Source: a virus
Taxonomy: Duplodnaviria > Caudoviricetes
Virus record (IMG/VR): IMGVR_UViG_3300048583_000219
Coordinates: 1 to 59,637 of that record
Length of the DNA: 59,637 nucleotides
Direction: 5' to 3' (one strand)
Below, piece by piece: positions 1 to 59,637 of this stretch. The notes below the pieces were generated by a model that saw only the letters and a program-made list of their open reading frames with translations, searched no databases and was not told where the DNA came from. How positions within the stretch are numbered: the stretch's first letter is position 1; the number at the start of each line of letters is the position of its first letter. Made by a program: the position numbers and the translations under genes.

Positions 1-127
1 TCGAAACCCGCGTTTTTGAATCCTACGCCATGGCGGAGGCGGTGAATCTCGATTTCAGCGGCGTGAAATCCGAATACATCCCACCGGCCTTGGGCGGAAA
101 ACTCGGCAAGGTGATGCGGTCTCTCTC
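1..127. repeat. Terminal direct repeat, copy 1 (assembly overlap of a circular genome)
   Basis: Nt 1-127 are identical to 59511-59637, and the reading frame continues through the junction. Confidence 0.97.
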
Positions 128-1643
128 GTTCCGCGCCATGACCACGGTGGACGAGTTCATCAAGTCACTCTACGCACAAATGGAAGCCGCGGCACACGCG
201 CACCGGATCGCGGCCAAAGAAGAAAAGCTGAAGGGGGCGGCCTACGATGCCCGGATCGCGGAACTGATGGAACCCGGCAGCGTGGCATGGATCCGCGCCA
301 TCGACGGCGCGAAATACATCACCTTCCAGACCGACCTGGACGGCAGCAACCCGCAACTCATCGGCCGCATCGACCAGCTTGCCGAAGCCATGAAGAAAGG
401 CCGCAACATGCCATGGCTGGGCAAGCCTCTCACGTTCTTCCTGCCGTTCATCGACACCCCCACGAACATTTTCAAGATGGGCGTGGAAATGTCGCCGCTG
501 GGCACCTTCGTTGCCTTGGTGGATGCCACCCGCGCCCTCAAGCGCCGCGTCTTCACCGGAGAACTCACCAAAGCGGAAGCCGAGCAAGAGGCGGCCAAGC
601 TGTATGATCGCGCCCGATTGGTCCGCGACCTCACCAACCAGTCGATTGCATGGATGGCGTTCTTTGCCTTGGAAGGACTCATCGAAGGCGACGACGATGA
701 TGAATTGCCAATCATCACCGGCACGGTCCCCTACAAGACCACCAAGCGCGGCGTGCGCGACAACAACTTTGCCGTCATGCCGCCTACCACCATCCGCATT
801 GGCAACTGGCAGTTCAGCTACAACCGCTTCGAGCCGTTCTCGGTGGCCTTGGCCTCGATGGTGGACCTCATGAACATCGCCCGGAAAAACGGCGGATACC
901 TCGCTCCAGGCACCATGTCGGAATGGATGTCGCGGGCCAAAGACGCCGCCAAGGACAAGACCTTCCTGCAAGGCATCTCAAGCCTGATCGATGCCGTGGA
1001 AGATCCGGACCGCTTCGCCACCCGCCTGACCTCGAACATCGTCACCGGTTTCGTGCCAAACATCATCCGCCAGCCGCTGCGCGAAGTGGATACCGTGATC
1101 CGCGATACCCGCCCGAAACAAGGCGACGGGTTCTTCACGTCCGTTGCAAAATCGGTCGGCTACTCGATCATGCCGGGCAAGGCTCCGGCCAAGCTCGACG
1201 TGTGGGGCAACGAAGTGCAGACCGTCCGCGGCGACCTGGTGGGCGGCACCCGCGCCACCGACCTTGCCTTCCGTATTTTCGACCCGTCCAACGCCCAAGT
1301 GAACCCGCAGGCGGACCCGATAGACCGCTGGATTTTCCGCTGGAACCAGCAAGCCGCGGATTCCGACGAGCAAATCAGCATCCAGCCGATTTTTGACCGC
1401 ATCACCCTCACGGTGCCCGGCGAGAAAAAGCCGCAAGTGATCCCTCTCACGCGGGACGAATGGCAGCAGGCCAACCGCGAGGCCGGCCAGATGGCGCGCA
1501 AGATGCTCGGGGATGGATGGGACCAGCGCCCGCTCGACCAGCAAACCGCGGAGATCATCAGCAAGACGGTGCGCGATGCGCAACGAACCGTGCGTGCCAA
1601 CCTGCGCGTGAAAATCCTTTCCGCGCCGGACCGGCTGGAATAA
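3..1643 (+). CDS. C-terminal part of the giant polyvalent/DarB-like protein that starts at 41573 (internal virion protein-like helical region)
   Basis: ORF 30..1643 is in frame with ATG 41573 across the circular junction (position 30 = 59540). Stop TAA at 1641-1643. Confidence 0.9.
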   Translation, partial: ETRVFESYAMAEAVNLDFSGVKSEYIPPALGGKLGKVMRSLSFRAMTTVDEFIKSLYAQMEAAAHAHRIAAKEEKLKGAAYDARIAELMEPGSVAWIRAIDGAKYITFQTDLDGSNPQLIGRIDQLAEAMKKGRNMPWLGKPLTFFLPFIDTPTNIFKMGVEMSPLGTFVALVDATRALKRRVFTGELTKAEAEQEAAKLYDRARLVRDLTNQSIAWMAFFALEGLIEGDDDDELPIITGTVPYKTTKRGVRDNNFAVMPPTTIRIGNWQFSYNRFEPFSVALASMVDLMNIARKNGGYLAPGTMSEWMSRAKDAAKDKTFLQGISSLIDAVEDPDRFATRLTSNIVTGFVPNIIRQPLREVDTVIRDTRPKQGDGFFTSVAKSVGYSIMPGKAPAKLDVWGNEVQTVRGDLVGGTRATDLAFRIFDPSNAQVNPQADPIDRWIFRWNQQAADSDEQISIQPIFDRITLTVPGEKKPQVIPLTRDEWQQANREAGQMARKMLGDGWDQRPLDQQTAEIISKTVRDAQRTVRANLRVKILSAPDRLE

Positions 1644-1644
1644 C

Positions 1645-1899
1645 TCACACCCCCAGCACACTCCGCCTGACCCGCCGCAAGTCCCGCTGGAATAGGTAGG
1701 CCACTTGCCAGCGTCGCAGCCCGTAGCGGCGGATCATCGTCCGCATCACCCAATGGCGGGCGTGGTCCGCGGCCACCATCCGCGTGTGCGCCGTGATCGC
1801 CACCGGCGGCACGTCGTAAAACTCCGCGGCTTTGAAGACCAGCACACGGCATTTTTCCATCATTTGAGGGGTCAACTGAGGCGCACAGCTTCTTGGCAT
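1645..1899 (-). CDS. Small DNA-binding protein resembling the DnaA C-terminal HTH; candidate late-gene regulator
   Basis: ARHWVMRTMIRRYGLRRWQVAYLFQRD resembles the DnaA domain IV pattern. Transcribed divergently from the portal promoter. Confidence 0.55.
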   Translation of the reverse strand: MPRSCAPQLTPQMMEKCRVLVFKAAEFYDVPPVAITAHTRMVAADHARHWVMRTMIRRYGLRRWQVAYLFQRDLRRVRRSVLGV

Positions 1900-1943
1900 G
1901 TCCGGACATTACACGAATCGGAAGCGTTTTTGCAAGCCTCTCT

Positions 1944-1982
1944 GCTGCGCCCGTTATGCCGCGCCGCATTCTCGGGCATGAT
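1944..1982 (+). promoter_or_regulatory. Phage-specific promoter, copy 1 (portal)
   Basis: GCTGCGCCCGTT, 21 nt, CATGAT, 6 nt, then GTG at 1989. Confidence 0.7.
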
Positions 1983-1988
1983 GCCCCC

Positions 1989-4064
1989 GTGAGCATCGTA
2001 AGCATCGACGAACGCCCGGAAGACCAAGCCCCCACGCAGCGTGGCGGTCTGCCGCTCAGTCTCATCGGCACGCGCACGCCCCTGGCGGCCGATCTGAACG
2101 AGATTCAGGCGACATGGCTCCTCGATCACGCCTGCGAGCAATGGGAACTCCTTTACGGCAGCACGGCAGACTGGCGCGCCGACATGGACCGGTGGGAAGA
2201 GATGTCGAAGGAGGATTACACCTCGCGCATCGGCAGGACCGACCCCAACAAGCCGGATTCCCGCCCCGACGTGTTCGCCTACCAGAACGACACGCTCGGC
2301 ATGGCCGCCGGGTTTTGGGACTTCTACAACGCCCAAGCCCGCAACGACATTTTCGGTACCGAGCCTTGGCTGTCCGCCGCCGCGGAGGGACGCGCGGATT
2401 CCACGCTGGCGGAACTCATCACCCGGCACAGTCAATGGAAGCTGCACCGCTCCAACCTGGAGGAAGTCGCCAAGGACGCCATCAACGTCGCCGGTTGGGG
2501 CGGAACCGCTTTTGTCAAAGCCCGCTGGCACCGCGAGGAAGAGACCTTCAAGCGCTTCGATGTCGTCGCGCACTCCACGGAGGGAGGAAAACCCATCATC
2601 CACCCGCAAACCGGGGATTTCATCCGCGACAAGGCCGCCATCGAAGCCCTCGGCATGGACGGCGCGGAAGTCTTCTGGAAGGGCATGACGGTCGAGGAAA
2701 CCAAGACCGTCTATGACAACACCCTCAACACCCTGCTGCATCATTCCGACGTGGCTTTTGATGCCACCGCCCCGGCGCTGGATCTGTTCCACACGGATGT
2801 GTTTGCCCGCTTCCGCATGGGCATCCTCGATGCCGCATCCCTCTACGGGCTGGAAGAGGAACAGATGAACGACCTCCGGATGTGCCTCGCCGGGACCGAC
2901 GAGCAAGCCGGCCCGCGGGCGGATGCCACCAGCGGCATCTTCGAGTTCGAGGACAACCCGATCGTTTCCCTCGTCGAGGGATTCATCCGCTGTGATCCGT
3001 TCCAGACCGGCAAGCCTATCCGCCTGCATGTCATCTTCTCGCCCGCGTATCGCATCCTCTTCAACGTCGATTACCTGGCGAACGTCACGCCGGAAGGGAT
3101 GCTGCCGGTGGTTCCTGTCCGCATCCACAAGGAGGCCGGGAAAATCTGCGGCATGGGGTGGTTCCAGAAATACGAGAACGCCAACAACGCCGTCGATCGC
3201 CAATACAACGCCGTCACGAAGCGTAATGCGGAATCCTCCTCGGTCATCTCCGGGCTGCAACCGGACGCCCTGGCGGACAAGTCGCAGGCCAAGAATTTCA
3301 AGATGGACCCCACCAAGCCGCTGACGCTGGCACCGGGTAAGACCATCACGGAAGCCCTCAGCTTCACCGCCATCCCTGACGTGAACGAGCGTTCCGTCGA
3401 TCTGATGAACCAAATGCTTCAGATGAACCAGATGCGCTCCGGCATCACCTCCGCGGCGCAAGGCGAGTTGAAGGGTGTCCCCAACGCCAGCACCGCCACC
3501 GGCGTGCGCGACCTGCAATCCCGCGGGGCCATCCTCCTCAAGAGCCAGATCGACGAAGCCACCACGGACGTGGAGCGCCTTGTCGAATACAATGTGCTCC
3601 TGATCTATGCCAACCAGGACCATGACGAGACCTTCGCATGGGGGGAGGGGACCAGCACCGAACTCTTGGAAATCAAAGCCGGCGACGTGAAGGGGCTACG
3701 CATGAATGTCACCCTCACACTGGTTCAGGCACAGAACGCCCAAAAGCTGCAAAACGCCCAGGCCGCCATCAGTCTGTTCATGCAGTGGATCCAAGTGCCG
3801 GAGCCGGAGAAACCCGCCGCGCGTGCCGCCTTCGTCCAGGCCATCGCATCCCTCGGCTTCCGCAACGCGGAAGACATCATCCGCAAGGCCGCCGTCGATC
3901 CTGCCGGCGTGCTCGCCCTCATCCCGCCGGAGATGGCCCCCATCGTCGAGCAAGCCTTTGTCAGCGCCGGCCTGATGGCAGGTCCGGAGACCCCACCACC
4001 CACCGAAACCCCGGCGGCAGCCCCGCCGGAAGCCACAACCGCAACAACACCGCCGCAAGGCTAA
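1989..4064 (+). CDS. Portal protein (P22/podovirus-like)
   Basis: ~690 aa, first gene of the structural module. The segment MRSGITSAAQGELKGVPNASTATGVRDLQ is typical of P22-like portals. GTG 1989 is preferred over 1893 because of the promoter position. Confidence 0.75.
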   Translation: MSIVSIDERPEDQAPTQRGGLPLSLIGTRTPLAADLNEIQATWLLDHACEQWELLYGSTADWRADMDRWEEMSKEDYTSRIGRTDPNKPDSRPDVFAYQNDTLGMAAGFWDFYNAQARNDIFGTEPWLSAAAEGRADSTLAELITRHSQWKLHRSNLEEVAKDAINVAGWGGTAFVKARWHREEETFKRFDVVAHSTEGGKPIIHPQTGDFIRDKAAIEALGMDGAEVFWKGMTVEETKTVYDNTLNTLLHHSDVAFDATAPALDLFHTDVFARFRMGILDAASLYGLEEEQMNDLRMCLAGTDEQAGPRADATSGIFEFEDNPIVSLVEGFIRCDPFQTGKPIRLHVIFSPAYRILFNVDYLANVTPEGMLPVVPVRIHKEAGKICGMGWFQKYENANNAVDRQYNAVTKRNAESSSVISGLQPDALADKSQAKNFKMDPTKPLTLAPGKTITEALSFTAIPDVNERSVDLMNQMLQMNQMRSGITSAAQGELKGVPNASTATGVRDLQSRGAILLKSQIDEATTDVERLVEYNVLLIYANQDHDETFAWGEGTSTELLEIKAGDVKGLRMNVTLTLVQAQNAQKLQNAQAAISLFMQWIQVPEPEKPAARAAFVQAIASLGFRNAEDIIRKAAVDPAGVLALIPPEMAPIVEQAFVSAGLMAGPETPPPTETPAAAPPEATTATTPPQG

Positions 4065-4080
4065 CGGAAAGAAAACCACC

Positions 4081-5094
4081 ATGAGCAATCCATATCACGA
4101 AATCCCGGAACCCAAGCCCTCCGCGGCCGGTCGCAACAACCGCGTCATTGCCGACAGCGTTCGACGCATCGCCTCCCTCTGGCGGCCAAAGGGTGCCAAA
4201 GAACCCAACATCTCAACCATCGCCCGCTTCGCGCATCGCGTGATGGACTCGGAAGGCAACGCCTACACCGCCGACGCACTCGGCAGCGGCACCACCGAAA
4301 CCATCCTCGACAAGCTGAAAGGCACGGAGGCCGATCCCGACCGCATTGGAGTCGAATACCTTCCGGAAGTCATCGAAGGGACGTTTGAGCTTGCTGATGC
4401 CACCGGGACGGTTATCGCAGACCAACAGATTGCAGCGGTCAACGGCCATCCGTCATATGGCGACGGGGAAACTCTTGAGGGTAATATAATGGGGTCCAGA
4501 ATTAAACGAGTTTCTGGTTCTAAAAGCGCCGTCGATTTGCAATCTAACGTATTGCAGAAACTTTTGAGCCTGCCGGTTTCCGGAGAATCACTTGCAAATC
4601 AGCGCTCACTTTATTTCGATGTTTCTGCAATTTTGGAATTCAGTAGCAATTCATTTCCACAAGCTCCGATTATTGTTGCAGCGCTGACGGACTACACCGG
4701 TTTTGTGGAATTCACTACTTCCACCGAGATAAACAATCTCGGAGTTCAAATTGCTTTCGGTGCATTTCCTGTTGCTGATAGTGTGTTTCAAGTAGTGGGG
4801 CCAGCGGCTTGTAACATTGCTTTCGTTGCTGCGAATCCGCCATTTATCACATTGGATAAATACAGACTAAGGCAGCGTGATTTGACTTATCAGGGCGCTA
4901 CACTTAACAAAATAGCGGCTGGATCAAGTCAAGCCCTTCCAATCGTAAATCTTGGGGGTGGGTCTGTTGCCACAGCCAGCAAATGTCCATCGACGGCAGA
5001 AGATTGCATGTTGTCTTTTTATCTGGTGATTCCAGCGTCTGCCGGTGAGACTCGCACACTGAAGTATTCATTAACGGTAAAAGCCGATTTTTAA
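4081..5094 (+). CDS. Putative tail/receptor-binding structural protein
   Basis: 337-aa ORF; the N-terminal ~95 codons are GC-rich and the rest is AT-richer and beta-rich. Confidence 0.45.
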   Translation: MSNPYHEIPEPKPSAAGRNNRVIADSVRRIASLWRPKGAKEPNISTIARFAHRVMDSEGNAYTADALGSGTTETILDKLKGTEADPDRIGVEYLPEVIEGTFELADATGTVIADQQIAAVNGHPSYGDGETLEGNIMGSRIKRVSGSKSAVDLQSNVLQKLLSLPVSGESLANQRSLYFDVSAILEFSSNSFPQAPIIVAALTDYTGFVEFTTSTEINNLGVQIAFGAFPVADSVFQVVGPAACNIAFVAANPPFITLDKYRLRQRDLTYQGATLNKIAAGSSQALPIVNLGGGSVATASKCPSTAEDCMLSFYLVIPASAGETRTLKYSLTVKADF

Positions 5095-6398
5095 TGCTCG
5101 TTCAAGTTACAAACAGTGGACCAGTGGTTCGTGCTTATGGCGGCGATAAGGCAATCGTTGCTGAGACGGATTACCAACCTATTGCGCTATCGCCAACAGT
5201 AGTTCAAGAAACCGAGCATAATGTGATTTTGAATAAAAACACGTCTGCCGGCGCCACTCCAAAATGGCGGCTATCGGCGGATGTTTCTGTTAAAAATCTT
5301 CAAATTACTAATCTAAATCCCGAGCAGGCTACGCTAAACAATAGCTTTCTTACCGCAGAGGTTGGGGCAACAGGACTTTGCCGGATAGTTCTATCCGCAA
5401 AAGGTCGGGCCGGGACCATGCTTACTTTTACAGTGAATCAGACAGGGGCGATTGTCACATACACTCTAAATGATTTTGTGGCCGACACTCATCCCAAAAT
5501 ATCTTGGGACAACGTGCTTTCTAAACTGATTCCTGATAAAGTTCGTCCTTATTACAACGGTAATACATACGCAGAGTGTTTGAGTCAACCCGGAGGAATT
5601 TCCAGAAATCCTGATTGTTGGGGAGCCGGGTATGATTTTTCCGGAGTGGCCGTTACTCATTTAGATGGAGGCTTTTGGGGAGGCGGGGCATTGATAACTC
5701 CAAGGCATTATGTGGTTTCCAACCATTACAGACCAAGCAACAAAGTTGGAATGGTGTTGCGATTTGTGGGAAACGATGGAAGCGTGCATACCCGTACGGT
5801 TTTAGCGCAGACCACCGGCAGCGAGATTCCAGGTTACATCGCCAACCCTCTTTACCCGATTGGTGACGTTGCGGTTTTTCTTTTAAGCGGCCCAGACTTG
5901 CCAGAAGAAGTGACCGTATATCCAATCGTTGGCGATTGGTTTGATCAATTTGCCGCAACCGGATCGTCTGGTGGCATTGTGAATTATATTATGCGATTGG
6001 GCCATGTTTTTGTGACTATCGACCAGAACCGTCACGTTGTCTATGCTACGTCCACGCGGGATTGGTTGTCTTTTCAAGCAAGTGAAACGCCCGAAATAAT
6101 CAGCGTTCGTGGTTTCACTTACACTAAAAAAGCCTTTGCAGGTTTAAAATATATTTGGGGACCGCTATATACATTGGAGACAGAAAAAAGATTTGAACCA
6201 CGAATTGGTGATTCTGGAAGTGTTCTTTTTTCTGTAAATGATAGTAACAACTTGGCAATTGCTTCGCTCTGCACAAGTACATCAGACGGTCCGTATCTGC
6301 ATCCGGGATTGCTTAATGCCTTGATTTTAGAAGTTGATGACCGCGCTGGCATCTCCACCGGACTTACTGTCACCGTTGCGCCTGATCCCACCCTTTGA
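5094..6398 (+). CDS. Trypsin-like serine protease domain protein (probably tail-associated)
   Basis: GGGALITPRHYVVSNHY (His motif), GDVAVFLL (Asp) and IGDSGS (Ser motif). TAATG overlap with the upstream gene. Confidence 0.7.
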   Translation: MLVQVTNSGPVVRAYGGDKAIVAETDYQPIALSPTVVQETEHNVILNKNTSAGATPKWRLSADVSVKNLQITNLNPEQATLNNSFLTAEVGATGLCRIVLSAKGRAGTMLTFTVNQTGAIVTYTLNDFVADTHPKISWDNVLSKLIPDKVRPYYNGNTYAECLSQPGGISRNPDCWGAGYDFSGVAVTHLDGGFWGGGALITPRHYVVSNHYRPSNKVGMVLRFVGNDGSVHTRTVLAQTTGSEIPGYIANPLYPIGDVAVFLLSGPDLPEEVTVYPIVGDWFDQFAATGSSGGIVNYIMRLGHVFVTIDQNRHVVYATSTRDWLSFQASETPEIISVRGFTYTKKAFAGLKYIWGPLYTLETEKRFEPRIGDSGSVLFSVNDSNNLAIASLCTSTSDGPYLHPGLLNALILEVDDRAGISTGLTVTVAPDPTL

Positions 6399-6422
6399 CC
6401 CACTACAAGTAGAAACCACCCA

Positions 6423-6746
6423 ATGAGCAAAGAAGAACTCCATGAATTTGCAGAATCCACCACTCCGGCTGAAATCAACGTCCCGAAAACCTGGGCTGGA
6501 TTGGCAGTTTGGGCGCTCGGCAAATGGGGAATCGGTGTCGTGTTCCTGGCCCTGCTTGTGCCGGTCTATCAAGATCTAAAAATCTCCAACTCACGGTTTT
6601 ACGAGATCATTCGGCAGAACGCGGAAATCTCGACGCAGAACGTCCGCGTCATGGAAGCACTCGCCACCAAGATCGAAGCGAGCAACACGGCGATCCAGCG
6701 GCTCAATGACGCGATTATCAGACTCGAAAACACTGCCCTGAAATGA
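6423..6746 (+). CDS. Holin-like membrane protein
   Basis: Hydrophobic segment WAGLAVWALGKWGIGVVFLALLVPV followed by a coiled coil; lies before the lysis genes. Confidence 0.45.
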   Translation: MSKEELHEFAESTTPAEINVPKTWAGLAVWALGKWGIGVVFLALLVPVYQDLKISNSRFYEIIRQNAEISTQNVRVMEALATKIEASNTAIQRLNDAIIRLENTALK

Positions 6747-7261
6747 TTGCCACCGTCCATCTCCGCGAACCCATGATCGAAGGCGAGCACTTCCGCCGCC
6801 TCTCGGTGCGCGAAGGTGGAGGCAGGTATCGGTTCGCCTTGCTCCAAGACGTTGTTTTCATCCACCCGCATTTCATCCTTCCGCTCGATCATCACGTTTC
6901 ATTCCGCGACAAGCATGGGCATGAGTGGATGGCGATGACATGCCGGACTCAGACGATCCGGAAGGATTACTGGTGGAACGGCAACACGCCGAAACGAGGA
7001 GTGATGATCCTGGGGCGTGACTTCTGGTTTGGATGCCCGGACTACCCGGAAACGATCTGCGCCTCCGGCAAGCACGATCCGGATTTCCAGTTCCGCATGA
7101 CGGAGCATTTCCCGTTCTCGTGGGAAACGGTCAATCGGCACTACCGGGAGTTGTGCGGCAATTTCAAACTCGCCAACGCATTTCACGGTGCGCTCCGGGA
7201 TTTCTCGTGGGCGGCCTGGTCCGCAAAATCCGACGATGGAACTCACTCTGTCCTGAAATGA
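6743..7261 (+). CDS. Hypothetical protein (DUF1353-like)
   Basis: ATGA-coupled on both sides; the pattern DYWWNGNT...ASGKHD resembles DUF1353. Confidence 0.45.
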   Translation: MIATVHLREPMIEGEHFRRLSVREGGGRYRFALLQDVVFIHPHFILPLDHHVSFRDKHGHEWMAMTCRTQTIRKDYWWNGNTPKRGVMILGRDFWFGCPDYPETICASGKHDPDFQFRMTEHFPFSWETVNRHYRELCGNFKLANAFHGALRDFSWAAWSAKSDDGTHSVLK

Positions 7262-8229
7262 TCTGTCCACGCTGTAAATCACCCATGCTTGGTCTGAATG
7301 GCCCGCCAATCTGCGAGCAATGCGCCCGCGAGCGGGAACGCGAGTCGCGTGAAGACGGCCCTTGCTGGCTGGGTCCGCTCTGCCTTGCGTCTTGGATCGG
7401 CATCATCGCAACGGTCGTGGCAATCATGTATGGATGCCAGCCGGCGCGGGCCGCCGATGTCAAACTGGCATGGAATGCGAATAGCGCCGCGGAAAACGTG
7501 ACGGCATATCGAATCTATCGACTCGGCACGCCGAATGTCGTGATCGCCACCGTGACAGCCCCTACCGCCACCGTGACGGCATTCCCCGGCGAGATGATCG
7601 CGGTCAGCGCGGTCAATTCCGTGGGCGAAAGCCCGCTGTCCACCGCTATCGTGGTTCCTGAGCCTGCCCCCCTTCCGCTCCCACCGATGGACCGCACTGG
7701 TTGGGCCATTCACCGAGTTTCCAGTGAAGAGATTGCACGGGAAAACACTCCGGCAGCGCGGGCGATTGATCCGGACGCGCAGACGTTCTGGCACACGCAA
7801 TGGGAAACTCTTGCTCCTCACTACATCGCGCTCAAGCTACCCAGGCCCGCACTGGTTTCCGCGTTCTACTACCTACCCCGTCAGGATGGCAGGACCAACG
7901 GACACATCACGGAGTATGACATCGAGTCCTCCGACGACGGGGAGACGTGGGAACCGTGGCTGAAAGGTCAATGGGCTAATGATGCCTCTCAGAAGGTTGT
8001 CGTACTGCCGTTGCGCCCGATCCGCTATGTCCGAGTCTGGGGGGCGGCGAGATATGCGGCGGCGGGCGACATTCATTTGGGCGGGACGTACGTGCCGGAG
8101 CCTCCCGCATCGGAGACGCGCACCATTCAACATTCGCTCGATCTGCAAACATGGACAGACATCGCCGTTCTCCCCGGCCCGCCACCAACCAAAGAATTCA
8201 TCCGCATCAAGAAAGAAACCACCCCATGA
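7258..8229 (+). CDS. Membrane-anchored protein with FN3-like and F5/8 type C (discoidin) domains
   Basis: TM segment, VKLAWNANS...YRIY...AVSAVNSVGESPLS (FN3), and AIDPDAQTFWHTQW...YLPRQDG...ITEYDIESSDDGETW (discoidin). Start ATG 7258. Confidence 0.7.
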   Translation: MICPRCKSPMLGLNGPPICEQCARERERESREDGPCWLGPLCLASWIGIIATVVAIMYGCQPARAADVKLAWNANSAAENVTAYRIYRLGTPNVVIATVTAPTATVTAFPGEMIAVSAVNSVGESPLSTAIVVPEPAPLPLPPMDRTGWAIHRVSSEEIARENTPAARAIDPDAQTFWHTQWETLAPHYIALKLPRPALVSAFYYLPRQDGRTNGHITEYDIESSDDGETWEPWLKGQWANDASQKVVVLPLRPIRYVRVWGAARYAAAGDIHLGGTYVPEPPASETRTIQHSLDLQTWTDIAVLPGPPPTKEFIRIKKETTP

Positions 8230-8399
8230 AAACCACACTACTCCTCGCCCTGCTCGCCATCGCCTCATGCGCCCCCAAAGCATATCCACCGGGAACACCA
8301 AACCCGCTGGACCGCCCACAGGATTTCCAATCCGCTTTCTCGCTGCATGAGGAAAATATGCAGGAAATCACCTCCAACCCCGGATACAGGCTGCCATGA
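8226..8399 (+). CDS. Small lipoprotein (spanin-like candidate)
   Basis: MKTTLLLALLAIASC lipobox; ATGA-coupled. Confidence 0.5.
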   Translation: MKTTLLLALLAIASCAPKAYPPGTPNPLDRPQDFQSAFSLHEENMQEITSNPGYRLP

Positions 8400-8545
8400 A
8401 AATCATCGCCTGGTCATTGCTGTCTCTGATCGCCATGTGCCTGCTGCTTGCCCTCACCGGCTGCCAACTGACCATCACCCCGGACGGGGCGAAGTCCGTC
8501 ACAGTGGACGGTGAATCGCTCGTCCGCATCCTTGCTGAAAAATGA
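8396..8545 (+). CDS. 49-aa lipoprotein missed by the ORF track (spanin-like candidate)
   Basis: MKIIAWSLLSLIAMCLLLALTGC lipobox; ATGA overlaps at both ends (8396 and 8542). Confidence 0.55.
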   Translation: MKIIAWSLLSLIAMCLLLALTGCQLTITPDGAKSVTVDGESLVRILAEK

Positions 8546-9117
8546 TCCCTTCATCCAAGCCCCGCGCACCGCGCCACGTTGTTCAAGCTGCCGCTCTTGC
8601 CGACTGGCGGAAAAACCCGCTACGCGGGCCATTTCCCGAGTTCTACGTGCTTTTTGTCCGCGGATACTACCGGGACAGCATGGGCAAGGTTGGAGTGAAT
8701 GACCGTGGAATCTACGACGATGCTGCGTTTGTCGTCGGTCCAGACACCTTCGTATCATTCCGCGGAAACGCTGATCCGAGCGTCTATAAAACCGGAGTTT
8801 CATCTTTGATGACCGGATGGGACGAGTATCGCCCCGGACTGCATCCGATTTCCCGCCCAGGCGGCTATCCGGCCTTTCGGCCGGCAACTCCCGGCGAGAG
8901 ATTGGCCGTGACCCGCGACGGTGAAAAAGGTCGCAGCAAGAGGGACGGCGAGGCCAACAACATCCACAAAGGCGGATACCGTGGAACCAGTTCGCTGGGA
9001 TGCCTCACAATCTACCCGGCGGAGTGGGATGCGTTTCATGCGCTGGTTCACATGGAGTTGAAACGCCATGGGTTGAAGAAGTTCTGGCGCGGTCTGATTG
9101 ACGGTCCAATCATCTGA
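8542..9117 (+). CDS. Putative endolysin, L,D-transpeptidase (YkuD)-like
   Basis: NIHKGGYRGTSSLGCLTI matches the His...SxGC catalytic motif; lies in the lysis cluster. Confidence 0.55.
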   Translation: MIPSSKPRAPRHVVQAAALADWRKNPLRGPFPEFYVLFVRGYYRDSMGKVGVNDRGIYDDAAFVVGPDTFVSFRGNADPSVYKTGVSSLMTGWDEYRPGLHPISRPGGYPAFRPATPGERLAVTRDGEKGRSKRDGEANNIHKGGYRGTSSLGCLTIYPAEWDAFHALVHMELKRHGLKKFWRGLIDGPII

Positions 9118-9131
9118 CATCCGCCCCCTTC

Positions 9132-9170
9132 GCTGCGCCCGTTATGGACAAGCATTTTTTCCGCTACGCT
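9132..9170 (+). promoter_or_regulatory. Phage-specific promoter, copy 2 (scaffold/capsid)
   Basis: GCTGCGCCCGTT, 21 nt, TACGCT, 7 nt, then ATG 9178. Confidence 0.75.
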
Positions 9171-9177
9171 GGCGGGG

Positions 9178-10224
9178 ATGAGTAATCCAACGCAAGACCC
9201 GCAGGGCGAACAGCCCGCGGCAGAAACGCTTGAAACCGCCGGCACCCCTCCGGTGGATACTGCTGCAATCCAGTCCGAAATCGACAACGCGAACCCCGAA
9301 GAACTCGCCAAGGCTCTCGGCTTCGACTTCACCGATACGGACACTTCCCAAGACGACGACGATCCGCCCGCACAAGGCAACCCACCTGCAGATTCCGCAC
9401 CAGGCGCACAGCCGGACGGTGAAGCAGGACAGGAAGCCGCACCGCAAACGGACCCGGACACCAAGCCGGTCTCACGCCGCCGCCTGTCCGTCGCCGGACT
9501 CCCTGACGCGGAAAAGGAACTCAATGCCAAAGCCATCGACCTCGTGCGCGAGGGCAAGGCCGCCAATCTCTTCGAGGCGATGAAGTCGCTCGTCGGGGAC
9601 GCTGGCAGCCCGGACCCTGCCAACGGAGACGATCCGCCCGCCGGCAATGATGCTCCCGACACCCGCCAAGCGGAAGCCCCGCCCACCCTGCAACAACTGG
9701 AAGACCGGTTTGAGACTGCGAGCGAAGAGCTTGCCGCCGCCATCCGCGACTTCGACCAGGAGAAGCAAATCGAACTGAACAAGGAAATCGCCATCCTCAA
9801 CCGTCAGATTCTCCGCGCCGAACAGGCCGAAGCGACGCAGAAGGTCGAGGTTTCCAACTATCAGTCCGAATACGCGGAAGCCGTGACGGAAATGGAATCG
9901 AAGTATGCCGAACTGCTCGACGACGAGAACAGCCCGTTTGCCGATTTGTTGGAAGACCGGATCGAGGCCGCAAAGGCCCGCCGTGATCCCGCTCTATCGG
10001 ACCCCCGGCACGTTCTCACCATCGCGGACGATCTGGCGGACCTTCTGAAAGTGGCGGCAGCGCCCAAGGAACGCACACCCGTAGCCGACCCGCCCCGCAG
10101 GGCACCGGTTGGCGGAGGCGTGGCACCCGCGGGCAAGGCCAAGGTGATGCTCACCACCAAGCAGGCTCAGGATTACATCGAAAAGGCTCCGACTGACGTT
10201 CTGGCCGCCGCCCTGTGGGGCTGA
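9178..10224 (+). CDS. Capsid scaffolding protein
   Basis: Acidic, Pro-rich N-terminus and coiled coils; immediately upstream of the capsid gene. Confidence 0.65.
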   Translation: MSNPTQDPQGEQPAAETLETAGTPPVDTAAIQSEIDNANPEELAKALGFDFTDTDTSQDDDDPPAQGNPPADSAPGAQPDGEAGQEAAPQTDPDTKPVSRRRLSVAGLPDAEKELNAKAIDLVREGKAANLFEAMKSLVGDAGSPDPANGDDPPAGNDAPDTRQAEAPPTLQQLEDRFETASEELAAAIRDFDQEKQIELNKEIAILNRQILRAEQAEATQKVEVSNYQSEYAEAVTEMESKYAELLDDENSPFADLLEDRIEAAKARRDPALSDPRHVLTIADDLADLLKVAAAPKERTPVADPPRRAPVGGGVAPAGKAKVMLTTKQAQDYIEKAPTDVLAAALWG

Positions 10225-10283
10225 TCCACACGTCAACCGGGGGAAAACTCCAATCCAACATTTCATAGAAAGACACCACTACC

Positions 10284-11873
10284 ATGGCTTACAATTCCGA
10301 TCCTACTCCTCTCACCTTGGCTACCGCGTTGGCCATGGATGCAGAACTCCGCCAGAATGCCGTTTCCCGGTATTTTGAGCAACAGTCCGGGCAATTCAAC
10401 GCCCTGAAAAACTTCACCAGCGTCTTCGACCCGAAAACGCAAGGTGGCGGCGGTCCCCGCTCGATCTTCTGCGAGAAAACCGACCTTTCCAAAGGCGGCG
10501 CGCAAACGGTCAACTTCAACGTCATCGGCATCCCCGGCGGTCCCGGCGTGCGCGGTGCGGATGAACTCACCGGCAACACCTCGCAAAGCCGCATGGCGAC
10601 CTACCCGGTCAACGTCGATTGGGTGCGTGACGCCTTCGAGCTGACCGAGGATGAAGTCGAGATGCTGGCCGCCGGCCGCAGCATCGAGCAAACCTCCATC
10701 GACCTGCTCTCCGAAAAGATGGGACTGGTGAAGCAGAACCAGATGCTCCGCCGCCTCATCGACGGTGCGGACGGCAATGTGATTCGCCCCAACAACCGCT
10801 CCAACACGGACGCCTTGCAAGCTGACGACGTGCTGACTCTCGATCTGACGACCGAGGCCCGCGCCCGCCTGCAAACGCAAGGTGCCAAGCCGCTCATGCG
10901 CAACTTGGCCAAGTCCGGCTGCCCGATCGACAAGTATCTGGTGTTCGGCACGCAAACCGCGATGCTCAACATCCGCAACGATTCCGACTTCCAGACGGCG
11001 GTATCCAGTGCGGACGTTCGCGGCGCGCAAAACGCCAACTTCACCGGAGAAATCCTCAACTGGCAGGGCAACCCGTTCTACGAGTTCCCCGTCACTGACC
11101 AGGATTGGGACGACTGGCTTGGCGGCCCGCTGATCCCGAAAGCGCTTATCGGTGAGTTCGTCTCGACGGTCTCGGCGGAAAACGTCAACTCAGGTGGTGC
11201 GACTCCGGTCCTGATTACCAATGCAGCCAATACCAAGAGCCTCTACTTCCAGTGGTTCGACGGCATCCCGCTGCTTTACAACCGGATCGAGGCGCTGCCG
11301 AACCTCTCGGCCAAGACCTACTACGCGTGGGCGTGCAATCCTGACGGATCGCGCTGCTTCGTGTCGTATGACGGCTTGAATGGCATTGCCGGTGCAAACC
11401 GCATCACCATCAAGAACATCCTCGCCACCGCGGCCGGCACCTCCGGCAACGGCGCGACGACCGTGGGACGCCTGACCTTTGGAACCGGCGGCAACGGCAT
11501 GACCGTTTCCGGCAACACCATCACGGCGCTTGGCACCGATGCCACCGTTCCTGCCTCCGGCGTGAATGGCGCATGGACCTACAAGACCGAGATCCAACCC
11601 GGTGCGGTCCTCATCCAAGCCAACCGCGACGGTGTTCCATACAGCCGCAGCTTCGTGCTTGGCTCCATGTCCGCCTGCTTCGCGCACGGTCGGGTCCGTA
11701 TGACCGGCATCAAACAAGAGCGTGACTATGACTTCATCCATGGTCGCGGCTTCAAGATGATCTTCGGCACCGGTGTTTGCAAAAACACCACCAAGAAGCC
11801 GAAGAACTATCTGGTCATCGAGCACGCCGTGGATCACCCCGGCTATCCGGTGCCCTCGTATGAGGCTCCGTAA
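10284..11873 (+). CDS. Major capsid protein (DUF4043/N4-gp56-like)
   Basis: KTDLSKGGAQTVNF...GPGVRGADELTGN is typical of this capsid family; strong codon bias; followed by a terminator. Confidence 0.75.
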   Translation: MAYNSDPTPLTLATALAMDAELRQNAVSRYFEQQSGQFNALKNFTSVFDPKTQGGGGPRSIFCEKTDLSKGGAQTVNFNVIGIPGGPGVRGADELTGNTSQSRMATYPVNVDWVRDAFELTEDEVEMLAAGRSIEQTSIDLLSEKMGLVKQNQMLRRLIDGADGNVIRPNNRSNTDALQADDVLTLDLTTEARARLQTQGAKPLMRNLAKSGCPIDKYLVFGTQTAMLNIRNDSDFQTAVSSADVRGAQNANFTGEILNWQGNPFYEFPVTDQDWDDWLGGPLIPKALIGEFVSTVSAENVNSGGATPVLITNAANTKSLYFQWFDGIPLLYNRIEALPNLSAKTYYAWACNPDGSRCFVSYDGLNGIAGANRITIKNILATAAGTSGNGATTVGRLTFGTGGNGMTVSGNTITALGTDATVPASGVNGAWTYKTEIQPGAVLIQANRDGVPYSRSFVLGSMSACFAHGRVRMTGIKQERDYDFIHGRGFKMIFGTGVCKNTTKKPKNYLVIEHAVDHPGYPVPSYEAP

Positions 11874-11892
11874 GCACTGACTGATACACCCT

Positions 11893-11936
11893 GGGAGCGG
11901 GGCGGCGCGCAAACCGCCGTCCCGCTCTTTCTTTTT
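11893..11936 (+). terminator. Intrinsic terminator after the capsid gene
   Basis: GAGCGGGGCGGCG...CGCCGTCCCGCTC stem followed by TTTCTTTT. Confidence 0.7.
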
Positions 11937-11958
11937 ACCCCGTTTGCACCCCACGACC

Positions 11959-12639
11959 ATGAACCTGCCATCCACCATCAGCCGCCAAGCGCTCGCCAAG
12001 CTGTCGTTTCCCGAGGAAACCCATGCCGTGCGCGTGATCCTGAAAAAAGTCGCCAACAACGCGCCTTACCTCGTGCGCGGCAAGACCCGGCGCTACCTCT
12101 TCGAGCGCAACCCGGAAGCCAAAGCCCACTGCCTCGACATCCCGGTGTCCATCTGGATGCAGGACGTGGACAAGTTCAACGGATACCGCCCCGGCACCTC
12201 GATTCCGGAAGACCTCAAGCCGACGATTTCCCTGCCCTTTATGATGCACGTCGTTCCGTGGAAGAGTGTGGCATCCGAATCGTCCGCCAATGATACCGAC
12301 CTGAATCGACTGGTCGATCTTTTGGAAACCGTGATTTTGCGCTTTGCCGGCTCTTTCGATGAGGAAAAGTGCAGAAGCCTTTTGACGGATGAATTGCGCG
12401 CCGCTTATGTGCGACCGGCCCAAGAGGTTGCTGAAGCCCTACTGCGTAAATACGGGAAGAATGCCGTGGCGGATTTCCAGAAAGCCATGTGGGACGGCAA
12501 ATCAACACGCGATGTTACCAACATCCTTGAAACCGTGAAGAAAACCCTTCCGCCCGATCCGGTCGAAAGCCCCGCCGCGGCCCGCATGCGCAAAATGCGC
12601 GAGGCCAAGGCCGCCAAGAAGCAACTCGAAACCGCCTGA
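11959..12639 (+). CDS. Hypothetical protein
   Basis: ORF with typical codon usage between the capsid and adaptor genes. Confidence 0.6.
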   Translation: MNLPSTISRQALAKLSFPEETHAVRVILKKVANNAPYLVRGKTRRYLFERNPEAKAHCLDIPVSIWMQDVDKFNGYRPGTSIPEDLKPTISLPFMMHVVPWKSVASESSANDTDLNRLVDLLETVILRFAGSFDEEKCRSLLTDELRAAYVRPAQEVAEALLRKYGKNAVADFQKAMWDGKSTRDVTNILETVKKTLPPDPVESPAAARMRKMREAKAAKKQLETA

Positions 12640-12644
12640 CCTGA

Positions 12645-13568
12645 ATGACCATTGCCGAATGCGCCAACAACCTGCTGCTGCACTTCGCGCCCGAAGAGCG
12701 GAGCGTTCCGGATAGCGTCACCTACCCCGGCCGGAACATGGCGGTTCTGGAAGCGCTCAATGGCGGCTTGCAAGAGTGCTTTGGCAATGCCTCGCCCTGG
12801 GTGCGCTGGGACGAGCGTGGTGCGCTGCTCAAGTCGCCAACCGCCATCACCCTCGACGTGACCGAGGGCAGCACCGCGGCCACCATCACCGGCTGGGAAG
12901 CATGGATGAGCGGATGCACCGTGGTCATCGAGGGGCACGACCTCGACAACCAGATCCGCAACGGCAGCGCCTCCGCAGTCCTGAAATACCCGTATGGCGG
13001 CAGCACCGGCACCGTGGGCGGCATGGTCTATCAGGATGCCATCCCGATCGGTTCCGACGTGCTTTCCATCCATGGCCCGATCCGCGTCAACGGCATGAAC
13101 ATCCACCCGCGCCCGAGTGCGGACGTGTTCAACACCCGCTACACGGAGGATTACGATTCGCACATCGATTTCGTCGAGGTGCCCGTCACTCGCCCGAGGG
13201 TCGCAGCATCCGCCGGCCGGCCGCTGTCTTACTGGCTGGAAACGTGGAGTGCATCGGACACCGCGGCTCCAGCCCTGCGGCTCCGTCTCGGTCCTGCCAA
13301 CAGTCAGACCGGCGGACTCGAGTACCGCGCCATGCTCAAGCCGCCCGTCATTTCCAGCATCGCCAGCACGTCCACGCTGCCCATCCCCTTTGGCTTCGAT
13401 CAAACCATCTTCCTGCCCATCGCGCGCCAGAAACTCACCGCCTGCCCGTTCTTCCGAGACCAGTCCGGCTTGCAGGAAATCAACCGCGCCTATCAGGAAG
13501 CCATGAGTCTTCTCGCCAGCCTCAAACCATCCAAGGATGACGGATTCACCCTCGTCCCGCGCTTCTGA
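12645..13568 (+). CDS. Putative head-tail adaptor/tail tubular protein
   Basis: Position after the capsid gene; GRPLSYW...LRLGP...YRA pattern seen in podovirus adaptors. Confidence 0.5.
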   Translation: MTIAECANNLLLHFAPEERSVPDSVTYPGRNMAVLEALNGGLQECFGNASPWVRWDERGALLKSPTAITLDVTEGSTAATITGWEAWMSGCTVVIEGHDLDNQIRNGSASAVLKYPYGGSTGTVGGMVYQDAIPIGSDVLSIHGPIRVNGMNIHPRPSADVFNTRYTEDYDSHIDFVEVPVTRPRVAASAGRPLSYWLETWSASDTAAPALRLRLGPANSQTGGLEYRAMLKPPVISSIASTSTLPIPFGFDQTIFLPIARQKLTACPFFRDQSGLQEINRAYQEAMSLLASLKPSKDDGFTLVPRF

Positions 13569-13573
13569 TCCCC

Positions 13574-14323
13574 ATGTCCGACGCATTCCGCCCCGTCACT
13601 ACCTCGCGGAGTCTGCAAACCCCGCAGGGCTACCGGATTTACACCACCACGCGGCAGGTTGCCATGGAGTTCCCGCTTCCTGTCGTGGGGGACTTGTTGA
13701 GCGCTTCGAACTTCATCGCCGGGTTCACGAATCATTACATCATGGACGTGAACGAGGTTCCGAACGGCGACCTGAAAAAAGTCACGATCACGCACGGGCC
13801 GGTGCCATCGGGCACCTATGAGGAATACGAATCAATGGCCTACACCTTCCCGGCGATCTATCCCTTCTCAACGACTCCCGAGTTTTTCCCTGGTGGATCA
13901 CGTCAGAGGGGGCGCGTGGTGCCCGCCCGCGTGCAATACGAATACCGGCTGTCACCGACTACCCCGGCGCCCAACTGGTTGACCGCCGCAACGATTTGGA
14001 ACTACTCGGATCCGACCACCGGACCCTTCGAAGTCTTGAGCTACATGCAGGAGGCCGCGGGTTCCTACTTCGAGGCGGACGATGGCACCGGCGGACTGGT
14101 CGGGGACTTCCTCAACTCCATGTTCATCGGACAGGACACCATCAACGACGAAATTGCGATTTCCGCACCGGGCGATCTGGCTTACACGATCGACCCATCT
14201 TTGCCATCGAAGACGACCTACGCCACATGGGTGGCAGGCAACACCGAAATCATGGCGAGCCGCACACTCTTCAAGTTCTACTGCTTCTACGCGCGGCGCA
14301 CCGTTTGGGTGCGCGCCCAATAA
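13574..14323 (+). CDS. Putative tail structural protein
   Basis: 249-aa ORF in the structural operon. Confidence 0.5.
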   Translation: MSDAFRPVTTSRSLQTPQGYRIYTTTRQVAMEFPLPVVGDLLSASNFIAGFTNHYIMDVNEVPNGDLKKVTITHGPVPSGTYEEYESMAYTFPAIYPFSTTPEFFPGGSRQRGRVVPARVQYEYRLSPTTPAPNWLTAATIWNYSDPTTGPFEVLSYMQEAAGSYFEADDGTGGLVGDFLNSMFIGQDTINDEIAISAPGDLAYTIDPSLPSKTTYATWVAGNTEIMASRTLFKFYCFYARRTVWVRAQ

Positions 14324-14328
14324 CCGCC

Positions 14329-14961
14329 ATGTCGAGCGAACTTCACAGATTCGGATTCAACGATGACGGCGACCACTCCCGCTGGAAGAAAGCGGTGGAA
14401 GCGCTTCTAAAAGCCATCGTCACCAATCCGCATCTGAACATAGGATCAAGCCAATCGGAGATCGTCTTTCCGGTGACACCGGGCAGTCGGAGAGGCTCCG
14501 CAGGAACCACCACGCCGGCTGAAATCAATGGAGCGTTTTTCGCTTTCTACACCGTGCCGGATGGGACCAATGCCGGAGACATCCATCTACAAGGCGGAAC
14601 GATCAATGGCGAACCCGTGGACACCACGGATTTAAAACTCTACGATCTGAGTCTGGAAGATTGGCAGTCGGCAAACGTCGATGACCATTTGTATGTGCCC
14701 GTCAGCGGGAAATTCACCGTGGTTGACAGGGTGGCGCTGCCGGGATTCGTGATTACTTCCGTTGGGACTCCGGTGATTGGCGTGCCTCCTGGCGACACTT
14801 ACCCAGCCGTGACCGGCGAGACAACCGCATCCGCGGGAACGTGTAATGTGTCCCTGGGCGTCTTTGTGGGCGAAGGGGCAAACGTGACCGGATTCATGCC
14901 TGCGCGAGCGGGAAACCGTGTCATCAGTCTTTGCATCACTCCGCCTTACTCCGGAACATGA
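14329..14961 (+). CDS. Putative tail structural protein
   Basis: True start MSSELHRF at 14329, inside track ORF 13996; ATGA-coupled to the next gene. Confidence 0.55.
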   Translation: MSSELHRFGFNDDGDHSRWKKAVEALLKAIVTNPHLNIGSSQSEIVFPVTPGSRRGSAGTTTPAEINGAFFAFYTVPDGTNAGDIHLQGGTINGEPVDTTDLKLYDLSLEDWQSANVDDHLYVPVSGKFTVVDRVALPGFVITSVGTPVIGVPPGDTYPAVTGETTASAGTCNVSLGVFVGEGANVTGFMPARAGNRVISLCITPPYSGT

Positions 14962-16640
14962 GTGCCTATCGTCCAACTATCGAAACACTGGACGATTGGA
15001 ATGAGGCAATCGGGTCTTGCGAATGCTGCTTGATGCCTGAGTGCCCGGTGCCGACGAGGGAGTGCGAGAGCATCAGCGGATATATCACCTCCCAAGGCCA
15101 CCGCGATCCCGCGGACACGGTGTGGAAGAGATACAAAAAGCAGGGCACCCAATACACGTTGTTGAATTCCGGCACGGTTTTCGCTGACGGGATACCTCGC
15201 GTGCCGCCCGCCGAAACTCCAAGCATTCTTGTTCGGTCATGGAATTCTTACGGTTCTGAGTTTGTAGGCACCTACTTTGAGCATCTTTACACCGGAGGAA
15301 TTGGGGTGGGTGTAGATTGCCCAAGTTGGCCCAATACTTCGGAGTTTCTTTGTGAAGCCTCGGGCGAATCAACGGTTTCCTATTTCGAGGAAAAAGTATG
15401 GAGTCCTGACGGCACAGAGTTCAACTACGTCCACGGTAAAAGTTCCGAGATTGTCACTACAATTTCTCCTGCCGCTGGACTTGAGACAGTCGAGTACACA
15501 GCTTGGGTTGCAATTTACACTGATGCAGACGGGTGGCAGGTAGCGCATGATGCGTGGCAAGATTCGGTGGACGCTTACACGACATGGGAAACCAATCGCG
15601 ACAACTGGCTGGCTGAAGATCCAGATCGCAACACGGAAGATTTTCCAGACGTTGAGCCTCCGCTTCCGGGGGACGAACCAGAAGCGCAACCAGAACAATT
15701 CTACGGAGATTGCTGCTGGAAAATCACCGACGAAACCACGATTTTTGCTCATTCCTTTGGATATAAGTCTGACGATGGTACTAGCCCTGCTGATCCACCC
15801 GACAACGAGGTGGTTCAAGCGTGGCTTGATGCCGGTGGTGGAGGAACGGGGCCATCGACACCCGGCACGGGATCATTGGTGTATTATGTTTGCTCGCCTT
15901 CCAGCCCCTTGAGTTCACTTTACAACGAAGGGGGAATAACCGAAGAAGAGGGATACTTCGAGCCGCAAACTTATGCCGCGTGGCTGGCCGAAGTTTCGGC
16001 CCTGCTGGACGCGGAAATGCCCGGTGTGGACGCTGCCTGTAAAGGAGTTTTGTGCGTTTCGGATTATCAGGCGACCGAACCGGAAGAAGTGACTGATGTC
16101 GCCATTCTTTCCAAAACTTCTTCACGCTTTCGCTGGGTGATTCCCGTAGTCGGAACCAAAAACGACCCGGATGCCGAACTGCCAGACCCTCCCGATCCGC
16201 TGCCAGAAGGTCAGACGGAAGAGCAATGGGAAGACGCATGGTGGGCAGACCATCAGGTGGATGTGCGCTGGGAGGGCAGCTATTTCAAGATCACTTGGGA
16301 TGTGGTTTTTTTTCCTGTTGGTCACGACGCGATGATTGACGATCCGGACTACGAGCCGCCCGAGGAAGAGCCGGAAGGAGGGTGGCCGCCAGTTCCGCAG
16401 ATTCCAGACCCGGATGCCCCTGATCCGGTAGTGATCTCAACCGACCAGACATGGACATGGGCTGGCCCCGGAGATCCAGACGATTTGGCAACATGGAAAA
16501 GCGGATGGTATGATCTGCCTGTTCCCACTGCGCCCGGAGAAAACCGAGTCGTCAACATCCGCTTCGAGTGTTACCGCTCGCCTCAATTCGGAAACAAGCC
16601 ACAAGTGACGGGAGAAGCCTATGAAATCCCTTCTCCCTGA
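14958..16640 (+). CDS. Acidic Pro/Cys-rich putative virion protein
   Basis: ~560 aa starting MSAYRPT; several Cys clusters and PDP/EPP stretches. Confidence 0.55.
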   Translation: MSAYRPTIETLDDWNEAIGSCECCLMPECPVPTRECESISGYITSQGHRDPADTVWKRYKKQGTQYTLLNSGTVFADGIPRVPPAETPSILVRSWNSYGSEFVGTYFEHLYTGGIGVGVDCPSWPNTSEFLCEASGESTVSYFEEKVWSPDGTEFNYVHGKSSEIVTTISPAAGLETVEYTAWVAIYTDADGWQVAHDAWQDSVDAYTTWETNRDNWLAEDPDRNTEDFPDVEPPLPGDEPEAQPEQFYGDCCWKITDETTIFAHSFGYKSDDGTSPADPPDNEVVQAWLDAGGGGTGPSTPGTGSLVYYVCSPSSPLSSLYNEGGITEEEGYFEPQTYAAWLAEVSALLDAEMPGVDAACKGVLCVSDYQATEPEEVTDVAILSKTSSRFRWVIPVVGTKNDPDAELPDPPDPLPEGQTEEQWEDAWWADHQVDVRWEGSYFKITWDVVFFPVGHDAMIDDPDYEPPEEEPEGGWPPVPQIPDPDAPDPVVISTDQTWTWAGPGDPDDLATWKSGWYDLPVPTAPGENRVVNIRFECYRSPQFGNKPQVTGEAYEIPSP

Positions 16641-16821
16641 TTCCACGCCCATCAAGCGAGTTTCCGCCAAGAAGTATCCCCCCAAGGATCGGGCGGCCAA
16701 AATGAGATTCCGGATCAAGGGTGAGACAGACGGACCGATTTACGAAGGCCAGAAAATCATCCTGCCATGCAAGGGTTGCGGCAAACCCGCTGCGCCCGTT
16801 ACCGGATCCGCCCGTTCTTGA
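16621..16821 (+). CDS. Small CxxC protein
   Basis: 66-aa ORF containing PCKGCG; overlaps promoter copy 3. Confidence 0.35.
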   Translation: MKSLLPDSTPIKRVSAKKYPPKDRAAKMRFRIKGETDGPIYEGQKIILPCKGCGKPAAPVTGSARS

Positions 16822-16827
16822 TACTTT
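16789..16827 (+). promoter_or_regulatory. Phage-specific promoter, copy 3
   Basis: GCTGCGCCCGTT, 21 nt, TACTTT, 6 nt, then ATG 16834. Confidence 0.7.
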
Positions 16828-16833
16828 CCCACC

Positions 16834-18000
16834 ATGCGCATCGGACCTTACGAGAACTCCCACAACCGGAACAAAACCCGGATCGACACCCGCCCGCAAA
16901 GTGATCCCGCCGTGGCGGCCGGTCTCCGCAACATCCGCCGCGACACTTCGGGACAGGTCGTGGGCGGCATCACTCCGGAAGGCCAGCGCATCGGCACCGC
17001 AAACCGCTCGTGGAGCACGTCGCCCATGGGACCGGGCGGCGGCATGCGTCCTGCGGTAGCGGGAGGCGGCAGCCTTGGCCGGCCCGCCACCCCTGGTCTC
17101 GACCGACTGGCCGCCATGCAATCGTCCGGACCTCCTACGGATTTCGGTGTCGCAAACGAAAAGCGCAAGCGCAAGGAACTCGCCGCCACCGGCGCTTTCG
17201 GCAAAGGACCGCAGAACCTCGCCCAGCGCCAGCAACTCTTCGCGGACATGAAGAGCGCCGGCAGTGGCGCGGCATCGCCGGACATAGCCAAGCGCGCCGC
17301 CGGTCTCGGTGTCACCCGCAGCCAATACGATCGCGCATGGAGCAAGGTGCCACAAGCTCCCGCATCCATCGCCGCAGCTAAGCCTACCACTCCGGCAGGA
17401 AGCATGGTGATGCGCCCGCAATCGGCCATGCCCGCGATGGCAACAGCACCTACGGGCAAAGCTCTTGCCGAGGCTAACATTGCCAAGATGGGAGTTGCCG
17501 GGGCGGCAGCGGATTACTTCAAACGCTCGGACGCTGAAAAACAGCAGAAAAGACAGCGATCGTGGAATCAGGTTGCCTCGATGCCTCAAGCAAAACCCAT
17601 GTCTCCAGCTTCCGGTTCACGCCGCACGTTTGAATCCGTGGCCGGCCTACCGGAAAAATCCAAACCCGTGGCGGCTACCGTGCCGACAATGGATTTCTCC
17701 GTTCCTCCTGTCGCTAATCCTATTTCCATTGGCGGGACACCACCGCCCGCGCCGCCACCAGCACCACCGACCGCAGCGAAACCACAACCCAAGAAGCGGG
17801 CTTGGATGGAACCAACCGGAGCAAGTTTCACTTATCCCGAAGCACGCAAGCCCGATATGTCTTCGCAACGAATCCGCGAAGCCAACGAACGACTGAAAAA
17901 ACGCAGAGCCGCCGCGTCGAGCTTCACGGACAATGCTCCCACATGGCGCAACACCTATTTCGGTGACATTATGAACTGGCTTTCCAAGCCTATGCTCTGA
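16834..18000 (+). CDS. Ala/Pro-rich low-complexity protein (possible ejection/internal virion protein)
   Basis: 388-aa ORF directly behind the conserved promoter. Confidence 0.5.
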   Translation: MRIGPYENSHNRNKTRIDTRPQSDPAVAAGLRNIRRDTSGQVVGGITPEGQRIGTANRSWSTSPMGPGGGMRPAVAGGGSLGRPATPGLDRLAAMQSSGPPTDFGVANEKRKRKELAATGAFGKGPQNLAQRQQLFADMKSAGSGAASPDIAKRAAGLGVTRSQYDRAWSKVPQAPASIAAAKPTTPAGSMVMRPQSAMPAMATAPTGKALAEANIAKMGVAGAAADYFKRSDAEKQQKRQRSWNQVASMPQAKPMSPASGSRRTFESVAGLPEKSKPVAATVPTMDFSVPPVANPISIGGTPPPAPPPAPPTAAKPQPKKRAWMEPTGASFTYPEARKPDMSSQRIREANERLKKRRAAASSFTDNAPTWRNTYFGDIMNWLSKPML

Positions 18001-18004
18001 GCGG

Positions 18005-19051
18005 CTATTTGAAGAACGCCTTACCCTGCGCCTCGTTCACCGCCCGCCGGTAGTGGCGGAACAAGGTCGAGGATCCCGCCGCATGCCCGAGCGCCTGCTT
18101 GGCGGCATCCTCCCCAAACGCCGCGAGATAGTGGCTGGCGAACGTGTGGCGCAAGACATCGTTCATGTGGCCGATGCCGGCCGTCTTGCGAATCCTCGCC
18201 CAGCGACGTTTCCAGTTTGCCGGAGCCACCGGACCGGACTTCGGATGGTCTTTCAACTCGCGGCGCAACACCGGCTTGATCGGAATCAGGCGATCCGCGC
18301 CCGTCTTGCTGGCATCCTGCGGCACATAGATTTCCGCCTTGCCGACGTTCTGCCAAAGCAAGCGCGAGATTTCCCCCGTCTCAGCGTCCGGACGGATTCC
18401 GGCATACAGTAGCAGAGCGATGGCGCGGCGCTCGTCAGCGCCCTGACAGGCGGCAAGAACCGCCTTTTGCTGGTCGGGCGTGAGAATGTGAATCGTGGTG
18501 GATTTTCGGTGACGTTCTCGGAAGCCGATAATTGCCAGCACCCGCGCCGCGCGCATATCGATCGTCGAGCGGGACAGCGTTCTGTTTTCCTGCAACGCCT
18601 CCTCGATGCGTTCACGGTCGATCACCCCGCAGGCCAGCGGCATCAGTGACGGCACCCACCGCGGCAGCTTCTCCATGTCGTTGCGATACACGTCGCGCCA
18701 GTGCATCTCCCCCCAAAGCATCGCCCGTGCGTAGCGTTCCCGAAACGTCTCCTTGCTGGCGGTAGTGGCGATTCTGGCGACTGCCAGGCGAGCCGCCTCG
18801 ACGATCGAGACACCGGAGCCTTCGAGGATGCGCGCCGCCTCCTGTGCTTGGTTGGCGAGGGCAACCGGGATCATCCCCCCGCGCATGCCGGTCTTGTGAT
18901 TCTGCCGCAGACTGGCCGCGAATTTCTCGGCCGCGGTCTTACCCGTAAAGTATTTCCGCCGGCGCTTGCCGGTGGCGGTCATGTCCTTGGGGATCGAGAC
19001 CATCCACCCGCGGGGCGTTTCGATGGCATGGAATTGAGGGGTGCGAGCCAT
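18005..19051 (-). CDS. int: Phage tyrosine integrase
   Basis: LLYAGIRP, LRHTFASH, ALGH and RHY catalytic motifs; N-terminal arm-binding segment GKRRRKYF; adjacent to attP. Confidence 0.88.
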   Translation of the reverse strand: MARTPQFHAIETPRGWMVSIPKDMTATGKRRRKYFTGKTAAEKFAASLRQNHKTGMRGGMIPVALANQAQEAARILEGSGVSIVEAARLAVARIATTASKETFRERYARAMLWGEMHWRDVYRNDMEKLPRWVPSLMPLACGVIDRERIEEALQENRTLSRSTIDMRAARVLAIIGFRERHRKSTTIHILTPDQQKAVLAACQGADERRAIALLLYAGIRPDAETGEISRLLWQNVGKAEIYVPQDASKTGADRLIPIKPVLRRELKDHPKSGPVAPANWKRRWARIRKTAGIGHMNDVLRHTFASHYLAAFGEDAAKQALGHAAGSSTLFRHYRRAVNEAQGKAFFK

Positions 19052-19059
19052 GGGGGATG

Positions 19060-19254
19060 TCGCCACAATCGCCACTTGGCGGAATATCGGCTTGCATTTG
19101 CGTGCATCCGTCCGCACGCAAAATCAAGGAAAAACCGAGCCGACTGTCAGATTTGAACTGACGACCTGATCATTACAAATGGCATTTCGTCGATTGAAAA
19201 TCAATGGTTTGCAAGGGAGACGGGTGAAATCGCCACCATATCGCCACTTGGCGG
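19060..19254. repeat. Arm-type integrase-binding repeats flanking attP
   Basis: TCGCCAC at 19060 and 19230; TCGCCACTTGGCGG at 19069-19082 and 19241-19254. Confidence 0.6.
19137..19180 (-). other. attP core: 3' half of tRNA-Thr(UGU)
   Basis: Minus strand ATTTGTAATGATCAGGTCGTCAGTTCAAATCTGACAGTCGGCTC contains the anticodon loop (TGT), the T-arm and the acceptor strand. The 5' half of the tRNA is absent. Confidence 0.85.
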
Positions 19255-19296
19255 ATTTGGGTTTATTTCCGGCCCGCACTGTGGTAGGGGTGCGGC

Positions 19297-19476
19297 ATGA
19301 GATACCTGCAAGTGATAGCAAGTCTCGCGTGCGTGCTGCTCGTGGTGATCGTGTGGCAGCTTCATGGCATGCGCCCGGTCCGGTATGGCGACATCGAATC
19401 GACGATGAAAGCCAAAGGGAATGATGCGGCTTTCGAGAAAATTCGAAACGCTCCGGTCGTGCGGATCGTGGAGTGA
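19297..19476 (+). CDS. 59-aa membrane-anchored protein (missed by the track)
   Basis: MRYLQVIASLACVLLVVIVWQLHG...RIVE*; lies between attP and the repressor. Confidence 0.45.
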   Translation: MRYLQVIASLACVLLVVIVWQLHGMRPVRYGDIESTMKAKGNDAAFEKIRNAPVVRIVE

Positions 19477-19533
19477 TTCACTGATGCCACGATTTCCAGC
19501 GGGAGGGGCAGAAACGGCACTTGAGAAAGGGGA

Positions 19534-19941
19534 TCAGGCTTGCCCTTCCAAGGGTTTCGGCTGCGTTTCCGGAGCCGGAAGGGCCGTGATCTTTGACTGT
19601 TCTGCAAGCAGTTCCCGCGCTTTCTCTAGGATCGCGTCGTGACAGAAAGCCGCGAGTGAGGGAGACCCAGCGGCGCGACTTGCTTGGTCCGCAAGATTGA
19701 TTTCCTCATCCGTGATGAAAATTTCGTTGTATCCCGGTGGGATGCTGCTGCGTCTGGATTCCTCTGCCTGAATGGCATCCGAAAGAGCCTTCTGCAACAA
19801 GTAGGTGCGTTGTTTAGGAACCGCATTCGGAGCCAAGGCGGCACGAATTGATCCAGGGGAACGGCCCGTTACTTCGGCCAACCATTTGCGGCCAAGTTTC
19901 AGAGCGTCAAGTCGTTGGTCAATTTCCTCAAAAGGGATCAC
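19534..19941 (-). CDS. Putative immunity repressor (HTH)
   Basis: RKWLAEVTGRSPGSIRAAL helix-turn-helix; divergent from the cro/xis operon. Confidence 0.6.
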   Translation of the reverse strand: MIPFEEIDQRLDALKLGRKWLAEVTGRSPGSIRAALAPNAVPKQRTYLLQKALSDAIQAEESRRSSIPPGYNEIFITDEEINLADQASRAAGSPSLAAFCHDAILEKARELLAEQSKITALPAPETQPKPLEGQA

Positions 19942-19949
19942 GGGCGAAA

Positions 19950-20039
19950 ACTAACGCCTGCGTGATAAAATCCAACACTTTTTTCGAAATTGTGATATTT
20001 TTGCATTGACTAGGCGTTATTTTATCGCACGTTCCCCGC
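19950..20039. promoter_or_regulatory. Divergent lysis/lysogeny promoter region
   Basis: AT-rich; TTGACT at 20006, 16 nt, CACGTT at 20028, then ATG 20040. GTGATA/TATCGC-like elements may be operators. Confidence 0.5.
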
Positions 20040-20264
20040 ATGACGAACTTGCACGAACCTGAATCAAGCCCGGTTCCGCATCTTGGCGGGGGCGCTCTTC
20101 GACTCTCTGCGGTTGATCTCCGAGACCTTTCCGAAGCGGAACACGCCGCACTCCGGCAAGCCGCAATACGTGACGGAATCACCCTGCCGGAATTGCTTGG
20201 CAAGGTGGTGGCAGAAGCCTCGCGCCGCATGCTCAACATGAACCAAGCCAGCCCGACCGCATGA
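20040..20264 (+). CDS. Small cro-position regulator
   Basis: First gene of the rightward early operon; ATGA-coupled. Confidence 0.5.
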   Translation: MTNLHEPESSPVPHLGGGALRLSAVDLRDLSEAEHAALRQAAIRDGITLPELLGKVVAEASRRMLNMNQASPTA

Positions 20265-20482
20265 GCGAGAAGTTGCTGACTGCCGAAGAACTGGCCGATG
20301 CGCTGCAAGTGAGCAAGCGCACGGTGAAATACTGGCTGGCTGATGGAGTGATCCCGGCGGCCATCCGCGAAGGGCAGATTCTCCGTTTCGACCTGCCGGC
20401 CGTGAAGCGGGCGCTGGCAAAGCGGGCGGCCAAGGCGACTCCGGCCGCGAAGGCTTCACCCGACATGGTTCTGACCTACTGA
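20261..20482 (+). CDS. Excisionase-like HTH protein
   Basis: LLTAEELADALQVSKRTVKYWLADGVIP...LRFD (MerR-like Xis pattern). Confidence 0.75.
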   Translation: MSEKLLTAEELADALQVSKRTVKYWLADGVIPAAIREGQILRFDLPAVKRALAKRAAKATPAAKASPDMVLTY

Positions 20483-20560
20483 AAGCCATGATCCTCAACC
20501 ACACTCCATGCTCACGCTGCGGCAGCCGGTTTCCGAACCGGGGCTGTTACGTGTGCGCGG

Positions 20561-20770
20561 ATGAACCTGCCGACCATGAACACGAACAATCCGGAAGTGT
20601 CGAGGCATCTGATGACCTACTCGGATGCCGCTCTGGAAGCGGTGTTGGAGTTCCTGACTTCCAACCGGCCGGAGGAAGGCTGGGCCGCCTCATGGTGGGA
20701 GGAACGGACGCAAGCGGTGAAGCGGGAGTTCAAGCGCAGGATCGAGGAGGACGCGGAGGGCGAGCGCTGA
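20561..20770 (+). CDS. Hypothetical protein
   Basis: Plausible ORF in the early operon. Confidence 0.45.
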   Translation: MNLPTMNTNNPEVSRHLMTYSDAALEAVLEFLTSNRPEEGWAASWWEERTQAVKREFKRRIEEDAEGER

Positions 20771-20775
20771 ACCTC

Positions 20776-20967
20776 ATGCGCGTGACGCACGCCTACGATG
20801 CGGCAGTGGTTCAAATGGAAATCGCATGGGCGAAGCTGCGGGCCGAAAGGGCGCATCCCTGCCACCCGGAAGGCTCGCGGCTGCTGCACCGCTTCCGCCG
20901 CTGCCTGCGCCGCTGCGACCGCCTGCGCGCCCAACTCTCCGAACTGATGGCAACCGGAAACCTATGA
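20776..20967 (+). CDS. Hypothetical protein
   Basis: MRVTHAYD...; ATGA-coupled to the next gene. Confidence 0.45.
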   Translation: MRVTHAYDAAVVQMEIAWAKLRAERAHPCHPEGSRLLHRFRRCLRRCDRLRAQLSELMATGNL

Positions 20968-21167
20968 CCGATGAGACCGATCCTCATATCATCCCTATGT
21001 CCGAGGTTCCGCTCGGGTATGAACCCATCGCGGAATATCACGCCGAAGAGGCGGAGGCGCTGGCGCACTGGCGCAAGGAACTTCTCAGCGACCGCAGCGT
21101 GTTGCTGGTGCGGGAGGGCCGCTGGCTCTCCCTGTGGGCGGTCCGCAATCATATCTGGCTCAGTTGA
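20964..21167 (+). CDS. Hypothetical protein
   Basis: MTDETDPH...; ATGA start. Confidence 0.5.
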   Translation: MTDETDPHIIPMSEVPLGYEPIAEYHAEEAEALAHWRKELLSDRSVLLVREGRWLSLWAVRNHIWLS

Positions 21168-21171
21168 ATCT

Positions 21172-21510
21172 ATGAAAAGCAAAGACATCGCTCGATTTTG
21201 GGAAAAGCAGAGTAATCACTGGCAAACACTGGACACATATAGCATGAAAAGATCAGAAAAGATTTACAGGAACGCGCGGCATGAACTGCTACTGGCGTTA
21301 TTGATGATCTCCGGGCATTGCGCTGCGGCGGCATGGGCGATGGTGGCTTTCCAGTCAGGGAATGTGCCGGGGGGCGCGTCCTTGGTTGTGGCGGCCACCG
21401 TCGCCCTGGTGCTGGGCATCTGCCGAGGACGTGAGTGCATCCGGCTCTGCGCACTGGCAGCGGATGAAGAGCAATACGAAATGCGCCGCGGCATCCGCCC
21501 GAGACTGTGA
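21172..21510 (+). CDS. Hypothetical membrane protein
   Basis: Two hydrophobic segments. Confidence 0.5.
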   Translation: MKSKDIARFWEKQSNHWQTLDTYSMKRSEKIYRNARHELLLALLMISGHCAAAAWAMVAFQSGNVPGGASLVVAATVALVLGICRGRECIRLCALAADEEQYEMRRGIRPRL

Positions 21511-21521
21511 TTTTCCCAACC

Positions 21522-22031
21522 ATGAAAACCTTACCTTTCACGAAACAGCTTATAGCCGATATGCGCGAGCGCATCGTTTATGATTCCGAATCGGGTCTTC
21601 TTCGGTGGAAGGATATAGGTGTAAATTCCTTTTATCGCGGAAAACCTATTCAATTCGTTAATAGTAAAGGATATGTTGCGGTAAGATTCCAAGGTAATCT
21701 TTATAAGGCGCATCGTGTGGCGTGGGCGCTACATTATGACCAAATACCCCCCCAATACCTGGACCACATCAATAGGAATAAATCTGATAACAGGATTGTC
21801 AATTTGCGGGTGGCAACTATTTCGCAAAACAATTGCAACACCAAGATACGCAAAGACAACAGAACCGGACACCGGGGAATCTATTGGCACAAGCCGTCTA
21901 AGAAGTGGTGTGCGCAAATCAAGGCGAACAAGAAGGTAATTCGTCAACTATTCAACAACATTCAAGATGCTGCCGTTTGGGCTGATCGTAAGCGCAAGGA
22001 ACTCCACGGAGAATTTGCCGCAACTGCATAA
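21522..22031 (+). CDS. HNH homing endonuclease with AP2-like C-terminus
   Basis: AHRVAW...LDHINRNKSDNRIVNLR and GHRGIYWHKPSKKWCAQI; AT-rich relative to its flanks. Confidence 0.85.
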   Translation: MKTLPFTKQLIADMRERIVYDSESGLLRWKDIGVNSFYRGKPIQFVNSKGYVAVRFQGNLYKAHRVAWALHYDQIPPQYLDHINRNKSDNRIVNLRVATISQNNCNTKIRKDNRTGHRGIYWHKPSKKWCAQIKANKKVIRQLFNNIQDAAVWADRKRKELHGEFAATA

Positions 22032-22035
22032 TCAC

Positions 22036-22836
22036 ATGAAAACTGAACCATTAGTGCTATCTGGAAATGGCTTTGAATTGGCCATAGCGCCAGAAGCCAA
22101 ACAAATTAAGGCGGAGTTGCTGCAAAGTGCCGCGACCATCACGCGGGTTTCCGGACCCGACGAAAAAGAAACCGCCAGCCAGGCTCTCAAGAGTCTAGCG
22201 AATGTCCGCATCGCAGTAGGAAAGTGCCGCGAAGCCATCAAGAAACCCGTGCTGGATATTGGCCGCACGATCGACGCGAGGGCGAAAGAGTTCCTTGCCG
22301 AGATTGAGGCCGAGGAAAACCGACTCAACAAGTTGATAGGCGATTATGCGGAACTGGTGGAAGCCGAGCGCCGCAAGGTGATGCGCGAACTCGAAGAGAA
22401 GCGGCAGGCGGAAGAGAAAGCGCGCCGGGATGCGGAGGAAGCCAGGATCAAGGCCGAGCGTGAAGCCGAGGCCGCGCGCATCGCCGCCGAGAAAGCGGAA
22501 TGGGAAGCCACCACGCCGGAAGAGGAAGCCAAGGCTGCCGCGGCGCTCAAGGAGGCGGAGGAAAAGAACCGACTGGCCGCGGAAGTGGCAGAGAAAGTTT
22601 CCGACATCGTGCAGGTCGTCGCCATCGTGCCGGCCAAGGTGGAAGGGGTGAAGTTTGAATATGACTTCGAGGTCGAGGACGTCGATGCCTTGTATCGATT
22701 CAACCCCTCACTGGTGAAGATGGAAGCCAAGCGCTCGGAAGTGCTGGACGCCATCAAGCGGCAATCTGCGGATGGCAACACGCCTGCCATTCCCGGCCTG
22801 AAAATCACGCAAAAGGCGAAGGTGTCAACTCGATAA
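22036..22836 (+). CDS. Coiled-coil phage protein (recombination-module associated)
   Basis: IKKPVLDIGRTIDA...IPGLKI pattern common next to RecT-like genes. Confidence 0.6.
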   Translation: MKTEPLVLSGNGFELAIAPEAKQIKAELLQSAATITRVSGPDEKETASQALKSLANVRIAVGKCREAIKKPVLDIGRTIDARAKEFLAEIEAEENRLNKLIGDYAELVEAERRKVMRELEEKRQAEEKARRDAEEARIKAEREAEAARIAAEKAEWEATTPEEEAKAAAALKEAEEKNRLAAEVAEKVSDIVQVVAIVPAKVEGVKFEYDFEVEDVDALYRFNPSLVKMEAKRSEVLDAIKRQSADGNTPAIPGLKITQKAKVSTR

Positions 22837-22840
22837 AACC

Positions 22841-23176
22841 ATGTTTAGATTCTTCAAAAAACGGACTGAACCGGATGATATATCCAATGCTCTTACACCG
22901 GAACAACGCGCCGCAGCGGAAATGAAGTTGATAAAACTTCAAGCCGAAGAGCAAGAGCGCTATGCCAGATATAAAGAGGTTAAACAGTTCTATCTGGAAC
23001 AATACCGGACCCTTTCTAAAGAGGATCTTTTGTGGGAATCCGTGCTTCATCTGCAATCTGATGTTTCCATGCTCATCTCATTAAAAATGAGAGGCAATGA
23101 GAACGCTCCTGCCTCGGCTCTTACGGAAGTTCTCGCGTCATATTCCAAAATTCAAAACTTCGACGACGAATCATAA
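22841..23176 (+). CDS. Hypothetical protein
   Basis: 111-aa AT-richer ORF. Confidence 0.5.
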   Translation: MFRFFKKRTEPDDISNALTPEQRAAAEMKLIKLQAEEQERYARYKEVKQFYLEQYRTLSKEDLLWESVLHLQSDVSMLISLKMRGNENAPASALTEVLASYSKIQNFDDES

Positions 23177-23264
23177 CACCTACCCCGCCGAGGCTCCCCA
23201 TACGCCGGTGCGTGGGAATCGAGTAAGGCAAGCCGCCACCGGCACACTCTCCAACCAAAAAGAC

Positions 23265-24242
23265 ATGACAACCGAATTATCCATCAGCACCGAATCGCAA
23301 GCTTTCGAGCTTGTGCAGAGACAGGCAAAACTCCTGTGCTCGTCCACCCTTGTCCCCAAAGAGTTTCAGGGGAACATGGCAAACTGCGCCATCGGCTTGA
23401 ACATCGCAAAGCGCCTTGGCGCGGACCCGTTCATGGTCCTGCAAAACATCGACGTGATTCATGGCAGACCATCATTCCGCGCCACCTTCCTGATTGCCAT
23501 GGTGAACGCCAGCGGTCGTTTCGCTCCGCTGCAATTCCGCATGACCGGCGAGGGCGCAACCCGCGCCTGCGTGGCACACACCACCGTCCTTTCATCGGGT
23601 GAATCTGTGGAAGGACCGGAAATCACGATGGCGATGGCCAAGGCGGAGGGGTGGAGCACGAAGGCTGGCAGCAAGTGGATCACAATGCCGGAGTTGATGC
23701 TACGCTACCGCGCCGCCGCGTTCTTCGCCCGCATCTACGCTCCTGACATCACGCTTGGCATGCAGACCAGTGAGGAACTGGTTGATTTGCCGGAAATGCG
23801 CAACGTGACTCCCGTTGCCCAATCCGCGCCAATGTCGAATCCGTTTTCGGATATTCCCGACTCGCGCACCGCGTCAGAAGTGAACGCTGATGAAGTGAAA
23901 CCGGCGGCCAAGACGAAAGCCAAGGGCAAGCCCGCCCCCACCGCGGAGGAAACGCCCGCCGAACCAGTGGAAGTGATCCCGCCGCGCAAGGAGATGTATC
24001 AGGCACTCAAGGACGCTTGCCGCGATGCCGAGGTTTCCCCGGCCACCGCGGAAGCACGTTTCCGCAAGGCCGGACTGATCCCCGAGGGCAAGACGCTGGC
24101 GGACACGTCCGACGAGCAACTGCACACGATCTACAAGGCCCGCTTGGAAATCCTTCCGCCGAAGGAAAAACCGGCAGAGAAGGAAGACCCGGAAGCCGAC
24201 ACCGGCGCGGACCTGATGGAGGAAGGAGGGGCCGTAGCATGA
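23265..24242 (+). CDS. RecT/Bet-like single-strand annealing protein
   Basis: LVPKEFQGNMANCAIG...VLQNIDVIHGRPS...KWITMPELMLRYRAAAFFAR. Confidence 0.75.
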   Translation: MTTELSISTESQAFELVQRQAKLLCSSTLVPKEFQGNMANCAIGLNIAKRLGADPFMVLQNIDVIHGRPSFRATFLIAMVNASGRFAPLQFRMTGEGATRACVAHTTVLSSGESVEGPEITMAMAKAEGWSTKAGSKWITMPELMLRYRAAAFFARIYAPDITLGMQTSEELVDLPEMRNVTPVAQSAPMSNPFSDIPDSRTASEVNADEVKPAAKTKAKGKPAPTAEETPAEPVEVIPPRKEMYQALKDACRDAEVSPATAEARFRKAGLIPEGKTLADTSDEQLHTIYKARLEILPPKEKPAEKEDPEADTGADLMEEGGAVA

Positions 24243-24448
24243 AACCCCAGCTTTCGAAAAATCCACGGGTGAGACGCATCCAGCTTCGAGCCGCGCGCAA
24301 GCTGGCGTTGATCGAGCGAGGCTCGATGATGGGCAAGCTCCACAAGGCGAAGCTGATGCTGCGCGACAAGGGCAGGAATGGCCGGAGCATGAATGATGCG
24401 ATGGTCGCCGGCCATGGGATTCAACGGAAAGGAGAACCGAACGCATGA
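24239..24448 (+). CDS. Hypothetical protein
   Basis: ATGA-coupled on both sides. Confidence 0.45.
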   Translation: MKPQLSKNPRVRRIQLRAARKLALIERGSMMGKLHKAKLMLRDKGRNGRSMNDAMVAGHGIQRKGEPNA

Positions 24449-24681
24449 GCGCCGATCTATGGATGGGCATTGCCATCGGCTCGCTCGGATCATGGGCGTT
24501 CCTGATCGTCGTGCTGGGCAGCCTGCAAACCGGCAGGAAGAACGCCAAGGCGCACAACGATGAAGCTCATCAACTCTTGAGCGAGCGGAACATGATAGGA
24601 CACGAGCAAGTCCGCTTGCTCGGGGAAATCTCCATGAACCTCGAACTTCTCAACGACACGTTGAAAGGGGGTAATCCATGA
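24445..24681 (+). CDS. Hypothetical membrane protein
   Basis: N-terminal TM segment; ATGA-coupled. Confidence 0.5.
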   Translation: MSADLWMGIAIGSLGSWAFLIVVLGSLQTGRKNAKAHNDEAHQLLSERNMIGHEQVRLLGEISMNLELLNDTLKGGNP

Positions 24682-24881
24682 CTGACGGACAAATAATTGC
24701 CAAGGCGATTGACGGTCTTGCCGCTGTCATAAAGCCCGCCGCCGCACCTGGAACAGACGCAACGGGTGGCCATGTTGATTGCGTGGTCGAGGCGATGATG
24801 GGCCAAACCGCGGGTCTAGTTGCCGTGGCAGACGCTATCAACAACTTAGCCGAAGCCATCAGGGAAAGGAGTGACACATGA
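24678..24881 (+). CDS. Hypothetical protein
   Basis: ATGA-coupled chain. Confidence 0.55.
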   Translation: MTDGQIIAKAIDGLAAVIKPAAAPGTDATGGHVDCVVEAMMGQTAGLVAVADAINNLAEAIRERSDT

Positions 24882-25150
24882 TCCAACAAGACCGCATGAT
24901 TGTTACAATCCAGCAAACCGGCATCTTCCATTATGACGGCCGAAGCGAAAACGGACGATTCAGCGGGACCGGTAAGATGCGCGCCATCTCCATCGATTTC
25001 CCCGAAACCGGAGCCACCGGCCGACTGGCCGAAGGTGCCGACCTCGAAGAGATTTTCGATCACTCCATCTGCCGGATCGAAACTCTCCTGAGAAACCTCA
25101 AGCGAATGAAACAAGAACACCTCGAATACCATGCAAATCCACACATTTGA
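24878..25150 (+). CDS. Hypothetical protein
   Basis: ATGA-coupled; preceded by an AGGAG RBS. Confidence 0.5.
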   Translation: MIQQDRMIVTIQQTGIFHYDGRSENGRFSGTGKMRAISIDFPETGATGRLAEGADLEEIFDHSICRIETLLRNLKRMKQEHLEYHANPHI

Positions 25151-25826
25151 CCAATACACACCCGAATGGTGGGCGGCCCGCAATGGCCGGATCACCGCAT
25201 CCGAAGTCGGTCCCTTCCTGCTCAACACCGGCAAGGTGGCTGAAACCGCCCGTCTGAAACTGATCTGCAAGAAAATCGGTGAACTGGCTGGGGAACTGGA
25301 AGAGAACTTCCCAAACGATGCCATGAAGCGTGGAACGGCCTTGGAACCCATCGCCCGCGAGGAATACGCCCGCCTGTTGGGTGTGGAAGTCGTGGAAGTG
25401 GGATTCATCGCGCATGACAACCTGCCACTTGGTTGCTCGCCGGACGGTTTGATCTATGACGGTCAGACAATCCGGCACGGGGTCGAAATCAAGGGACCGT
25501 CTGCGGCAACGCAAGTGAAGTGGCTTCTGGAAGGTGGACTTCCGGAAGAGCACAAGTTCCAGGTTCACATGTCGATGGGACTCGCCAACGTGGACCGCTG
25601 GGACTTCTTCTCGTTCTGCCCGCGAGTCACGGAATGGATCAAGACGCGCGAGGCGTGGACGGTGGCAGAGTGGGAGCATGGCAATATTCCTCCGCTGCAC
25701 GTCGAGGTCCGGCGATCGACCTTCACCGACCAACTCGAAATGTCCCTGCGCGACCTGTGCAAGCAGTATGCCGAAGTGAAGTCCCGCATGGCGCAACTCT
25801 GGAACGAAAGGAAACAAGCAGCATGA
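25131..25826 (+). CDS. YqaJ/lambda-exonuclease-family recombination nuclease
   Basis: QYTPEWWAARNGRITAS, MKRGTALEP, GCSPDG, VEIK and QV...M motifs. Confidence 0.85.
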   Translation: MQIHTFDQYTPEWWAARNGRITASEVGPFLLNTGKVAETARLKLICKKIGELAGELEENFPNDAMKRGTALEPIAREEYARLLGVEVVEVGFIAHDNLPLGCSPDGLIYDGQTIRHGVEIKGPSAATQVKWLLEGGLPEEHKFQVHMSMGLANVDRWDFFSFCPRVTEWIKTREAWTVAEWEHGNIPPLHVEVRRSTFTDQLEMSLRDLCKQYAEVKSRMAQLWNERKQAA

Positions 25827-25981
25827 CACCCGAAATCGAACAACAGTTAAAGTCCCTCGAAAGCCGCCACGCTCGTCACCAGCGCATGCTCGAAGATCAC
25901 CGCGAGGCCAGGCACCAACGACGCGAGAAACACAAGCGCCGCTGGCACCGCATGAAATGGCCGCCCATCGCTCTCATCTGA
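25823..25981 (+). CDS. Small basic hypothetical protein
   Basis: ATGA-coupled start. Confidence 0.4.
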   Translation: MTPEIEQQLKSLESRHARHQRMLEDHREARHQRREKHKRRWHRMKWPPIALI

Positions 25982-26017
25982 ACCGAAACCAACAACCAAT
26001 AGAAAACACCGACTACC

Positions 26018-26554
26018 ATGGAGTTACGATTCCTATCCATAGGCCGCAAGGCCATCAACTTCGGCATCGTCCTCAATCCGGACAATGACGATGACACCGT
26101 GGCGACCGAAGAGCGCCGAATCACCGCCCACGAGGCTCCCTTGCCGGAACTTCAAACGGCGTTCGCCAAACTCGCGCCTGTGATCTGCGAGATCATCGAG
26201 ACGGAACCAGGCTGGGCGGATGGCATGAACATCACCCGGATCGCCATCAGCTACACCAAGGCGGGCACCCGGTCCGTGCGATTCAAATGCACGCGCCAAC
26301 TCGAATGCCGGAAAGACTTCCTGTGGAAGTTCGACACGCCCATGGTACAGGTGGACAAGCCTGCCGATGGTGAGTCCGGCCAGATCGACGTTGCGGACAA
26401 GAAGCATCTGAAATTGATCTTCGACGCGATCAAGCAAGCCGAGCGCTACGCGAACGGCGAGCGGAGTCAGCAACTTCTCAACTTCGACGAGGCCAAGGCC
26501 GCCTTGCAGGCGACCGCGGACAAGGGAGCATCCCTGTTCGGAACCGATGGCTGA
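26018..26554 (+). CDS. Hypothetical protein
   Basis: 178-aa ORF with good codon usage. Confidence 0.6.
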   Translation: MELRFLSIGRKAINFGIVLNPDNDDDTVATEERRITAHEAPLPELQTAFAKLAPVICEIIETEPGWADGMNITRIAISYTKAGTRSVRFKCTRQLECRKDFLWKFDTPMVQVDKPADGESGQIDVADKKHLKLIFDAIKQAERYANGERSQQLLNFDEAKAALQATADKGASLFGTDG

Positions 26555-26572
26555 ACCTCTTTGCCGCCCGCC

Positions 26573-27118
26573 ATGGTCCCGCCATCCCTGAAAGGAAAAG
26601 AACTCGAAACGCTGATCCTCGACGCTGCGAAGCGCGAGGAAGCCAGCGGAACGATGATCCTGTTTCGCTACGGCGTGCAGGGAACCACGTTCGGAGGGAA
26701 AACGATCCTTCTCAGTTCGCTTCCAGACTTTGGGGGTGTGCTGGCCGGCGGGCGGCAATTCAACATCGAGGCGAAGTGCGCGGCAGGCGCTTCGTTTCCG
26801 CTGGCATCCGACCACTTCCGCGACCGGCAGTATTCCCACATGGCGCGATGCGCCCGCATGGGCGCGTTGTCCTTCCTGATGATCCACTTTGCGGAACGTC
26901 GCCTGATGAGCAAGACGGACCCCGGCATGACGGTGGCGGTGCCGGTGAATGAGAAGATGAGCTTCTGGCGCTTCTACGAGGCCGGAGATGCCCGCTCGCT
27001 GTCCCGTGAGGAGGCTCTGTCACTTGGCTGCATCGTCCCCTGGGTGGTGCCTCCACGCTGCCGCAAGCCCCTGCCGGACCTGCTCTCATTTCTGGAACGA
27101 TACAACGCCCCGTTCTGA
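26573..27118 (+). CDS. RecU-like Holliday junction resolvase
   Basis: GKELE...SLPDFGGVLAGGRQFNIEAK...Q matches the RecU-type PD-(D/E)xK pattern. Confidence 0.7.
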   Translation: MVPPSLKGKELETLILDAAKREEASGTMILFRYGVQGTTFGGKTILLSSLPDFGGVLAGGRQFNIEAKCAAGASFPLASDHFRDRQYSHMARCARMGALSFLMIHFAERRLMSKTDPGMTVAVPVNEKMSFWRFYEAGDARSLSREEALSLGCIVPWVVPPRCRKPLPDLLSFLERYNAPF

Positions 27119-27125
27119 TTCCTCC

Positions 27126-27164
27126 GCTGCGCCCGTTATCGAGACCCCATTTCCATGACACTAT
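27126..27164 (+). promoter_or_regulatory. Phage-specific promoter, copy 4 (replication leader)
   Basis: GCTGCGCCCGTT, 21 nt, CACTAT. Confidence 0.65.
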
Positions 27165-27170
27165 CCCACC

Positions 27171-27307
27171 AGTTCCGACCACGCCGCTTGAGACCGGCCG
27201 GAATCGATTACATGAAGATTGAACCGAAACACCCTTCCGATAGCCTGCCACGCCGCGTTTATCATGTCCGCGGGTCTCAACGTGGCGGGCTGTCGGAGGG
27301 GTTTTTT
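27171..27307 (+). promoter_or_regulatory. Structured leader: intrinsic terminator with an alternative antiterminator
   Basis: Stem 27232-27252 pairs with 27281-27300 and is followed by a T6 run. Upstream CCACG-ccgc-TTGAGACC (27179-27195) is complementary to GGTCTCAACGTGG (27273-27285). Confidence 0.6.
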
Positions 27308-27337
27308 GCGCCCAAATCACACTCCGAATTTCCAACT

Positions 27338-28078
27338 ATGAAATCACCCGCTTTCCAGTTTTACGCCGCCGATTTCCTGATCGGTGTGATGGGCATGTCT
27401 GACGAGGAAATCGGCATCTACATCAAGATGCTGGCGCTCCAATGGGAACGCGGATCGCTGCCAAATGATCGGAAAACGATCAAAAAACTCATCAATTCCC
27501 GAAAGATTCCGAGCGAAATGGTGATGCACAAGTTTGCGATTTGCGATGATGGTTTTTTGAGAAATACGCGCCTCGAAAAAGAGCGCGAAAAACAGACAAG
27601 TTTCAGAGAATCAAGGGCTAAGAACGCACAAAAGCGGTGGAAAAAGGAAAATGCCGACGATGCACTAGCATCAACGGTGCATCCTTCTAGCACATGCGAA
27701 ACCGATGCTCTTCTATCTTCATCTTCATCTTCTCTTAGAGATATAGATAAAACCCGCGTGGCTGATGGTTCGTGGGCAGACGATGAACCGGATACTCCCT
27801 CAAAGCCAAACGGGAGTCGAAGACCCACCTTGGCAGAAGCATTGAGCTACGGAGCCACCATTGGAGTCCTGCCCGAGACCGTCGAGACATGGTTTGCCAA
27901 CCGGACCCGTGACGAGTGGATGATTCACGGCACCAACGGACACGCCCGCCCGGTGCGCAACTGGCAGCATGACCTTGCGGCGGCGAAGTCATGGCGAAGC
28001 AACCAATCGCCTGCCAACGGGCAAAGCGGATCGTCTCCGAAGCGCCGCGAACTGACCAGCAACGACGTGACCCTTTGA
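27338..28078 (+). CDS. Replication initiator, YdaU/DUF1376-like
   Basis: MKSPAFQFYAADFL...MSDEEIGIYIKML...LRNTRLEKE; directly upstream of dnaB. Confidence 0.75.
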   Translation: MKSPAFQFYAADFLIGVMGMSDEEIGIYIKMLALQWERGSLPNDRKTIKKLINSRKIPSEMVMHKFAICDDGFLRNTRLEKEREKQTSFRESRAKNAQKRWKKENADDALASTVHPSSTCETDALLSSSSSSLRDIDKTRVADGSWADDEPDTPSKPNGSRRPTLAEALSYGATIGVLPETVETWFANRTRDEWMIHGTNGHARPVRNWQHDLAAAKSWRSNQSPANGQSGSSPKRRELTSNDVTL

Positions 28079-28082
28079 CCCT

Positions 28083-29339
28083 ATGACCGATACCGTCCAA
28101 GCTCTGCCGCATGCACCGATGGCCGAAAAAGCCATCCTGTCCCTGATGATGGATCAACCCGAGACCTTCATGCGCCGCGCACTCGGTGAAGGGTTGCGGG
28201 CCGAAATGTTCCACCTTCACGGGCACATTTTCACGGCGCTTGTGGCGCATCACAAGGAACACGGCGGATTCGACCTGACCGCCTTCATTCAAGGGATGAG
28301 CCTTGCCGGCGTGCTCGACCGGATAGGCGGAGCCTCCGTAGTATCGGAAATCTACACCTATGCGGTGGGCAATGGCCAAGGCTGGACGATCTATTGCCAG
28401 CAACTCCGCGAGACCTATGCGATGCGCCTGGCGATTCTGCGCGCCCAAAAACTGACTGAGGCCGAGGACAGCGACGAGGCGATCCGCGAGACGGAAAGCG
28501 CCTTGGCTGCGCTCAGGGATGCCGTGAGAGGGCCGCGGCGGAGTGTGGGAAGCAAGGCGGCGACCGAAGAGTTTCTGGCCCGCACACAGGCCGCGATGGA
28601 TGCCGGCCCCATCCCCGGCGCATCGACCGGGATACAACCGATTGATTTCGTTTCCGGAGGGATGAAACCGGGAGAGTTTTGGGTGATTGGCGGCAAGCCA
28701 TCCCGCGGCAAGTCGGTCCTGATGCTACAAATCGCCTGCGCCTTCTTGCATCGAGCGGAACCGGTGGCGGTTTTCAGCCTGGAAATGATGCGCCATGAAA
28801 TCATTGGCCGGATGGTTTCCACGATGGGCAAGGTGGATTATTCGAAGATCACGCAGCCGAAGAAGCTGGAAGCGAATCTGGACCTGATCCATATCCGCAA
28901 CGCTGTGGGGCAGATTGCGGCCGCGCCGCTCTGGATCGACGACAGCGCCAACCAGACGACCGACAGCATCCTCAACGAGGCTGTCAGGCTGCGCGACGCG
29001 CACGGCTCGCTTTCTCTCGTCGTGGTCGATTACTTGCAACTTATCCGCGGCAACCGGCAGCGTGGAGAATCCCGCGAGGAGGAAGTAGCGCGCGTGTCGG
29101 GCGGATTGAAGCAACTCGCCAAGGAACTGCAATGCCCGGTCATCTCCGCCACCCAACTCAACGAGGCCGGACAATCGCGCGAGTCCCGCGCTATCGAACA
29201 GGATGCGGACGCGGCGCTCTGGATCGTCGAGGACGGCATCAAGGTGATGAAGCTCCGCAACGGAGTGAGAAACGACCTGCTACCGCTCTACCTCGAAGGC
29301 AGTTACCAACGATTTACCCATACCCAACCCACAAAATGA
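28083..29339 (+). CDS. dnaB: Replicative DNA helicase (DnaB family)
   Basis: LPHAPMAEKAIL N-terminus, Walker A GKPSRGKS, FSLEM, VVDYLQL and SRAIEQDAD. Confidence 0.92.
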   Translation: MTDTVQALPHAPMAEKAILSLMMDQPETFMRRALGEGLRAEMFHLHGHIFTALVAHHKEHGGFDLTAFIQGMSLAGVLDRIGGASVVSEIYTYAVGNGQGWTIYCQQLRETYAMRLAILRAQKLTEAEDSDEAIRETESALAALRDAVRGPRRSVGSKAATEEFLARTQAAMDAGPIPGASTGIQPIDFVSGGMKPGEFWVIGGKPSRGKSVLMLQIACAFLHRAEPVAVFSLEMMRHEIIGRMVSTMGKVDYSKITQPKKLEANLDLIHIRNAVGQIAAAPLWIDDSANQTTDSILNEAVRLRDAHGSLSLVVVDYLQLIRGNRQRGESREEEVARVSGGLKQLAKELQCPVISATQLNEAGQSRESRAIEQDADAALWIVEDGIKVMKLRNGVRNDLLPLYLEGSYQRFTHTQPTK

Positions 29340-29340
29340 C

Positions 29341-29604
29341 ATGAATCCGGAACTCTACGATCTTCTAACCAAACTATCCGCTATTCAAAAATCCAGGCAA
29401 TACAACTGGAAAAACGGCGATCCAGCCAGCTTGGATCTTGAGGCTGCGCACCAGTTGGAACTTACCGGACTGCGCAAGCGACTCGAAGCATTCTCCCCGA
29501 CCGGACGGGTGGCCGGAACCGAGGAAACCCCCACCGATGGAGCATCAAGCATTAACCGGTGTGGGAGTGCCCCATCGGTGGGATCAACCCTTTGCATGGC
29601 ATGA
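29341..29604 (+). CDS. Hypothetical protein
   Basis: Follows dnaB; ATGA-coupled to the next gene. Confidence 0.45.
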   Translation: MNPELYDLLTKLSAIQKSRQYNWKNGDPASLDLEAAHQLELTGLRKRLEAFSPTGRVAGTEETPTDGASSINRCGSAPSVGSTLCMA

Positions 29605-30041
29605 AACAGACGGTGACATATTTGAGGGAGGGCAGAAAGCTCCGCGCGACCGGCGTGATGGTGGCAAACGCTCCGAAGCAAGGTTTGGTGAAAGTGAAAC
29701 CCCACCGCGAAGATTGGGGGCATGTATGGATCACGCGCGAGGAAATCGCCGCAGGCCAAGGCAAGCCACTGGTTCAATCGCGCAAGCCCGCAAGCGAAAA
29801 CCCAAAGAAAACGCGCAAGCCGCGCGCCAAGAAACAGCCCCCGAAGCCACGCTGGCAACAGTTGATCCATGAGGTGAGAACGCTCGAAATCGAGCACGTT
29901 CCGGATGGGTGGCCGTGCGTGCGGATGCGGACACTCACCGAGCTTGCCAACGAACTCGAAGCGGCGCGGGCCAAACTGGCTGAGTTTCTTCCAGTCAACG
30001 CAGAGCTCTGGCACCGCCGGAGACGGCACACAAATCTATGA
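29601..30041 (+). CDS. Hypothetical protein bordering the cassette array; its C-terminus is encoded by attC1
   Basis: Reads through AGTCAAC as ...LPVN and stops at the ATGA inside attC1. Confidence 0.6.
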   Translation: MKQTVTYLREGRKLRATGVMVANAPKQGLVKVKPHREDWGHVWITREEIAAGQGKPLVQSRKPASENPKKTRKPRAKKQPPKPRWQQLIHEVRTLEIEHVPDGWPCVRMRTLTELANELEAARAKLAEFLPVNAELWHRRRRHTNL

Positions 30042-30122
30042 AACAAGAACCAAACACCGAGGCGGCGGAAACCGTCCAAACCACGAGCGTCCCGGCGGTT
30101 GTCCAGGAGCGACTTGTTGTGC
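29993..30122 (-). other. attC1 (distal end of the array)
   Basis: Plus strand AGTCAAC-gcaga-GCTCTGGCACCGCCGG...CCGGCGGTTGTCCAGGAGC-gactt-GTTGTGC. Confidence 0.8.
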
Positions 30123-30466
30123 CTCTTCCGTGTCCGTTTTGCGGCTATGAAGGAGTGCGAGTGCTGGAGTGCATCCGACTGAGCGTGTCTTGCGACCTGT
30201 GCCGCGGAATCGGGCCTGCTGCCGCCACCAGCCCCGAAGCTATCGAAAAATGGAACCAACGCCCCGCCGAAACGCTCATGTCTATCGACCGCACGCAAAT
30301 GCAGTCCGCGCTTCGAAAACTCGCAACGGCGGAATCGACCGGTGACTGGGGGAAAGATCTTGGGTGCATGCGAGAAATCGCACGCTTGGGGCTTTCTTGG
30401 CACAACGCAATAGGTATGGCAGCGGGAGCCGATGGATCGCCATCGTCAGCCAATGAAAAGCCTTAA
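30038..30466 (+). CDS. Cassette 1: Lar-family restriction-alleviation-like Zn-finger protein
   Basis: LPCPFCG...VSCDLCRGIGP...EAIEKWNQR. Starts in attC1 and stops in attC2. Confidence 0.65.
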   Translation: MKQEPNTEAAETVQTTSVPAVVQERLVVPLPCPFCGYEGVRVLECIRLSVSCDLCRGIGPAAATSPEAIEKWNQRPAETLMSIDRTQMQSALRKLATAESTGDWGKDLGCMREIARLGLSWHNAIGMAAGADGSPSSANEKP

Positions 30467-30494
30467 CCCGATTGCCATCACTCCCTTGTTATGC
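30400..30494 (-). other. attC2
   Basis: GCACAAC...GTTATGC with ATGGCAGCGGG/CCCGATTGCCAT arms. GCACAAC complements the GTTGTGC of attC1. Confidence 0.85.
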
Positions 30495-30517
30495 CTCTTC
30501 CGAATTACCAAACGACT

Positions 30518-30706
30518 ATGAAACCAACGCCAATGACTGCCGAAAGATACCTCGCAATTATCAATGATCTAATCCCGAAAGGCTGGATGCCGATTGGCCA
30601 GTTCGGGTCGATGACGTTCCGCCGAAACGGGAAAAACTACGACCTGTCCGCTGCGGATCTAGGTCAACTCGACCGCATCGAACGCGAGGGATTATTTTTG
30701 GCATAA
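30518..30706 (+). CDS. Cassette 2: small hypothetical protein
   Basis: MKPTPMTAERY...; its stop TAA lies within the GCATAAC core. Confidence 0.55.
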   Translation: MKPTPMTAERYLAIINDLIPKGWMPIGQFGSMTFRRNGKNYDLSAADLGQLDRIEREGLFLA

Positions 30707-30802
30707 CGCTGGGGGTATGGCGCGGGAACTAGCCGCGCAGGACTCAGAATCACCAAACCGCGACAACGGCTAGTTCCCGTTGCCATGACTCCCTTGTTAG
30801 CC
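30701..30802 (-). other. attC3
   Basis: GCATAAC...GGGAACTAGCCG/CGGCTAGTTCCC...GTTAGCC. Confidence 0.88.
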
Positions 30803-30813
30803 TTCTTTGAATT

Positions 30814-31101
30814 ATGACCGACGCACAAATAGCCTTAAAATTCTCGGACGATTACCCCTACGAAATCGACGAAGACACCAACCCTGGAGCGGACCTAAAG
30901 CCCGCCGACTGGGCACATCGTGCCGCCCGTGGAATAATGGCCGACATGAACGACAGGCGCGGGATCAAATGGGAAATCCAAAAGGTCGATATAGACACCC
31001 GGAAGGACATTGTGGCCGCGCTGGCTGCGATTATCCGCTTAGCGCATTCTGAGGCTAACGCAAAAAGTCCATCCGTGGACGAGAAAGGAACGAAACCATG
31101 A
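30814..31101 (+). CDS. Cassette 3: hypothetical phage protein
   Basis: DWAHRAARGIMADMNDRRGIKWE; tail and stop lie in attC4. Confidence 0.65.
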   Translation: MTDAQIALKFSDDYPYEIDEDTNPGADLKPADWAHRAARGIMADMNDRRGIKWEIQKVDIDTRKDIVAALAAIIRLAHSEANAKSPSVDEKGTKP

Positions 31102-31207
31102 AAGGCTGCATACGGTGTCACGGCCCGACCGACCACAAAGGCGACTGCGAGCGGTGCGACCGCGAAAGAACAGCGTCAGGGCCATCGGATGCGACGGCTT
31201 GTTCTCC
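31053..31207 (-). other. attC4 (long; its loop holds an RBS and start codon)
   Basis: GGCTAAC...GTCCATCCGTGG/CCAtCGGATGcGAC...GTTCTCC, with two extrahelical bases. Confidence 0.75.
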
Positions 31208-31403
31208 GTCTTATTCCGCTAGATTTCGACTCGGTCAAGACGCGGTGGAAATCCGCGTGCCGACTGGCGACATGGATAATCCGCACTGCTGGCACGGCCT
31301 CGATCTGCATACCGCAAAACAACTGCGGGACGATCTGTGCAAAGCCATCGACACCCTCGAAGCATTCCAAAATCTGCGCAAAGAGAATCCGGAGAACGCA
31401 TAA
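31098..31403 (+). CDS. Cassette 4: hypothetical protein with a CxxC...CxxC N-terminus encoded in the attC4 loop
   Basis: AAAGGA RBS and ATG 31098 inside attC4; ends ...ENA* in attC5. Confidence 0.55.
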   Translation: MKGCIRCHGPTDHKGDCERCDRERTASGPSDATACSPSYSARFRLGQDAVEIRVPTGDMDNPHCWHGLDLHTAKQLRDDLCKAIDTLEAFQNLRKENPENA

Positions 31404-31478
31404 GCTCATGGACGCCGACCTATTCACTCCGATTCAAGATGGACGCTCCTCGGCGTTCCATGCAGCGCCTGGTTCGGC
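31391..31478 (-). other. attC5
   Basis: GGAGAAC...GCTCATGGACGCCGA/TCGGCGtTCCATGcAGC...GTTCGGC. Confidence 0.85.
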
Positions 31479-32037
31479 GTTGGTGTGCGACGACACTGCT
31501 CCCGGCAAGCCCTATCTGGTGCCAATGACTCTGCGCAAAGCCAATGATTTCGTGGCCGCCCATCATCGCCACAACGGACGCACCGCCCGCAACGGCGGCA
31601 AGTGGTCCGCTGGCGTGGCCGTGGATGGAAAGCTCGTAGGCGTGGCTATCGTCGGAAACCCGCTGTCCGCGACACTGATGGACGGATGGACGGCCGAAGT
31701 GTTGCGCGTCTGCACCATCGAAGACGCACCGAAGGGAACCTGCTCGATGCTGTATCAAGCCTGCTGGCGGGCGTGGCGGGCAATGGGCGGTCGCCGCCTC
31801 ATCACCTACACGCTGCAATCCGAATCCGGCGCAAGCCTGCGAGGTGCCGATTGGCGAGTCGTCGGGCAGACAAAGCCAGTGAAGGACGGATGGCGGAAAA
31901 ACGACCATCTCAACGGAACCCGCACGCACTCGCCCGTCATGCTGGAGGTGAAGAACCGCTGGCAGCAAGATGACGGCTCTTATTCTTCGCCGAACGCAGA
32001 GGTGAGGCACGGCGCGAAGGACCCCGACCTCGACTAG
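31408..32037 (+). CDS. Cassette 5: XF1762/Mom-like GNAT-fold protein (possible DNA modification)
   Basis: ANDFVAAHHRH...GVAIVGNP...AEVLRVC...CSMLY...RAMGGRRLITYTLQSESGASLRGADW. Confidence 0.65.
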   Translation: MDADLFTPIQDGRSSAFHAAPGSALVCDDTAPGKPYLVPMTLRKANDFVAAHHRHNGRTARNGGKWSAGVAVDGKLVGVAIVGNPLSATLMDGWTAEVLRVCTIEDAPKGTCSMLYQACWRAWRAMGGRRLITYTLQSESGASLRGADWRVVGQTKPVKDGWRKNDHLNGTRTHSPVMLEVKNRWQQDDGSYSSPNAEVRHGAKDPDLD

Positions 32038-32074
32038 AAACTTTCCCGCCGTTGCCTCGACCGACTTGTTAGCC
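31989..32074 (-). other. attC6
   Basis: GCCGAAC...GGTGAGGCACGG/CCGtTGCCTCgACC...GTTAGCC, with canonical extrahelical T and G on the plus strand. Confidence 0.9.
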
Positions 32075-32110
32075 GTTCGGGGGACGCGGAAACACCAAAC
32101 AAATACGCAT

Positions 32111-32401
32111 ATGACACCAACCGAAGCCGCTACGGCGGACACAAAACAATGGAGAAAAGACCTCGACGGCGTGCTGCAAAGCATCAAGCGGGGGAGTGAC
32201 ACGAAGCGCGAAGTCCTCACCAGTGAGGATCACCCACGGGCAAGCCGTGAACGCTCGCTGGCCGTGACGAAACTCCAAGAAGCAATCATGTGGCTTGGAA
32301 TGGACCTCAAGGACATCGGGGAAACGCCGAACCCATACCCGCACAGCTACGACCCCGCGTCTCCGGTGATTGAACCGACGGCGGACGGATTGAAGCTGTA
32401 A
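32111..32401 (+). CDS. Cassette 6: Acb2/Tad1-like helical hairpin protein (candidate signalling-nucleotide sponge)
   Basis: SRERSLAVTKLQEAIMWL resembles the Acb2/Tad1-family RExSLAxTKLEEAxxW motif. Confidence 0.6.
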   Translation: MTPTEAATADTKQWRKDLDGVLQSIKRGSDTKREVLTSEDHPRASRERSLAVTKLQEAIMWLGMDLKDIGETPNPYPHSYDPASPVIEPTADGLKL

Positions 32402-32411
32402 ACACCAACCA

Positions 32412-32442
32412 AGCCGGAGAGTGGGTCTTCCATTCTCCGGCT
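32412..32442 (+). other. RNA hairpin after the cassette 6 gene, overlapping the attC7 core
   Basis: AGCCGGAGAGTGG-GTCTT-CCATTCTCCGGCT (13-bp stem, one G-U pair). Confidence 0.55.
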
Positions 32443-32525
32443 AACGCAATAGGTGAGGCACGGCGAGATAAGACGCCGCCTCACGAATAAACTTTCCCGC
32501 CGTTGCCTCGACCGTCTTGTTAGCC
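32439..32525 (-). other. attC7
   Basis: GGCTAAC...GGTGAGGCACGGCG/CGCCGtTGCCTCgACC...GTTAGCC. Confidence 0.9.
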
Positions 32526-32564
32526 GTTCGGGGGACGCGGAAACCACAACAAACCAGAACCAAA

Positions 32565-32771
32565 ATGCAACCATACCTAGACAAAGTATTCGATGAGTTC
32601 CGTGACTTGGAAAACAAGCTGAACGAACTCAGGGACTTCATGGAAAATCCCGAGCAGTGGAGAACAGTGAGTCCTGACAACCAAGAGCGGATGGAAATGC
32701 AGGCGAACGTCATGACGCTGTATCTGCACATCCTGAACAACCGCATCAAAACTTACAGCCCGACCGCATGA
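32565..32771 (+). CDS. Cassette 7 gene A: crAss001_48-like coiled-coil protein
   Basis: LENKLNELRDF...QANVMTLYLHILNNRI pattern. Confidence 0.55.
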   Translation: MQPYLDKVFDEFRDLENKLNELRDFMENPEQWRTVSPDNQERMEMQANVMTLYLHILNNRIKTYSPTA

Positions 32772-32831
32772 AATAATACCGGACCATGTTGGTGACGCCA
32801 CCGATATGGTCCGGGCAACCGCAAAACACCC

Positions 32832-33428
32832 ATGGAAAAAGAAATACAGACTCACGAAAAGAAAACCGATATTCCCGAAGACATGTGGGAAGCCGTCGGC
32901 GCATTACGCGGCGCACTCGCGGACAATCCCTGCGTCATTCTGGACGAGGCCGACCCGGAAGACGGCGACCGGCACTACTTCTTCTCAGACCCCGACTTGT
33001 ATGGGGCCATTCAGGACGTTGTAGAGAACCTGCCGGGGAAAACATTCCAAGGACACAGCTACGTGTCACTCGCGTATGCGCTGATGAAGCATGGAGTAGT
33101 ATGCGAAGCGGCAATCGAAGATTCAACGGCATTCGACAACGGGAAAACGCTGACCGGAATCTGCCGTGCATTCTGCGACCTCCAAGAAGACTCACCCGCA
33201 AAAAACATAATCACCGATAAAGAACGCATGGACTTCCTCGAATCGCTCGGGGATGCGCCTACTGACACCGACCTCCATATTCACCCGGAATGTGTCGCGT
33301 CCTTCAATATCTACCTTCGCGGGAACCGTCACAAGCCGGGCTTGGAGAATAACATTGCAGCACGGCAACACCACGGAATCACCTTCCGGGCGATGATCGA
33401 CGATGCAATTTTTTCGGCTAACCACTGA
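32832..33428 (+). CDS. Cassette 7 gene B: hypothetical protein; stop supplied by attI
   Basis: Ends ...FSANH* through GGCTAAC-CAC-TGA; contains a DKERMDFLE motif. Confidence 0.6.
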   Translation: MEKEIQTHEKKTDIPEDMWEAVGALRGALADNPCVILDEADPEDGDRHYFFSDPDLYGAIQDVVENLPGKTFQGHSYVSLAYALMKHGVVCEAAIEDSTAFDNGKTLTGICRAFCDLQEDSPAKNIITDKERMDFLESLGDAPTDTDLHIHPECVASFNIYLRGNRHKPGLENNIAARQHHGITFRAMIDDAIFSANH

Positions 33429-33450
33429 TTCAACCGCGTGCGCGGTTTTA
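33416..33450 (-). other. attI-like site
   Basis: Minus strand ...GGTTGAATCAGTG-GTTAGCC is a core with no attC hairpin, just upstream of intI. A second GTTRRRY (GTTGAAT) and the palindrome AACCGCG-TG-CGCGGTT lie nearby. Confidence 0.7.
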
Positions 33451-33468
33451 TTCCAAACCCTCAAATTT

Positions 33469-34443
33469 ATGACCAGAACCGAAACCCTCGCCAAATTCGA
33501 TATGATCGCTCGCCGCCGGATTGCTCTGACAACAGAGCGCTCTTATCGGTCATGGATCGTGAAATATCTGTCATTCCTCGGGACGGAAAAGGCCAAGGCA
33601 GCGACGACTTCCGAAGCGAAGATGGAAGTTTTCCTAAGCTCCATGGCTCACGAGGACTATTCGAGTGTCAGCCAGAATCAGGCGTTCAACGCACTTCTGT
33701 TCCTTTACCGCCATGTTCTCAAAATCGAAATTGGAGACGTTTCGGCTTTGCGCTGTCGCAAGAAGCAGAAGGAACGCTATATCCCGACACAGGCGGAAAT
33801 CTCCGCAATGTTCGAGCACCTGAAAAACACTCCGACTTACAACGTCCGCTTGCTGGCGGCTTTGCTCTATGCGTGCGGCTTGCGGGTGCAATCCGGATGC
33901 GAACTTCGCATCAAGGATTTCGACTTGGAACGGATGGTTCTGACAATCCATGAAGACAAGGGGGACAAGGACCGCCAAGTTTCGATTCCGGAATTATTGT
34001 TGCCAGCGCTTCGCCGCCAGATTTCCCGCGCATCGGCCCTTGCCGAAATCGACATTGCAGCGCTGCAACCGGTGCAACTTCCTGGACGTCTCGACCGGAA
34101 ATACCCAGCCAAACAGTTCGAAGTCGGTTGGCACTTCCTGTTTCCGTCTCCTGCACCGTGCGCTCATCCAAGAACCAAGAAAATGGTCCGCTGGTGCATG
34201 GGACCAGACGTGATTCAGCGGGCAATCAAGGATGCGGCAAAACGTGCGGGCATTCCCGGCAAGGTGACTCCTCATTGCCTGCGCCATTCGTTTTGCAGCG
34301 ATCTGTTGGATTCAGGCCACAACCCGCGCCGGGTGCAAGAGGCTATGGGACACGCGGACATTAGGACCACGATGGGATACGCCCGGAAAGACTGCCTGAG
34401 CCTGCCAAGCCCGATTGAAACCATGAAACTTCGTTCCGCATGA
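33469..34443 (+). CDS. intI: Integron integrase
   Basis: SQNQAFNALLFLYRHVL, LLYACGLR, KGDKDR, the IntI-specific insertion VQLPGRLDRKYP...WHFLFPS...HPRT, VTPHCLRHSF, MGHADIRTTMGY and a C-terminal SP. Confidence 0.92.
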   Translation: MTRTETLAKFDMIARRRIALTTERSYRSWIVKYLSFLGTEKAKAATTSEAKMEVFLSSMAHEDYSSVSQNQAFNALLFLYRHVLKIEIGDVSALRCRKKQKERYIPTQAEISAMFEHLKNTPTYNVRLLAALLYACGLRVQSGCELRIKDFDLERMVLTIHEDKGDKDRQVSIPELLLPALRRQISRASALAEIDIAALQPVQLPGRLDRKYPAKQFEVGWHFLFPSPAPCAHPRTKKMVRWCMGPDVIQRAIKDAAKRAGIPGKVTPHCLRHSFCSDLLDSGHNPRRVQEAMGHADIRTTMGYARKDCLSLPSPIETMKLRSA

Positions 34444-34784
34444 AGGCAGAGCGCACCAACGACAAGTGGACCGAATACGAAGCTCCGTGGGTTTCGGAAG
34501 TGGAGGGCGAGCCGTTCACCTACCGGGTGCAGTCGCGGTCTGAATCAGGCATGGCGCACACGGTTGATCTGACACAGCGCGGCGGGCATGGTGCCTGCAC
34601 ATGCACCTTCTTTCAAATTCGCGCCAATTCGAACTTCCGCCGGCATGGTCAACACATTCCATACGCCCCGAAGCGGGAAGGGGTGAGTGAGTGCATACAC
34701 ATCAGGTCCGCCCTCGATTTCTTCCATGTCAACGTCACTATCCCCATGCTCGCCTCATTCAAAAACGGAATCTCGAAACCATGA
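34440..34784 (+). CDS. SWIM-type zinc-finger protein
   Basis: YRVQSRS...HTVDL...CTCTFF...ECIHI; ATGA-coupled to intI. Confidence 0.55.
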   Translation: MKAERTNDKWTEYEAPWVSEVEGEPFTYRVQSRSESGMAHTVDLTQRGGHGACTCTFFQIRANSNFRRHGQHIPYAPKREGVSECIHIRSALDFFHVNVTIPMLASFKNGISKP

Positions 34785-34954
34785 TTTCATTCCCCTACGT
34801 CTGGACATGGAAAGCCCGACTGCCGGAGCGCCGCGGCCAAATGCTGCGCGTGATATGCCGCGGTAAACTCAACTCCTGCATGGTGGAGTTTCAAGACGGA
34901 TGCCGATACATCACATCACGGAACGCCCTTAGAAAATCTAAACCAACACCCTGA
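34781..34954 (+). CDS. Small hypothetical protein
   Basis: MISFPYVWTW...RGKLNSCMVEFQDG...TSRNALRK; ATGA start. Confidence 0.55.
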   Translation: MISFPYVWTWKARLPERRGQMLRVICRGKLNSCMVEFQDGCRYITSRNALRKSKPTP

Positions 34955-34957
34955 ATC

Positions 34958-35770
34958 ATGGCTGAAACAACTGAAATCTCGTGGTGCGATGCCACAATCA
35001 ATCTCTGGTGGGGATGTTCCAAAGTCTCCCCAGGCTGCGCCAACTGCTATGCCGACAGCTTCTCGAAGCGATGGGGCAAGGACATTTGGGGCAAAGGCAA
35101 GCCGCGTGAGGATCACCGGGCCGGCGCGATCAAGACGGCGATGAAGCTGAATCGCCAAGCGGAGAAGGAAGCAAAGCGCCTGCGCGTGTTCTCAGCCTCT
35201 ATGTCGGACTGGCTGGATGACGAGGTGCCGAAAGAGTGGCAAAACGACCTGCTGCGACTTATCGAAGCCACGCCTCATCTTGATTGGCTTCTCCTTACCA
35301 AACGTCCGGAAAATTGGGAGGGCGTGATGACAAACGCCCTGCTCGATGGTGTGGATATGGTGCATGAGTGGGTCAACGGCAGGCCGCCTGCAAACGTCTG
35401 GATCGGCACCACCGTCGAGGACCAGGCGCGCGCCGACGAACGGATTCCGCTGCTGTTGGACATCCCGGCCATGGTGCGCTTCCTCTCGTGCGAACCTCTT
35501 TTGGAAGCCGTGGACGTGGCATGCCATTTCCGCTGCCACTTCACCGCAAACGGCAGATGGCCCGGACTGAACTGGATCATCTGCGGCGGCGAGTCCGGTC
35601 CCGGCTTCCGACCATTCAATCCCGATTGGGCGAGAAGCCTGCGCGACCAGTGTAAGGCCGCCGGAGTGGCGTTCCACATGAAGCAGATGGGCGGAATGCG
35701 CCCAAACACGATGCCGCCAATACCGGACGACCTGATGATCCGTGAATATCCAACCAGCACAATCCCATGA
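34958..35770 (+). CDS. Phage Gp37/Gp68 (DUF5131) radical-SAM-like protein
   Basis: GCSKVSPGCANCYA, SMSDW, LLTKRPE, FLSCEPLL and WIICGGESG. Confidence 0.88.
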   Translation: MAETTEISWCDATINLWWGCSKVSPGCANCYADSFSKRWGKDIWGKGKPREDHRAGAIKTAMKLNRQAEKEAKRLRVFSASMSDWLDDEVPKEWQNDLLRLIEATPHLDWLLLTKRPENWEGVMTNALLDGVDMVHEWVNGRPPANVWIGTTVEDQARADERIPLLLDIPAMVRFLSCEPLLEAVDVACHFRCHFTANGRWPGLNWIICGGESGPGFRPFNPDWARSLRDQCKAAGVAFHMKQMGGMRPNTMPPIPDDLMIREYPTSTIP

Positions 35771-36048
35771 CCGCACTCCAAGCACTCACCCACGCGCGCA
35801 AGCACGGCATCACGCCGGCAGCGCTGCACCCACTCCTGGCACTCGTCGAGGACAGCCCGCTTGGGCCGTCCGAACTCAGCCGGCGGATCGGAAGCAGTCG
35901 CGCCAACATGACAGGACTGATCGACCGTCTTGTGCGTGATGGATGGATCGAAAGAACAGAGAACAAGCAGGACCGTCGCCAATTCGTTTTGATCCCAACG
36001 GAGCGCGCCTTCGAGATCCTGACACCCGCCATCGAGGAAGACTTATGA
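35767..36048 (+). CDS. MarR-family winged-helix regulator
   Basis: SELSRRIGSSRANMTGLIDRLVRDGWIER...DRR. Confidence 0.8.
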   Translation: MTALQALTHARKHGITPAALHPLLALVEDSPLGPSELSRRIGSSRANMTGLIDRLVRDGWIERTENKQDRRQFVLIPTERAFEILTPAIEEDL

Positions 36049-36257
36049 AAGCCCCTATCCGAAACTGCGAGAAGTGCATCCACTTCGTGCAACTGCCCGA
36101 GAAGAAACGCGCCCACTGCGCACGCGGGAAGAAGCTCCACTTCATTTTCCCGAAGCTGTCGGGGTTACAGCATCCCGACACATGGGGATACCGGACAAGC
36201 TGCAACCTGTTCGTCAAAGCTTCTCAGCCCAAGCCTGCACCAACTCACCCGGCGTGA
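36045..36257 (+). CDS. Small Cys-rich protein
   Basis: RNCEKCIHF...C...C; ATGA-coupled. Confidence 0.45.
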   Translation: MKAPIRNCEKCIHFVQLPEKKRAHCARGKKLHFIFPKLSGLQHPDTWGYRTSCNLFVKASQPKPAPTHPA

Positions 36258-36423
36258 TTCTCCGCGCTTCCGCGGTGCCCTCGACCTTGGCCTTGGCCTC
36301 ATCGGAGACACGGACAGACAGCAAGGCACGGCGCGAGCCTTCGATAGGTTTGCGGCCGGATCCGGGCCGCTTGCCTCCGCGGCCTGGCCCCTTTTTCTTG
36401 GCGATCTTTTTCTTGGCACTCAT
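36214..36423 (-). CDS. Small DNA-binding protein (GGxRxGxGRK plus RHH-like)
   Basis: RGGKRPGSGRKP...LSVRVSDE. Confidence 0.6.
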   Translation of the reverse strand: MSAKKKIAKKKGPGRGGKRPGSGRKPIEGSRRALLSVRVSDEAKAKVEGTAEARRITPGELVQAWAEKL

Positions 36424-36602
36424 GGTTGATCTTGATCCGGGTTATGGCGGAGTCTCGTCGGATGCGGCGCACTACCTTCCATCGAGTCGATCGCATCGGT
36501 GAGTTCTCGCATCTGGAAGACGAGTTCACGGATCGTCTTTTCCATCAGGGTGATTTTGGCGGTTTGCGCTTCGAGCAGGCGCTTCAATTTCTTGCGTTTC
36601 AT
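36420..36602 (-). CDS. Hypothetical protein
   Basis: MKRKKLKRLL...; ATGA-coupled chain. Confidence 0.45.
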   Translation of the reverse strand: MKRKKLKRLLEAQTAKITLMEKTIRELVFQMRELTDAIDSMEGSAPHPTRLRHNPDQDQP

Positions 36603-36904
36603 GCTGCTTTGAAGGGGATGATGTTGGTGGGGTTGGCGATTGGTTCCGAAACCTCGGGAATCGCGCGTTCCTTGGCGCGGAAGCTCGGTGCCATCGAGTA
36701 GCGTCCATAGGGATAGAAATACTCGGCACCGGTGTAGGAGTCGATCAGCAGACCGCGGCGGACGATCCCACGAGACCCGCCCAAGTCCACGAGAACGGAC
36801 TTGGCGGTTCTGGAAATGATGCGGGCGGTGTAAATGCAATCATGGTCGCACAGCGAGCGGGTGGTCAGGACATCTTCCGGGGCGAATCTGGCGTTGGTTT
36901 TCAT
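36599..36904 (-). CDS. Hypothetical protein
   Basis: TRSLCDHDCIY...RTAKSV pattern of small phage early proteins. Confidence 0.6.
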   Translation of the reverse strand: MKTNARFAPEDVLTTRSLCDHDCIYTARIISRTAKSVLVDLGGSRGIVRRGLLIDSYTGAEYFYPYGRYSMAPSFRAKERAIPEVSEPIANPTNIIPFKAA

Positions 36905-37260
36905 GGATTAAGAAAGTGATGGGCTTGGTTAGCCACAATGCGGCATATTTCGACGTGTTTGCTGAGTTTGGCATCGCCGGTCGGGGTAAGGTGGTGGCGG
37001 AGTGATTCCAACCAATCGATTGACCCGTTCAGGACTTCTTCAAGGCTTTCAACCAATGCAGCCGGCTCAGGGTTAAGCCAGTGGGTTGTATCTCCGATTC
37101 TCCATCCAATCAGAATCGATTCCTGCCCCCAAAGAGCGACGATGCGCTGTCCGGATTCATCCTCCCATGCGTGGGTTCCGTGGTGTTTTGGAAGGCGTTT
37201 CAGGGCCGATGGCTTTCCGGAAAAACGGGCATAAGCTTGTTCTGCGATTTTAGTTGTCAT
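36901..37260 (-). CDS. Hypothetical protein
   Basis: Member of the tightly packed leftward operon. Confidence 0.5.
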   Translation of the reverse strand: MTTKIAEQAYARFSGKPSALKRLPKHHGTHAWEDESGQRIVALWGQESILIGWRIGDTTHWLNPEPAALVESLEEVLNGSIDWLESLRHHLTPTGDAKLSKHVEICRIVANQAHHFLNP

Positions 37261-37264
37261 AGTT

Positions 37265-37570
37265 TCAGTTGGTTGAGAATTGCAGGATGTTGGATGGTGT
37301 GTGGTCGAAGCTCACATCGCCCGCAATCAAATCACGGGCAGCCTCGATGATCGCTTTCATTTCCGCGGACTTGTAGCCGGCCAAGGCTTCGGGGAATCCC
37401 CCGTGGAACGTCCGGCCATAGATGGAACGCAAGCCGCGCGTGGTGGTGTGGACCGTGACGTGTTTCCCGCCTTTGTAGGCGCACACGGTGGCGGACATCT
37501 TCCCGCAGGTCGCGCCGACAGCGCTGGTGCCTTCAAGGTTGATTTCGGAATAGGTGATGAGCGTGTCCAT
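37265..37570 (-). CDS. Hypothetical protein
   Basis: Member of the leftward operon. Confidence 0.55.
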   Translation of the reverse strand: MDTLITYSEINLEGTSAVGATCGKMSATVCAYKGGKHVTVHTTTRGLRSIYGRTFHGGFPEALAGYKSAEMKAIIEAARDLIAGDVSFDHTPSNILQFSTN

Positions 37571-37574
37571 GGTT

Positions 37575-37883
37575 TCAGGCGGCTGGGGTTTCGGCTTTCT
37601 TCAAGACTTCCTCGATGCGGGGAAGCAGTTCGTTGACAGGCTTGCCAAACTTCGTGGCAACGCGCACGGCGTTCAAGACGCCATAGAGTTCAGTGTTGAT
37701 CGTGGCGGCATTTAAGACTTTGGAGGCGGCAGCAAGCGCCATCTTCCGGGCAATTGCAGAATCGCCCCTCAAGATCGCGCAAACGGCAGGGGTTTCCGAC
37801 CCCGTGTGTTGCACGGGTTGATCGAGTGCGGCGGCAATGAAGTTGAGGGAATCGAGGATTTCGTTTTGGCGGGCTGTGTTCAT
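37575..37883 (-). CDS. Hypothetical protein
   Basis: Member of the leftward operon. Confidence 0.55.
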   Translation of the reverse strand: MNTARQNEILDSLNFIAAALDQPVQHTGSETPAVCAILRGDSAIARKMALAAASKVLNAATINTELYGVLNAVRVATKFGKPVNELLPRIEEVLKKAETPAA

Positions 37884-37908
37884 GGTGTTGGCTGTGTGGG
37901 GTTGGAGA

Positions 37909-38187
37909 TTAGGAAGGGATGCCGAAGCGATCGAAATACCGATCCGCGATGGCTGAGAAGCGGGATAGGTCGTGGCCAGTGTTGGCCGCGCGGCAAAGGA
38001 CGTGGCGGAATGCCCGCTTCCTTGATTCGAAAGCGATCGATCCGTAAGACATCGATGGGGATTCGTAGGTCATTACCTCGAAGCCATTGGCTACCGGATA
38101 AATCCGGATGGCTCCGGCCTTGAGAAGAGAGAGCATGCGCTTGGCTTTCCTGCGGGCGGCTGCGGTGTAGGGCGTGGAAGGTTTCAT
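37909..38187 (-). CDS. Hypothetical protein
   Basis: Starts MKPSTPY. Confidence 0.5.
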   Translation of the reverse strand: MKPSTPYTAAARRKAKRMLSLLKAGAIRIYPVANGFEVMTYESPSMSYGSIAFESRKRAFRHVLCRAANTGHDLSRFSAIADRYFDRFGIPS

Positions 38188-38200
38188 GGTCGTGGTGGGG

Positions 38201-38557
38201 TTAGCGGAGAAAATAGGGCAGGAAGTCCTTGGCAGTTTCACGGTCGAGGATGATCGGGAACGAGTCGTCCGGGAGTTCCTTCACGAAACCAACGAAGTCC
38301 CCGAGGTTATAGCAGGCGAACGCTTCACGCTTCCGACCCGTCGAGCGGTAGAATGTCCCGTTTTTCAAAGACTCCTTCCCGTAAGCGTAATACGTGTTCT
38401 TCGGGGGAAGCGGCTTGAAATCGGGGAGATCCGTGCAGCAGGTTCCACCGGGGAGGCGGAGCACGTAGAGGTTTTCACAGTAGTGGCTCACGATGGTGGC
38501 GGGATAGGTGCCGTAGTAACCGGTCGTGCCGGGGGCGAGTAGTGATTCAGTTTTCAT
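38201..38557 (-). CDS. Hypothetical protein
   Basis: Member of the leftward operon. Confidence 0.55.
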   Translation of the reverse strand: MKTESLLAPGTTGYYGTYPATIVSHYCENLYVLRLPGGTCCTDLPDFKPLPPKNTYYAYGKESLKNGTFYRSTGRKREAFACYNLGDFVGFVKELPDDSFPIILDRETAKDFLPYFLR

Positions 38558-38575
38558 TGGTTCGTGGGGTTGGGG

Positions 38576-38965
38576 TTAGGAAAGGGACTTGCCAATCACG
38601 TCCAGCGCTTGAAGGCGCGACTCGTGAACCGACATCGGATATTCATCCTCGGTGAAATCACGCCGGCCTTTCAGCACGTCCAAGCGGACGTAACTCAGAT
38701 CCTCAAGGGACTTGATCGGTTCACCCAAGGTGACATCAGCAAGCAGGGCAATCGCTTCTTCAACGGTCATGGCGGGGGCCGGAGGAAGACCATGGATCAG
38801 CCTCACGTTCGTGAAATCGTGGTGATAGTCCATGCAATCGCTTTCGGTTCCCTCGCACATTTTCTCGCCCGCAGCGTTCATCAAAACGAAGTCGGTCGAG
38901 TCGGGATCAGGACGATAGAGGTAGTGGGGAGTGGGAGTCGGTTTCATGGTCAGTTCCTTTCTCAT
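38576..38965 (-). CDS. Hypothetical protein (first gene of the leftward operon)
   Basis: Start at 38965 or 38947 (AAAGGA RBS before the latter). Confidence 0.55.
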   Translation of the reverse strand: MRKELTMKPTPTPHYLYRPDPDSTDFVLMNAAGEKMCEGTESDCMDYHHDFTNVRLIHGLPPAPAMTVEEAIALLADVTLGEPIKSLEDLSYVRLDVLKGRRDFTEDEYPMSVHESRLQALDVIGKSLS

Positions 38966-38973
38966 TGCGACTC

Positions 38974-39002
38974 TATTTACCCCCTTTTCTGATTCACGTC
39001 AA
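38974..39002 (-). promoter_or_regulatory. Sigma70-like promoter of the leftward operon
   Basis: TTGACG, 17 nt, TAAATA on the minus strand. Confidence 0.55.
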
Positions 39003-39059
39003 CAGAAATCATACGCTCAATCAAAAATAATTCATTTTTCTTCCTCAACCCACCCCTCC

Positions 39060-39099
39060 GCTGCGCCCGTTCACAAAAGCTCGCCAGCCTGATTAAAAT
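39060..39099 (+). promoter_or_regulatory. Phage-specific promoter, copy 5 (terminase)
   Basis: GCTGCGCCCGTT, 22 nt, TAAAAT. Confidence 0.7.
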
Positions 39100-39135
39100 G
39101 TAGACGTCCGACGACGCGAACAGCACTCGACACCT

Positions 39136-39609
39136 ATGAAGAAGAAGACTCCAACGAAGCTCCCTCCGAAGCGGGGAAAGTGCCCACCCAAACCCCGACC
39201 GCTCAACGTAAGGCAAGAGCGATTCTGCGAATTAGTGGCAGGTGGGGAATCAGGAACCGAAGCATGGTTGAAGGCCGGGTACAAGGTAACTAGAGAGGTT
39301 GCGCGCACAAATGCCGCAGAGTCCCTAGCAAATCCTCGCATCAAGGCCCGCGTCGAGGAACTACGCAAGCCGCAGACCAAGGCATTGCTTCTCACGCGCG
39401 ACCGGAAGCGCGAAATCCTGCGGGAAATCGTGGAGGACAGAACCGCGCCACTGGACGCCCGGATTCGATCCATGGCGGAGGATTCCCGCATGGCCGGCCA
39501 TTACGAGCCGGACCGGACGGAAATCGATGTAGGGCAGAGAACGCTGCAATCCATCCGCGAGCGTGCGGCGCAAGTCGGGTTCGCCCTGGCATCGCATTAT
39601 TCCCCATGA
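39136..39609 (+). CDS. terS: Terminase small subunit
   Basis: LNVRQERFCE...GTEAWLKAGY...AAESLANPRIKARVEEL. Confidence 0.85.
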   Translation: MKKKTPTKLPPKRGKCPPKPRPLNVRQERFCELVAGGESGTEAWLKAGYKVTREVARTNAAESLANPRIKARVEELRKPQTKALLLTRDRKREILREIVEDRTAPLDARIRSMAEDSRMAGHYEPDRTEIDVGQRTLQSIRERAAQVGFALASHYSP

Positions 39610-41405
39610 GTGCCGAACCGGCCATCGTCTCCAAGTTTCGGCAATCCCTCGACGGCAAGACCGACGAGGAGCTTGAAGCCCTGGCTTACAACTCGCCTGC
39701 GGTCCACTTCTCCCTGTTCATGGAGATCAAGGACAAGAACGGGAAATGGATCCGCCCATACGCCAATGTCCTGCAACTGCGTGTGTCCGAAGTGATCGAG
39801 CAACTGCGGGCGGAATGCCCCGGCCTGCGCATCCGGATCGTGGCAGTGAAACCGCGGCGGGCGGGTCTTTCCACCTTCTCCCTGTTCTGTGGCTACCACG
39901 AGGCCATGCGGCGGGAAATCGAGGGGATCACCATTGCGGACTGCAAGGACAACTCGGAAATGCTCACCGAGAAGCTGACGGAATACTCGACGCATGACAG
40001 TTTCCCGTGGGGAGTGCGCCAAACACAGGATGCCACCGGAGAAAAGGCATGGAGCAACGGCAGCCGGTGGGTGGTGGACACCGCGGAAAACCCGGATGCG
40101 GGCGTGGGCGGCACCCGCCACTTCGGACACTTCTCGGAGGTCGCCAAGTTCCCGCAAACGCGGGTGAAGAACGACGTGAAGACGATGACCGCGGCGCTTC
40201 CGTCCCTCGATGGTGACGAGACGATCGCCATCGCGGAGTCCACGCCAGAAATGGCTTCCGGGTGGTTTCACAACACCTTCACCGAGTCCGGCATGTGGCT
40301 GGAAGACTTCCTCAAGAAGTGGCGCAACGAGGGATACCGGCCCGGTGAACAGTGGATCAAGGTATTCGCCGCCTGGTGGGAGTTTGCGGACTACCGCCGC
40401 CAGCATCCCGTGGGAGAAGTGGAGCGGCAGGAGATCGACGAGACACTGACGCAGATCGAGCGGGAGGAACGGCAGAAATACAAGCTGACATACGAGCAAC
40501 TGGCGTGGCGGCGCGACACGATCCGTGACGTTTGCAACGGCGATGCGAAGATTTTCGCGTTCTACTACCCATCGGACCCGGTATCGTGCTGGGTGGCCGG
40601 TGGTGCACCGCGGTTCGACATGCAGCGATTGGCGGAATGGGAAGTGAGGGCGAAAGTTGCCATGCCGGAAACCGGGTATCTGGTGAAGCAGGACCGCGGA
40701 AACGTGACGTTCTCCCCGCAACACGACGGCACCGGCGACATCCTGATTTATGAGCGCCCGCTACCAGGCTGCAAATACTGCGTGGCGATCGACCCGGCGG
40801 AGTCGAAAAGCCAGACCATCGGTGCGGACACCGACCCGCACAGCCTCACGGTGTGGCGGAATGCCTACCATGATACGAACCTTGACCGGTGGATGAAATC
40901 GAAGTTGGTCGCCAGGCTGCGCCCGCCGTTCCGCGGGGAGGAAGACGAACTGGCAAAACACGCCATCCGCCTCAGCGTCTATTACGGACGCGCCCTCATC
41001 GCTCCGGAGACCAACAAGGGATTCCACACCCTGCGCGTGCTCCAAGAGGCTGGCATGCCGATCTACAAGCGCCGCCCGATTTCCCACCGCACCGGCAAGG
41101 TCGAAGAGCAATACGGCTTCAAGACCGACGAACAGAACCGCGAGGCGATCATTTCCGGACTGGCGAGCGCCATCACCTACGATCAACTCGACATCCTGTG
41201 TCCGCACATGATCGGGGAAATGAAAACATTCATCCGCGGGCCGAAGCGGGCGGAAGCCGCGCCAAACAAGCATGATGACGACGTGATGGGCGCTGCGATC
41301 GCATGGGAAGTCCTGCCAAGCGCCACGGAATACATGCGCCACGAGGCCCGCCACGAAGACCCGCCCGACGATCAAAGCTGGAAGTCGGCGGCGTGGAAGT
41401 GGTGA
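39606..41405 (+). CDS. terL: Terminase large subunit
   Basis: KPRRAGLST (Walker A-like), HFSEVA (Walker B), AESTP coupling motif, AIDPA nuclease motif and HDDDVMG. Confidence 0.85.
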   Translation: MSAEPAIVSKFRQSLDGKTDEELEALAYNSPAVHFSLFMEIKDKNGKWIRPYANVLQLRVSEVIEQLRAECPGLRIRIVAVKPRRAGLSTFSLFCGYHEAMRREIEGITIADCKDNSEMLTEKLTEYSTHDSFPWGVRQTQDATGEKAWSNGSRWVVDTAENPDAGVGGTRHFGHFSEVAKFPQTRVKNDVKTMTAALPSLDGDETIAIAESTPEMASGWFHNTFTESGMWLEDFLKKWRNEGYRPGEQWIKVFAAWWEFADYRRQHPVGEVERQEIDETLTQIEREERQKYKLTYEQLAWRRDTIRDVCNGDAKIFAFYYPSDPVSCWVAGGAPRFDMQRLAEWEVRAKVAMPETGYLVKQDRGNVTFSPQHDGTGDILIYERPLPGCKYCVAIDPAESKSQTIGADTDPHSLTVWRNAYHDTNLDRWMKSKLVARLRPPFRGEEDELAKHAIRLSVYYGRALIAPETNKGFHTLRVLQEAGMPIYKRRPISHRTGKVEEQYGFKTDEQNREAIISGLASAITYDQLDILCPHMIGEMKTFIRGPKRAEAAPNKHDDDVMGAAIAWEVLPSATEYMRHEARHEDPPDDQSWKSAAWKW

Positions 41406-41450
41406 AGCATTTCCGCGGCCGGAGTTAGGGACAGCCCCGGTCGCCATCCT

Positions 41451-41499
41451 GAGAGTCCCGCGGTTTCCTGGCTGGTTGTCCGCGGGACTCTCTCATTTT
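41451..41499 (+). terminator. Intrinsic terminator after terL
   Basis: GAGAGTCCCGCGG...CCGCGGGACTCTC followed by TCATTTT. Confidence 0.65.
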
Positions 41500-41526
41500 G
41501 GACGGTAGGACCAACCGTCCGATTTC

Positions 41527-41565
41527 GCTGCGCCCGTTATCCGTCGACCGCGGTTGTGGCATTCT
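41527..41565 (+). promoter_or_regulatory. Phage-specific promoter, copy 6 (giant gene)
   Basis: GCTGCGCCCGTT, 21 nt, CATTCT, 7 nt, then ATG 41573. Confidence 0.75.
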
Positions 41566-41572
41566 CCCCGGC

Positions 41573-44500
41573 ATGCCAAAATACAACCGGAGCTTGCCCG
41601 AGGATGAAATTGCTTCCTACCTCGCCCAGGCCAGACAAGGAACCGCCGGGGTCAACCCTCGCGCGCAAACGCTCGCCCGTTCGTCCAGCAACCGCCGCGC
41701 CCAGCGTTTCGGACAGGACATGATGGCGGACCAGATGGAGCAAAACGCCCGGAATGCGGAGGACATCGCGCGGGACCAGGATCGAGCGGCCAAAGAGGCG
41801 GAAGCCGCGGCGAAAGCCCAAGCCACAGAGCAAGCCAAGGCAGAGCGAGCCGCGCATTACCGCAATGTCAGGGAGGCCGAAGCCCAAGGGGCGAAGATTG
41901 TCACCGATATTCCGACCGGCAGGCGGACGGTGGCGACACATCCGGATGGTGGCACGATGTTTGAGAAAGGCGAGGTAGGAGAGCCATTCATCCAACCCAC
42001 TGCGGAAGCTGCCATTTCCAGCGTGCCGGGGATTGGCGACATGATGCGACTCACGCGGCCAGCGGACAAGCAGACACTCGACCAGACAACCGAGGTGGCG
42101 CAAAAGTTCCGGGATGACCGCGGGCGCGAAACGATCGCGCCGTTGCCATCGGACACCGACCCCAAGACCGGAGAAATCACCGGCAAGCTGAAAGACACGT
42201 TTGGTCAGACGGTCCCCGTGAAGCTCGGAACGGATCAACGCATTGCTGCGAGCAACCAGCGGGAAGCCGCCATCAAGGCCGAGAAACAAAAGTTGGACCT
42301 TCGGGAAAACCAGTTGAACCAAGCCAAAGCGCTCTTTGACCCGCAGTGGGCACCGGTGAAGAAGGAGTTCGATGCGCTCGGCAAGGAGTTGAACAGCTTC
42401 CCGAAGACGTTCCGCAAAAACCAAACAACCGGCAAGTGGGAGAAGATCGACCCGAAGACCGATAGCGGCATCCCATACGACCCGCGGGAATTGACAGTGT
42501 GGCAGAAAGAGCGCGATGCCCTTCAAACCCGGTATGAGGCCGCCAAGGCGAAGCACGACCAGATGCTTCCCGCCGCGGAGAACTTCAACCGGAACGAGCG
42601 GGAGATTTCACAGAAGCGCCTCAAACTCGAAGCGGAGCGGCTGAAACTGGCAAGCGGACGCCCCCTTGACGAGGATCTGGCGCAACTACTCGCGGACAAG
42701 CCAGAAAGCGTAAAGCCCGAGGACGTGGCAGCGTTTGGAGACAATCAGCCCCCGGCCAATTCATCCGAACAGCCTGTTGGCGCGAATAACGCACCCGCAG
42801 GAGAGAGCCGCCTGCCGCGAGTCTTGGACGCAATGGACGCCGCCGAAGCTCGGATTCGCCGCGATGCGGCCATCGGAGACATTGACCCGGCGACAGCGGA
42901 GCGCAAGACGCAAGCCCTCGCCGCCCTTAAGCAACAAACGGTAGAACAGGCGAAAACCGAAGCCGCGGCGCAACTTGAAGCGCAAGGCAGGGAAATCGCC
43001 TCGCAGTTCATCGGCACTGGCGTTCGCTCGCAAGAACTGACCGGCGCGAAGCCTGGCAACTATGCCGGCATCAAGAACGAGATTTCCGAGATGGGCGCGT
43101 TCATCATGGGCAAGGACAACACGCCCGAGAAGTCCGCGCAAATGTTCCGCTTGGCGGGCAATGACCTCGATGGAGCCATCAAGCTCGCGGAGGGCGAGAC
43201 GAAAAAGAACCTCACGGCCATGAAAGCCGCCTTCGACAAGGCGGGAATCAAGCCGGAGGATCGCACGCGCATCATTCAGGACGCCGCCAAGTCGCAGGCA
43301 TGGACCGAGAAGGACAAAGACAACCTGCGCAAGCTCTCCACCGGCGATCTGGTCATCAATCCGGGACGGGTGTTCGGCCAGAAAGACGCGATGATTGCCG
43401 AAATCAACGCTTCAGACGCCACACCGGAGGCCAAAGCGGCAGCGGTCGAGCGGCTGGATGCCATGCGTGAAGCCATGGAGGGCAAGCTATTCCGCGCCAC
43501 GGTGGCGGCGGATGATGATTTCGAGGACTTCGCCAATTCCCAATTCAAGGCCGGAAACCGCGACAAGTCTGCCATTCTCGACCAGTGGGCGGAGCAACAG
43601 AAAGCCCGCGGATGGGTCTTCAAGGCCACCGATGCGGTCACAGAAGGCGTGAAAACAGGCTCGGTCGGCGTGGTGAAAACGCTCGTCGGCGGGGCAGCGG
43701 GCGTAAGTGCGCTCGTCGGTGCGGACGGCGCTGCGAAGTCCTTGGGACAGGCGGCTTCCGACATGGGCAACGTGATCCAAAGCGAGAAAGAAGCGGCCAA
43801 GCTCCGCGGAATGACTGGCTCTTTCGGTATCGCAAGCGACCTCACCGACACGGTGGTTCAGATGGCTCCGATGATCGCAGGCGGAACGGTTGCCGGCGGG
43901 CTGAAAGGCATGTCTGCCATCGCCACCCGAGGGATGTCCGCCTACGGATGGGCGGGGGCGCAAGGCTACGAATCCAAGCTGGCGGATGCGGTTTCCATTG
44001 CGGAACAGCAAAAAGGCTCTGCCCTCACCGGCGAGGAAATCGCCGCAGTGCTTGGACGCACGGATACCCAGGTTGCGGCATTCCTCAACGGCGCACAGAC
44101 GGCCATTCTCGCCGCGGCCATGCCGAAAGGTGCGGAACGTGTGGCGCTCGGCGTGAAGTCCGGCAGCATGACGGTTTCTGATTTCCTGCGCCAAGGCGGC
44201 ATGCGGGCCATCAAGGATGGCACGCTTCGCACGGAATTGAAGGCGATGGGCAAGACGATCTTCGCGGATGCCACCGATGAAGCGCTCGAAGAGTTCTCTA
44301 ACCAAGTCCTAGACGGCATGATTTCCGTCGCTGCGCTGGATCAGGAATTGAAGCTCGGGGATCTACTGGAAGAGTCATTCAAGGCCGGCGCGCTCGGCGG
44401 ACTGGTTGGCGGCGGTCTCCCGCAGGTTTATCGAGGCGAAACCAAGGCAGACAAGCACAAGCAGATGGTCGCCGCCCTGCAACAACAGACGCTTGGCACG

Positions 44501-47500
44501 CCCCCGCCCCGGATGGTTTCCACGGCGCTTGCCACCCTCGACCCGCAGGCCAAGGCACCGGACCCCGCGGAAGTCGCAGCCGCCCGCAAGCTCGTCGCGC
44601 CAAGCGTGGCACCGCTCAAGGCAATCGAAACCCTGCGCACGGATCACGAAGCCGCCATCAAGGCAAAGGACTACACCGGAGCGGCCAAGATCGACGAGGA
44701 AATCAACAGGACTTTCACCGAAGCACAAACAGCGGATGCGAAGGATGCCGCGGAAGCAGTGCTTCTCACCCGCGAGCTTGCCGGACTCGAAGAACAGGCC
44801 GCAAGCGACGTTTGGCAGGCGAATCAAGACCTCAACGCCGCCCGCGCCACTGGCGACAAGCAGGCGATCGCAGCGGCGGAAGTCGCGCTTGAACAGGTCC
44901 AGCAAGCCGCCCCGAACGTGCCGCTTGCCCGTGCTGCCGTGAAACTCGCCACGGGTCTAAGCCCTGCCGCTCTTACCGATGCGGAACTCCGCGCCGTGGG
45001 CTACAAACCCAGCGAGGGAGGTCCGCCCGTGCCGATGAGTCCGAAGGAACTGGCAGACAGTGGACTTACCAAGCCGCTGGTCCGCTTCGATTCGGCGGAC
45101 GGATCGCCAATCCTTCTCGACGAGGCCCGCGCCCAGGTCGCGCAAACCTCCGCCTTGGCCGGAAACCGCATCAAGCTCGGTGAACAGGCTGCCATGGAGG
45201 CCGCGCAAGCCCGCGTCGATGCTGCCCAACCCTCACCCACCGCACCCAATGAGCAAGACCCGCAAGGAACACACGGACCGCAAGCCACTCCGCAAGATTC
45301 ACAACCCGCACCCGCCAACCCGAACGCACCGGGTGGAGGATATGGAACTGACCAACGAACCGCTACGTCCGGAACCGAGGCGAAGAAACGGAAAGTTGGA
45401 GAGGGAGGCACGACGGGCAGCACGGCAGGAGCGTCCGGGGCTGCCGTAGAGGCTGGCATTTACGAGTCCGCCCGCGCCGTGGATCCGTCCTTGCCGGAAA
45501 TTCCTGCCCGAGTGGCGGCAGCGTTCCAAGCTGGCGAACCGGTTTCCGTCTCGATGCAGAAAGCCAGCGGGATCGACGTGCCGGAGGGCTACACGCGCCA
45601 AGGGAACGTGTGGACCCCTCCGGACGGACAAACCGTGTCCAAACCCGGACAAACCGTGTCGGAAGCGCCTGCTGGACTCGCACAAGCCGCCAAGGTGGCG
45701 GAATCCGTCAAGGCTGCCGTCATCAAGGCCATGCCCGCCCTGAAAGGCCGGATCGAGATTTCCCAAACGGGCGAGGACGGCGGCGGCGCGGACCTGCTCA
45801 TTGAGTCCGGAGTCATCCGCCTGAACATCCCAGCCATCCAGCGGGCGATCACCCGCGCCGGCGGGGACGTGGCTGCGGTCACGGAATATCTGGAAACCAT
45901 CGTGGCGAGGCATGAGGCGGTTCACGTTGTGCAGACGGAAGCCATCCGCGAGGAATGGAAAGCCGCGGGAAGCCCCGGCGAGTTCATGGACTTCTACCGG
46001 TCCTTCTATGAAGACCTCGCGGGGGAACTGCTCACCCCGGAAGCGGTCAAAGCCGCCCGCCGCATCTACGGCAAGGACAAGAAGACCGGAGAATGGCACT
46101 TCGACAAGATCCCGACCGACTACCAGAAAGCCGCGGAGTTCACGCGGATGCTCGTCGAGGCCAAACTTGACGGCAACACCGAGGCATTCTCGGAACTGTT
46201 CCGCGCCGTCAAGACCCAGGGGGCACGTTCGAAGCTCGCCAAGCTCATCCGCAAGGCGGTCGAGATCCTGACCGGCATGAAGCTCTCGCCCGCGGCGGAA
46301 GCGCACGTTGCCAAGCTCAAGGAACTGTATGCGGAACTCAGCGCCCCGGCAGAAAATGCACAAAAACCGCAAGGAAAGGCCGAATCTGCGGAAAAACCTG
46401 CAATTTCCGGCCTCCGCATCGAAACCAGCGGCAAAACCGCCCGCGTTCTCAACGGGACGGAAGTCCTGTGGGAAGGTCCGGCGGATCAGGCGCAAGCCGA
46501 GCTTGCCAGCCTCAAAGCGGCTCAAGCCTCCCCTATGTTCCTCACCGGGACCGCCATCAAGTCCGCTTTGGAGCGCTTCCCGCGCCTCGGCGGCAAGCTC
46601 CGCGCCGAACTCGAAGCCGCGGCGGATGAAGTCACGGACGCGATCGAAGCCCTGCCCGCCGGTGAACGTGCCCAGGCAGCCGAACAGGCAATTGCGGACC
46701 GGATCAACCTGATCGCGGACAGGGAAGGGGAGCGCACCGGCAAGAAGCGGGAGGAAATCATCGAGGGATTCCGCGCCGTGGCAGGCAAGCGGGCCGCCAA
46801 GCAGGCCGCCAGCATCGAGCAAGCGGTGATCGGCAGCGAAGCCCCGGAAGTTCCCGCGGGCAAGCCAGAGCGCCGCGACACGCCCAATTCCGAAATGACC
46901 GTTGATGTCGTATCAACGTATCTTGATATTTCCCAACTCGTCGGATCGTCGGACCCGCTCTTTCCCGGTGGGGCACTGCAACCGCGCAACCGCGCCGGAC
47001 AGGCCAGCCAGAACCAGCGGGAGGAAATGGTTCAGAACATCCGCGACAAGGACAACCAACATCGGCGCTACATCGAGGGTGCAACCACGGATTCAGGCCG
47101 GATGGTCGTCGCGCCGCTCTTCGGGGCGGACGGCAAGCACATGACCAACGAGGCGGGCAAGCCGATGTTCTACGTCCTGTCCGGCAATGGCCGGCGCAAT
47201 GCGCTCCAAGAAGCCGCTACGCGAAAAGTAGCTGCCAAGGTCACTGCCGGTTTCCGCGAGACTGCCGCGGCCGAAGGGATCGACGTGGAGGGCATGACCC
47301 TGCCGGTTCCAGTGTCCGTCTTCGTGCCGAAGAGCGCCAAGGAGGCGATCGATCTGGCGGAATACTCGAACCGTGACGCGCAACTCTCTGTTTCGAACAC
47401 CGAACAGGCCAACCGGGACGCTGCCAGCATCGAAAAGGCCAAGATTCTCAAGTTGTGGGAGCCGGACGCCACCGGAGACGCTGGAGCGGCCTCCAACCGG

Positions 47501-50500
47501 GACTTCGTGAAAGCCTTTGCCCGTGCCGTGGGCGACGAGGGGATCATCGACAACCGCGGGGCGCTCACCGACGAGGGCGCGAAGCGGATCGAGCGGGCCA
47601 TGGTGGCGATGCTGCTCGGTCCCGAACAGGCTCCGCTCTTGGACATGCTCTTCAACCGGTCCGGTGCCCTCGGGCTGCGCGCCATTCTCGGCGGTGTGGC
47701 ATCGGAAAGCGGTTCCCTGCTCAAACTGGCGGCATCGAAGCCGGATTTCGACCTGTCACCGGTCTTGGCGGATGCCCTACGCACGGCGGTCGAGGCCAAG
47801 CAATCGCTCGCCAACGGGGAAATCCGCGACGTGGGCGAGTTCTTCGACCAGGGGAATCTATTCGAAACAACCGAAATGACACCGGAGCGGCAGCTTGCCC
47901 GCGCCATTGTGGAAAGCCGGAGCCGCAGGGCCATCCGCGACATTCTCGGTGCATACCGTCGCGGCGCGGAAGCGGTGGACACCGGCACCATGTCGATGTT
48001 TGCGGAAGCGGAGACCACCCGCGAGGATCTGATTCTAAAAGCGCTCGAAGCGCGACCCATCGAGCAAGTGATTGCGGAAGTGGAAGCGGAGTTCGGGAAT
48101 CAGTCGGATTTAGCCCGGAAGCTGAAAGTCGGCGTGCCGGCCATCAAGAAGCTGGACCCAGGCCAGCGGCGCGAGTTCGTGGCGGCCGTCAACGCAGAGG
48201 TTGACCGGCTGCGCTCCGGCTCCGTGTCCGCGGAAGAGTGGCAGAAGCTCAATCCGGATGCCCTGAGCGCCAAGGCGGCGCTCTTCCAGCGCTTCCTCGA
48301 TTCACACACGGCGGACACCATCGCCAGCGGCTTCAACCGCCTGCTGTCCCGCCCGGTGCAAGCGGTGTTGGGATCGAGTCCGGCGACCGCACAGGACTAT
48401 CTCGACGCTTTCAAAACCCTGTTCTATGAGAAGTTGCCCAAAGCGGACCTGAAAGACGTTCCAGAAATCAGCGCCAACCCGATCGAACTGCTGCGGGAAA
48501 TCAAGCATCTGGTCGGTGTCACCTTCAACGGGCTGCAAGCCGACCGGCCGGCGGAGACGCTTGGATCATCACCCGCCGCGTCCGTCGTCCCCGATGACTT
48601 CCAGATGTTCCAGCCGGAGTCTGGAACGCTCGGCATCCCGCGCAAGAACATGCCGCAGATCAAGATGCGCAACCGCGAGGCGTTCATGGAATACCTCGAC
48701 GAGAAGGGGATTTCCCATCGAAGCGAAAGCGTGTCCCCGGACAGCATTAAGCCGGTGCAAGCGGAGTTCTCACCGTTCCTTGCCAACCGCGCGAAAGGCA
48801 TCGACTTCCATCGCGCCCTGTTCATTTCCTCGGACAATCATCTTCTCGACGGACATCACCAGTGGCTTGCACAGGCGGACCGCCCCACGGTGGACGTGAT
48901 CCGGATCGACGCGCCGGCCCGCAAGGCATTGGGGCTGATGTTCCAATTCCCGCTCGTGGAGAAATCCGCAGGATCGGCCACCTTGGGATCAAGCCCCGCG
49001 GAAGACCTTCAAGCCGCGGCGAAAGAGTTTGAGGAAGTGCTTGCGAAATACAAACGCGAGGCAGGCCCGCAGGAGTCAGAGCAACAGGTGTTCGACCGTT
49101 TGCGCGACCAGTTCGGAAACGAGAAGGTCGAGGCCACCATTGCCAAGTATGAAGAGCGCTTTGCAAAGCTGGCACCCTTCAAAGAGTCATTCGATGATAC
49201 TCTCCGAGAAATCTCAAAAAACCACGGGGCGGAACCATTGCTTGCACCATTGAAAGGCCGCAAGCGTGGTGTCGAAAAGGCTTTGATTGAATACGGCGGA
49301 CGAGTCTCGCGCATGGGCGACATCGTGCGCGGTTCCATCGTGGCAGATACCATTTATGAAGTGGATGCCATCGCGCAGGAGATTCACCGCCGATGGGAAG
49401 GCAAGATCAAGAAGTTTGAAAACCGGTTCACTCCGCCTCTGCCAAGTGGTTATTCCGATATGATATTCCATGTGGAAATCGCGGACGGTGTGGTTGCAGA
49501 GGTGCAGATTCACATACCGGAAATGCTGCGCGCCAAGGAAGAGGCGGGGCACTTGCTGTATGAGGAATATCGCCGCATCAAGAAAGACCCTGCGAAAAAA
49601 GAGCGCACCATCGAACTCAGCGAACAAATGCTGGAGGTTTATTCGTCAGCGGCAAAGCTGGCAATCGCCCGCGCCAATGCCTTGTCGAAGTCGGCGGGGG
49701 AAACCTCCCTTTCGTATGCCAACTTCATCGCAGTCTTCTCCGACACCGGAACAGGCTTGCCGGTGAAGAGTCCCACGGGGGGGGCATTGGGAGGATCGGC
49801 AATAGGCACGTCTTCCACATCGAAGAACTTGGTGCCTGGTGGGAAATCGGAAGCTCTCATTACGCTTCCTAATACAAAAATCGGTGGTTCAGATCAAGAC
49901 ATTTCTGGTAATTCTAAAAAAATTCTTGGGTCTTCGACCGCCCCGGAGGCGTATGTTCGACTGACCAAAGGCGACAACGGCAACGACCTACTCACTCCCA
50001 CCACGTCCCAAGAGTTTTGGGCGAAACGGAATCCAAAGGCCGCGGCAGCACTCCGCAAGGTGATCGACCGCCATGCGACGGAGAAAGGCTATTTGGCGGA
50101 CAAGTATCTGCACGGCACACCAGGCAACAACCAAGCTATCGCGGACGAATCAGAGAAGAATGATCCCAACATGATCCGGGGCTATGAAGGCACAGCCCCC
50201 GGCGACTTCGATGTTTTCGACTCCGCCAAAACCAAGGGCGGCATGGGACTGCATTTTTTCACAAAGGAAAAGGCGTGGGCAGAATACTTCACGGGGCTCG
50301 AAGACACCAACAACCGCGCGCCAGGCGGCTATCGCTTCATTCCTGCATATCTTCGGATTCGTAAGGCGTGGGACATTGCCAACCCTGAACATCGGCAGTT
50401 GATCGAGGATTTGATTCCGGAAAATCAACGCGGCGAAGTCTTGGCGGGGCAATATGGTTGGATGCCGGTGGAGACACCGGATGTCATTGCCCGAATCAAA

Positions 50501-53500
50501 AGCCTTGGATTCGACGCAGTTCGCCTCAAGGAAGCCGACACGGAAGGGTGGGACGCGGAGGGCTATGACACTGTGGCGGTGTTTGACTCCCGCCAGATCA
50601 AAGACGCCTCGCTTGTGACCTTCGATGCTGCCGGCAACATCATCCCGCCCGCGCAACGATTTAACGATTCCAATCCGTCGATTCTCTATTCCTCCCCGGT
50701 CGCGGAACTCGACCTGTTCGGAGCCGTCGAAGAACGCATTTCCGGCCCGCGCGCCAAGGTGAAGCGCAACGCCGCGGAAACGCTCCGCAAGGCACCGGAG
50801 GCCGCCAAGCAGAACGTCGCCAAAGCCATCGCCAAAGCGGAAGGACTGGCGGACCTCGACCTGTTCGCAGCCGCAGCGGTTTCCAATCTTGACGCGAAGC
50901 CTCGCCGGGGTGAGAGTGTGCCAGATGCAAGCGACCTTCTCGGCGGAACTCGTGGCACCGGCACTCGCAGGGCTGACGGAAACGCAGCTTCGCAACCTGG
51001 TCGATCAAAAGACGTTCGGGACGTGGCTGGAGAAGATGACGACCTCTTCGGATTTGCCGGGAATCGCCCCGGACTCTCCGGAGGCGGGCGAGGCGGCAAC
51101 AGCAACGGCCAACTCGGAACAGACGGCAGCGGACTTGCTGGCGACACTGACGGAGGAACAGCGGGAGGAAGCGGCGAGGCTGGCGTATCTGGCAATCGGC
51201 CCGTCCGCGGAGAACGAGATTCTGGCGCTGACGTAATCGAGCTTGGCTCCGATGGACTGCCGGCGGAAGTGCCGGTTCCGGAGAATGAAGCGGACCGCAA
51301 TGCGCGGATCGACCCGCGGGAAAACCTCGCGCCGAAAGGGCAGGCTTCCAAGATCAAGGCCAACTTCGAGGTGATCGAATTGTTGCGCCTGCTGCAAGCG
51401 GAAGGCCGCAACCCGACCGAAGCCGAAAAGCGCACACTGCTGACTTATTCCGGCTGGGGACACTCGAAAGGCGCTTTCGACGACGCCAAGGCGGAAGCCT
51501 TCGCCCGAGTTTCCGACAACGGCGATCCTGATGCCTACTACAACCGCATGTGGCGGACGATGCCGCGCGACCAGTTCAAGCGGAACTACAACACCCGATC
51601 AAAAGACCGCCAAGGCAACGAGTCGCCTTCCATTTTCGAACTCTACTCGTGGAATGAGAAGTGGGGCGAAACTCACCGGGAACTGAAAGAGCGCCTGAGC
51701 GAGGCGGAATACAAGGCCGCCAACCGTTCAATCCTAAACGCCCACTACACCACGCCGGAAATCATCGATGCGCAATGGCGCATGGTCGAAAAGCTCGGGT
51801 TCAAGGGCGGGCGCGTACTCGAGCCGGGAGCCGGCATCGGTCACTACATCGGCACTCAGCCGGAGCGCCTGGCAGCCCGGTCGATCTGGTCCGCGGTGGA
51901 ACTCGACAAGGTGACATCGCAGATTCTCGCCCTGCTGTATCCGCAAGTGCGGGTGAACTCTGTATCCTCCGCGGAAGGTCGGGAAGTGACCGGCCAAGGC
52001 TTCGAGGAAGCGCTGATTCCGAACAACTCGCAAGACCTCGTGATTTCCAACGTGCCGTTCCACGAGAAAGGCCCGTGGCAGTCGCAGAAGGAATACAAGC
52101 AGGAGTTAAACCTTCACAACTACTTCTTCGCCCGCGCCCTGGACAAGGTGAAGCCGGGGGGATTGATCTGCTTCATCACCTCGTCCTCGACGATGGAGAA
52201 CAACGCCCGCCAGCGGGCATTCCTCGCATCAAAGGGCGATCTGGTCGCCGCGGTGCGCCTGCCGAACAATGCCTTCAAGGAAAATGCCGGCACGGAAGTC
52301 ACCACCGACATCATCATCATGCGCAAGCCGGATGGCCGCAAGGTGGAGTCTCATGCGTGGATGGAGACCCGCACGGTCGGACGCGACAAGGTGCGCTTGG
52401 AACGCGGGGATCAAACCGCCGTCCAATACCTCAAGGGGATTCATCCGGAAACGACATGGCTGGATGCAACCTTGGATGCCGCGCGCGCCGCATGGGTGGA
52501 AGCCCGCCGGGAGCGCGAGGCTATCAAGGACGGCAAGGAGCTTGCCGCGGAACGAAAAGCCGCGGATGAAGTGACATCGGCCGCATGGAAATCCTACGTC
52601 GCTGCCTTCGAGCGTGCCGAACAGGCCGCCCCGTCGTGGAAACTGGAAGCGGAGGTTCCCATCCGCGTGAACGAATACTTCGCCAACAACCCGGCGAATG
52701 CCTTCGGCAAGCACTCGCTGGCCGGATCGATGTATCGGGCGGACGAATACACGCTGGAACCGGACCCGGAGGGCGGCACGCTCACCGAGCGCTTCGAGGC
52801 TGTGATTGAAAGCCTTCCGGAAAACATCACCGGCCAGGGCAGCACGATCAAGCTCGCCACCGCGAAGGACATGGAGCGCGGAGACAAGCCTTTCTCGTTC
52901 GTCGAGCGGGATGGGAAGTTCTGGCAAGTGATGAAAGACCGCCTCGAACCGGTCGAGTGGTCGAGTCAGGAAATCATGGTGTTCCGGTCATGGGCAGGCG
53001 TGCGGAATGCCGTGCGCGAACTGGTCGCCGCCGAACTGGACCCGACCGCCGCCACCGATGAACTTGCGGACCTGCGCAAGGCACTCAACGAGGCATACGG
53101 TCGCCACATCGGCCTTTACGGACCGATTTCCAAGACGGGCCGCGGCGCGAAGCACGATCACCTTGCCGAAGACCCGGATTTTCCTCTCACGCTCGCCTTG
53201 GAGACGGAAGAGCGGTACACCGACAAGAAGGGCAAGCCCGCCGTGCGCTACCTCAAGGCGGACATTTTCCGCACGCGCATGAACAAGCCGCTGATTCCCC
53301 CGACCACGGCGGAAACCACGGAAGAGGCGCTTACCAACTCGCTCGTCTGGATCGGCTATCCAAACGTGCCCTACATGGCGAAACTGCTCGGCAAGCCGGT
53401 GGAACAGGTCGAGGCGGATCTGGTCGAATCGGAACTGGCGTTCATGGACCCGGTGAGCGGGCAATACTCCATCCGTGATTCCTACCTGTCCGGATTCGTG

Positions 53501-56500
53501 CAAGGGAAGCTCGATACCGCCCGCGAGGCTGCGAAAGAAGACCCGGCTTTCAACCGCAACGTGAAAGCGCTGGAAGCCGCCCTGCCGGAGCGCAAGGGCA
53601 TTGCCGCCATCGGCGTGTCGATGAATGCGCCGTGGCTGCCGCGGGAAGTTCTCGCCGGATACCTCGAAAGCATCGGACTGGCGGAGGCGAAGGTTGAATA
53701 CAACGCCGCTGCAAATATCTGGTCGGTCTTCGGTGTGGGCAATTCGGATAGGTTCATGCTCAACGGTGGCACTACCGACGACGGAATCAGTTACAAGGGA
53801 ATTGCTACGGTCGAACTGGTTCAGCACGCCTTGGAAATGACGGACCCGGATGTGACCGGGACCATCGGCACCGGCAAGGACAAGCGCACGGTTCCTTATC
53901 CGGCTGGCAACGCCTTGGCAAAGACCAAGATGAACCAGATGAAGGAGGATTTCGTCAAGTGGGTCAAAACCACGGACGCGATGATCGGGGATCAGGCGGT
54001 TCAGGACATCGTGGTGAACTCCTTCAACGAAAAGGCCAACGGGCACGTCCCTCCTTCTTTCGAGGGTAAGCACATCACGCTTCCCGGTGCGTCGGAGGAA
54101 GTCTATCGCACGGGCATCCGCCGCGGGGCCATCGCCCGCATGCTGGATCAAGGCGCGGGCATGATCGCGCACGGGGTTGGTTTCGGGAAGACTTACACGC
54201 TCATTGGACTGGCGATGGAGTTGAAGCGCCTCGGCAAGGCCAACCGGCCGATGATTACCGTCGAGAACGCCACCCTCCAACAGTTCGCCGCCTCGTTCCG
54301 CGTGGCATATCCGCAGGCGAAACTCTTGGTTGCGGATTCCAAGTCATTCGAGGGCAAGAACCGCCGGCGCTTCATCGCCCGCATCGCTACCGGGGATTAC
54401 GATGCGATTGTGATGGCACACTCGCAGTTCAACCTCATCGCCAATCATCCGGACGTGGTGAACAGCTACATTGACGAACAGGTTGCGGAACTTGAAGCCG
54501 CCCGCGCCCTCACGGATTCCGCAGACCGCCGCGCGGTGGCCGCCTTGGAAACCGCCAAGATCAACTTGGAGAACTCCCGCAAGAAGATGCTCGATAGCCT
54601 GGCGAAGCGCCAAGACCTCGGCCTTTATTGGGAGAATTTGGGAGTCGATGCCCTGCTGGTGGACGAAGCCCACCGGTTCAAGAACGCGCCCATCATCACG
54701 CGCATGCGCAATCTCAAGAACCTGCCCACCGGCACGCCGTCACAACGCGCGATCGGCATGGTTCTCAAGACCCGCTCGGTGCAGAACCGGATGGCCGGCC
54801 GCGGCGTGTATTTCGCCACCGGCACGCCGATTTCCAACTCCATCGCGGAATCATACATCATGATCCGCTACACGAATCCCAACCTGCTCCTGGAGCAAGG
54901 GATTGAGAACTTCGACCAGTTCGCCGCGCAATACTGCACGAGCACCACGCAGGTAGAATCCAACTGGAAGGGCAAGATTTCCTCGGAAACCCGGTTCTCA
55001 CGCTACATCAACGGCGATGCACTGATGAACCTCGTGGCTTCCTCGTGGGACATCAAGATTGATCCGGATCTTGCGGGCATCAAGCGCCCCACCGTTAAGG
55101 GCGGCGGACCGGAATCCATCCTTGTCGAGCCGGGTCCGGCCAATCAGGCGTTCAACGCATGGGTGACGAACACCATCGCCGCGCAATGGGACGATCCGGC
55201 GTACTGGCAAAGCCTTGGCGGACGCAAGCAGGCACTCGAAGACGATCCATGGCTTTCCGCCGTGCCGATTATGACGATGCAGGCCGGCATTGCCGCGGCG
55301 CTCGATGTCCGCATGGTGGACCCGAACGCGCCGGACTTCGAGAATAGCAAGGTCAACACCGCGGTCCGCAAGACGGTGGAACTCTACAAGGAGTCCAACG
55401 ACCGCCTTGGAGCGCAAGCGGTGTTTGTCGATCTGCAAGGGGATTTCTCCATGGATCACCTTTTAACCTTCGCCGGAGACCCCGGCTTGTCCGAAAAGGG
55501 ACTGGAACCGCCCGAACTCGATAGCGAGGGCAATGCAGTGCATGAGAAGAAGGGCAAGAAAAAGCGCCAGTTCGACATTTACAACGACATCCGGGACAAG
55601 CTCGTGGCGGCCAAGATTCCCAAGTCGGAAATCGGCATGGTCCGCGCCGGAATGTCCAAGGACGCACGCGCCGAACTCTTCGAGAAGGTCAACGCCGGCC
55701 AAGTCCGCATTATCATCGGATCATCCGATACGATGGGCGTTGGCGTGAACATCCAAGAGCGCCTTTTTGCCGCGCATCACCTCATGCCGCCGCGGGACTT
55801 CAAGCCATCGGCCATGGAACAGCGCAATGGTCGTATCCTGCGCCAAGGCAACCAGCATTACGATTTGGAAGTGGAGGCGTTCGTGGAAACCGCGGAGCGC
55901 GAGACCGGCCAGAAATTCCGCAAGGAAAGCCGGGGCCGCCAAGTGCCGGACCTCGATGCGGCGAAAGCCGCCCTCGAAGGCAATGCGGACGCTCTTGCCA
56001 AGGCGGAAGCCGCCGCGGAGAAGTATCACATCCGCATCCTCGAATACGGCATGGAAAAGTCCATCGACTCCGCCATGTATTCGATGATGGTCGCCAAGCT
56101 GCTCGGCTTCAACCAAGTGCTCACCGGCAACGGCGGCAACTCGTTTGAAGATCCCTCGGACGCGATCACGATGAACATGGCGGAAATGGCCGCCCGCACC
56201 ATCGGAGACCCGCTCTTGATCCGCCTCGTGGAACTGGAACGCGATGTTCGCTCGCTGGAACTGGAATATCGCGGTTGGCAGGACGATGTTTCGAGCGCCC
56301 GCGAGACACTTCGCCGCACCCGCAGCGACATCCGTTGGTATGAAACCCGCATGGAGGAAACCGAGCGTTATGCCGAAGTAGTCGGCAAGGTGGATTCCAA
56401 TGATGAAGCCTTCGCCGTGTGGGAGTTTGGCGGCAAGACGATCGACCGCAACAAGCCGAAGGATGCTCCGAAAGGCTGGCAACAGCCGAAGATCACCGAA

Positions 56501-59500
56501 GCCCTCGACCTGTTCCTTGCGGAAGAGAACTCGAAGCTGAAGAACTCGGACCGGAAAAAGTCCACGGTGGAAATCAAGGTGGATGGCGTGCCGTTCGCGG
56601 TGGAACTCCACCAGCAACTCACGCAGGAACATTCCGCGGTCGGATACGTCCAGTGGGGCGGCATGAACGGCATGAAGGACGTGCCATACAAGAGTTTCAG
56701 CGGTGCCGGATCACTGCTTTCCGCCATTCCCGGCCTTGCCAAGCAGGCGCGCAACATGCCAGCGGAGTACAGGGGGACGATTGATTACATGACGAAGAAA
56801 ATCCCCGCCTTGGAGCGCTCGGCGGAAACCGTCTTCGAGCGGGATGCCGAATTGCGCGCGCTCTACGCGGAACAGGATCGGGTGAAGGAAGCGCTTGCCG
56901 CCGCGGCAGCGCCCACCCCGCCGCCGACTCCGGCCGCGCCCAAGCGGAAGAAACCCGCGGACCTTCCGCCCATGGTGCCCGCAGATCCCAAGCTGATGAC
57001 CGCGGAAGTCCGCGCCATCCTCGAACGCGCCACCATCCAGGATGACGTGCTCACCCTGCCGGAAGAACTCCCGCGCAAGGTGTATGAGCGGGTAAACAAA
57101 ACGCTTGAATCCGCCGGCGGCCAATGGGACCGCGCCGCCAAGGGGCACGTCTTCGCCGGAGACCCGAGGGAAGTGCTCGGACTCGCCAAAGCGGAGACCG
57201 CCACACCGGAGCAAGTCTCCCGTGTGGAATCCCTGCTTCGCTCTGAAGGCCCGGAGACCTACCCCGGCAAAGGACTTGCGCCGGCGCTGGCGACTTTGGG
57301 GAGCTCGCCGGCTTCATGGGGCGATTACTCCGCCCAACCCGGTCCGCACAAGTCAGGCTTCGAGATTCGAGCCCGCAACATCGTGGAAGGTTTCATGTCG
57401 CCCGACTTCAAGTATCGGGTTGGCAACGATTTCCGAGTTCCAGAAGGGCGCAAGCTCATCGCTTCCAACTTCGCGGAATACAAAGAAGGCAAATACAAGC
57501 TCGGGCTGTATCGCCTGCTGCTGCTGGAAAACGCTCAAGGACAGCGATACGTCGAAGTCGAAAAAGGCATCGGCTACAACGGCGGAACGACTGGCGAAAC
57601 GCTTGAGTTTGAGCGCATCTCGAATGATGCAATCGACCGTAATTCCGCACTTTCCGAGCGCTCGCGCAAACTGTGGGAAGCTCATCCTGCGGGGCAACAA
57701 CAAGCCTCGTTGTTCTCCTCACCCGCGCCCGAGCAATCCTCCGCGGTGCAGGAAGCGCTTGCCATGATGCCGGAAGTGTATCGCCAAGTCTTCGAGGGCA
57801 TCGAGGGCGGCGCTTCCGTCACGGAAGTGACCGGCAAGTTCAACATCACGCCGCGCGCGGTGGACAACATCCTCAACCAAGTGCGGGCGAGAATCCACGT
57901 CGCAATAAGAGCTGCAAGTGCGGAGGGATTGCAACCCGCAATGAAAGGCGACAGATTTGCTGGTGGGCGACCCGATCTTGCCCTTGGCGGGCGTCCAGAA
58001 ATGGCGGCAATTCATCAAATCCGCAACGAGTCTGGAGTCCCAGACGTGCGCAAATGGGCAGAAGTGGATGCCGCTGCGCGCGACATGCTCAAACAAGATT
58101 ATCAAGGCACATACGATGCGCTGCTTGAAAAAGCGAAAGCCCTGCAACCAATGACGGATTTGGAAGTCTCGGCGACGAAGATGATTCTGGCCCGAGAGAC
58201 GTTGAGTGGAAAGCTCATGGACCCGACGGAACGCGTGAAACTTGCCATGTTGGAATATGGCCACACGGAAATAGGTTCCGAAACCGCGCGAGCACTCGCA
58301 ATTCGCCGCGATCCAGAAATGACACCGGCGGAACGTCACGCCAGAACCATTGCATCGGCCATGCTGCATCCCGATCCGCAAACACGAGCGAGGATGAGAA
58401 AAAACCCACAACTTCATGCCGAAATCCTTGCCGGATGGATGCAGCGGGTGGACCGCATCAAAGCGGACCTGCTTGCCCAGGGGATCGATCTGGACGCCTC
58501 GCTGGCCGCCTTCCGGGCCTCGCAGGATGCCAAGGCGCAAGCCGCGGACGAGAGCCCGCAAACCACCCGCATCATTGACGAGCAAATCCGCAAGCTCAAC
58601 CGCCGCGAAAAAGGCGTGATCGAAGCCATCCGCGGCGGCGCTCTCGTCTCCAAGGCGGCCTTCATCACCGGCCTCTCCACCGATGAAGTGAAAGCGATCT
58701 ACGGGCGCTTCCTCACCGACATCCGCGCCGCCATGGCGGAAAGCGCCAAACGCTACCTTGCCGGTGCCCTCGGATCGTCGCCCGCAGACATGATGGGCAG
58801 CATTCTCGAAAACCTCGGCTTGCCGGATATTTCTGCCATCGACGATACGGTGAAGGGATTTGTGGACCGCCGCGGCGAGAAACCTCGCGCCCCGCGCAAG
58901 CCCCGCAAGGCCAAGACCAAGGCGGAAGCCCCGGAAGCCCCGGAGGCTCCAGAGGCACCGGCGGTCCCCGAGCTCACTCCGGAGCAACAAGCCCGCCTGG
59001 ATCAAGAGTGGCAGCGCTTCTTGAATTCCCCGCTGTCCACCTGGAAGGCGTTTTCGCAGGAAATGGGCTGGCTGTCTTGGACTCAGGAGCAAGCCGACGC
59101 TTTCCTTGAGAAAGCCGAAGCCATCAAGAAAGACTGGACCAAGCAAAAAGACCTCATCGACGCACGCGAGGGGATCAACGAAACGAATGGCACCTTCGAC
59201 ATTCACGACCCGGCCAGCGTCAAGGAAGTCATCGATGCCTTCGCCGTCGCCCGCGGTTCTTTCCCGGATGCGCTCATGGAGTTCTGGCGCGCATCGATCC
59301 TGACGGGCCCGCAAACGCATGTGGTCAACACCTCGTCCAACGTCATCAACGCGGCGTGGAATTTGCTGCCGCGCCGCGGCGTCGAGGCGGCCATCAATAC
59401 GATCATCGGAGACCCGAAGAGCGCCACTTTTGCGGAGTTCGTGCCGATTGCGAAAAACCTCCGCAAAGGAGTCCAACTCGCCGCCCGCAACGCCCTGCGG

Positions 59501-59637
59501 GCATGGCAGATCGAAACCCGCGTTTTTGAATCCTACGCCATGGCGGAGGCGGTGAATCTCGATTTCAGCGGCGTGAAATCCGAATACATCCCACCGGCCT
59601 TGGGCGGAAAACTCGGCAAGGTGATGCGGTCTCTCTC
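41573..59637 (+). CDS. Giant DarB-like polyvalent protein, ~6,526 aa, continuing across the origin to 1643. Domains: HExxH metallopeptidase, DdrB-like ParB, ParB-like, RelA/SpoT, ADP-ribosyltransferase, N6-adenine MTase, SNF2 helicase, sigma4-like HTH
   Basis: The track lists no stop-terminated ORF in this frame after 41573, so the frame is open to the end. Motifs translated by hand: HEAVH (45911), LQPRNR...SGNGR, LDGHHQW, GYSD...EVQIH, YLHGT...VAVFDSRQIK, LEPGAGIG/SNVPF, HGVGFGKT/DEAH/QRNGRILRQGN. Confidence 0.9.
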   Translation, partial: MPKYNRSLPEDEIASYLAQARQGTAGVNPRAQTLARSSSNRRAQRFGQDMMADQMEQNARNAEDIARDQDRAAKEAEAAAKAQATEQAKAERAAHYRNVREAEAQGAKIVTDIPTGRRTVATHPDGGTMFEKGEVGEPFIQPTAEAAISSVPGIGDMMRLTRPADKQTLDQTTEVAQKFRDDRGRETIAPLPSDTDPKTGEITGKLKDTFGQTVPVKLGTDQRIAASNQREAAIKAEKQKLDLRENQLNQAKALFDPQWAPVKKEFDALGKELNSFPKTFRKNQTTGKWEKIDPKTDSGIPYDPRELTVWQKERDALQTRYEAAKAKHDQMLPAAENFNRNEREISQKRLKLEAERLKLASGRPLDEDLAQLLADKPESVKPEDVAAFGDNQPPANSSEQPVGANNAPAGESRLPRVLDAMDAAEARIRRDAAIGDIDPATAERKTQALAALKQQTVEQAKTEAAAQLEAQGREIASQFIGTGVRSQELTGAKPGNYAGIKNEISEMGAFIMGKDNTPEKSAQMFRLAGNDLDGAIKLAEGETKKNLTAMKAAFDKAGIKPEDRTRIIQDAAKSQAWTEKDKDNLRKLSTGDLVINPGRVFGQKDAMIAEINASDATPEAKAAAVERLDAMREAMEGKLFRATVAADDDFEDFANSQFKAGNRDKSAILDQWAEQQKARGWVFKATDAVTEGVKTGSVGVVKTLVGGAAGVSALVGADGAAKSLGQAASDMGNVIQSEKEAAKLRGMTGSFGIASDLTDTVVQMAPMIAGGTVAGGLKGMSAIATRGMSAYGWAGAQGYESKLADAVSIAEQQKGSALTGEEIAAVLGRTDTQVAAFLNGAQTAILAAAMPKGAERVALGVKSGSMTVSDFLRQGGMRAIKDGTLRTELKAMGKTIFADATDEALEEFSNQVLDGMISVAALDQELKLGDLLEESFKAGALGGLVGGGLPQVYRGETKADKHKQMVAALQQQTLGTPPPRMVSTALATLDPQAKAPDPAEVAAARKLVAPSVAPLKAIETLRTDHEAAIKAKDYTGAAKIDEEINRTFTEAQTADAKDAAEAVLLTRELAGLEEQAASDVWQANQDLNAARATGDKQAIAAAEVALEQVQQAAPNVPLARAAVKLATGLSPAALTDAELRAVGYKPSEGGPPVPMSPKELADSGLTKPLVRFDSADGSPILLDEARAQVAQTSALAGNRIKLGEQAAMEAAQARVDAAQPSPTAPNEQDPQGTHGPQATPQDSQPAPANPNAPGGGYGTDQRTATSGTEAKKRKVGEGGTTGSTAGASGAAVEAGIYESARAVDPSLPEIPARVAAAFQAGEPVSVSMQKASGIDVPEGYTRQGNVWTPPDGQTVSKPGQTVSEAPAGLAQAAKVAESVKAAVIKAMPALKGRIEISQTGEDGGGADLLIESGVIRLNIPAIQRAITRAGGDVAAVTEYLETIVARHEAVHVVQTEAIREEWKAAGSPGEFMDFYRSFYEDLAGELLTPEAVKAARRIYGKDKKTGEWHFDKIPTDYQKAAEFTRMLVEAKLDGNTEAFSELFRAVKTQGARSKLAKLIRKAVEILTGMKLSPAAEAHVAKLKELYAELSAPAENAQKPQGKAESAEKPAISGLRIETSGKTARVLNGTEVLWEGPADQAQAELASLKAAQASPMFLTGTAIKSALERFPRLGGKLRAELEAAADEVTDAIEALPAGERAQAAEQAIADRINLIADREGERTGKKREEIIEGFRAVAGKRAAKQAASIEQAVIGSEAPEVPAGKPERRDTPNSEMTVDVVSTYLDISQLVGSSDPLFPGGALQPRNRAGQASQNQREEMVQNIRDKDNQHRRYIEGATTDSGRMVVAPLFGADGKHMTNEAGKPMFYVLSGNGRRNALQEAATRKVAAKVTAGFRETAAAEGIDVEGMTLPVPVSVFVPKSAKEAIDLAEYSNRDAQLSVSNTEQANRDAASIEKAKILKLWEPDATGDAGAASNRDFVKAFARAVGDEGIIDNRGALTDEGAKRIERAMVAMLLGPEQAPLLDMLFNRSGALGLRAILGGVASESGSLLKLAASKPDFDLSPVLADALRTAVEAKQSLANGEIRDVGEFFDQGNLFETTEMTPERQLARAIVESRSRRAIRDILGAYRRGAEAVDTGTMSMFAEAETTREDLILKALEARPIEQVIAEVEAEFGNQSDLARKLKVGVPAIKKLDPGQRREFVAAVNAEVDRLRSGSVSAEEWQKLNPDALSAKAALFQRFLDSHTADTIASGFNRLLSRPVQAVLGSSPATAQDYLDAFKTLFYEKLPKADLKDVPEISANPIELLREIKHLVGVTFNGLQADRPAETLGSSPAASVVPDDFQMFQPESGTLGIPRKNMPQIKMRNREAFMEYLDEKGISHRSESVSPDSIKPVQAEFSPFLANRAKGIDFHRALFISSDNHLLDGHHQWLAQADRPTVDVIRIDAPARKALGLMFQFPLVEKSAGSATLGSSPAEDLQAAAKEFEEVLAKYKREAGPQESEQQVFDRLRDQFGNEKVEATIAKYEERFAKLAPFKESFDDTLREISKNHGAEPLLAPLKGRKRGVEKALIEYGGRVSRMGDIVRGSIVADTIYEVDAIAQEIHRRWEGKIKKFENRFTPPLPSGYSDMIFHVEIADGVVAEVQIHIPEMLRAKEEAGHLLYEEYRRIKKDPAKKERTIELSEQMLEVYSSAAKLAIARANALSKSAGETSLSYANFIAVFSDTGTGLPVKSPTGGALGGSAIGTSSTSKNLVPGGKSEALITLPNTKIGGSDQDISGNSKKILGSSTAPEAYVRLTKGDNGNDLLTPTTSQEFWAKRNPKAAAALRKVIDRHATEKGYLADKYLHGTPGNNQAIADESEKNDPNMIRGYEGTAPGDFDVFDSAKTKGGMGLHFFTKEKAWAEYFTGLEDTNNRAPGGYRFIPAYLRIRKAWDIANPEHRQLIEDLIPENQRGEVLAGQYGWMPVETPDVIARIKSLGFDAVRLKEADTEGWDAEGYDTVAVFDSRQIKDASLVTFDAAGNIIPPAQRFNDSNPSILYSSPVAELDLFGAVEERISGPRAKVKRNAAETLRKAPEAAKQNVAKAIAKAEGLADLDLFAAAAVSNLDAKPRRGESVPDASDLLGGTRGTGTRRADGNAASQPGRSKDVRDVAGEDDDLFGFAGNRPGLSGGGRGGNSNGQLGTDGSGLAGDTDGGTAGGSGEAGVSGNRPVRGERDSGADVIELGSDGLPAEVPVPENEADRNARIDPRENLAPKGQASKIKANFEVIELLRLLQAEGRNPTEAEKRTLLTYSGWGHSKGAFDDAKAEAFARVSDNGDPDAYYNRMWRTMPRDQFKRNYNTRSKDRQGNESPSIFELYSWNEKWGETHRELKERLSEAEYKAANRSILNAHYTTPEIIDAQWRMVEKLGFKGGRVLEPGAGIGHYIGTQPERLAARSIWSAVELDKVTSQILALLYPQVRVNSVSSAEGREVTGQGFEEALIPNNSQDLVISNVPFHEKGPWQSQKEYKQELNLHNYFFARALDKVKPGGLICFITSSSTMENNARQRAFLASKGDLVAAVRLPNNAFKENAGTEVTTDIIIMRKPDGRKVESHAWMETRTVGRDKVRLERGDQTAVQYLKGIHPETTWLDATLDAARAAWVEARREREAIKDGKELAAERKAADEVTSAAWKSYVAAFERAEQAAPSWKLEAEVPIRVNEYFANNPANAFGKHSLAGSMYRADEYTLEPDPEGGTLTERFEAVIESLPENITGQGSTIKLATAKDMERGDKPFSFVERDGKFWQVMKDRLEPVEWSSQEIMVFRSWAGVRNAVRELVAAELDPTAATDELADLRKALNEAYGRHIGLYGPISKTGRGAKHDHLAEDPDFPLTLALETEERYTDKKGKPAVRYLKADIFRTRMNKPLIPPTTAETTEEALTNSLVWIGYPNVPYMAKLLGKPVEQVEADLVESELAFMDPVSGQYSIRDSYLSGFVQGKLDTAREAAKEDPAFNRNVKALEAALPERKGIAAIGVSMNAPWLPREVLAGYLESIGLAEAKVEYNAAANIWSVFGVGNSDRFMLNGGTTDDGISYKGIATVELVQHALEMTDPDVTGTIGTGKDKRTVPYPAGNALAKTKMNQMKEDFVKWVKTTDAMIGDQAVQDIVVNSFNEKANGHVPPSFEGKHITLPGASEEVYRTGIRRGAIARMLDQGAGMIAHGVGFGKTYTLIGLAMELKRLGKANRPMITVENATLQQFAASFRVAYPQAKLLVADSKSFEGKNRRRFIARIATGDYDAIVMAHSQFNLIANHPDVVNSYIDEQVAELEAARALTDSADRRAVAALETAKINLENSRKKMLDSLAKRQDLGLYWENLGVDALLVDEAHRFKNAPIITRMRNLKNLPTGTPSQRAIGMVLKTRSVQNRMAGRGVYFATGTPISNSIAESYIMIRYTNPNLLLEQGIENFDQFAAQYCTSTTQVESNWKGKISSETRFSRYINGDALMNLVASSWDIKIDPDLAGIKRPTVKGGGPESILVEPGPANQAFNAWVTNTIAAQWDDPAYWQSLGGRKQALEDDPWLSAVPIMTMQAGIAAALDVRMVDPNAPDFENSKVNTAVRKTVELYKESNDRLGAQAVFVDLQGDFSMDHLLTFAGDPGLSEKGLEPPELDSEGNAVHEKKGKKKRQFDIYNDIRDKLVAAKIPKSEIGMVRAGMSKDARAELFEKVNAGQVRIIIGSSDTMGVGVNIQERLFAAHHLMPPRDFKPSAMEQRNGRILRQGNQHYDLEVEAFVETAERETGQKFRKESRGRQVPDLDAAKAALEGNADALAKAEAAAEKYHIRILEYGMEKSIDSAMYSMMVAKLLGFNQVLTGNGGNSFEDPSDAITMNMAEMAARTIGDPLLIRLVELERDVRSLELEYRGWQDDVSSARETLRRTRSDIRWYETRMEETERYAEVVGKVDSNDEAFAVWEFGGKTIDRNKPKDAPKGWQQPKITEALDLFLAEENSKLKNSDRKKSTVEIKVDGVPFAVELHQQLTQEHSAVGYVQWGGMNGMKDVPYKSFSGAGSLLSAIPGLAKQARNMPAEYRGTIDYMTKKIPALERSAETVFERDAELRALYAEQDRVKEALAAAAAPTPPPTPAAPKRKKPADLPPMVPADPKLMTAEVRAILERATIQDDVLTLPEELPRKVYERVNKTLESAGGQWDRAAKGHVFAGDPREVLGLAKAETATPEQVSRVESLLRSEGPETYPGKGLAPALATLGSSPASWGDYSAQPGPHKSGFEIRARNIVEGFMSPDFKYRVGNDFRVPEGRKLIASNFAEYKEGKYKLGLYRLLLLENAQGQRYVEVEKGIGYNGGTTGETLEFERISNDAIDRNSALSERSRKLWEAHPAGQQQASLFSSPAPEQSSAVQEALAMMPEVYRQVFEGIEGGASVTEVTGKFNITPRAVDNILNQVRARIHVAIRAASAEGLQPAMKGDRFAGGRPDLALGGRPEMAAIHQIRNESGVPDVRKWAEVDAAARDMLKQDYQGTYDALLEKAKALQPMTDLEVSATKMILARETLSGKLMDPTERVKLAMLEYGHTEIGSETARALAIRRDPEMTPAERHARTIASAMLHPDPQTRARMRKNPQLHAEILAGWMQRVDRIKADLLAQGIDLDASLAAFRASQDAKAQAADESPQTTRIIDEQIRKLNRREKGVIEAIRGGALVSKAAFITGLSTDEVKAIYGRFLTDIRAAMAESAKRYLAGALGSSPADMMGSILENLGLPDISAIDDTVKGFVDRRGEKPRAPRKPRKAKTKAEAPEAPEAPEAPAVPELTPEQQARLDQEWQRFLNSPLSTWKAFSQEMGWLSWTQEQADAFLEKAEAIKKDWTKQKDLIDAREGINETNGTFDIHDPASVKEVIDAFAVARGSFPDALMEFWRASILTGPQTHVVNTSSNVINAAWNLLPRRGVEAAINTIIGDPKSATFAEFVPIAKNLRKGVQLAARNALRAWQIETRVFESYAMAEAVNLDFSGVKSEYIPPALGGKLGKVMRSL
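49639..49860 (-). CDS. Nested antisense gene (73 aa); candidate antitoxin for the RelA/SpoT domain
   Basis: Protein-like sequence with its own TTGATC-17-TATTAG promoter 8 nt before the ATG; the host frame here is S/T/G-rich linker. Confidence 0.55.
   Translation of the reverse strand: MRASDFPPGTKFFDVEDVPIADPPNAPPVGLFTGKPVPVSEKTAMKLAYEREVSPADFDKALARAIASFAADE
50925..51236 (+). CDS. Nested same-strand, alternative-frame gene (103 aa; weakly TnpV-like)
   Basis: TTGACG-17-GAGAGT, 7 nt, ATG; helical sequence; the host frame is G/R/D-rich linker. Confidence 0.45.
   Translation: MQATFSAELVAPALAGLTETQLRNLVDQKTFGTWLEKMTTSSDLPGIAPDSPEAGEAATATANSEQTAADLLATLTEEQREEAARLAYLAIGPSAENEILALT
59511..59637. 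repeat. Terminal direct repeat, copy 2
   Basis: Identical to nt 1-127. Confidence 0.97.

What the first reader, a model, noticed from the sequence alone, without database searches (positions are those of the whole stretch)
30038..32771. Cassette cargo looks like counter-defence: Lar-like, Mom/XF1762-like and Acb2/Tad1-like genes
Seen: motifs PCPFCG...AIEKWN (30038), HHRH...ITYTLQSESGASL (31408) and SRERSLAVTKLQEAIMW (32111). Established: Lar alleviates type I restriction, Mu Mom modifies DNA against restriction, Acb2 and Tad1 sequester CBASS or Thoeris signals, and bacterial integrons are reported to carry anti-phage cassettes. Inference: this array is a shufflable anti-defence library, and the unannotated cassette genes (30518, 30814, 31098, 32565, 32832) are candidates for new anti-defence proteins.
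Basis: inference. Interest (0 to 1): 0.85.

Follow-up and report, generated by a model that had tools for sequence, protein, structure and literature searches.

The report
Phage integron carrying counter-defence cassettes
A complete bacteriophage genome carries its own integron, and half of its swappable gene cassettes belong to protein families that phages use against bacterial immunity, which suggests that viruses also keep exchangeable gene libraries for the arms race.

Summary

**What it is.** Window 29993-34443 is a complete integron inside a complete 59.6-kb phage genome. It has intI with the integron-specific extra domain, an attI and six attC sites. All eight cassette ORFs lie on the attC bottom strand, which is inverted relative to textbook integrons.

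**Cargo.** Four of the eight ORFs fall in conflict-related families:
- A: Lar.
- E: XF1762. It has a GNAT fold, its best structural match is phage Mu Mom, and the positions of Mom H58, R111 and S124 are conserved.
- F: Acb2/Tad1 hairpin domain, with a predicted homodimer.
It is PF21825, the 'Sequestin' family, shown in 2025 to sponge 3'cADPR and block Thoeris.
- B, C, D and H remain unknown.

**Turnover.** Six different relatives with 78-93% identical IntI share only attI and intI with the window. None of the eight cassette ORFs recurs in them. One relative carries three DNA methyltransferases instead. Metagenome contigs hold cassettes B and G+H in other contexts, with breaks at the predicted crossover.

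**Limits.** No function was tested. F is not shown to be an Acb2 or Tad1 orthologue. The activity of the Lar family is ambiguous.

**Verdict.** This is a new variant of a known kind and of high interest.

The parts
29993..30123 (+). attC0, the outermost attC (131 nt). It belongs to cassette A and covers the start of ORF A.
   Evidence: Model R1 scores 36.0 bits, E 2.5e-8. The ends read AGTCAAC...GTTGTGCC.
30038..30466 (+). ORF A, 142 aa, Lar-family zinc ribbon (residues 30-75) with an unassigned C-terminal half. Its last ~20 codons run into attC1.
   Evidence: Pfam PF14354 34.2 bits against a cut-off of 28.6. TIGR03655 37.8 against 39.6. phrog_599 E 4.2e-8.
30400..30495 (+). attC1, belonging to cassette B.
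   Evidence: R1 72.1 bits. A contig of run X1 matches 30400-30709 with no difference and diverges to the left of 30400.
30518..30706 (+). ORF B, 62 aa, no family. Its TAA stop lies inside the GCATAA of the next R box.
   Evidence: No hit. The cassette is found at 99-100% identity in runs X1 and X7.
30701..30802 (+). attC2, belonging to cassette C+D.
   Evidence: R1 72.7 bits. The fold shows single-base T and G bulges on the 3' arm.
30814..31101 (+). ORF C, 95 aa, no family.
   Evidence: No hit. The Atlas nearest clusters are unnamed and mostly viral, score 0.92.
31098..31403 (+). ORF D, 101 aa, Cys-rich N-terminus, no family. It overlaps C by ATGA. A weak attC-like match covers 31053-31204.
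   Evidence: No hit. R1 gives 15.7 bits, E 0.015, at 31053-31204.
31391..31478 (+). attC3, belonging to cassette E. It contains the start codon and first ~24 codons of E.
   Evidence: R1 51.2 bits.
31408..32037 (+). ORF E, 209 aa, XF1762 family, a Mom-like GNAT fold. Its last 14 codons run into attC4.
   Evidence: NF045478 156.8 bits against 50. The model has pLDDT 84. The best PDB fold match is Mu Mom 8BV8, E 1.4e-8. Family-invariant H53, R100 and S113 align with Mom H58, R111 and S124. 24 of 25 differences to metagenome contigs fall at third codon positions.
31989..32074 (+). attC4, belonging to cassette F.
   Evidence: R1 92.9 bits on +, against 16.1 on the - strand. Nearly the same attC plus leader precedes F homologues in L025 and L026.
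32111..32401 (+). ORF F, 96 aa, Acb2/Tad1-hairpin-domain protein and candidate signal sponge.
   Evidence: PF24729 29.4 bits against 27. Tad1 8KBB E 0.0011 over 28 aa. Two-helix model, pLDDT 77. Homodimer score 0.65 against best control 0.02.
32439..32525 (+). attC5, belonging to cassette G+H.
   Evidence: R1 88.4 bits. Contigs of X2 and X4 diverge to the left of 32443-32455.
32565..32771 (+). ORF G, 68 aa, PF21825 ('crAss001_48', the Sequestin sponge family).
   Evidence: PF21825 53.3 bits against 24.8, covering 3-62 of 68 aa. The family's anti-Thoeris activity is described in passages of bioRxiv 10.1101/2025.07.12.664507.
32779..32814 (.). Perfect 16-bp hairpin between G and H. It is not an attC.
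   Evidence: Inverted repeat I11. Fold energy -15.9. No R1 match. A contig of X4 spans 32514-33030 across it.
32832..33428 (+). ORF H, 198 aa, no family, in the same cassette as G. Its last two codons and TGA stop are supplied by attI.
   Evidence: No hit. Atlas gives unnamed viral clusters. No viral-contig relatives. PADLOC gives only AbiEi at 14 bits.
33420..33468 (+). attI. It begins at the AAC crossover and includes a small AACCGCG/CGCGGTT hairpin.
   Evidence: In six relatives, conservation starts exactly at AAC (alignment A5). blastn similarity to relatives starts at 33408-33420.
33469..34443 (+). intI, the integron integrase, 324 aa.
   Evidence: VchIntIA 2A3V E 6.1e-43 over residues 35-327, including the IntI-specific insertion. 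TIGR02249 260 bits against a cut-off of 265.

Best explanation
**What it is.** Window 29993-34443 is a complete integron resident in a temperate tailed phage. The likely host is in Verrucomicrobiota. The parts are intI, a 49-nt attI at its 5' end, and six attC-bounded cassettes carrying eight ORFs.

**Orientation.** The attC sites have the textbook orientation relative to intI. Every ORF, however, lies on the attC bottom strand. The cassettes are therefore read in the same direction as the upstream replication genes and as intI itself. They are most likely read as part of that phage transcription unit rather than from a Pc promoter (inferred).

**Cargo.** The cargo is mainly counter-defence (inferred from family membership):
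- Lar-type restriction alleviation (A).
- A Mom-like GNAT that would modify phage DNA (E).
- Two small oligomeric sponges for immune nucleotide signals (F: Acb2/Tad1 hairpin; G: Sequestin, anti-Thoeris).

**How it works.** IntI swaps cassettes at the AA|C of the R boxes. Related phages therefore carry quite different sets, including orphan DNA methyltransferases, drawn from a shared pool.

**Shown versus inferred.** Shown: the anatomy, the family memberships, the cassette turnover and the cassette breakpoints. Inferred: the activities, the expression route and recombination in vivo.
For: **Phage.** The window is a complete virus record with terminal repeats. It has portal, major-head and terminase matches and a separate tyrosine integrase at 18005-19117.

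**IntI.** It aligns to VchIntIA over its full length, including the extra domain.

**attC sites**
- There are 6 window sites, all on the + strand (36-93 bits). The same sites score 16 bits or less on the - strand.
- The model hits attC of aadA2 at 44.5 bits in a class 1 integron oriented the same way, where aadA2 is on the opposite strand.
- Across 46 sites, all 14 stem pairs show compensatory changes. 97.9% of cells are paired, against 29-55% when partners are slid. AAC and GTT are invariant in all 46.
- There were 0 hits in 80 unrelated viral loci totalling 404 kb.

**Cargo.** PADLOC gave no credible defence hit for any of 10 proteins.

**Turnover**
- Similarity to 8 loci (6 different arrays, IntI 78-93% identical) is confined to 33408-34443. 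None of the 8 cassette ORFs recurs in them.
- L002 carries C5, SAM and N6 methylases.
- 7 of 57 cassette-region ORFs in related arrays hit methyltransferase families.

**Mobility**
- Contigs from 4 runs of 4 studies hold B or G+H at 98-100% identity, with breaks at 30400, 32443 and 33422.
- One contig joins 33422 to an attC0-like site instead of attI.
- The same attC plus leader precedes F homologues in phages whose IntI is only 31% identical.
Against: **Function and activity**
- No function, expression or recombination was measured.

**Weak points in the family assignments**
- F matches Tad1 over only 28 residues. No Acb2 or Tad1 fold match reached significance (Foldseek PDB best E 0.64). The BFVD best hit is merely another hairpin-domain protein.
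- E scores 12.9 bits against Pfam Mom's 27.1. The hhalign probability is only 5%, E 0.0074. Generic GNATs score almost as well as Mom, 2e-7 against 1.4e-8.
- Lar is below NCBIfam's cut-off, 37.8 against 39.6. Rac Lar (RalR) is described as a DNase toxin (abstract).
- IntI is 5 bits under TIGR02249's cut-off.

**Unknown or biased cargo**
- 4 of 8 ORFs are unknown.
- At most 18 of 57 ORFs in related arrays have any Pfam family. None of 5 in the closest relative L098 does.
- None of 80 E-family loci is next to an attC, so such genes are usually not cassettes.
- The F loci were picked through F, so the recurrence of F in arrays is biased.

**Host context**
- No CBASS cyclase (SMODS) was found in the two lysogen genomes. 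Only large TIR_2 proteins were found.
Confidence: 0.7

Rival explanations
1. The integron is real, but its cargo is ordinary phage accessory ('moron') genes with mixed or unknown roles. On this reading the counter-defence labels are family names rather than functions, and the array is not specialised for immune evasion.
For: - 4 of 8 ORFs have no family.
- At most 18 of 57 ORFs in related arrays have any Pfam hit, and none of 5 does in L098.
- Related arrays also hold HTH regulators, an RNA ligase, a PAPS reductase and a Pol-beta-like nucleotidyltransferase.
- F, E and A each fail at least one membership test.
Against: - 4 of 8 ORFs fall in conflict-linked families. One of these (PF21825) has been tested experimentally.
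- Methyltransferases are the commonest recognised cargo in relatives.
- F-like and G-like genes are also neighbours in 8 of 80 viral loci. That adjacency fits known sponge clustering and fusions.
Confidence: 0.2
2. The cassettes serve the lysogen rather than the phage, acting as toxin-antitoxin, exclusion or defence genes. This is the role seen in bacterial chromosomal integrons, where inverted cassettes are typically toxin-antitoxin pairs.
For: - Rac Lar (RalR) is a DNase toxin of a type I toxin-antitoxin pair (abstract of PMC4041452; NF007260 hit E 0.0038).
- GNAT enzymes can be toxins (recalled).
- Bacterial integrons store defence systems (abstract of bioRxiv 10.1101/2024.07.02.601686).
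- The phage is temperate.
Against: - PADLOC gives no credible defence match for any of 10 proteins.
- G's family blocks Thoeris when expressed from phages.
- E's nearest structure is the anti-restriction enzyme Mom, with its catalytic Arg and Ser conserved.
- All ORFs are co-directional with the replication operon. None shows a promoter of its own above shuffle expectation (2 found against 3.9 expected).
Confidence: 0.07
3. The array is an inactive relic. On this reading it is a piece of a host chromosomal integron picked up by the phage, as reported for Vibrio phages, and no longer recombines.
For: - Qi et al. 2023 (PMC9892861, passages) found that the few complete integrons in phage genomes included fragments of host chromosomal integrons and class 1 mosaics.
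- attC0, attC3 and the 31053 site are degenerate at 36, 51 and 16 bits.
- Several ORFs run over cassette borders.
Against: - intI is intact and 78-93% conserved in six different phage or prophage contexts, while every cassette differs.
- Both genome hits lie in prophage-like regions, with Mu-type genes in L088.
- Cassettes occur in other contexts with breaks at the crossover.
- More distant IntI (31-36% identity) sit in the same geometry in other viral contigs.
Confidence: 0.03

Closest known systems
Sedentary chromosomal integrons as stores of anti-phage defence cassettes (Darracq et al.; bioRxiv 10.1101/2024.07.02.601686, abstract and passages read)
   Same: It has an intI-attI-attC platform with many small cassettes. 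The cargo is tied to phage-host conflict, and cassettes are exchanged as units.
   Different: - Here the platform sits in a phage genome.
- The cargo points to counter-defence, not defence (PADLOC gave no credible hit for any of 10 proteins).
- All ORFs are on the attC bottom strand and co-directional with intI.
- The array is short, at six cassettes.
Integrons and attC clusters in phage genomes (Qi et al. 2023, PMC9892861; abstract and passages read)
   Same: Integron parts occur in phage genomes, and DNA methyltransferases are among the phage-borne cassettes. The Shewanella prophage M16-3 listed there also carries an integron integrase.
   Different: - That survey found 3 complete integrons in 10,705 genomes, described as host-integron fragments or class 1 mosaics.
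- It does not mention anti-defence (0 occurrences of 'anti-defen').
- In M16-3 the genes upstream of intI lie on the opposite strand.
- Here a dedicated IntI clade recurs in several Verrucomicrobiota phages with inverted cassettes and sponge or Mom-like cargo.
Phage anti-defence islands, and anti-defence genes found in integron cassettes (Tesson et al. 2024, PMC11724313; passages read)
   Same: Small counter-defence genes are clustered. That paper states that anti-defence genes are also encoded in integrons.
   Different: Here the cluster is bounded gene by gene by attC sites and has its own recombinase, inside a virus.
Sequestin sponges, Pfam PF21825 (bioRxiv 10.1101/2025.07.12.664507; passages read)
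   Same: G is a 68-aa stand-alone protein that matches the whole profile (53.3 bits). It has K7, E11, Q46 and R60 where SequestinB has R7, E11, Q45 and R59. This comparison is by position only, not by alignment.
   Different: Binding of 3'cADPR by G is untested. G sits in an integron cassette together with an unknown 198-aa gene.
Phage Mu Mom, the tRNA-dependent adenine-modifying GNAT (PMC13219725, abstract and passages read; PDB 8BV8)
   Same: E has a GNAT fold with Mom as its best structural match. E's family-invariant H53, R100 and S113 align with Mom H58, R111 and S124.
   Different: - E is only 13% identical to Mom over the structural alignment.
- It is below Pfam Mom's cut-off and belongs to the uncharacterised XF1762 family.
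- The Mom D149/R151 region was not aligned.
- There is no Com-like regulator next to it.
Acb2 and Tad1 signal sponges (abstracts; PDB 8KBB and 7UAV)
   Same: F is a short helical protein with the shared hairpin-domain motif (...SRE.S.A.TK..EA.MW.G) and a predicted symmetric homodimer.
   Different: - F lacks Tad1's N-terminal domain.
- It matches no Acb2 chain by sequence.
- The hexamer state and ligand pockets were not tested.
Lar / RalR of the E. coli Rac prophage (family names; abstract of PMC4041452; the restriction-alleviation experiments are recalled, not read)
   Same: A has the CPFCG...C..C...AIE.WN zinc-ribbon core of the family.
   Different: A is twice as long (142 aa), with an unassigned C-terminal half that partly overlaps attC1. 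It is below NCBIfam's cut-off. The family's activity is described in two different ways.

Membership tests
Integron (complete) | A tyrosine recombinase carrying the IntI-specific additional domain and the catalytic residues | tested here: met
   The alignment to VchIntIA 2A3V (E 6.1e-43) runs through the insertion (query ...LPGRLDRKYPAKQFEVGWHFLFPS...). It also covers the LR..., H..R and terminal Y blocks. TIGR02249 scores 260 bits, 5 below its cut-off.
Integron (complete) | attC sites: imperfect hairpins with an AAC/GTT core and extrahelical bases on one arm | tested here: met
   There are six sites at 36-93 bits. Strand discrimination is 93 against 16 bits. The model cross-hits attC of aadA2 at 44.5 bits. 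All 14 stem pairs covary over 46 sites.
Integron (complete) | attI next to the 5' end of intI, with the variable array starting at the crossover | tested here: met
   Six relatives align from exactly AAC onward and are unrelated before it. blastn similarity covers only 33408-34443.
Integron (complete) | Cassette ORFs on the attC top strand, read from Pc away from intI | tested here: not met
   All 8 ORFs lie on the strand that the model and the aadA2 reference identify as the bottom strand. They are co-directional with intI.
Integron (complete) | IntI-mediated excision and insertion of cassettes | not testable with these tools
   The support is indirect. None of the 8 cassettes is shared with relatives, and cassettes B and G+H occur in other contexts with breaks at the R boxes.
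Lar restriction-alleviation family (PF14354 / TIGR03655) | Profile match over the curated cut-off | tested here: inconclusive
   Pfam 34.2 bits is above 28.6. NCBIfam 37.8 bits is below 39.6.
Lar restriction-alleviation family (PF14354 / TIGR03655) | Alleviation of type I restriction | not testable with these tools
   No assay was possible. The founding member is also reported as a DNase toxin.
XF1762 family (NF045478) | Profile match over the curated cut-off | tested here: met
   156.8 bits against 50, over residues 37-168.
Mom family (PF25680) | Profile match over the curated cut-off | tested here: not met
   12.9 bits against 27.1.
Mom family (PF25680) | GNAT fold closest to Mom, with the essential Arg and Ser (Mom R111, S124) | tested here: met
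   Foldseek's top hit is 8BV8, E 1.4e-8, TM 0.57. hhalign pairs R100 with R111, S113 with S124 and H53 with H58. All three are invariant in 40 family members. The hhalign probability is low (5%).
Mom family (PF25680) | Essential R151 (and D149) of Mom | tested here: inconclusive
   The hhalign alignment stops at Mom residue 127. E139 is invariant at about the right spacing, but it was not aligned.
Acb2/Tad1 sponges | Hairpin-domain profile (PF24729) over the cut-off | tested here: met
   29.4 bits against 27, on residues 39-62 only. Tad1 8KBB E 0.0011 for the single sequence and 4e-4 for the profile.
Acb2/Tad1 sponges | Whole-protein similarity to a solved Acb2 or Tad1 | tested here: not met
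   No Acb2 chain appears at E up to 10 by sequence. No Acb2 or Tad1 is among the Foldseek PDB hits, best E 0.64.
Acb2/Tad1 sponges | Homo-oligomer with pockets between protomers | tested here: inconclusive
   The dimer model scores 0.65 against a best control of 0.02. In the calibration, that mark was reached by 20 of 30 proteins solved as pairs and by 1 of 23 solved as single chains. The runs agree in 100% of contacts and partner pLDDT is at least 70. The hexamer state and the pockets were not modelled.
Sequestin (PF21825) | Full-length profile match over the cut-off | tested here: met
   53.3 bits against 24.8, protein residues 3-62 on profile positions 2-60 of 61.
Sequestin (PF21825) | Conserved pocket residues (SequestinA E12, Q47, R61) | tested here: inconclusive
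   G has E11, Q46 and R60 at positions within one residue of those quoted in the paper. No Sequestin sequence was available to align.

The most novel reading that the evidence does not exclude
Phage integrons may be the viral mirror image of the bacterial defence 'biobank'.

- **Timing.** The cassettes are inverted, so they and intI would be transcribed together from the phage's own early or replication operon. Every cassette would then be expressed whatever its position. Recombination would fire during infection, when single-stranded DNA is abundant.
- **Exchange.** Phages of one community would trade counter-defence cassettes (signal sponges, DNA modifiers, orphan methylases) through a shared attC pool.
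- **Consequence.** The unknown cassettes would be an enriched source of new anti-defence proteins. These are B, C, D and H here, plus dozens in relatives.
Probability: 0.45. Interest if true: 0.9.

Novelty: new variant of a known kind. Interest (0 to 1): 0.8.

Why it matters
Integrons are known as bacterial devices, used for antibiotic resistance and, since 2024-25, for storing anti-phage defences. This window shows a complete integron that belongs to a phage lineage rather than being a stray host fragment. Its cargo points to the opposite side of the arms race.

- **A mechanism for rapid change.** It would give phages site-specific, gene-by-gene exchange of counter-defences. This differs from the homologous recombination usually invoked for anti-defence islands.
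- **A discovery filter.** Any ORF bounded by these attC sites in viral contigs becomes a candidate immune inhibitor.
- **An unusual architecture.** All ORFs are inverted and co-directional with intI. This recurs in every array examined, which raises testable questions about how integron expression and recombination are coupled to a viral life cycle.

Tried and rejected
**Structure searches for F.** Foldseek against the PDB gave nothing significant (best E 0.64). BFVD gave only another 'hairpin domain-containing' protein (E 1.2e-3). The pdb_via_wide library was not on the machine.

**Context of close F homologues.** I used the search for related loci on viral contigs instead.

**H and C.**
- H had no relatives in viral contigs.
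- Atlas gave only unnamed viral clusters for H and C.
- The PADLOC hit of H to AbiEi (14 bits, no stretch) was rejected as noise.

**Crude attC finder.** A first regex-plus-folding attC finder was far too noisy or too strict. It was replaced by the covariance model.

**G-H hairpin.** I considered the hairpin at 32779-32814 as a seventh attC and rejected it. It gets no R1 match, and contigs carry G and H together.

**IntI as lysogeny integrase.** I considered this and rejected it as a necessity, because a second tyrosine integrase lies at 18005-19117.

**Host immune genes.** TIR_2 proteins exist in both lysogen genomes, but they are long (474-1088 aa) and not shown to be Thoeris. SMODS was not found. 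Neither result bears on the verdict.

**Expression.** No RNA holder was listed for the stretch.

**Parts without contig cover.** Most of A, parts of E and F, and intI had no cover in the four runs. This says nothing about absence.

**Weak joints.** I do not build on 30408>30793, 31420>32443, 31081>31182 or 31206>31392. Each has a side of 25 letters or fewer.

**Prior art.** Four full-text searches and passages of five papers found no description of a phage-resident integron as an anti-defence library. Subscription journals and supplements were not searchable. Table S1 of the Sequestin preprint (its IMG/VR homologues) could list this very protein, and I could not see it.

Full report
**The observation.** All three motifs and all eight ORFs are at the coordinates given (starts and stops checked). 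The matches are far beyond chance.
- ORF A (30038-30466): Pfam Lar_restr_allev at 34.2 bits against a cut-off of 28.6.
- ORF E (31408-32037): NCBIfam XF1762_fam at 156.8 bits against 50, and phrog_1384 'Mom-like DNA modification protein' at E 1.4e-31.
- ORF F (32111-32401): Pfam Acb2_Tad1_hairpin at 29.4 bits against 27.
- B, C, D and H: nothing in Pfam, NCBIfam or PHROGs better than E 0.06.

**The surroundings.** The window is a whole virus record with direct terminal repeats, rated complete. It has matches to portal, major head protein and terminase. Upstream of the array, on the same strand, lie a YqaJ-type exonuclease, a RecU-like protein, a DUF1376 protein and a DnaB helicase. A separate tyrosine integrase sits on the minus strand at 18005-19117.

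**Is it an integron?** Yes.
- *Integrase.* The ORF at 33469-34443 aligns with the solved integron integrase VchIntIA (2A3V) at E 6.1e-43 over residues 35-327. The alignment includes the insertion that only integron integrases have. It scores 260 bits on TIGR02249, 5 below the curated cut-off.
- *attC model.* I built a covariance model (R1) from four window repeats and one each from two relatives. It finds six sites in the window: 29993-30123, 30400-30495, 30701-30802, 31391-31478, 31989-32074 and 32439-32525. All are on the + strand at 36-93 bits, while the same places on the - strand reach 16 bits at most.
- *Specificity.* Without having seen it, the model also finds the 60-nt attC of aadA2 in a class 1 integron (44.5 bits). 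It finds nothing in 80 unrelated viral loci totalling 404 kb.
- *Covariation.* Over 46 sites from the window and 15 other loci, all 14 stem pairs show compensatory changes. 97.9% of cells pair, against 29-55% when partners are slid. AAC and GTT are invariant. That alignment was fitted to the model, which favours it.

**Orientation.** I oriented the class 1 reference with intI1 on the + strand, as in the window. There aadA2 and dfrA12 lie on the - strand. The + strand of attC_aadA2 folds with single T and G bulges on its 3' arm, and the window's attC2, attC4 and attC5 do the same.
- The attC sites therefore have the textbook orientation relative to intI, and the + strand is the recombinogenic bottom strand.
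- All eight ORFs are on that strand. This is inverted relative to textbook cassettes and co-directional with intI.
- In + coordinates each cassette is an attC followed by its ORF or ORFs, ending in ...AA of the next R box. The units are A; B; C+D; E; F; G+H.
- Starts of A and E lie inside their attC. The ends of A, D, E and H run a few codons into the next site.

**attI.** Aligning the 110 nt before intI in six relatives shows unrelated sequence up to AAC and near-identity from AAC onward. blastn similarity between the window and all eight relative loci is confined to 33408-34443.

**The cargo.**
- *E.* Its AlphaFold model is confident (pLDDT 84). Its best PDB match is the crystal structure of Mu Mom (8BV8, E 1.4e-8, TM 0.57), just ahead of generic GNAT acetyltransferases at about 2e-7.
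  - A profile of 40 family members aligned to Mu Mom pairs H53, R100 and S113 with Mom H58, R111 and S124. All three are invariant in the family.
  - R111 and S124 are reported as essential for Mom catalysis (PMC13219725, abstract and passages).
  - The alignment is weak (E 0.0074, probability 5%). Pfam's Mom model is not passed (12.9 against 27.1 bits). E is therefore 'Mom-like', not a Mom family member.
  - Contigs from two wetland runs carry about 92%-identical copies, and 24 of 25 listed differences fall on third codon positions. E is thus a gene under purifying selection.
- *F.* It belongs to a large family, with 2308 hits. It is predicted as two long helices (pLDDT 77).
  - It matches solved Tad1 only over its second helix (28 residues, E 0.0011; profile E 4e-4).
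  - No Acb2 chain and no significant fold match was found.
  - A homodimer model passed its controls. The score was 0.65 against a best control of 0.02. In the calibration, that mark was reached by 20 of 30 proteins solved as pairs and by 1 of 23 solved as single chains. The runs agree in 100% of contacts and pLDDT is at least 70. This supports oligomerisation but does not show it.
It matches the whole of PF21825 (53.3 bits against 24.8).
  - Passages of bioRxiv 10.1101/2025.07.12.664507 report that 10 of 13 tested PF21825 proteins inhibit type I Thoeris and that the family ('Sequestin') binds 3'cADPR.
  - They also report that E12, Q47 and R61 of SequestinA are required. G has E11, Q46 and R60. 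This is by position only, not by alignment.
  - F-like and G-like genes are direct neighbours in 8 of 80 other viral loci.
- *A.* It has the Lar zinc-ribbon core but is below NCBIfam's cut-off (37.8 against 39.6). The founding member has also been described as a DNase toxin (abstract of PMC4041452).
- *Defence models.* PADLOC gave no credible hit for any of 10 proteins.

**Relatives.**
- IntI at 78-93% identity occurs in four viral contigs, four metagenome contigs and two Verrucomicrobiota genomes, Luteolibacter marinus and Haloferula luteola. The Luteolibacter copy lies beside Mu-type transposition genes.
- None of the window's eight cassette ORFs occurs in any of these eight loci, which represent six different arrays.
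- L002 carries a C5 DNA methylase, a SAM methyltransferase and an N6 methylase, each preceded by an attC.
- L004 has at least eight attC sites. L088 has four. L098, with 93% identical IntI, has three and five ORFs without any family.
- Of 57 cassette-region ORFs from 14 loci, 7 hit DNA or SAM methyltransferase families. One each hit RNA ligase, PAPS reductase and Pol-beta thumb. At most 18 hit anything.
- Among 80 viral loci found through F, 13 have attC hits. All 28 hits are on the gene strand. Four of these loci have a more distant IntI (31-36% identity) downstream on the same strand. The inverted geometry is therefore a property of a wider clade.
- The attC plus leader before F and G is almost identical to that before F homologues in L025 and L026, with identity starting at AAC.

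**Direct signs of cassette mobility.** Contigs of four runs from four studies (wetland, aquatic and viral metagenomes) were laid on 29900-34500.
- A 750-nt contig of X1 matches 30400-30709 (cassette B) without a single difference and is unlike the window to the left of 30400.
- In X2 and X4, contigs cover 32443-33422 (cassette G+H) at 98-99% identity. They diverge to the left of 32443-32455 and stop matching at 33422.
- One X2 contig continues from 33422 into an attC0-like site instead of attI.
- These are contigs, so they show presence and joins, not absence.

**Mechanism proposed.**
- *Shown:* the integron anatomy, the inverted ORFs, the family memberships, the complete cassette turnover between close relatives, and cassette-sized units in other contexts.
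- *Inferred:*
  - The array and intI are read through from the replication operon. The consensus scan found no excess of promoter-like sites (2 against 3.9 expected) and no strong + strand terminator within the array.
  - IntI exchanges cassettes during infection.
  - The cargo counters restriction (A, E, and the methylases in relatives) and nucleotide-signal immunity (F, G).

**Novelty.**
- Integrons in phage genomes have been reported. Qi et al. 2023 found 3 complete ones in 10,705 genomes and five methyltransferase cassettes, with no mention of anti-defence.
- Anti-defence genes have been noted in integron cassettes (Tesson et al. 2024).
- Bacterial integrons are known defence stores.
- Four searches found no description of a phage-lineage integron with inverted cassettes and counter-defence cargo. 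I rate it a new variant of a known kind.

Noticed in passing
L004:15024-15110 and L004:15314-15353: About 4-5 kb downstream of intI, this relative has a second copy of an attC almost identical to the one at 7806-7892. It also has a 40-nt stretch 92.5% identical to the window's attI. This could be a second platform, a duplication or a prophage boundary made by IntI.
   Followed up: no
window 32100-32404: One contig each in runs X2 and X4 joins 32100/32103 to 32404. The attC4 leader runs straight into the tail of cassette F without the 300-nt F ORF, or with other letters in between ('between: not known'). This may be an empty or re-filled cassette.
   Followed up: no
window 30362-30823 and 31440-31593: In the viral metagenome X4 the summed contig depth over attC1, attC2 and attC3 is 115-708. 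Over the cassette bodies that are covered it is about 4. This suggests many different cassettes with these attC types in that sample.
   Followed up: no
L047, L060-L064, L069, L086 (about 5000-5400 in each): A PF21825-like gene follows directly after the F-like gene in 8 of 80 viral loci, and none of the eight is among the loci with an attC hit. This suggests an F-G sponge pair that predates capture into cassettes.
   Followed up: partly
window 34958-35770; L003:6918-8653: A DUF5131 gene lies just downstream of intI in the window. In L003 a DUF5131 gene lies upstream of intI, next to a weak TET-associated-glycosyltransferase-like gene. These are possible DNA-modification genes beside the integron.
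   Followed up: no
window 18005-19117 (-): A second tyrosine recombinase (Phage_integrase, 34 bits) is probably the lysogeny integrase.
   Followed up: no
window 41498-59635 (+): An open frame of more than 6000 codons runs off the end of the window.
   Followed up: no
L042:3164-3844 and L042:6308-7264: In a distant array with its own IntI, cassette-region ORFs hit RNA ligase and PAPS reductase families. These may be tRNA-repair or DNA-modification counter-defences.
   Followed up: no
L126, L127 (3001-3567): The closest viral relatives of E (78% identity) align from residue 16, which lies inside the part of E encoded by attC3. Yet these loci have no attC hit. This bears on how the E cassette arose.
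   Followed up: no

Follow-up and report, generated by a model that had tools for sequence, protein, structure and literature searches.

A recurrent LxSSP word at module boundaries of a giant polyvalent phage protein: candidate processing sites

A giant protein encoded by an uncultured phage carries the word L[GYF]SS[PT] eight times, at the boundaries between its modules, and we conclude that these junction words are probably endoproteolytic processing sites that would release the modules, a reading drawn from sequence comparison. The window, meaning the whole stretch of 59,637 nucleotides that was analysed, is the complete genome of a phage, circular and 59,510 bp in length, with bases 1-127 repeating bases 59511-59637. 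The giant ORF runs past the window's end: given the 127-nt terminal overlap, the gene crosses the circular junction and continues to a stop codon ending at 1643. Counted from the TTG at 41498 it has 6,551 codons, and counted from the ATG at 41573 it has 6,526; it makes up 33% of the genome. The gene sits between those for the terminase and the portal, that is, among phage virion genes (Table 1), and in tblastn its C-terminal module weakly matches the 'internal virion protein D' of Desulfovibrio phage ProddE; position and match together hint that the protein may be delivered into the host with the DNA.

Table 1. Positions of the giant gene, its neighbours, and the domains and junction motifs within it
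Feature	Position	Strand	Remarks
Giant gene, last part (C-terminal virion/ejection-type module)	1..1643	+	Weak tblastn match (see text)
Portal protein	1893..4064	+	Directly downstream of giant gene
Terminase large subunit	39606..41405	+	Directly upstream of giant gene
Giant polyvalent-protein gene, first part	41573..59637	+	Frame opens at TTG 41498; likely start ATG 41573
Zincin-like domain	45683..46372	+	Residues ~1396-1625
ddrB-like ParB domain	46895..47314	+	Residues 1800-1939; PF18763 at 33.1 bits (cut-off 27.6)
Junction motif 1, LGSSP	48368..48382	+	Residue 2291
Junction motif 2, LGSSP	48560..48574	+	Residue 2355; opens 141-aa DarB-N-like module
Junction motif 3, LGSSP	48983..48997	+	Residue 2496; opens RelA/SpoT module
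Junction motif 4, LGSST	49925..49939	+	Residue 2810; opens ART-PolyVal module
Junction motif 5, LYSSP	50684..50698	+	Residue 3063; opens 2,204-aa methylase-helicase (DarB-type) module
Junction motif 6, LGSSP	57296..57310	+	Residue 5267; opens 138-aa module of no assigned family
Junction motif 7, LFSSP	57710..57724	+	Residue 5405; opens sigma-70 region 4 helix-turn-helix module
Junction motif 8, LGSSP	58769..58783	+	Residue 5758; opens 794-aa C-terminal module

Translation of the frame opening at 41498 places all eight motifs in that single frame, where the initial annotation had located them. Read to the sixth residue, five are LGSSPA and the others LGSSTA (49925), LYSSPV (50684) and LFSSPA (57710). 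The Ser-Ser codons are as had been listed, and no two of the eight 18-nt strings are the same, so the motif does not recur as a DNA repeat. In the 6,046 residues translated in the window, L.SS.. has no match beyond these eight, and the wrapped part of the gene holds no additional motif. The enrichment is borne out by 20,000 residue shuffles, in which L[GYF]SS[PT] has a mean of 0.018 (maximum 2) against eight observed and LGSSP a mean of 0.005 (maximum 1) against five, the analytic expectations being 0.020 and 0.006 respectively. The word is also restricted to the giant protein. The strict motif has no occurrence in the 32 other candidate ORFs (10,059 aa), where the relaxed pattern [LMIV].SS[PTAE] matches once, and a six-frame scan of the whole window gave a single extra match, LFSST at 6852, out of frame with both ORFs listed there (6423..6746 and 6743..7261). 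The same holds for the relatives L002 and L003, whose non-giant ORFs lack the motif that the giant ORF carries.

A Pfam search recovered the modules that had been described as bracketed by the motifs. The ddrB-ParB domain precedes the first motif, inside a motif-free N-terminal piece of ~2,265 aa. RelA_SpoT falls within residues 2496-2809 with a score of 25.7, under the Pfam cut-off of 27, and ART-PolyVal within residues 2810-3062 (40.9 bits, cut-off 31.2); residues 3063-5266 hold an Eco57I-type methylase, ResIII/SNF2 and Helicase_C, and the sigma-70 region 4 helix-turn-helix comes after residue 5405. ddrB-ParB, ART-PolyVal, the Eco57I methylase, ResIII and Helicase_C lie over their cut-offs, while RelA_SpoT, SNF2-rel_dom and Sigma70_r4_2 lie under them. 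The 141-aa module after motif 2 shows homology to the N-terminal domain found in DarB-like proteins of cultured podophages, at 32-47% identity. With domains of disparate activity in one chain, signature families over their gathering scores and a setting among phage late/virion genes, the giant protein is a "polyvalent", DarB-like virion protein.

The word is conserved among the closest relatives. Eleven of the 19 best homologues carry 3-8 copies of L.SS[PT] against 0.13-0.24 expected; among the next 101 homologues, six have one or two copies and 95 have none. Across 12 proteins we counted 74 copies of [LM]xSSP, which mark the same module boundaries in the relatives, with S, A, V, T or I at position -1 and A, T or S after the proline, followed in 39 of the 74 by a further proline. 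The modules between motifs behave as cassettes that a given relative may have or lack, and motif-to-motif spacing is kept while the neighbours vary: the ART module runs from 2756 to 3004 in P0009 and from 2921 to 3169 in P0008, compared with 2810-3063 here, and the helix-turn-helix module spans 352-357 residues, motif to motif, in six relatives. Large insertions and deletions in the whole-protein alignment directly adjoin the motifs. Junction 5758 has conserved flanks free of indels in that alignment, and may be structured.

Sister lineages have other words, nearly all of which start with Leu. At aligned junctions, P0010/11 have L[GYFL]SSAE, and P0015 has VLNSRR ahead of the methylase-helicase module. 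Further recurrent words were found elsewhere than at aligned junctions, in common linker-like contexts: GGA-INSR six times in P0015, LSAP five to six times in P0024, LSAA/LSAP/LSSA six times in P0025, L.SAP five times in P0186, LNAQS six times in P0171, and LVNQ/LVNE six to seven times in P0203, P0233 and P0244.

That the motifs lie in linkers, as processing between modules would have them do, held cleanly for one motif only, that at residue 2496, which falls in a 10-residue stretch of pLDDT below 50 (model residues 251-260) between two better-modelled domains. All five modelled motifs lie in coil of pLDDT below 50, but within an 891-residue model that is poor overall (mean pLDDT 49.6; 537 of the 891 residues below 50), so that this placement counts for little. 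Predicted coil, together with a composition rich in Ser, Pro and small residues, is also what would be seen if the motifs were uncut and acted as conserved hinge or docking signals, for capsid packaging or portal passage, or as sites of Ser modification. There are precedents for intact delivery: the N4 virion RNA polymerase, ArdC and TraC1 are metallopeptidase-bearing polyvalent proteins described as transferred uncut (PMC5512222). The virion proteomics of podophage JC1 gives presence only in the accessible text of that report (PMC9144972). However, a plain linker needs neither a near-invariant Leu nor a fixed five-residue word, nor would it be swapped as a set for another word in each lineage, and the two motifs that stand back to back in L003/P0141 (LGSSPTALFSSPT), with nothing between them, would serve no purpose as hinges. 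We regard uncut motifs as unlikely.

If the sites are cut, the likeliest candidate for the enzyme is the zincin-like domain in the N-terminal piece of the same protein, whose HEAVH occupies 45911-45925 (residues 1472-1476). The domain family is rare, with 135 clusters in 1.84 billion proteins, almost all of them inside giant proteins. E1473, H1476, R1550 and E1566 do not vary, E1547 is kept by 134 of the 135 members, and the first His is replaced by Glu in 90, giving EExxH rather than HExxH. The AF2 model of the HEAVH region (mean pLDDT 86) runs H8-27, E35-38, E47-50, E55-59 and H74-106, the last containing HEAVH. As modelled, the region has the zincin core topology, in which an N-terminal helix is followed by a sheet of three strands and then by the HExxH helix; this is the core described for the metallopeptidases of polyvalent proteins (PMC5512222). 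E1547 lies in a later model helix (157-173) and would be the third metal ligand.

Similarity searches are less clear. The region has no Pfam match at E up to 1 and belongs to no curated peptidase family; a PDB profile search returned aureolysin alone (E = 0.5), and Foldseek found nothing in PDB or BFVD. The named VIA-align matches spanning both sheet and HExxH helix include four zincins, namely anthrax lethal factor (Z 5.7), Acel_2062 (Z 5.2), ArdC (Z 4.9) and TTHA0227 (Z 4.6), all under the tool's noise mark of about 8, and a few non-zincin matches span the same range. A repeated word, taken as a linker-type word beginning with Leu, Ile or Met in at least five copies, occurs in 18 of the 111 stored proteins of 2,000 aa or more that have the domain and in one of the 99 that do not, counts that are not phylogenetically independent. 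The one exception, P0017, has the family's ART, helix-turn-helix and C-terminal modules and, ahead of ART, no constant N-terminal piece. Conversely, P0019 has HExxH and no recurrent motif. Members with EExxH include P0141, with nine copies of LxSSP, as well as the INSR and LSAP lineages, so a classical zinc site is not needed for the motifs to persist. Among the cultured phages in the collection, none has the window's zincin-like domain and none has its capsid protein.

The initial annotation had left the choice between the HEAVH domain and a phage maturation protease. The former is the better candidate, given the zincin-core model and its co-occurrence with the motifs, and a search of the head module with PHROGs, Pfam and NCBIfam brought up no prohead protease. 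Its assignment as a protease is nevertheless weakened by the want of a curated family, the sub-noise Z-scores and the preponderance of EExxH.

These same observations leave some scope for cutting by a different enzyme, either an unrecognised protease of the phage head module or a host protease met after ejection. The embedded domain matches no peptidase significantly, the motifs persist in EExxH lineages, and the interval between portal and capsid genes contains ORFs that match no family library (4081-5094, 5094-6398, 8542-9117 and 9178-10224), which gives room for a novel protease. On the other hand, head-maturation proteases normally cut capsid, scaffold or portal proteins too, and the motif is missing from the 32 other ORFs here and from the non-giant ORFs of L002 and L003. 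The switching of words between lineages would, moreover, be easier with a protease in the same gene than with a conserved host enzyme. We think a separate protease improbable.

Finally, SSP-type linkers might be intrinsically labile, processing themselves with no dedicated protease, as suggested for gp84 of the Stx phage phi24B, a capsid-decorating podophage esterase whose delayed processing between domains is credited to autoproteolysis in the available part of that study and whose two linkers share only SSP-containing motifs (bioRxiv 10.64898/2026.04.10.717836); the only two SSP in gp84 (GSISSPEEP, residue 57; VRPSSPSGA, residue 414) do fall at those linkers, but we consider this very unlikely here, given two instances without Leu that share SSP alone with our word, a phage unrelated by sequence (no similarity to it could be detected in the head genes of the window), a 2,808-aa polyvalent protein of phi24B's own with no SSP, and sister words lacking SSP (LNAQS, LVNQ, INSR), which favour recognition over chemistry.

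Of the earlier proposal that the motifs are cleavage sites, recurrence at boundaries, conservation at the protein level and restriction to the giant protein all stand, while the cutting itself, along with its enzyme, timing and bond, is what we infer. Under the processing reading, the giant gene product would be a virion-packaged polyprotein. It would begin with a constant N-terminal piece of ~2,265 aa, comprising a hydrophobic Gly/Ala-rich stretch, the zincin-like domain and the ddrB-type ParB, continue through exchangeable effector cassettes (the small DarB-N-like module, RelA/SpoT, ADP-ribosyltransferase, DarB-type methylase-helicase, the 138-aa module and the helix-turn-helix) and end in a constant ejection-type module, with every cassette boundary bearing [small]-L-x-S-S-P-[A/T/S]-(P). 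The protease would be the [H/E]ExxH...ExxR...E zincin-like domain of the same polypeptide, at work either within the capsid or once ejection has taken place; if it is gluzincin-like and has a hydrophobic S1' pocket, the near-invariant Leu would come directly after the cut. We favour this fuller account, of a packaged polyprotein most likely cut by its embedded domain, only tentatively. More speculatively still, these uncultured phages could follow a true polyprotein strategy, in which a new [E/H]ExxH...ExxR...E metallopeptidase family cuts co-evolving lineage codes (LxSSP, LxSSAE, LSAP, LNAQS, LVNQ/E and INSR) and the cassettes are swappable and ready to release.

The cutting of giant polyvalent proteins, both phage and plasmid, into effectors has been predicted since 2017, and the literature searched names no site. 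The LxSSP word is the best candidate yet for the cut sites of such giant injected proteins, and makes that prediction directly testable at known positions. It also offers a rule for parsing giant proteins into functional cassettes, which would help in finding new anti-defence effectors in metagenomes. Should the enzyme prove active, the sister-lineage words would be a natural set of orthogonal protease-site pairs.

Short degenerate words at unit boundaries, co-varying with the protease lineage, are familiar from head maturation and from RNA-virus polyproteins, as in L/I-x-E for T4 gp21, S/A/G-x-E for phiKZ gp175 and Q/G for picornavirus 3C. Unlike head-maturation sites, the word here occurs in one protein, which is neither capsid nor scaffold, and unlike either system the enzyme proposed here, a metallopeptidase-like domain, forms part of its own substrate. 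The DarB-like giants of Bcep22-, F116- and PEp14-like podophages (e.g. JC1 gp69, 4,515 aa) are late products detected in virions by mass spectrometry, and their genes account for roughly one fifth of the genome; the accessible text of that report describes no processing (PMC9144972). The DarB-type methylase-helicase and DdrB-type ParB are shared with the head-packaged Dar antirestriction system of phage P1 (DarB, DdrB, DarA, Hdf, DdrA and Ulx), in which the 250-kDa head protein DarB bears a capsid-targeting signal at its N terminus (PMC9024508) and DdrB, which has a metallopeptidase domain, is reported to be proteolytically processed (PMC5512222). P1 encodes its components in separate genes and has a prohead protease (Pro), whereas here there is one 6,551-residue fusion with junction motifs and no recognisable prohead protease. 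A further parallel is with the polyvalent proteins of phages and conjugative elements described by Iyer, Burroughs, Anand, de Souza and Aravind in 2017 (PMC5512222), which likewise combine many enzymatic domains in one chain beside virion genes, have ART-PolyVal, ddrB-ParB, the methylase-helicase dyad and RelA/SpoT in common with our protein, and are predicted to be processed into units by an embedded zincin-like metallopeptidase. The embedded domain here differs from those peptidases in being missed by the Pfam peptidase models and in belonging to a family that is mostly EExxH; and where that account, in the part available, names no cleavage-site motif, the present protein has a specific, recurrent and lineage-variable junction word.

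The giant gene, which encodes the predicted DarB-like polyvalent virion protein, lies between the terminase and portal genes (Table), and its frame is open from 41498, past the end of the window and across the circular join, to a stop at 1643. It comprises 6,551 codons from a TTG (6,526 from the ATG at 41573), or 33% of the genome. The window is a circular contig with an exact 127-nt repeat (1-127 = 59511-59637), giving a genome of 59,510 bp that PHROG matches identify as a phage, with RecT, a DnaB-type helicase, a Mom-like protein and two tyrosine integrases recognised in addition to the terminase, portal and major head proteins. The Mom-like DNA modification protein would be a second anti-restriction device alongside the DarB-type module. 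We also observed that a single 59.5-kb genome carries two tyrosine-integrase genes; that two ORFs right behind the portal gene (337 and 434 aa), with no family match in PHROGs, Pfam or NCBIfam, sit in a dip in G+C content (0.50 vs about 0.60 elsewhere) and may be an acquired island; and that a 398-aa head-region ORF, which has an F5/8 type C (discoidin) domain, may serve in decoration or adhesion by binding carbohydrates.

Features of the genome (nucleotide positions in the window) and of the giant protein (residues counted from the TTG at 41498)
Feature	Nucleotides	Residues	Basis
Portal	1893-4064		PHROG match
Two ORFs behind portal	4081-6398
Discoidin-domain ORF	7033-8229		Pfam, 69 bits
Major head protein	10284-11873		PHROG match
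Tyrosine integrase	18005-19117 (-)		PHROG match
Mom-like protein	31189-32037		phrog_1384
Tyrosine integrase	33403-34443 (+)		PHROG match
Terminase	39606-41405		PHROG match
ddrB-ParB		1800-1939, before motif 1	Pfam
Motifs 1-8, L[GYF]SS[PT]		2291, 2355, 2496, 2810, 3063, 5267, 5405, 5758
RelA_SpoT		within 2496-2809	Pfam
ART-PolyVal		within 2810-3062	Pfam
Eco57I-type methylase, ResIII/SNF2, Helicase_C		within 3063-5266	Pfam
Sigma-70 region 4 helix-turn-helix		directly after 5405	Pfam

The initial annotation had listed eight L[GYF]SS[PT] motifs between the domains of this protein, and translation of the frame reproduced all eight exactly, in position and in Ser-Ser codons. They are the only L.SS.. 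matches in the 6,046 residues read within the window, and they exceed chance by a wide margin (8 observed vs a mean of 0.018 and a maximum of 2 in 20,000 residue shuffles). The strict motif is absent from the 32 other candidate ORFs of the window (10,059 aa), and a six-frame scan of the window found a single extra match, at 6852, out of frame with either ORF listed there. Conservation at the protein level, also claimed earlier, was borne out: the 18-nt strings beneath the eight motifs all differ, and thus the conserved entity is the peptide. The motifs do bracket the modules, in that every Pfam unit lies inside an inter-motif segment and none crosses a motif. The word PLxRFG is absent from the giant protein.

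Searching 5.8 billion proteins yielded 120 giant homologues. L.SS[PT] is present in 3-8 copies in 11 of the top 19, against 0.13-0.24 expected, and in 1-2 copies in six of the following 101, the other 95 having none. The 74 instances of [LM].SSP, spread across twelve proteins, have S/A/V/T/I before the Leu, G/A/F/Y/M/L after it and A/T/S after the Pro, with a further Pro next in 39. At five junctions (2291, 3063, 5267, 5405 and 5758), a whole-protein alignment of 18 sequences puts the motif in identical columns, and big insertions and deletions immediately adjoin it at the variable junctions. The distance from motif to motif is kept in shared modules even where the adjoining modules differ: the ART module runs from 2756 to 3004 in one relative (P0009) and from 2921 to 3169 in another (P0008), and the helix-turn-helix (HTH) module measures 352-357 residues from motif to motif in six. 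Other effectors appear in the relatives, Zeta toxin, RadC and nucleoside-diphosphate kinase among them by precomputed Pfam lists, and in one relative (P0141, from locus L003) two motifs directly follow each other. Since the module queries used in blastp had been cut at the motifs, an alignment that begins at the first query residue is in part a product of that cut, and the cassette argument therefore rests on motif spacing and the whole-protein alignment.

Related loci were not found with single proteins (the C-terminus or the portal) as queries; an alignment as query found nine in IMG/VR. In two relatives (L002 and L003) the motif occurs in the giant ORF only, as in the window. Another relative, the IMG/VR locus L005, encodes a giant protein with ddrB-ParB, HTH and C-terminal modules and just one LGSSP, which blastp did not align with the methylase-helicase module of the window. 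At its C-terminus the window's giant protein weakly resembles an internal virion protein, and NCBIfam has no match there. Stand-alone homologues of this C-terminus, 921-928 aa long, occur in L008 and L009; they begin ~140 residues upstream of the motif 8 site, and do not precisely confirm that boundary. Searches of cultured phages with the zincin-like domain of the giant protein and with the capsid protein gave no match. We conclude that the motifs are genuine signals at the junctions of a phage polyprotein built from cassettes, far from random and conserved as peptide.

Whether the motifs fall in linkers was examined in a model of residues 2240-3130, which covers motifs 1-5. None of the five lies in a confidently folded element; the evidence is weak, however, because 60% of the residues have a pLDDT below 50 (mean 49.6). 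Two domains are better modelled, with block means mostly of 60-88. Motif 3 lies in the 10-residue stretch of pLDDT <50 that separates them, motif 2 in a 37-residue coil adjoining the first, and motifs 1, 4 and 5 in low-confidence coil with poorly modelled neighbours.

Close relatives that lack LxSSP still carry a junction word, nearly always Leu-initial. At aligned junctions, P0010 and P0011 have L[GYFL]SSAE, and P0015 has VLNSRR ahead of the methylase-helicase module. In shared linker-like contexts, P0015 has six copies of GGA-INSR, P0024 and P0025 have LSAP or LSAA (5-6 copies each), P0186 has five of L.SAP and P0171 six of LNAQS. P0203, P0233 and P0244 have 6-7 copies of LVNE or LVNQ, one of them within the first 25 residues (at 15-23), which would fit the removal of a short N-terminal propeptide at such a site. 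A recognition system that co-evolves with its sites would be expected to switch the short boundary word as a set from one lineage to another, and a plain linker would not require it. As for repeated words in general, 4-mers repeated at least 4 times occur in 60 of 121 proteins, mostly by chance (such as AGLV, EKGA and TTAD).

The constant N-terminal piece of the giant protein (~2,265 aa) holds a region around the sequence HEAVH (residues about 1396-1625) that has no Pfam match even at E = 1. Its AlphaFold model, from a 13-row alignment, has a mean pLDDT of 86 and runs from an N-terminal helix through three strands and a long helix with HEAVH to a later helix with the invariant E1547 and R1550; this predicted order agrees with the account of the zincin core in the accessible text of PMC5512222. 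With the domain as query, Foldseek found nothing in PDB or BFVD at E up to 0.001, and the ESM Atlas gave unnamed viral clusters only, one with LPD23 on 18% of its members. In a VIA-align scan of 48,161 chains, most rows match the helical half in a globin-like manner. Four zincins are among the named rows that cover the sheet as well as the HExxH helix, with Z below the tool's noise mark (anthrax lethal factor 5.7, Acel_2062 5.2, ArdC 4.9, TTHA0227 4.6), and a few non-zincin rows, likewise below that mark, cover both too.

In a profile search of 1.84 billion representatives the domain occurred in only 135 clusters, mostly around residues 900-1,700 in proteins 1,000-6,400 aa long. The family signature, with cluster counts, is [E 90 / H 39]-E(130)-x-x-H(132) ... 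E(134)-x-x-R(133) ... E(123), so that the window's HExxH is the minority state. To our knowledge the invariant Arg three residues past the Glu has no nameable counterpart in classical zincins. An EExxH clade (P0004, P0006 and P0016, with 5, 0 and 3 motifs) hinted that loss of HExxH tracks loss of the motif; we rejected this in the wider sample, where P0141 is EExxH with nine LxSSP and most clusters are EExxH. P0044, which bears the name of Luteolibacter flavescens, has the domain together with two LFSS[TP] words.

Of the collected proteins with 2,000 aa or more, 18 of the 111 that have the domain, and 1 of the 99 that lack it, contain a linker-type word anchored on Leu, Ile or Met at least five times, counts that are phylogenetically non-independent. 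The one exception, P0017, has the family's ART, HTH and C-terminal modules and no constant N-terminal piece before the ART module. Only the statistic restricted to linker-type residues separates the groups; unrestricted Leu-anchored words with at least five copies do not (21 of 106 vs 13 of 104).

We consider processing sites to be the best reading of the motifs, and a fairly probable one. For the enzyme, the embedded zincin-like domain is the best candidate but unproven, and the whole chain, from sites to cutting by this domain, we propose only tentatively. Cutting at all eight motifs would yield predicted fragments of 240.6, 7.1, 15.6, 34.3, 28.0, 242.2, 15.4, 38.5 and 88.3 kDa. An alternative that we consider unlikely is protease-independent processing at SSP linkers, for which the decorating esterase gp84 of Stx phage phi24B is a lead. 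According to the available portion of a preprint (bioRxiv 10.64898/2026.04.10.717836), gp84 undergoes delayed processing between its domains, and its two linkers have only SSP-containing motifs in common; we find only two SSP in gp84 (gene at 3315-5252 of the phi24B locus), at residues 57 and 414, where that portion puts the processed interdomain linkers. Both words share an upstream VSE. However, they lack the Leu, phi24B's own 2,808-aa polyvalent protein has no SSP, and the phages are unrelated by sequence, tblastn of 13 head-region proteins of the window against phi24B giving nothing. A general maturation protease, the other cutter proposed initially, is argued against by the occurrence of the motif in no other protein; no protease was recognised in the head module by PHROGs, Pfam or NCBIfam, which leave several of its ORFs without any match.

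Processing by the embedded zincin-like domain has a precedent in prediction: the accessible text of PMC5512222 predicts that such a metallopeptidase processes polyvalent proteins, naming no cleavage site, and records N4 virion RNA polymerase, ArdC and TraC1 as metallopeptidase-bearing yet transferred uncut. Neither this class of protein nor the notion that its members are processed is new. The LGSSP and polyvalent-protein literature, in the parts available, defines no junction motif, although the supplement of PMC5512222 may bear on this point; the junction words, their lineage variants and the [E/H]ExxH domain family appear to be undescribed in the main-text literature searched. The ART-PolyVal and ddrB-ParB families were defined on polyvalent proteins (Iyer et al. 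2017, PMC5512222, main text as available), and the architecture of the giant protein fits that class. The 141-residue segment that follows its motif 2 shares 32-47% identity with the N-terminal domain found in "DarB-like antirestriction" giant proteins of podophages (Ralstonia, Pseudomonas F116-type and Erwinia PEp14-type).

Follow-up and report, generated by a model that had tools for sequence, protein, structure and literature searches.

In the window analysed here (the whole 59,637-nt stretch of viral DNA), a small minus-strand open reading frame (ORF) at 49639..49860, running antisense to a giant gene and lying wholly inside it, is very probably a genuine protein-coding gene, judging from its sequence conservation. 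The sense strand beside it encodes a toxin-type alarmone-synthetase domain, and the explanation that accounts best for the whole arrangement, and which we consider likely, is that of a real nested antisense gene whose product may well inhibit the adjoining domain.

The nested frame and its surroundings

The small gene consists of 73 codons plus a stop, with the ATG at 49858-49860 and the stop at 49639-49641 on the minus strand. The ORF that holds it (41498..59635, plus strand) encodes more than 6046 amino acids, its 3' end being open in the window, and has Pfam matches to ddrB-ParB, Eco57I methylase, ResIII/Helicase_C and RelA_SpoT-like domains, among others. It joins several conflict-related domains in one polypeptide in a virus record, as in the definition of a polyvalent protein. 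The two genes are wobble-aligned, that is, the third codon positions of the antisense frame coincide with those of the sense frame.

The sense domain next to the small gene (49112..49696, plus strand) is a Tas1/Apk-like nucleotide pyrophosphokinase domain of the RelA/SpoT type, in its toxin-type form. The Pfam RelA_SpoT model (PF04607) matches it at 49301-49567 with an E-value of 3.6e-4 and 21.2 bits, under the gathering cut-off of 27. When a profile of the synthetase domain (A1) was compared with the PDB, it matched Tas1 (6ox6_A) at E 7.4e-17 and, further down, three GTP pyrophosphokinases at E 0.002-0.009. We found 2450 relatives, and AF2 modelled the domain with pLDDT above 90 over residues 1-190. 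The domain resembles Tas1, a (p)ppApp-synthetase toxin, and its own activity and toxicity are putative.

Behind the domain, the giant frame continues across the small gene as a linker, or tail (49712..49936, plus strand), which is predicted to be disordered (mean AF2 pLDDT of 44-56 for residues 201-275, using the 41-row alignment A4). LGSS motifs of the giant frame lie on both sides of the module, upstream at 48983..48994 and downstream at 49925..49936, and P0005 has LGSS at the same place as the latter. Immediately upstream of the ATG of the small gene is an AT-rich patch (49861..49925) with a GC content of 32%, versus 61% in the giant ORF, where only 0.08% of 65-nt windows reach a value as low. 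A preliminary description of this DNA had proposed that an antitoxin gene with its own promoter is nested behind the RelA/SpoT domain. The ORF, its peptide, the arrangement TTGATC-17-TATTAG-8-ATG and both LGSS motifs are exactly as described there, as is the AT-rich patch, and the ORF, said to end at the C-terminus of the RelA/SpoT domain, has its stop codon within the last helix of that domain.

The small-protein family and its predicted contact with the synthetase domain

The product of the small gene belongs to a family of mostly acidic proteins of 63-90 amino acids, whose genes invariably adjoin the 3' edge of a Tas1/Apk-like domain and run against it. The window protein has a net charge of -4 and is matched by the family HMM at E 9.8e-17; 35 of the 42 family members are net negative. 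Among 98 sources, 9 had no match to the family HMM, some of them being truncated or remote relatives. In ten loci (L040-L046, L057, L058 and L064), the small gene stands alone: the sense ORF ends after the domain, the small gene is convergent with it, and the sense frame has 2-3 stops over the small gene, such that no long sense ORF runs across it. The family HMM, trained without these ten loci, matches them at E 1.7e-10 to 1.1e-3.

The family is unannotated, with no convincing Pfam, PHROGs or NCBIfam model. When the 42 members were compared with these collections, five Pfam families (best E 0.026), one PHROGs family (E 0.0088) and three NCBIfam families (best E 0.062) each matched a single member. 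AF2 (42 rows) predicted a fold of four strands followed by two helices, with a pLDDT of 82.9 and a pTM of 0.67. The ESM Atlas gave no usable match to the small protein, and Foldseek gave none at E <= 0.001 against either the PDB or BFVD. The top three BFVD entries are uncharacterised phage proteins of 68-73 amino acids (TM 0.56-0.63, E 0.19-0.31), a weak lead. A profile match to a plant proteinase inhibitor (1fyb_A, E 4.6e-4) extended across 28 residues and was taken as spurious.

Relatives of the small protein were scarce among called proteins: a word-seeded profile search of 5.8 billion protein clusters retrieved only 10. Single-sequence searches for the locus in viral and genome contigs retrieved no relative, whereas alignment-based searches did. 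Annotated phage and plasmid collections held partial, distant matches only, in two phage records and one plasmid record (36-53% query cover), and 401 genomes of the phylum of G001 yielded 5 matches, none closer than the relatives already found.

Complex structure prediction, which the preliminary description had suggested as a check, gave a median score of 0.64 for the small protein paired with the synthetase domain, versus 0.25 for the best of three controls, the score being the confidence of the model itself rather than a measurement. The score mark is one that 58 of 80 solved complexes attain, as do 2 of 110 mismatched pairs; these counts hold only roughly because the alignments of this analysis were our own. 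The runs agreed in at least 90% of contacts, with partner pLDDT of at least 84. Should the pair be similar to the solved Tas1-Tis1 complex, the pass could reflect what the model had memorised. On the toxin side, the modelled interface comprises residues 86-95, 113-120 and 173-193, which include many invariant columns of the domain, and on the side of the small protein it comprises residues 63-73.

Two observations together support the proposed role in antitoxin activity or immunity: the small gene is strictly linked to the domain, and the complex model outscores its controls. We regard the small protein as a probable inhibitor of the synthetase domain. The product would bind the catalytic cleft, largely via its C-terminal helix, and block it, serving the producing or lysogenic cell as an antitoxin or immunity protein.

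Alternatively, the small protein may be real but no inhibitor, serving instead as a chaperone, a stabiliser, a packaging adaptor or a regulator of another target, which we consider unlikely while granting it some weight. Linkage to the domain would be expected equally in this case, and full-length Tas1-like effectors are described in the available text of PMC10083569 as needing chaperones for stability. PDB sequence and Foldseek searches revealed no similarity of the small protein to known immunity proteins, which is also compatible with a chaperone; however, the model places it on conserved active-site residues and not on a peripheral surface. Immunity proteins, moreover, are usually acidic small partners encoded beside the toxin domain, the very pattern seen here.

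Conservation of the antisense frame and its expression signals

Considered alone, the ORF at 49639..49860 is not significant, because stop-free antisense runs of at least 74 codons in the wobble-aligned frame cover 62% of the codons of the giant gene (longest run, 310 codons). Longer antisense ORFs are plentiful in the window, reaching 638 amino acids when frames running off the window end are counted. The sense tail of the window contains one Tyr, no His and no Gln, so that the chance of an open frame is 0.36 for the window alone. Judging from the alignments, the signal beyond chance is conservation across homologues.

The preliminary description had held that interruption of the frame in homologues would speak against a gene. 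The antisense frame is open in all 74 tail-bearing homologous loci, with an open length of 79-283 codons, and in every one of them it ends at a stop formed by a conserved sense Tyr. Over 70 codons, it is open in 42/42 non-redundant loci, versus 4-17 of 42 for the four other alternative frames, and the same frame is open in only 1/41, 5/41 and 8/42 loci in control regions.

To separate this conservation from that imposed by the sense protein, synonymous sense codons were shuffled within the region in the 42 non-redundant loci (200 permutations). The antisense BLOSUM score was 0.489, versus 0.211 ± 0.015 after permutation (z 19); antisense stops numbered 2, versus 22.0 ± 3.9 expected, and antisense Trp codons 66, versus 38 expected. 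None of the 200 permutations reached the observed BLOSUM score, stop count or Trp count. The same permutation in three control regions gave z values of -1.0, 3.2 and 1.6, with stops slightly over expectation. In a strict set of 19 loci with less than 40% pairwise identity, z was 8.7, with no stops versus 9.2 expected, and a control region gave z 1.0; in the clade of the window itself (4 loci), the antisense z was 6.3, versus 0.2 in the control region. Amino acids are thus conserved in the antisense frame beyond what the sense protein imposes. The 'C before Gln/His' pattern was seen in 15/16 cases, versus 26% elsewhere, but this count is unconditioned on the preceding residue, and the permutation tests were relied on instead.

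In the reciprocal permutation test, the excess conservation of the sense frame had a z of only 5.5, versus 19 for the antisense excess. The conservation of the sense tail thus appears to be mostly dictated by the antisense protein, in line with the earlier view of this disordered stretch as S/T/G filler, and the sense strand over the small gene would merely stay open, encoding a disordered linker. Given the small sense excess, the tail may have some importance of its own as a peptide, too.

Candidate expression signals of the small gene occupy 49861..49897 on the minus strand: a -35-like TTGATC (49892-49897), a 17-nt spacer, TATTAG (49869-49874) and, after 8 nt, the ATG. An SD-like AGGAAG (49865-49870) overlaps this candidate promoter. 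Across the family, an SD motif precedes the ATG in 28/32 embedded loci, versus 7.4 ± 2.3 expected, and an extended -10 motif (TGnTAnnnT) does so in 17/32, versus 1.1 ± 0.9 expected. In the alignment of 89 ORFs, the start column is occupied by ATG in 57, with L001 having GTG in place of the ATG of the window. Expression motifs are thus conserved in the family, and the gene is presumably transcribed and translated. A search of RNA runs with window positions 49300-50100 listed none that contains this DNA.

The claim that the gene has its own promoter therefore held for the family, with its enriched SD and extended -10 motifs, and only in part for the hexamers of the window. Two other loci (L018 and L006) share the geometry, as TTGAC(C/T)-17-TAGGAG-8-ATG, but the -10 element of the window is non-canonical: a sigma-70 scanner called no promoter at TTGATC-17-TATTAG because the conserved final T is missing from TATTAG, and the clade of the window is without the clear TGnTAnnnT and GGAGG signals found in most other members. 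In the proposed mechanism, a promoter of its own, located in the AT-rich patch, would allow the small gene to be transcribed irrespective of the giant late gene.

The same motifs, conserved inside a sense coding sequence, might instead belong to an element acting at the level of nucleic acids, namely an antisense RNA or promoter through which the giant gene is modulated, whether by RNA pairing or by transcriptional interference, the open frame being incidental; convergent transcription necessarily yields RNA complementary to the giant mRNA. We consider this highly improbable, since it leaves unexplained the stop avoidance (2 versus 22 expected), the enrichment of Trp codons and conservative substitution in exactly one frame, the conserved ATG with its SD motif, the stand-alone copies and the confident fold. 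Least credible of all is the view that the antisense ORF arose by chance, as a consequence of a GC-rich gene and of an S/T/G/P-rich linker with few Tyr, His and Gln residues: the long stop-free runs, the many longer antisense ORFs and the open-frame chance of the window alone would suit it, but it is rejected by every comparative test (frame, permutation, signal and control-region), by an open-frame product of 8e-4 over 8 homologous loci (window excluded), by the existence of stand-alone copies and, as far as near-identical copies might be invoked, by the 19 loci with less than 40% pairwise identity.

Comparison with known systems and implications

Pore-forming colicins have their immunity gene on the opposite strand, convergent with the toxin gene and under a separate promoter, which permits its expression when the toxin gene is silent. 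These immunity genes are located between genes rather than within the toxin frame, and they encode membrane proteins. The layout of the stand-alone loci L040, L057 and L058 is like that of these opposite-strand immunity genes, although the proteins are unrelated. Like the present case, antisense overlapping genes of bacteria and phages have proteins encoded on both strands and, in the longer gene, synonymous sites under more constraint than expected. To our knowledge, most of those reported are single-lineage ORFs of debated function, whereas here there is a large family, with a functional partner adjoining, stand-alone relatives and conserved expression motifs.

Close parallels are Tas1 (Apk1)-Tis1 of Pseudomonas aeruginosa and the prophage-encoded MuF-Apk2 toxins with the immunity proteins IapK (Tis1-like) and Aph1. 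As here, a Tas1-like synthetase is part of a phage virion-associated protein and is genetically linked to a small partner without enzymatic activity. IapK and Tis1 are described as blocking the acceptor site (PMC12226406, PMC11782079, as available), and here the model likewise places the partner on conserved active-site residues. The known Tas1/Apk immunity genes, as far as these are covered in the available texts of PMC12226406, PMC10083569 and PMC11699363, lie downstream of the toxin gene and are co-directional with it; in contrast, the partner described here is antisense and wholly inside the toxin ORF, or convergent in the stand-alone loci. Furthermore, the synthetase domain lies in the interior of a protein that exceeds 6000 amino acids rather than at the C-terminus, as in Tas1/Apk toxins. 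Neither profile A3 nor two single family members matched Tis1 in PDB sequences at E-values up to 10.

The toxSAS modules (FaRel, FaRel2, PhRel and CapRel; PMC11782079, as available) offer another parallel: a small protein with a compact fold, such as the 73-residue ATfaRel2, binds at the active site of a toxic RelA/SpoT-like synthetase and neutralises it. However, these modules are described there as one-strand operons or fused proteins, unlike the antisense arrangement found here, and the predicted order of strands and helices in the small protein (four strands, two helices) is unlike the description of ATfaRel2. No homology to toxSAS antitoxins was detected.

The giant protein itself is of the kind described as polyvalent proteins by Iyer, Burroughs, Anand, de Souza and Aravind (2017, PMC5512222), here with ddrB-ParB, methylase, SNF2-type helicase, peptidase-like and RelA/SpoT domains. 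The available main text of that study places RelA/SpoT domains in polyvalent proteins and MuF fusions and proposes host manipulation through alarmone synthesis; it names no partner or inhibitor for the domain. We found no published report of the present layout, an antisense immunity-like gene inside a synthetase gene: the word 'antisense' does not occur in the available texts of PMC12226406, PMC5512222 (main text), PMC5576092, PMC11699363 and PMC10083569.

As to the origin of the arrangement, we lean slightly towards a scenario in which the immunity gene is the older element, originally a convergent neighbour, and the toxin frame later ran through its complement, in the single antisense frame able to accommodate this, fusing further domains; the linker would then be an overprint, and toxin and immunity could no longer be separated by recombination. 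The ancestral convergent state in this scenario corresponds to the stand-alone loci. With the domain and its probable antidote sharing the same DNA in opposite strands, the two would form one inseparable cassette that could be placed anywhere in a polyvalent protein.

If the reading of a real nested gene is true, it would be among the best comparatively supported fully nested antisense protein-coding genes in phage, with support that spans dozens of diverged loci, control regions, stand-alone relatives and conserved expression motifs. Gene callers forbid long opposite-strand overlaps, and such genes would thus be systematically hidden; if the overprint is true, the immunity gene is invisible to standard annotation. 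We suggest that 'linkers' behind other effector domains merit the same permutation test. Tas1/Apk-type alarmone-synthetase toxins would also gain a partner family that is new and unannotated, and the reading would account for how virion-delivered polyvalent proteins can include such a domain while leaving the producer unharmed.

A nested reading frame in a giant gene

The virus record (59,637 bases) contains a single plus-strand frame of more than 6046 codons, running from position 41498 to the window end, with Pfam matches to ddrB-ParB, Eco57I methylase and ResIII/Helicase_C, plus weaker ones, a domain make-up that matches the 'polyvalent protein' description in the relevant passages of PMC5512222. 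The Pfam RelA_SpoT model matches residues 2602-2690 of the giant protein at 21.2 bits, below its cut-off of 27, and the profile of the sense domain (49112..49696, plus strand) matches Tas1, a type VI (p)ppApp-synthetase toxin, with E 7.4e-17. The small ORF lies on the minus strand at 49639..49860; it and its 73-residue product, as quoted in the preliminary description, are present in the window, as are the promoter-like hexamers, the upstream AT-rich patch (32% GC versus 61% for the giant ORF) and the two LGSS motifs of the giant frame (48983 and 49925). GC content falls to 0.535 at 49001-50000, compared with 0.59-0.62 in the neighbouring kilobases of the giant gene, and is 0.53 in the LGSS-to-LGSS block; a donor of lower GC is a possible origin of the synthetase/small-gene module. 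The LGSS on the 3' side of the module (49925-49936) has a counterpart in P0005, a giant relative of 52% identity (TILGSSP..., residues about 2715-2725), and is missing at that place from P0003 and P0004, which are closer relatives than P0005, a pattern that bears on the idea of LGSS motifs as domain boundaries.

The small ORF uses the antisense frame in which third codon positions coincide with those of the sense frame. In this wobble-aligned frame, stops arise only where sense Tyr follows a pyrimidine-ending codon or sense His or Gln follows a T-ending codon, and stop-free runs of at least 74 codons hold 62% of the codons of the giant gene. Given the tail sequence of the window (49712..49936, plus strand), the chance of an open antisense frame is 0.36. 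Since far longer antisense ORFs are also abundant, the open ORF taken alone proves nothing in this gene. Other long minus-strand ORFs within 41498-59635 include 45299..46822 (507 aa), 52988..54280 (430 aa) and 57719..59476 (585 aa); because so many codons fall in long stop-free runs, composition explains these unless a permutation-type test says otherwise.

Conservation and constraint of the antisense frame

A search of 1.84 billion representatives found 2450 relatives of the LGSS-to-LGSS block at E <= 0.001; giant relatives are 43-58% identical. The match runs on through the tail, described as 'filler' in the preliminary description, in about half of the 155 hits examined, and sense motifs of this stretch are conserved in 69 proteins. 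DNA was obtained for 97 homologous loci, 74 of which contain the tail. Homologues had been proposed as a check on the small frame, and it is uninterrupted in all 74, open for 79-283 codons, ending at a stop that arises from a conserved Tyr of the sense protein, within the domain's final helix, and encoding visibly related small proteins.

To account for the sense protein with as conservative a null model as could be devised, synonymous sense codons were permuted (200 times) only inside an 80-codon region, keeping the sense protein and local codon composition fixed, in an alignment of 42 non-redundant loci built from sense proteins. The antisense BLOSUM sum-of-pairs score was 0.489 (expected 0.211 +- 0.015), with 2 antisense stops (expected 22.0 +- 3.9), 40 open loci (expected 24) and 66 antisense Trp codons (expected 38); on every measure the observed value lay beyond all 200 permutations. 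In control regions of the same loci, namely both halves of the synthetase domain plus a downstream region, z was -1.0, 3.2 and 1.6, stops were slightly above expectation, and 1, 6 and 4 loci were open. Over 70 codons, all 42 loci kept both the sense and the small-gene frame open, and the other four frames were open in 4-17. The excess was also found among 19 loci of <40% pairwise identity (permutation z 8.7, codon-usage z 12.5; 0 stops versus 9.2 expected; control z 1.0) and within the window's own clade, consisting of the window, L005, L001 and L018 (z 6.3; control z 0.2). When, conversely, the antisense protein was fixed and its synonymous codons were permuted, the sense excess was only small (z 5.5) and sense stops were avoided as expected (0 versus 9.6). 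Amino-acid constraint in the tail thus rests mainly with the antisense product. From these comparisons, we consider it very probable that the small antisense gene is real.

Outside the tail, in control regions of 41-42 loci, wobble-aligned antisense Trp codons are fewer than synonymous permutation predicts (z -2.6 to -4.2) and antisense stops slightly commoner (z about 2), which suggests a general bias in codon context at NNC|CAN and NNT|CAN junctions.

Stand-alone copies and expression signals

Ten loci (L040-L046, L057, L058 and L064) have a sense ORF that stops just past the domain's final helix. There the small gene stands apart in convergent orientation, sharing about 30-43 nt with the 3' end of the sense ORF, and 2-3 stops interrupt the sense frame over the remainder of the small gene. 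The family HMM matches these loci, which were absent from its training set, at E 1.7e-10 to 1.1e-3, so the family also occurs free of any overlap. No match to the HMM was found in 9 of 98 sources, some of them truncated or distant relatives. The module follows an ART-PolyVal domain in L072, precedes ddrB-ParB in L049 and ASCH and L5-gp82-like domains in L045, sits at the C-terminal end of a portal protein in L058, and lies at residues about 1490 to 5390 in giant relatives. Thus, occupying different places in different proteins, it behaves as a portable cassette. The L058 fusion (1-2055, plus strand) joins Phage_portal_3 (E 8.8e-18) to the Tas1-like domain and is followed by the stand-alone convergent small gene. 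At two distant loci, L091 (2082-2285, plus strand) and L090 (2063-2398, plus strand), a small co-directional ORF lies 3' of a synthetase-like protein that ends after the domain; the C-terminal parts of these candidate relatives recall the family motif G-x-x-I-S/T-x-x-x-Y/F, and neither is matched by the family HMM.

Of 89 aligned ORFs, 57 have ATG in the aligned start column; at the position of the window's ATG, L001 has GTG and the called relative P0159 starts with Val. Among 32 embedded non-redundant loci, 28 carry a Shine-Dalgarno (SD) motif whose end lies 4-12 nt upstream of the ATG, where codon resampling predicts 7.4 +- 2.3, and 17 carry an extended -10 (TGnTAnnnT) with its end 14-30 nt upstream of the ATG, where 1.1 +- 0.9 are predicted. 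In the window the arrangement is TTGATC-17-TATTAG-8-ATG, overlapped by AGGAAG; L018 and L006 share this geometry but carry TAGGAG, readable as either a -10 or an SD. A promoter of the gene's own, as claimed in the preliminary description, agrees with the family-wide enrichment, but a consensus promoter scanner made no call at the window's site, and the signals are less clear in its clade than in the family overall.

The small protein and the synthetase-like domain

The small protein of the window is predicted (42-row alignment) to form four strands followed by two helices (pLDDT 82.9, pTM 0.67). In the predicted sense block (41-row alignment), the synthetase domain has pLDDT >90 to about residue 190, and confidence drops to 44-56 over residues 201-275, in keeping with the 'filler' label. 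The DNA for the C-terminal helix of the small protein is complementary to that for the final part of the domain's last helix.

No convincing match to the small family was found in Pfam, PHROGs or NCBIfam, and only 10 called relatives emerged when 5.8 billion clusters were searched with a word-seeded profile; four are named 'hypothetical protein' by their sources and six are given no name. Net charge is negative in 35 of 42 members. A likeness to Tis1 was found neither among PDB sequences nor by Foldseek at E <= 0.001. The nearest predicted structures, BFVD A0A977KMG2, A0A516L053 and I1TRI3 (TM 0.56-0.63, Foldseek probability 0.90-0.97, E 0.19-0.31), are uncharacterised phage proteins of 68-73 aa that may be stand-alone relatives or look-alikes.

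Known phage relatives, the MuF-Apk2 toxins, are described in the relevant sections of PMC12226406, PMC10083569 and PMC11699363 as neutralised by the Tis1-like binder IapK and the hydrolase Aph1, encoded downstream on the same strand. None of the literature searched describes a partner of Tas1/RelA-SpoT-type domains that is nested in antisense. The modelled complex of the domain and the small protein had a median score of 0.64 (best of 3 controls, 0.25). Of 80 solved complexes, 58 reach this mark, as do 2 of 110 mismatched pairs; with our own alignments as input, these counts apply only roughly here. The runs share at least 90% of contacts, with partner pLDDT of at least 84; contacts involve small-protein residues 17, 33-35 and 63-73 and toxin residues 86-95, 113-120 and 173-193, including many invariant columns of the sense-domain alignment. 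The model thus suggests that the small protein binds the synthetase domain, although, the Tas1-Tis1 complex being solved, the pass could mirror likeness to it. The antitoxin or immunity role proposed in the preliminary description is supported by linkage and the complex model, and the best reading, which we regard as fairly likely on these two grounds, is that the small protein would be an inhibitor of the adjoining synthetase-like domain.
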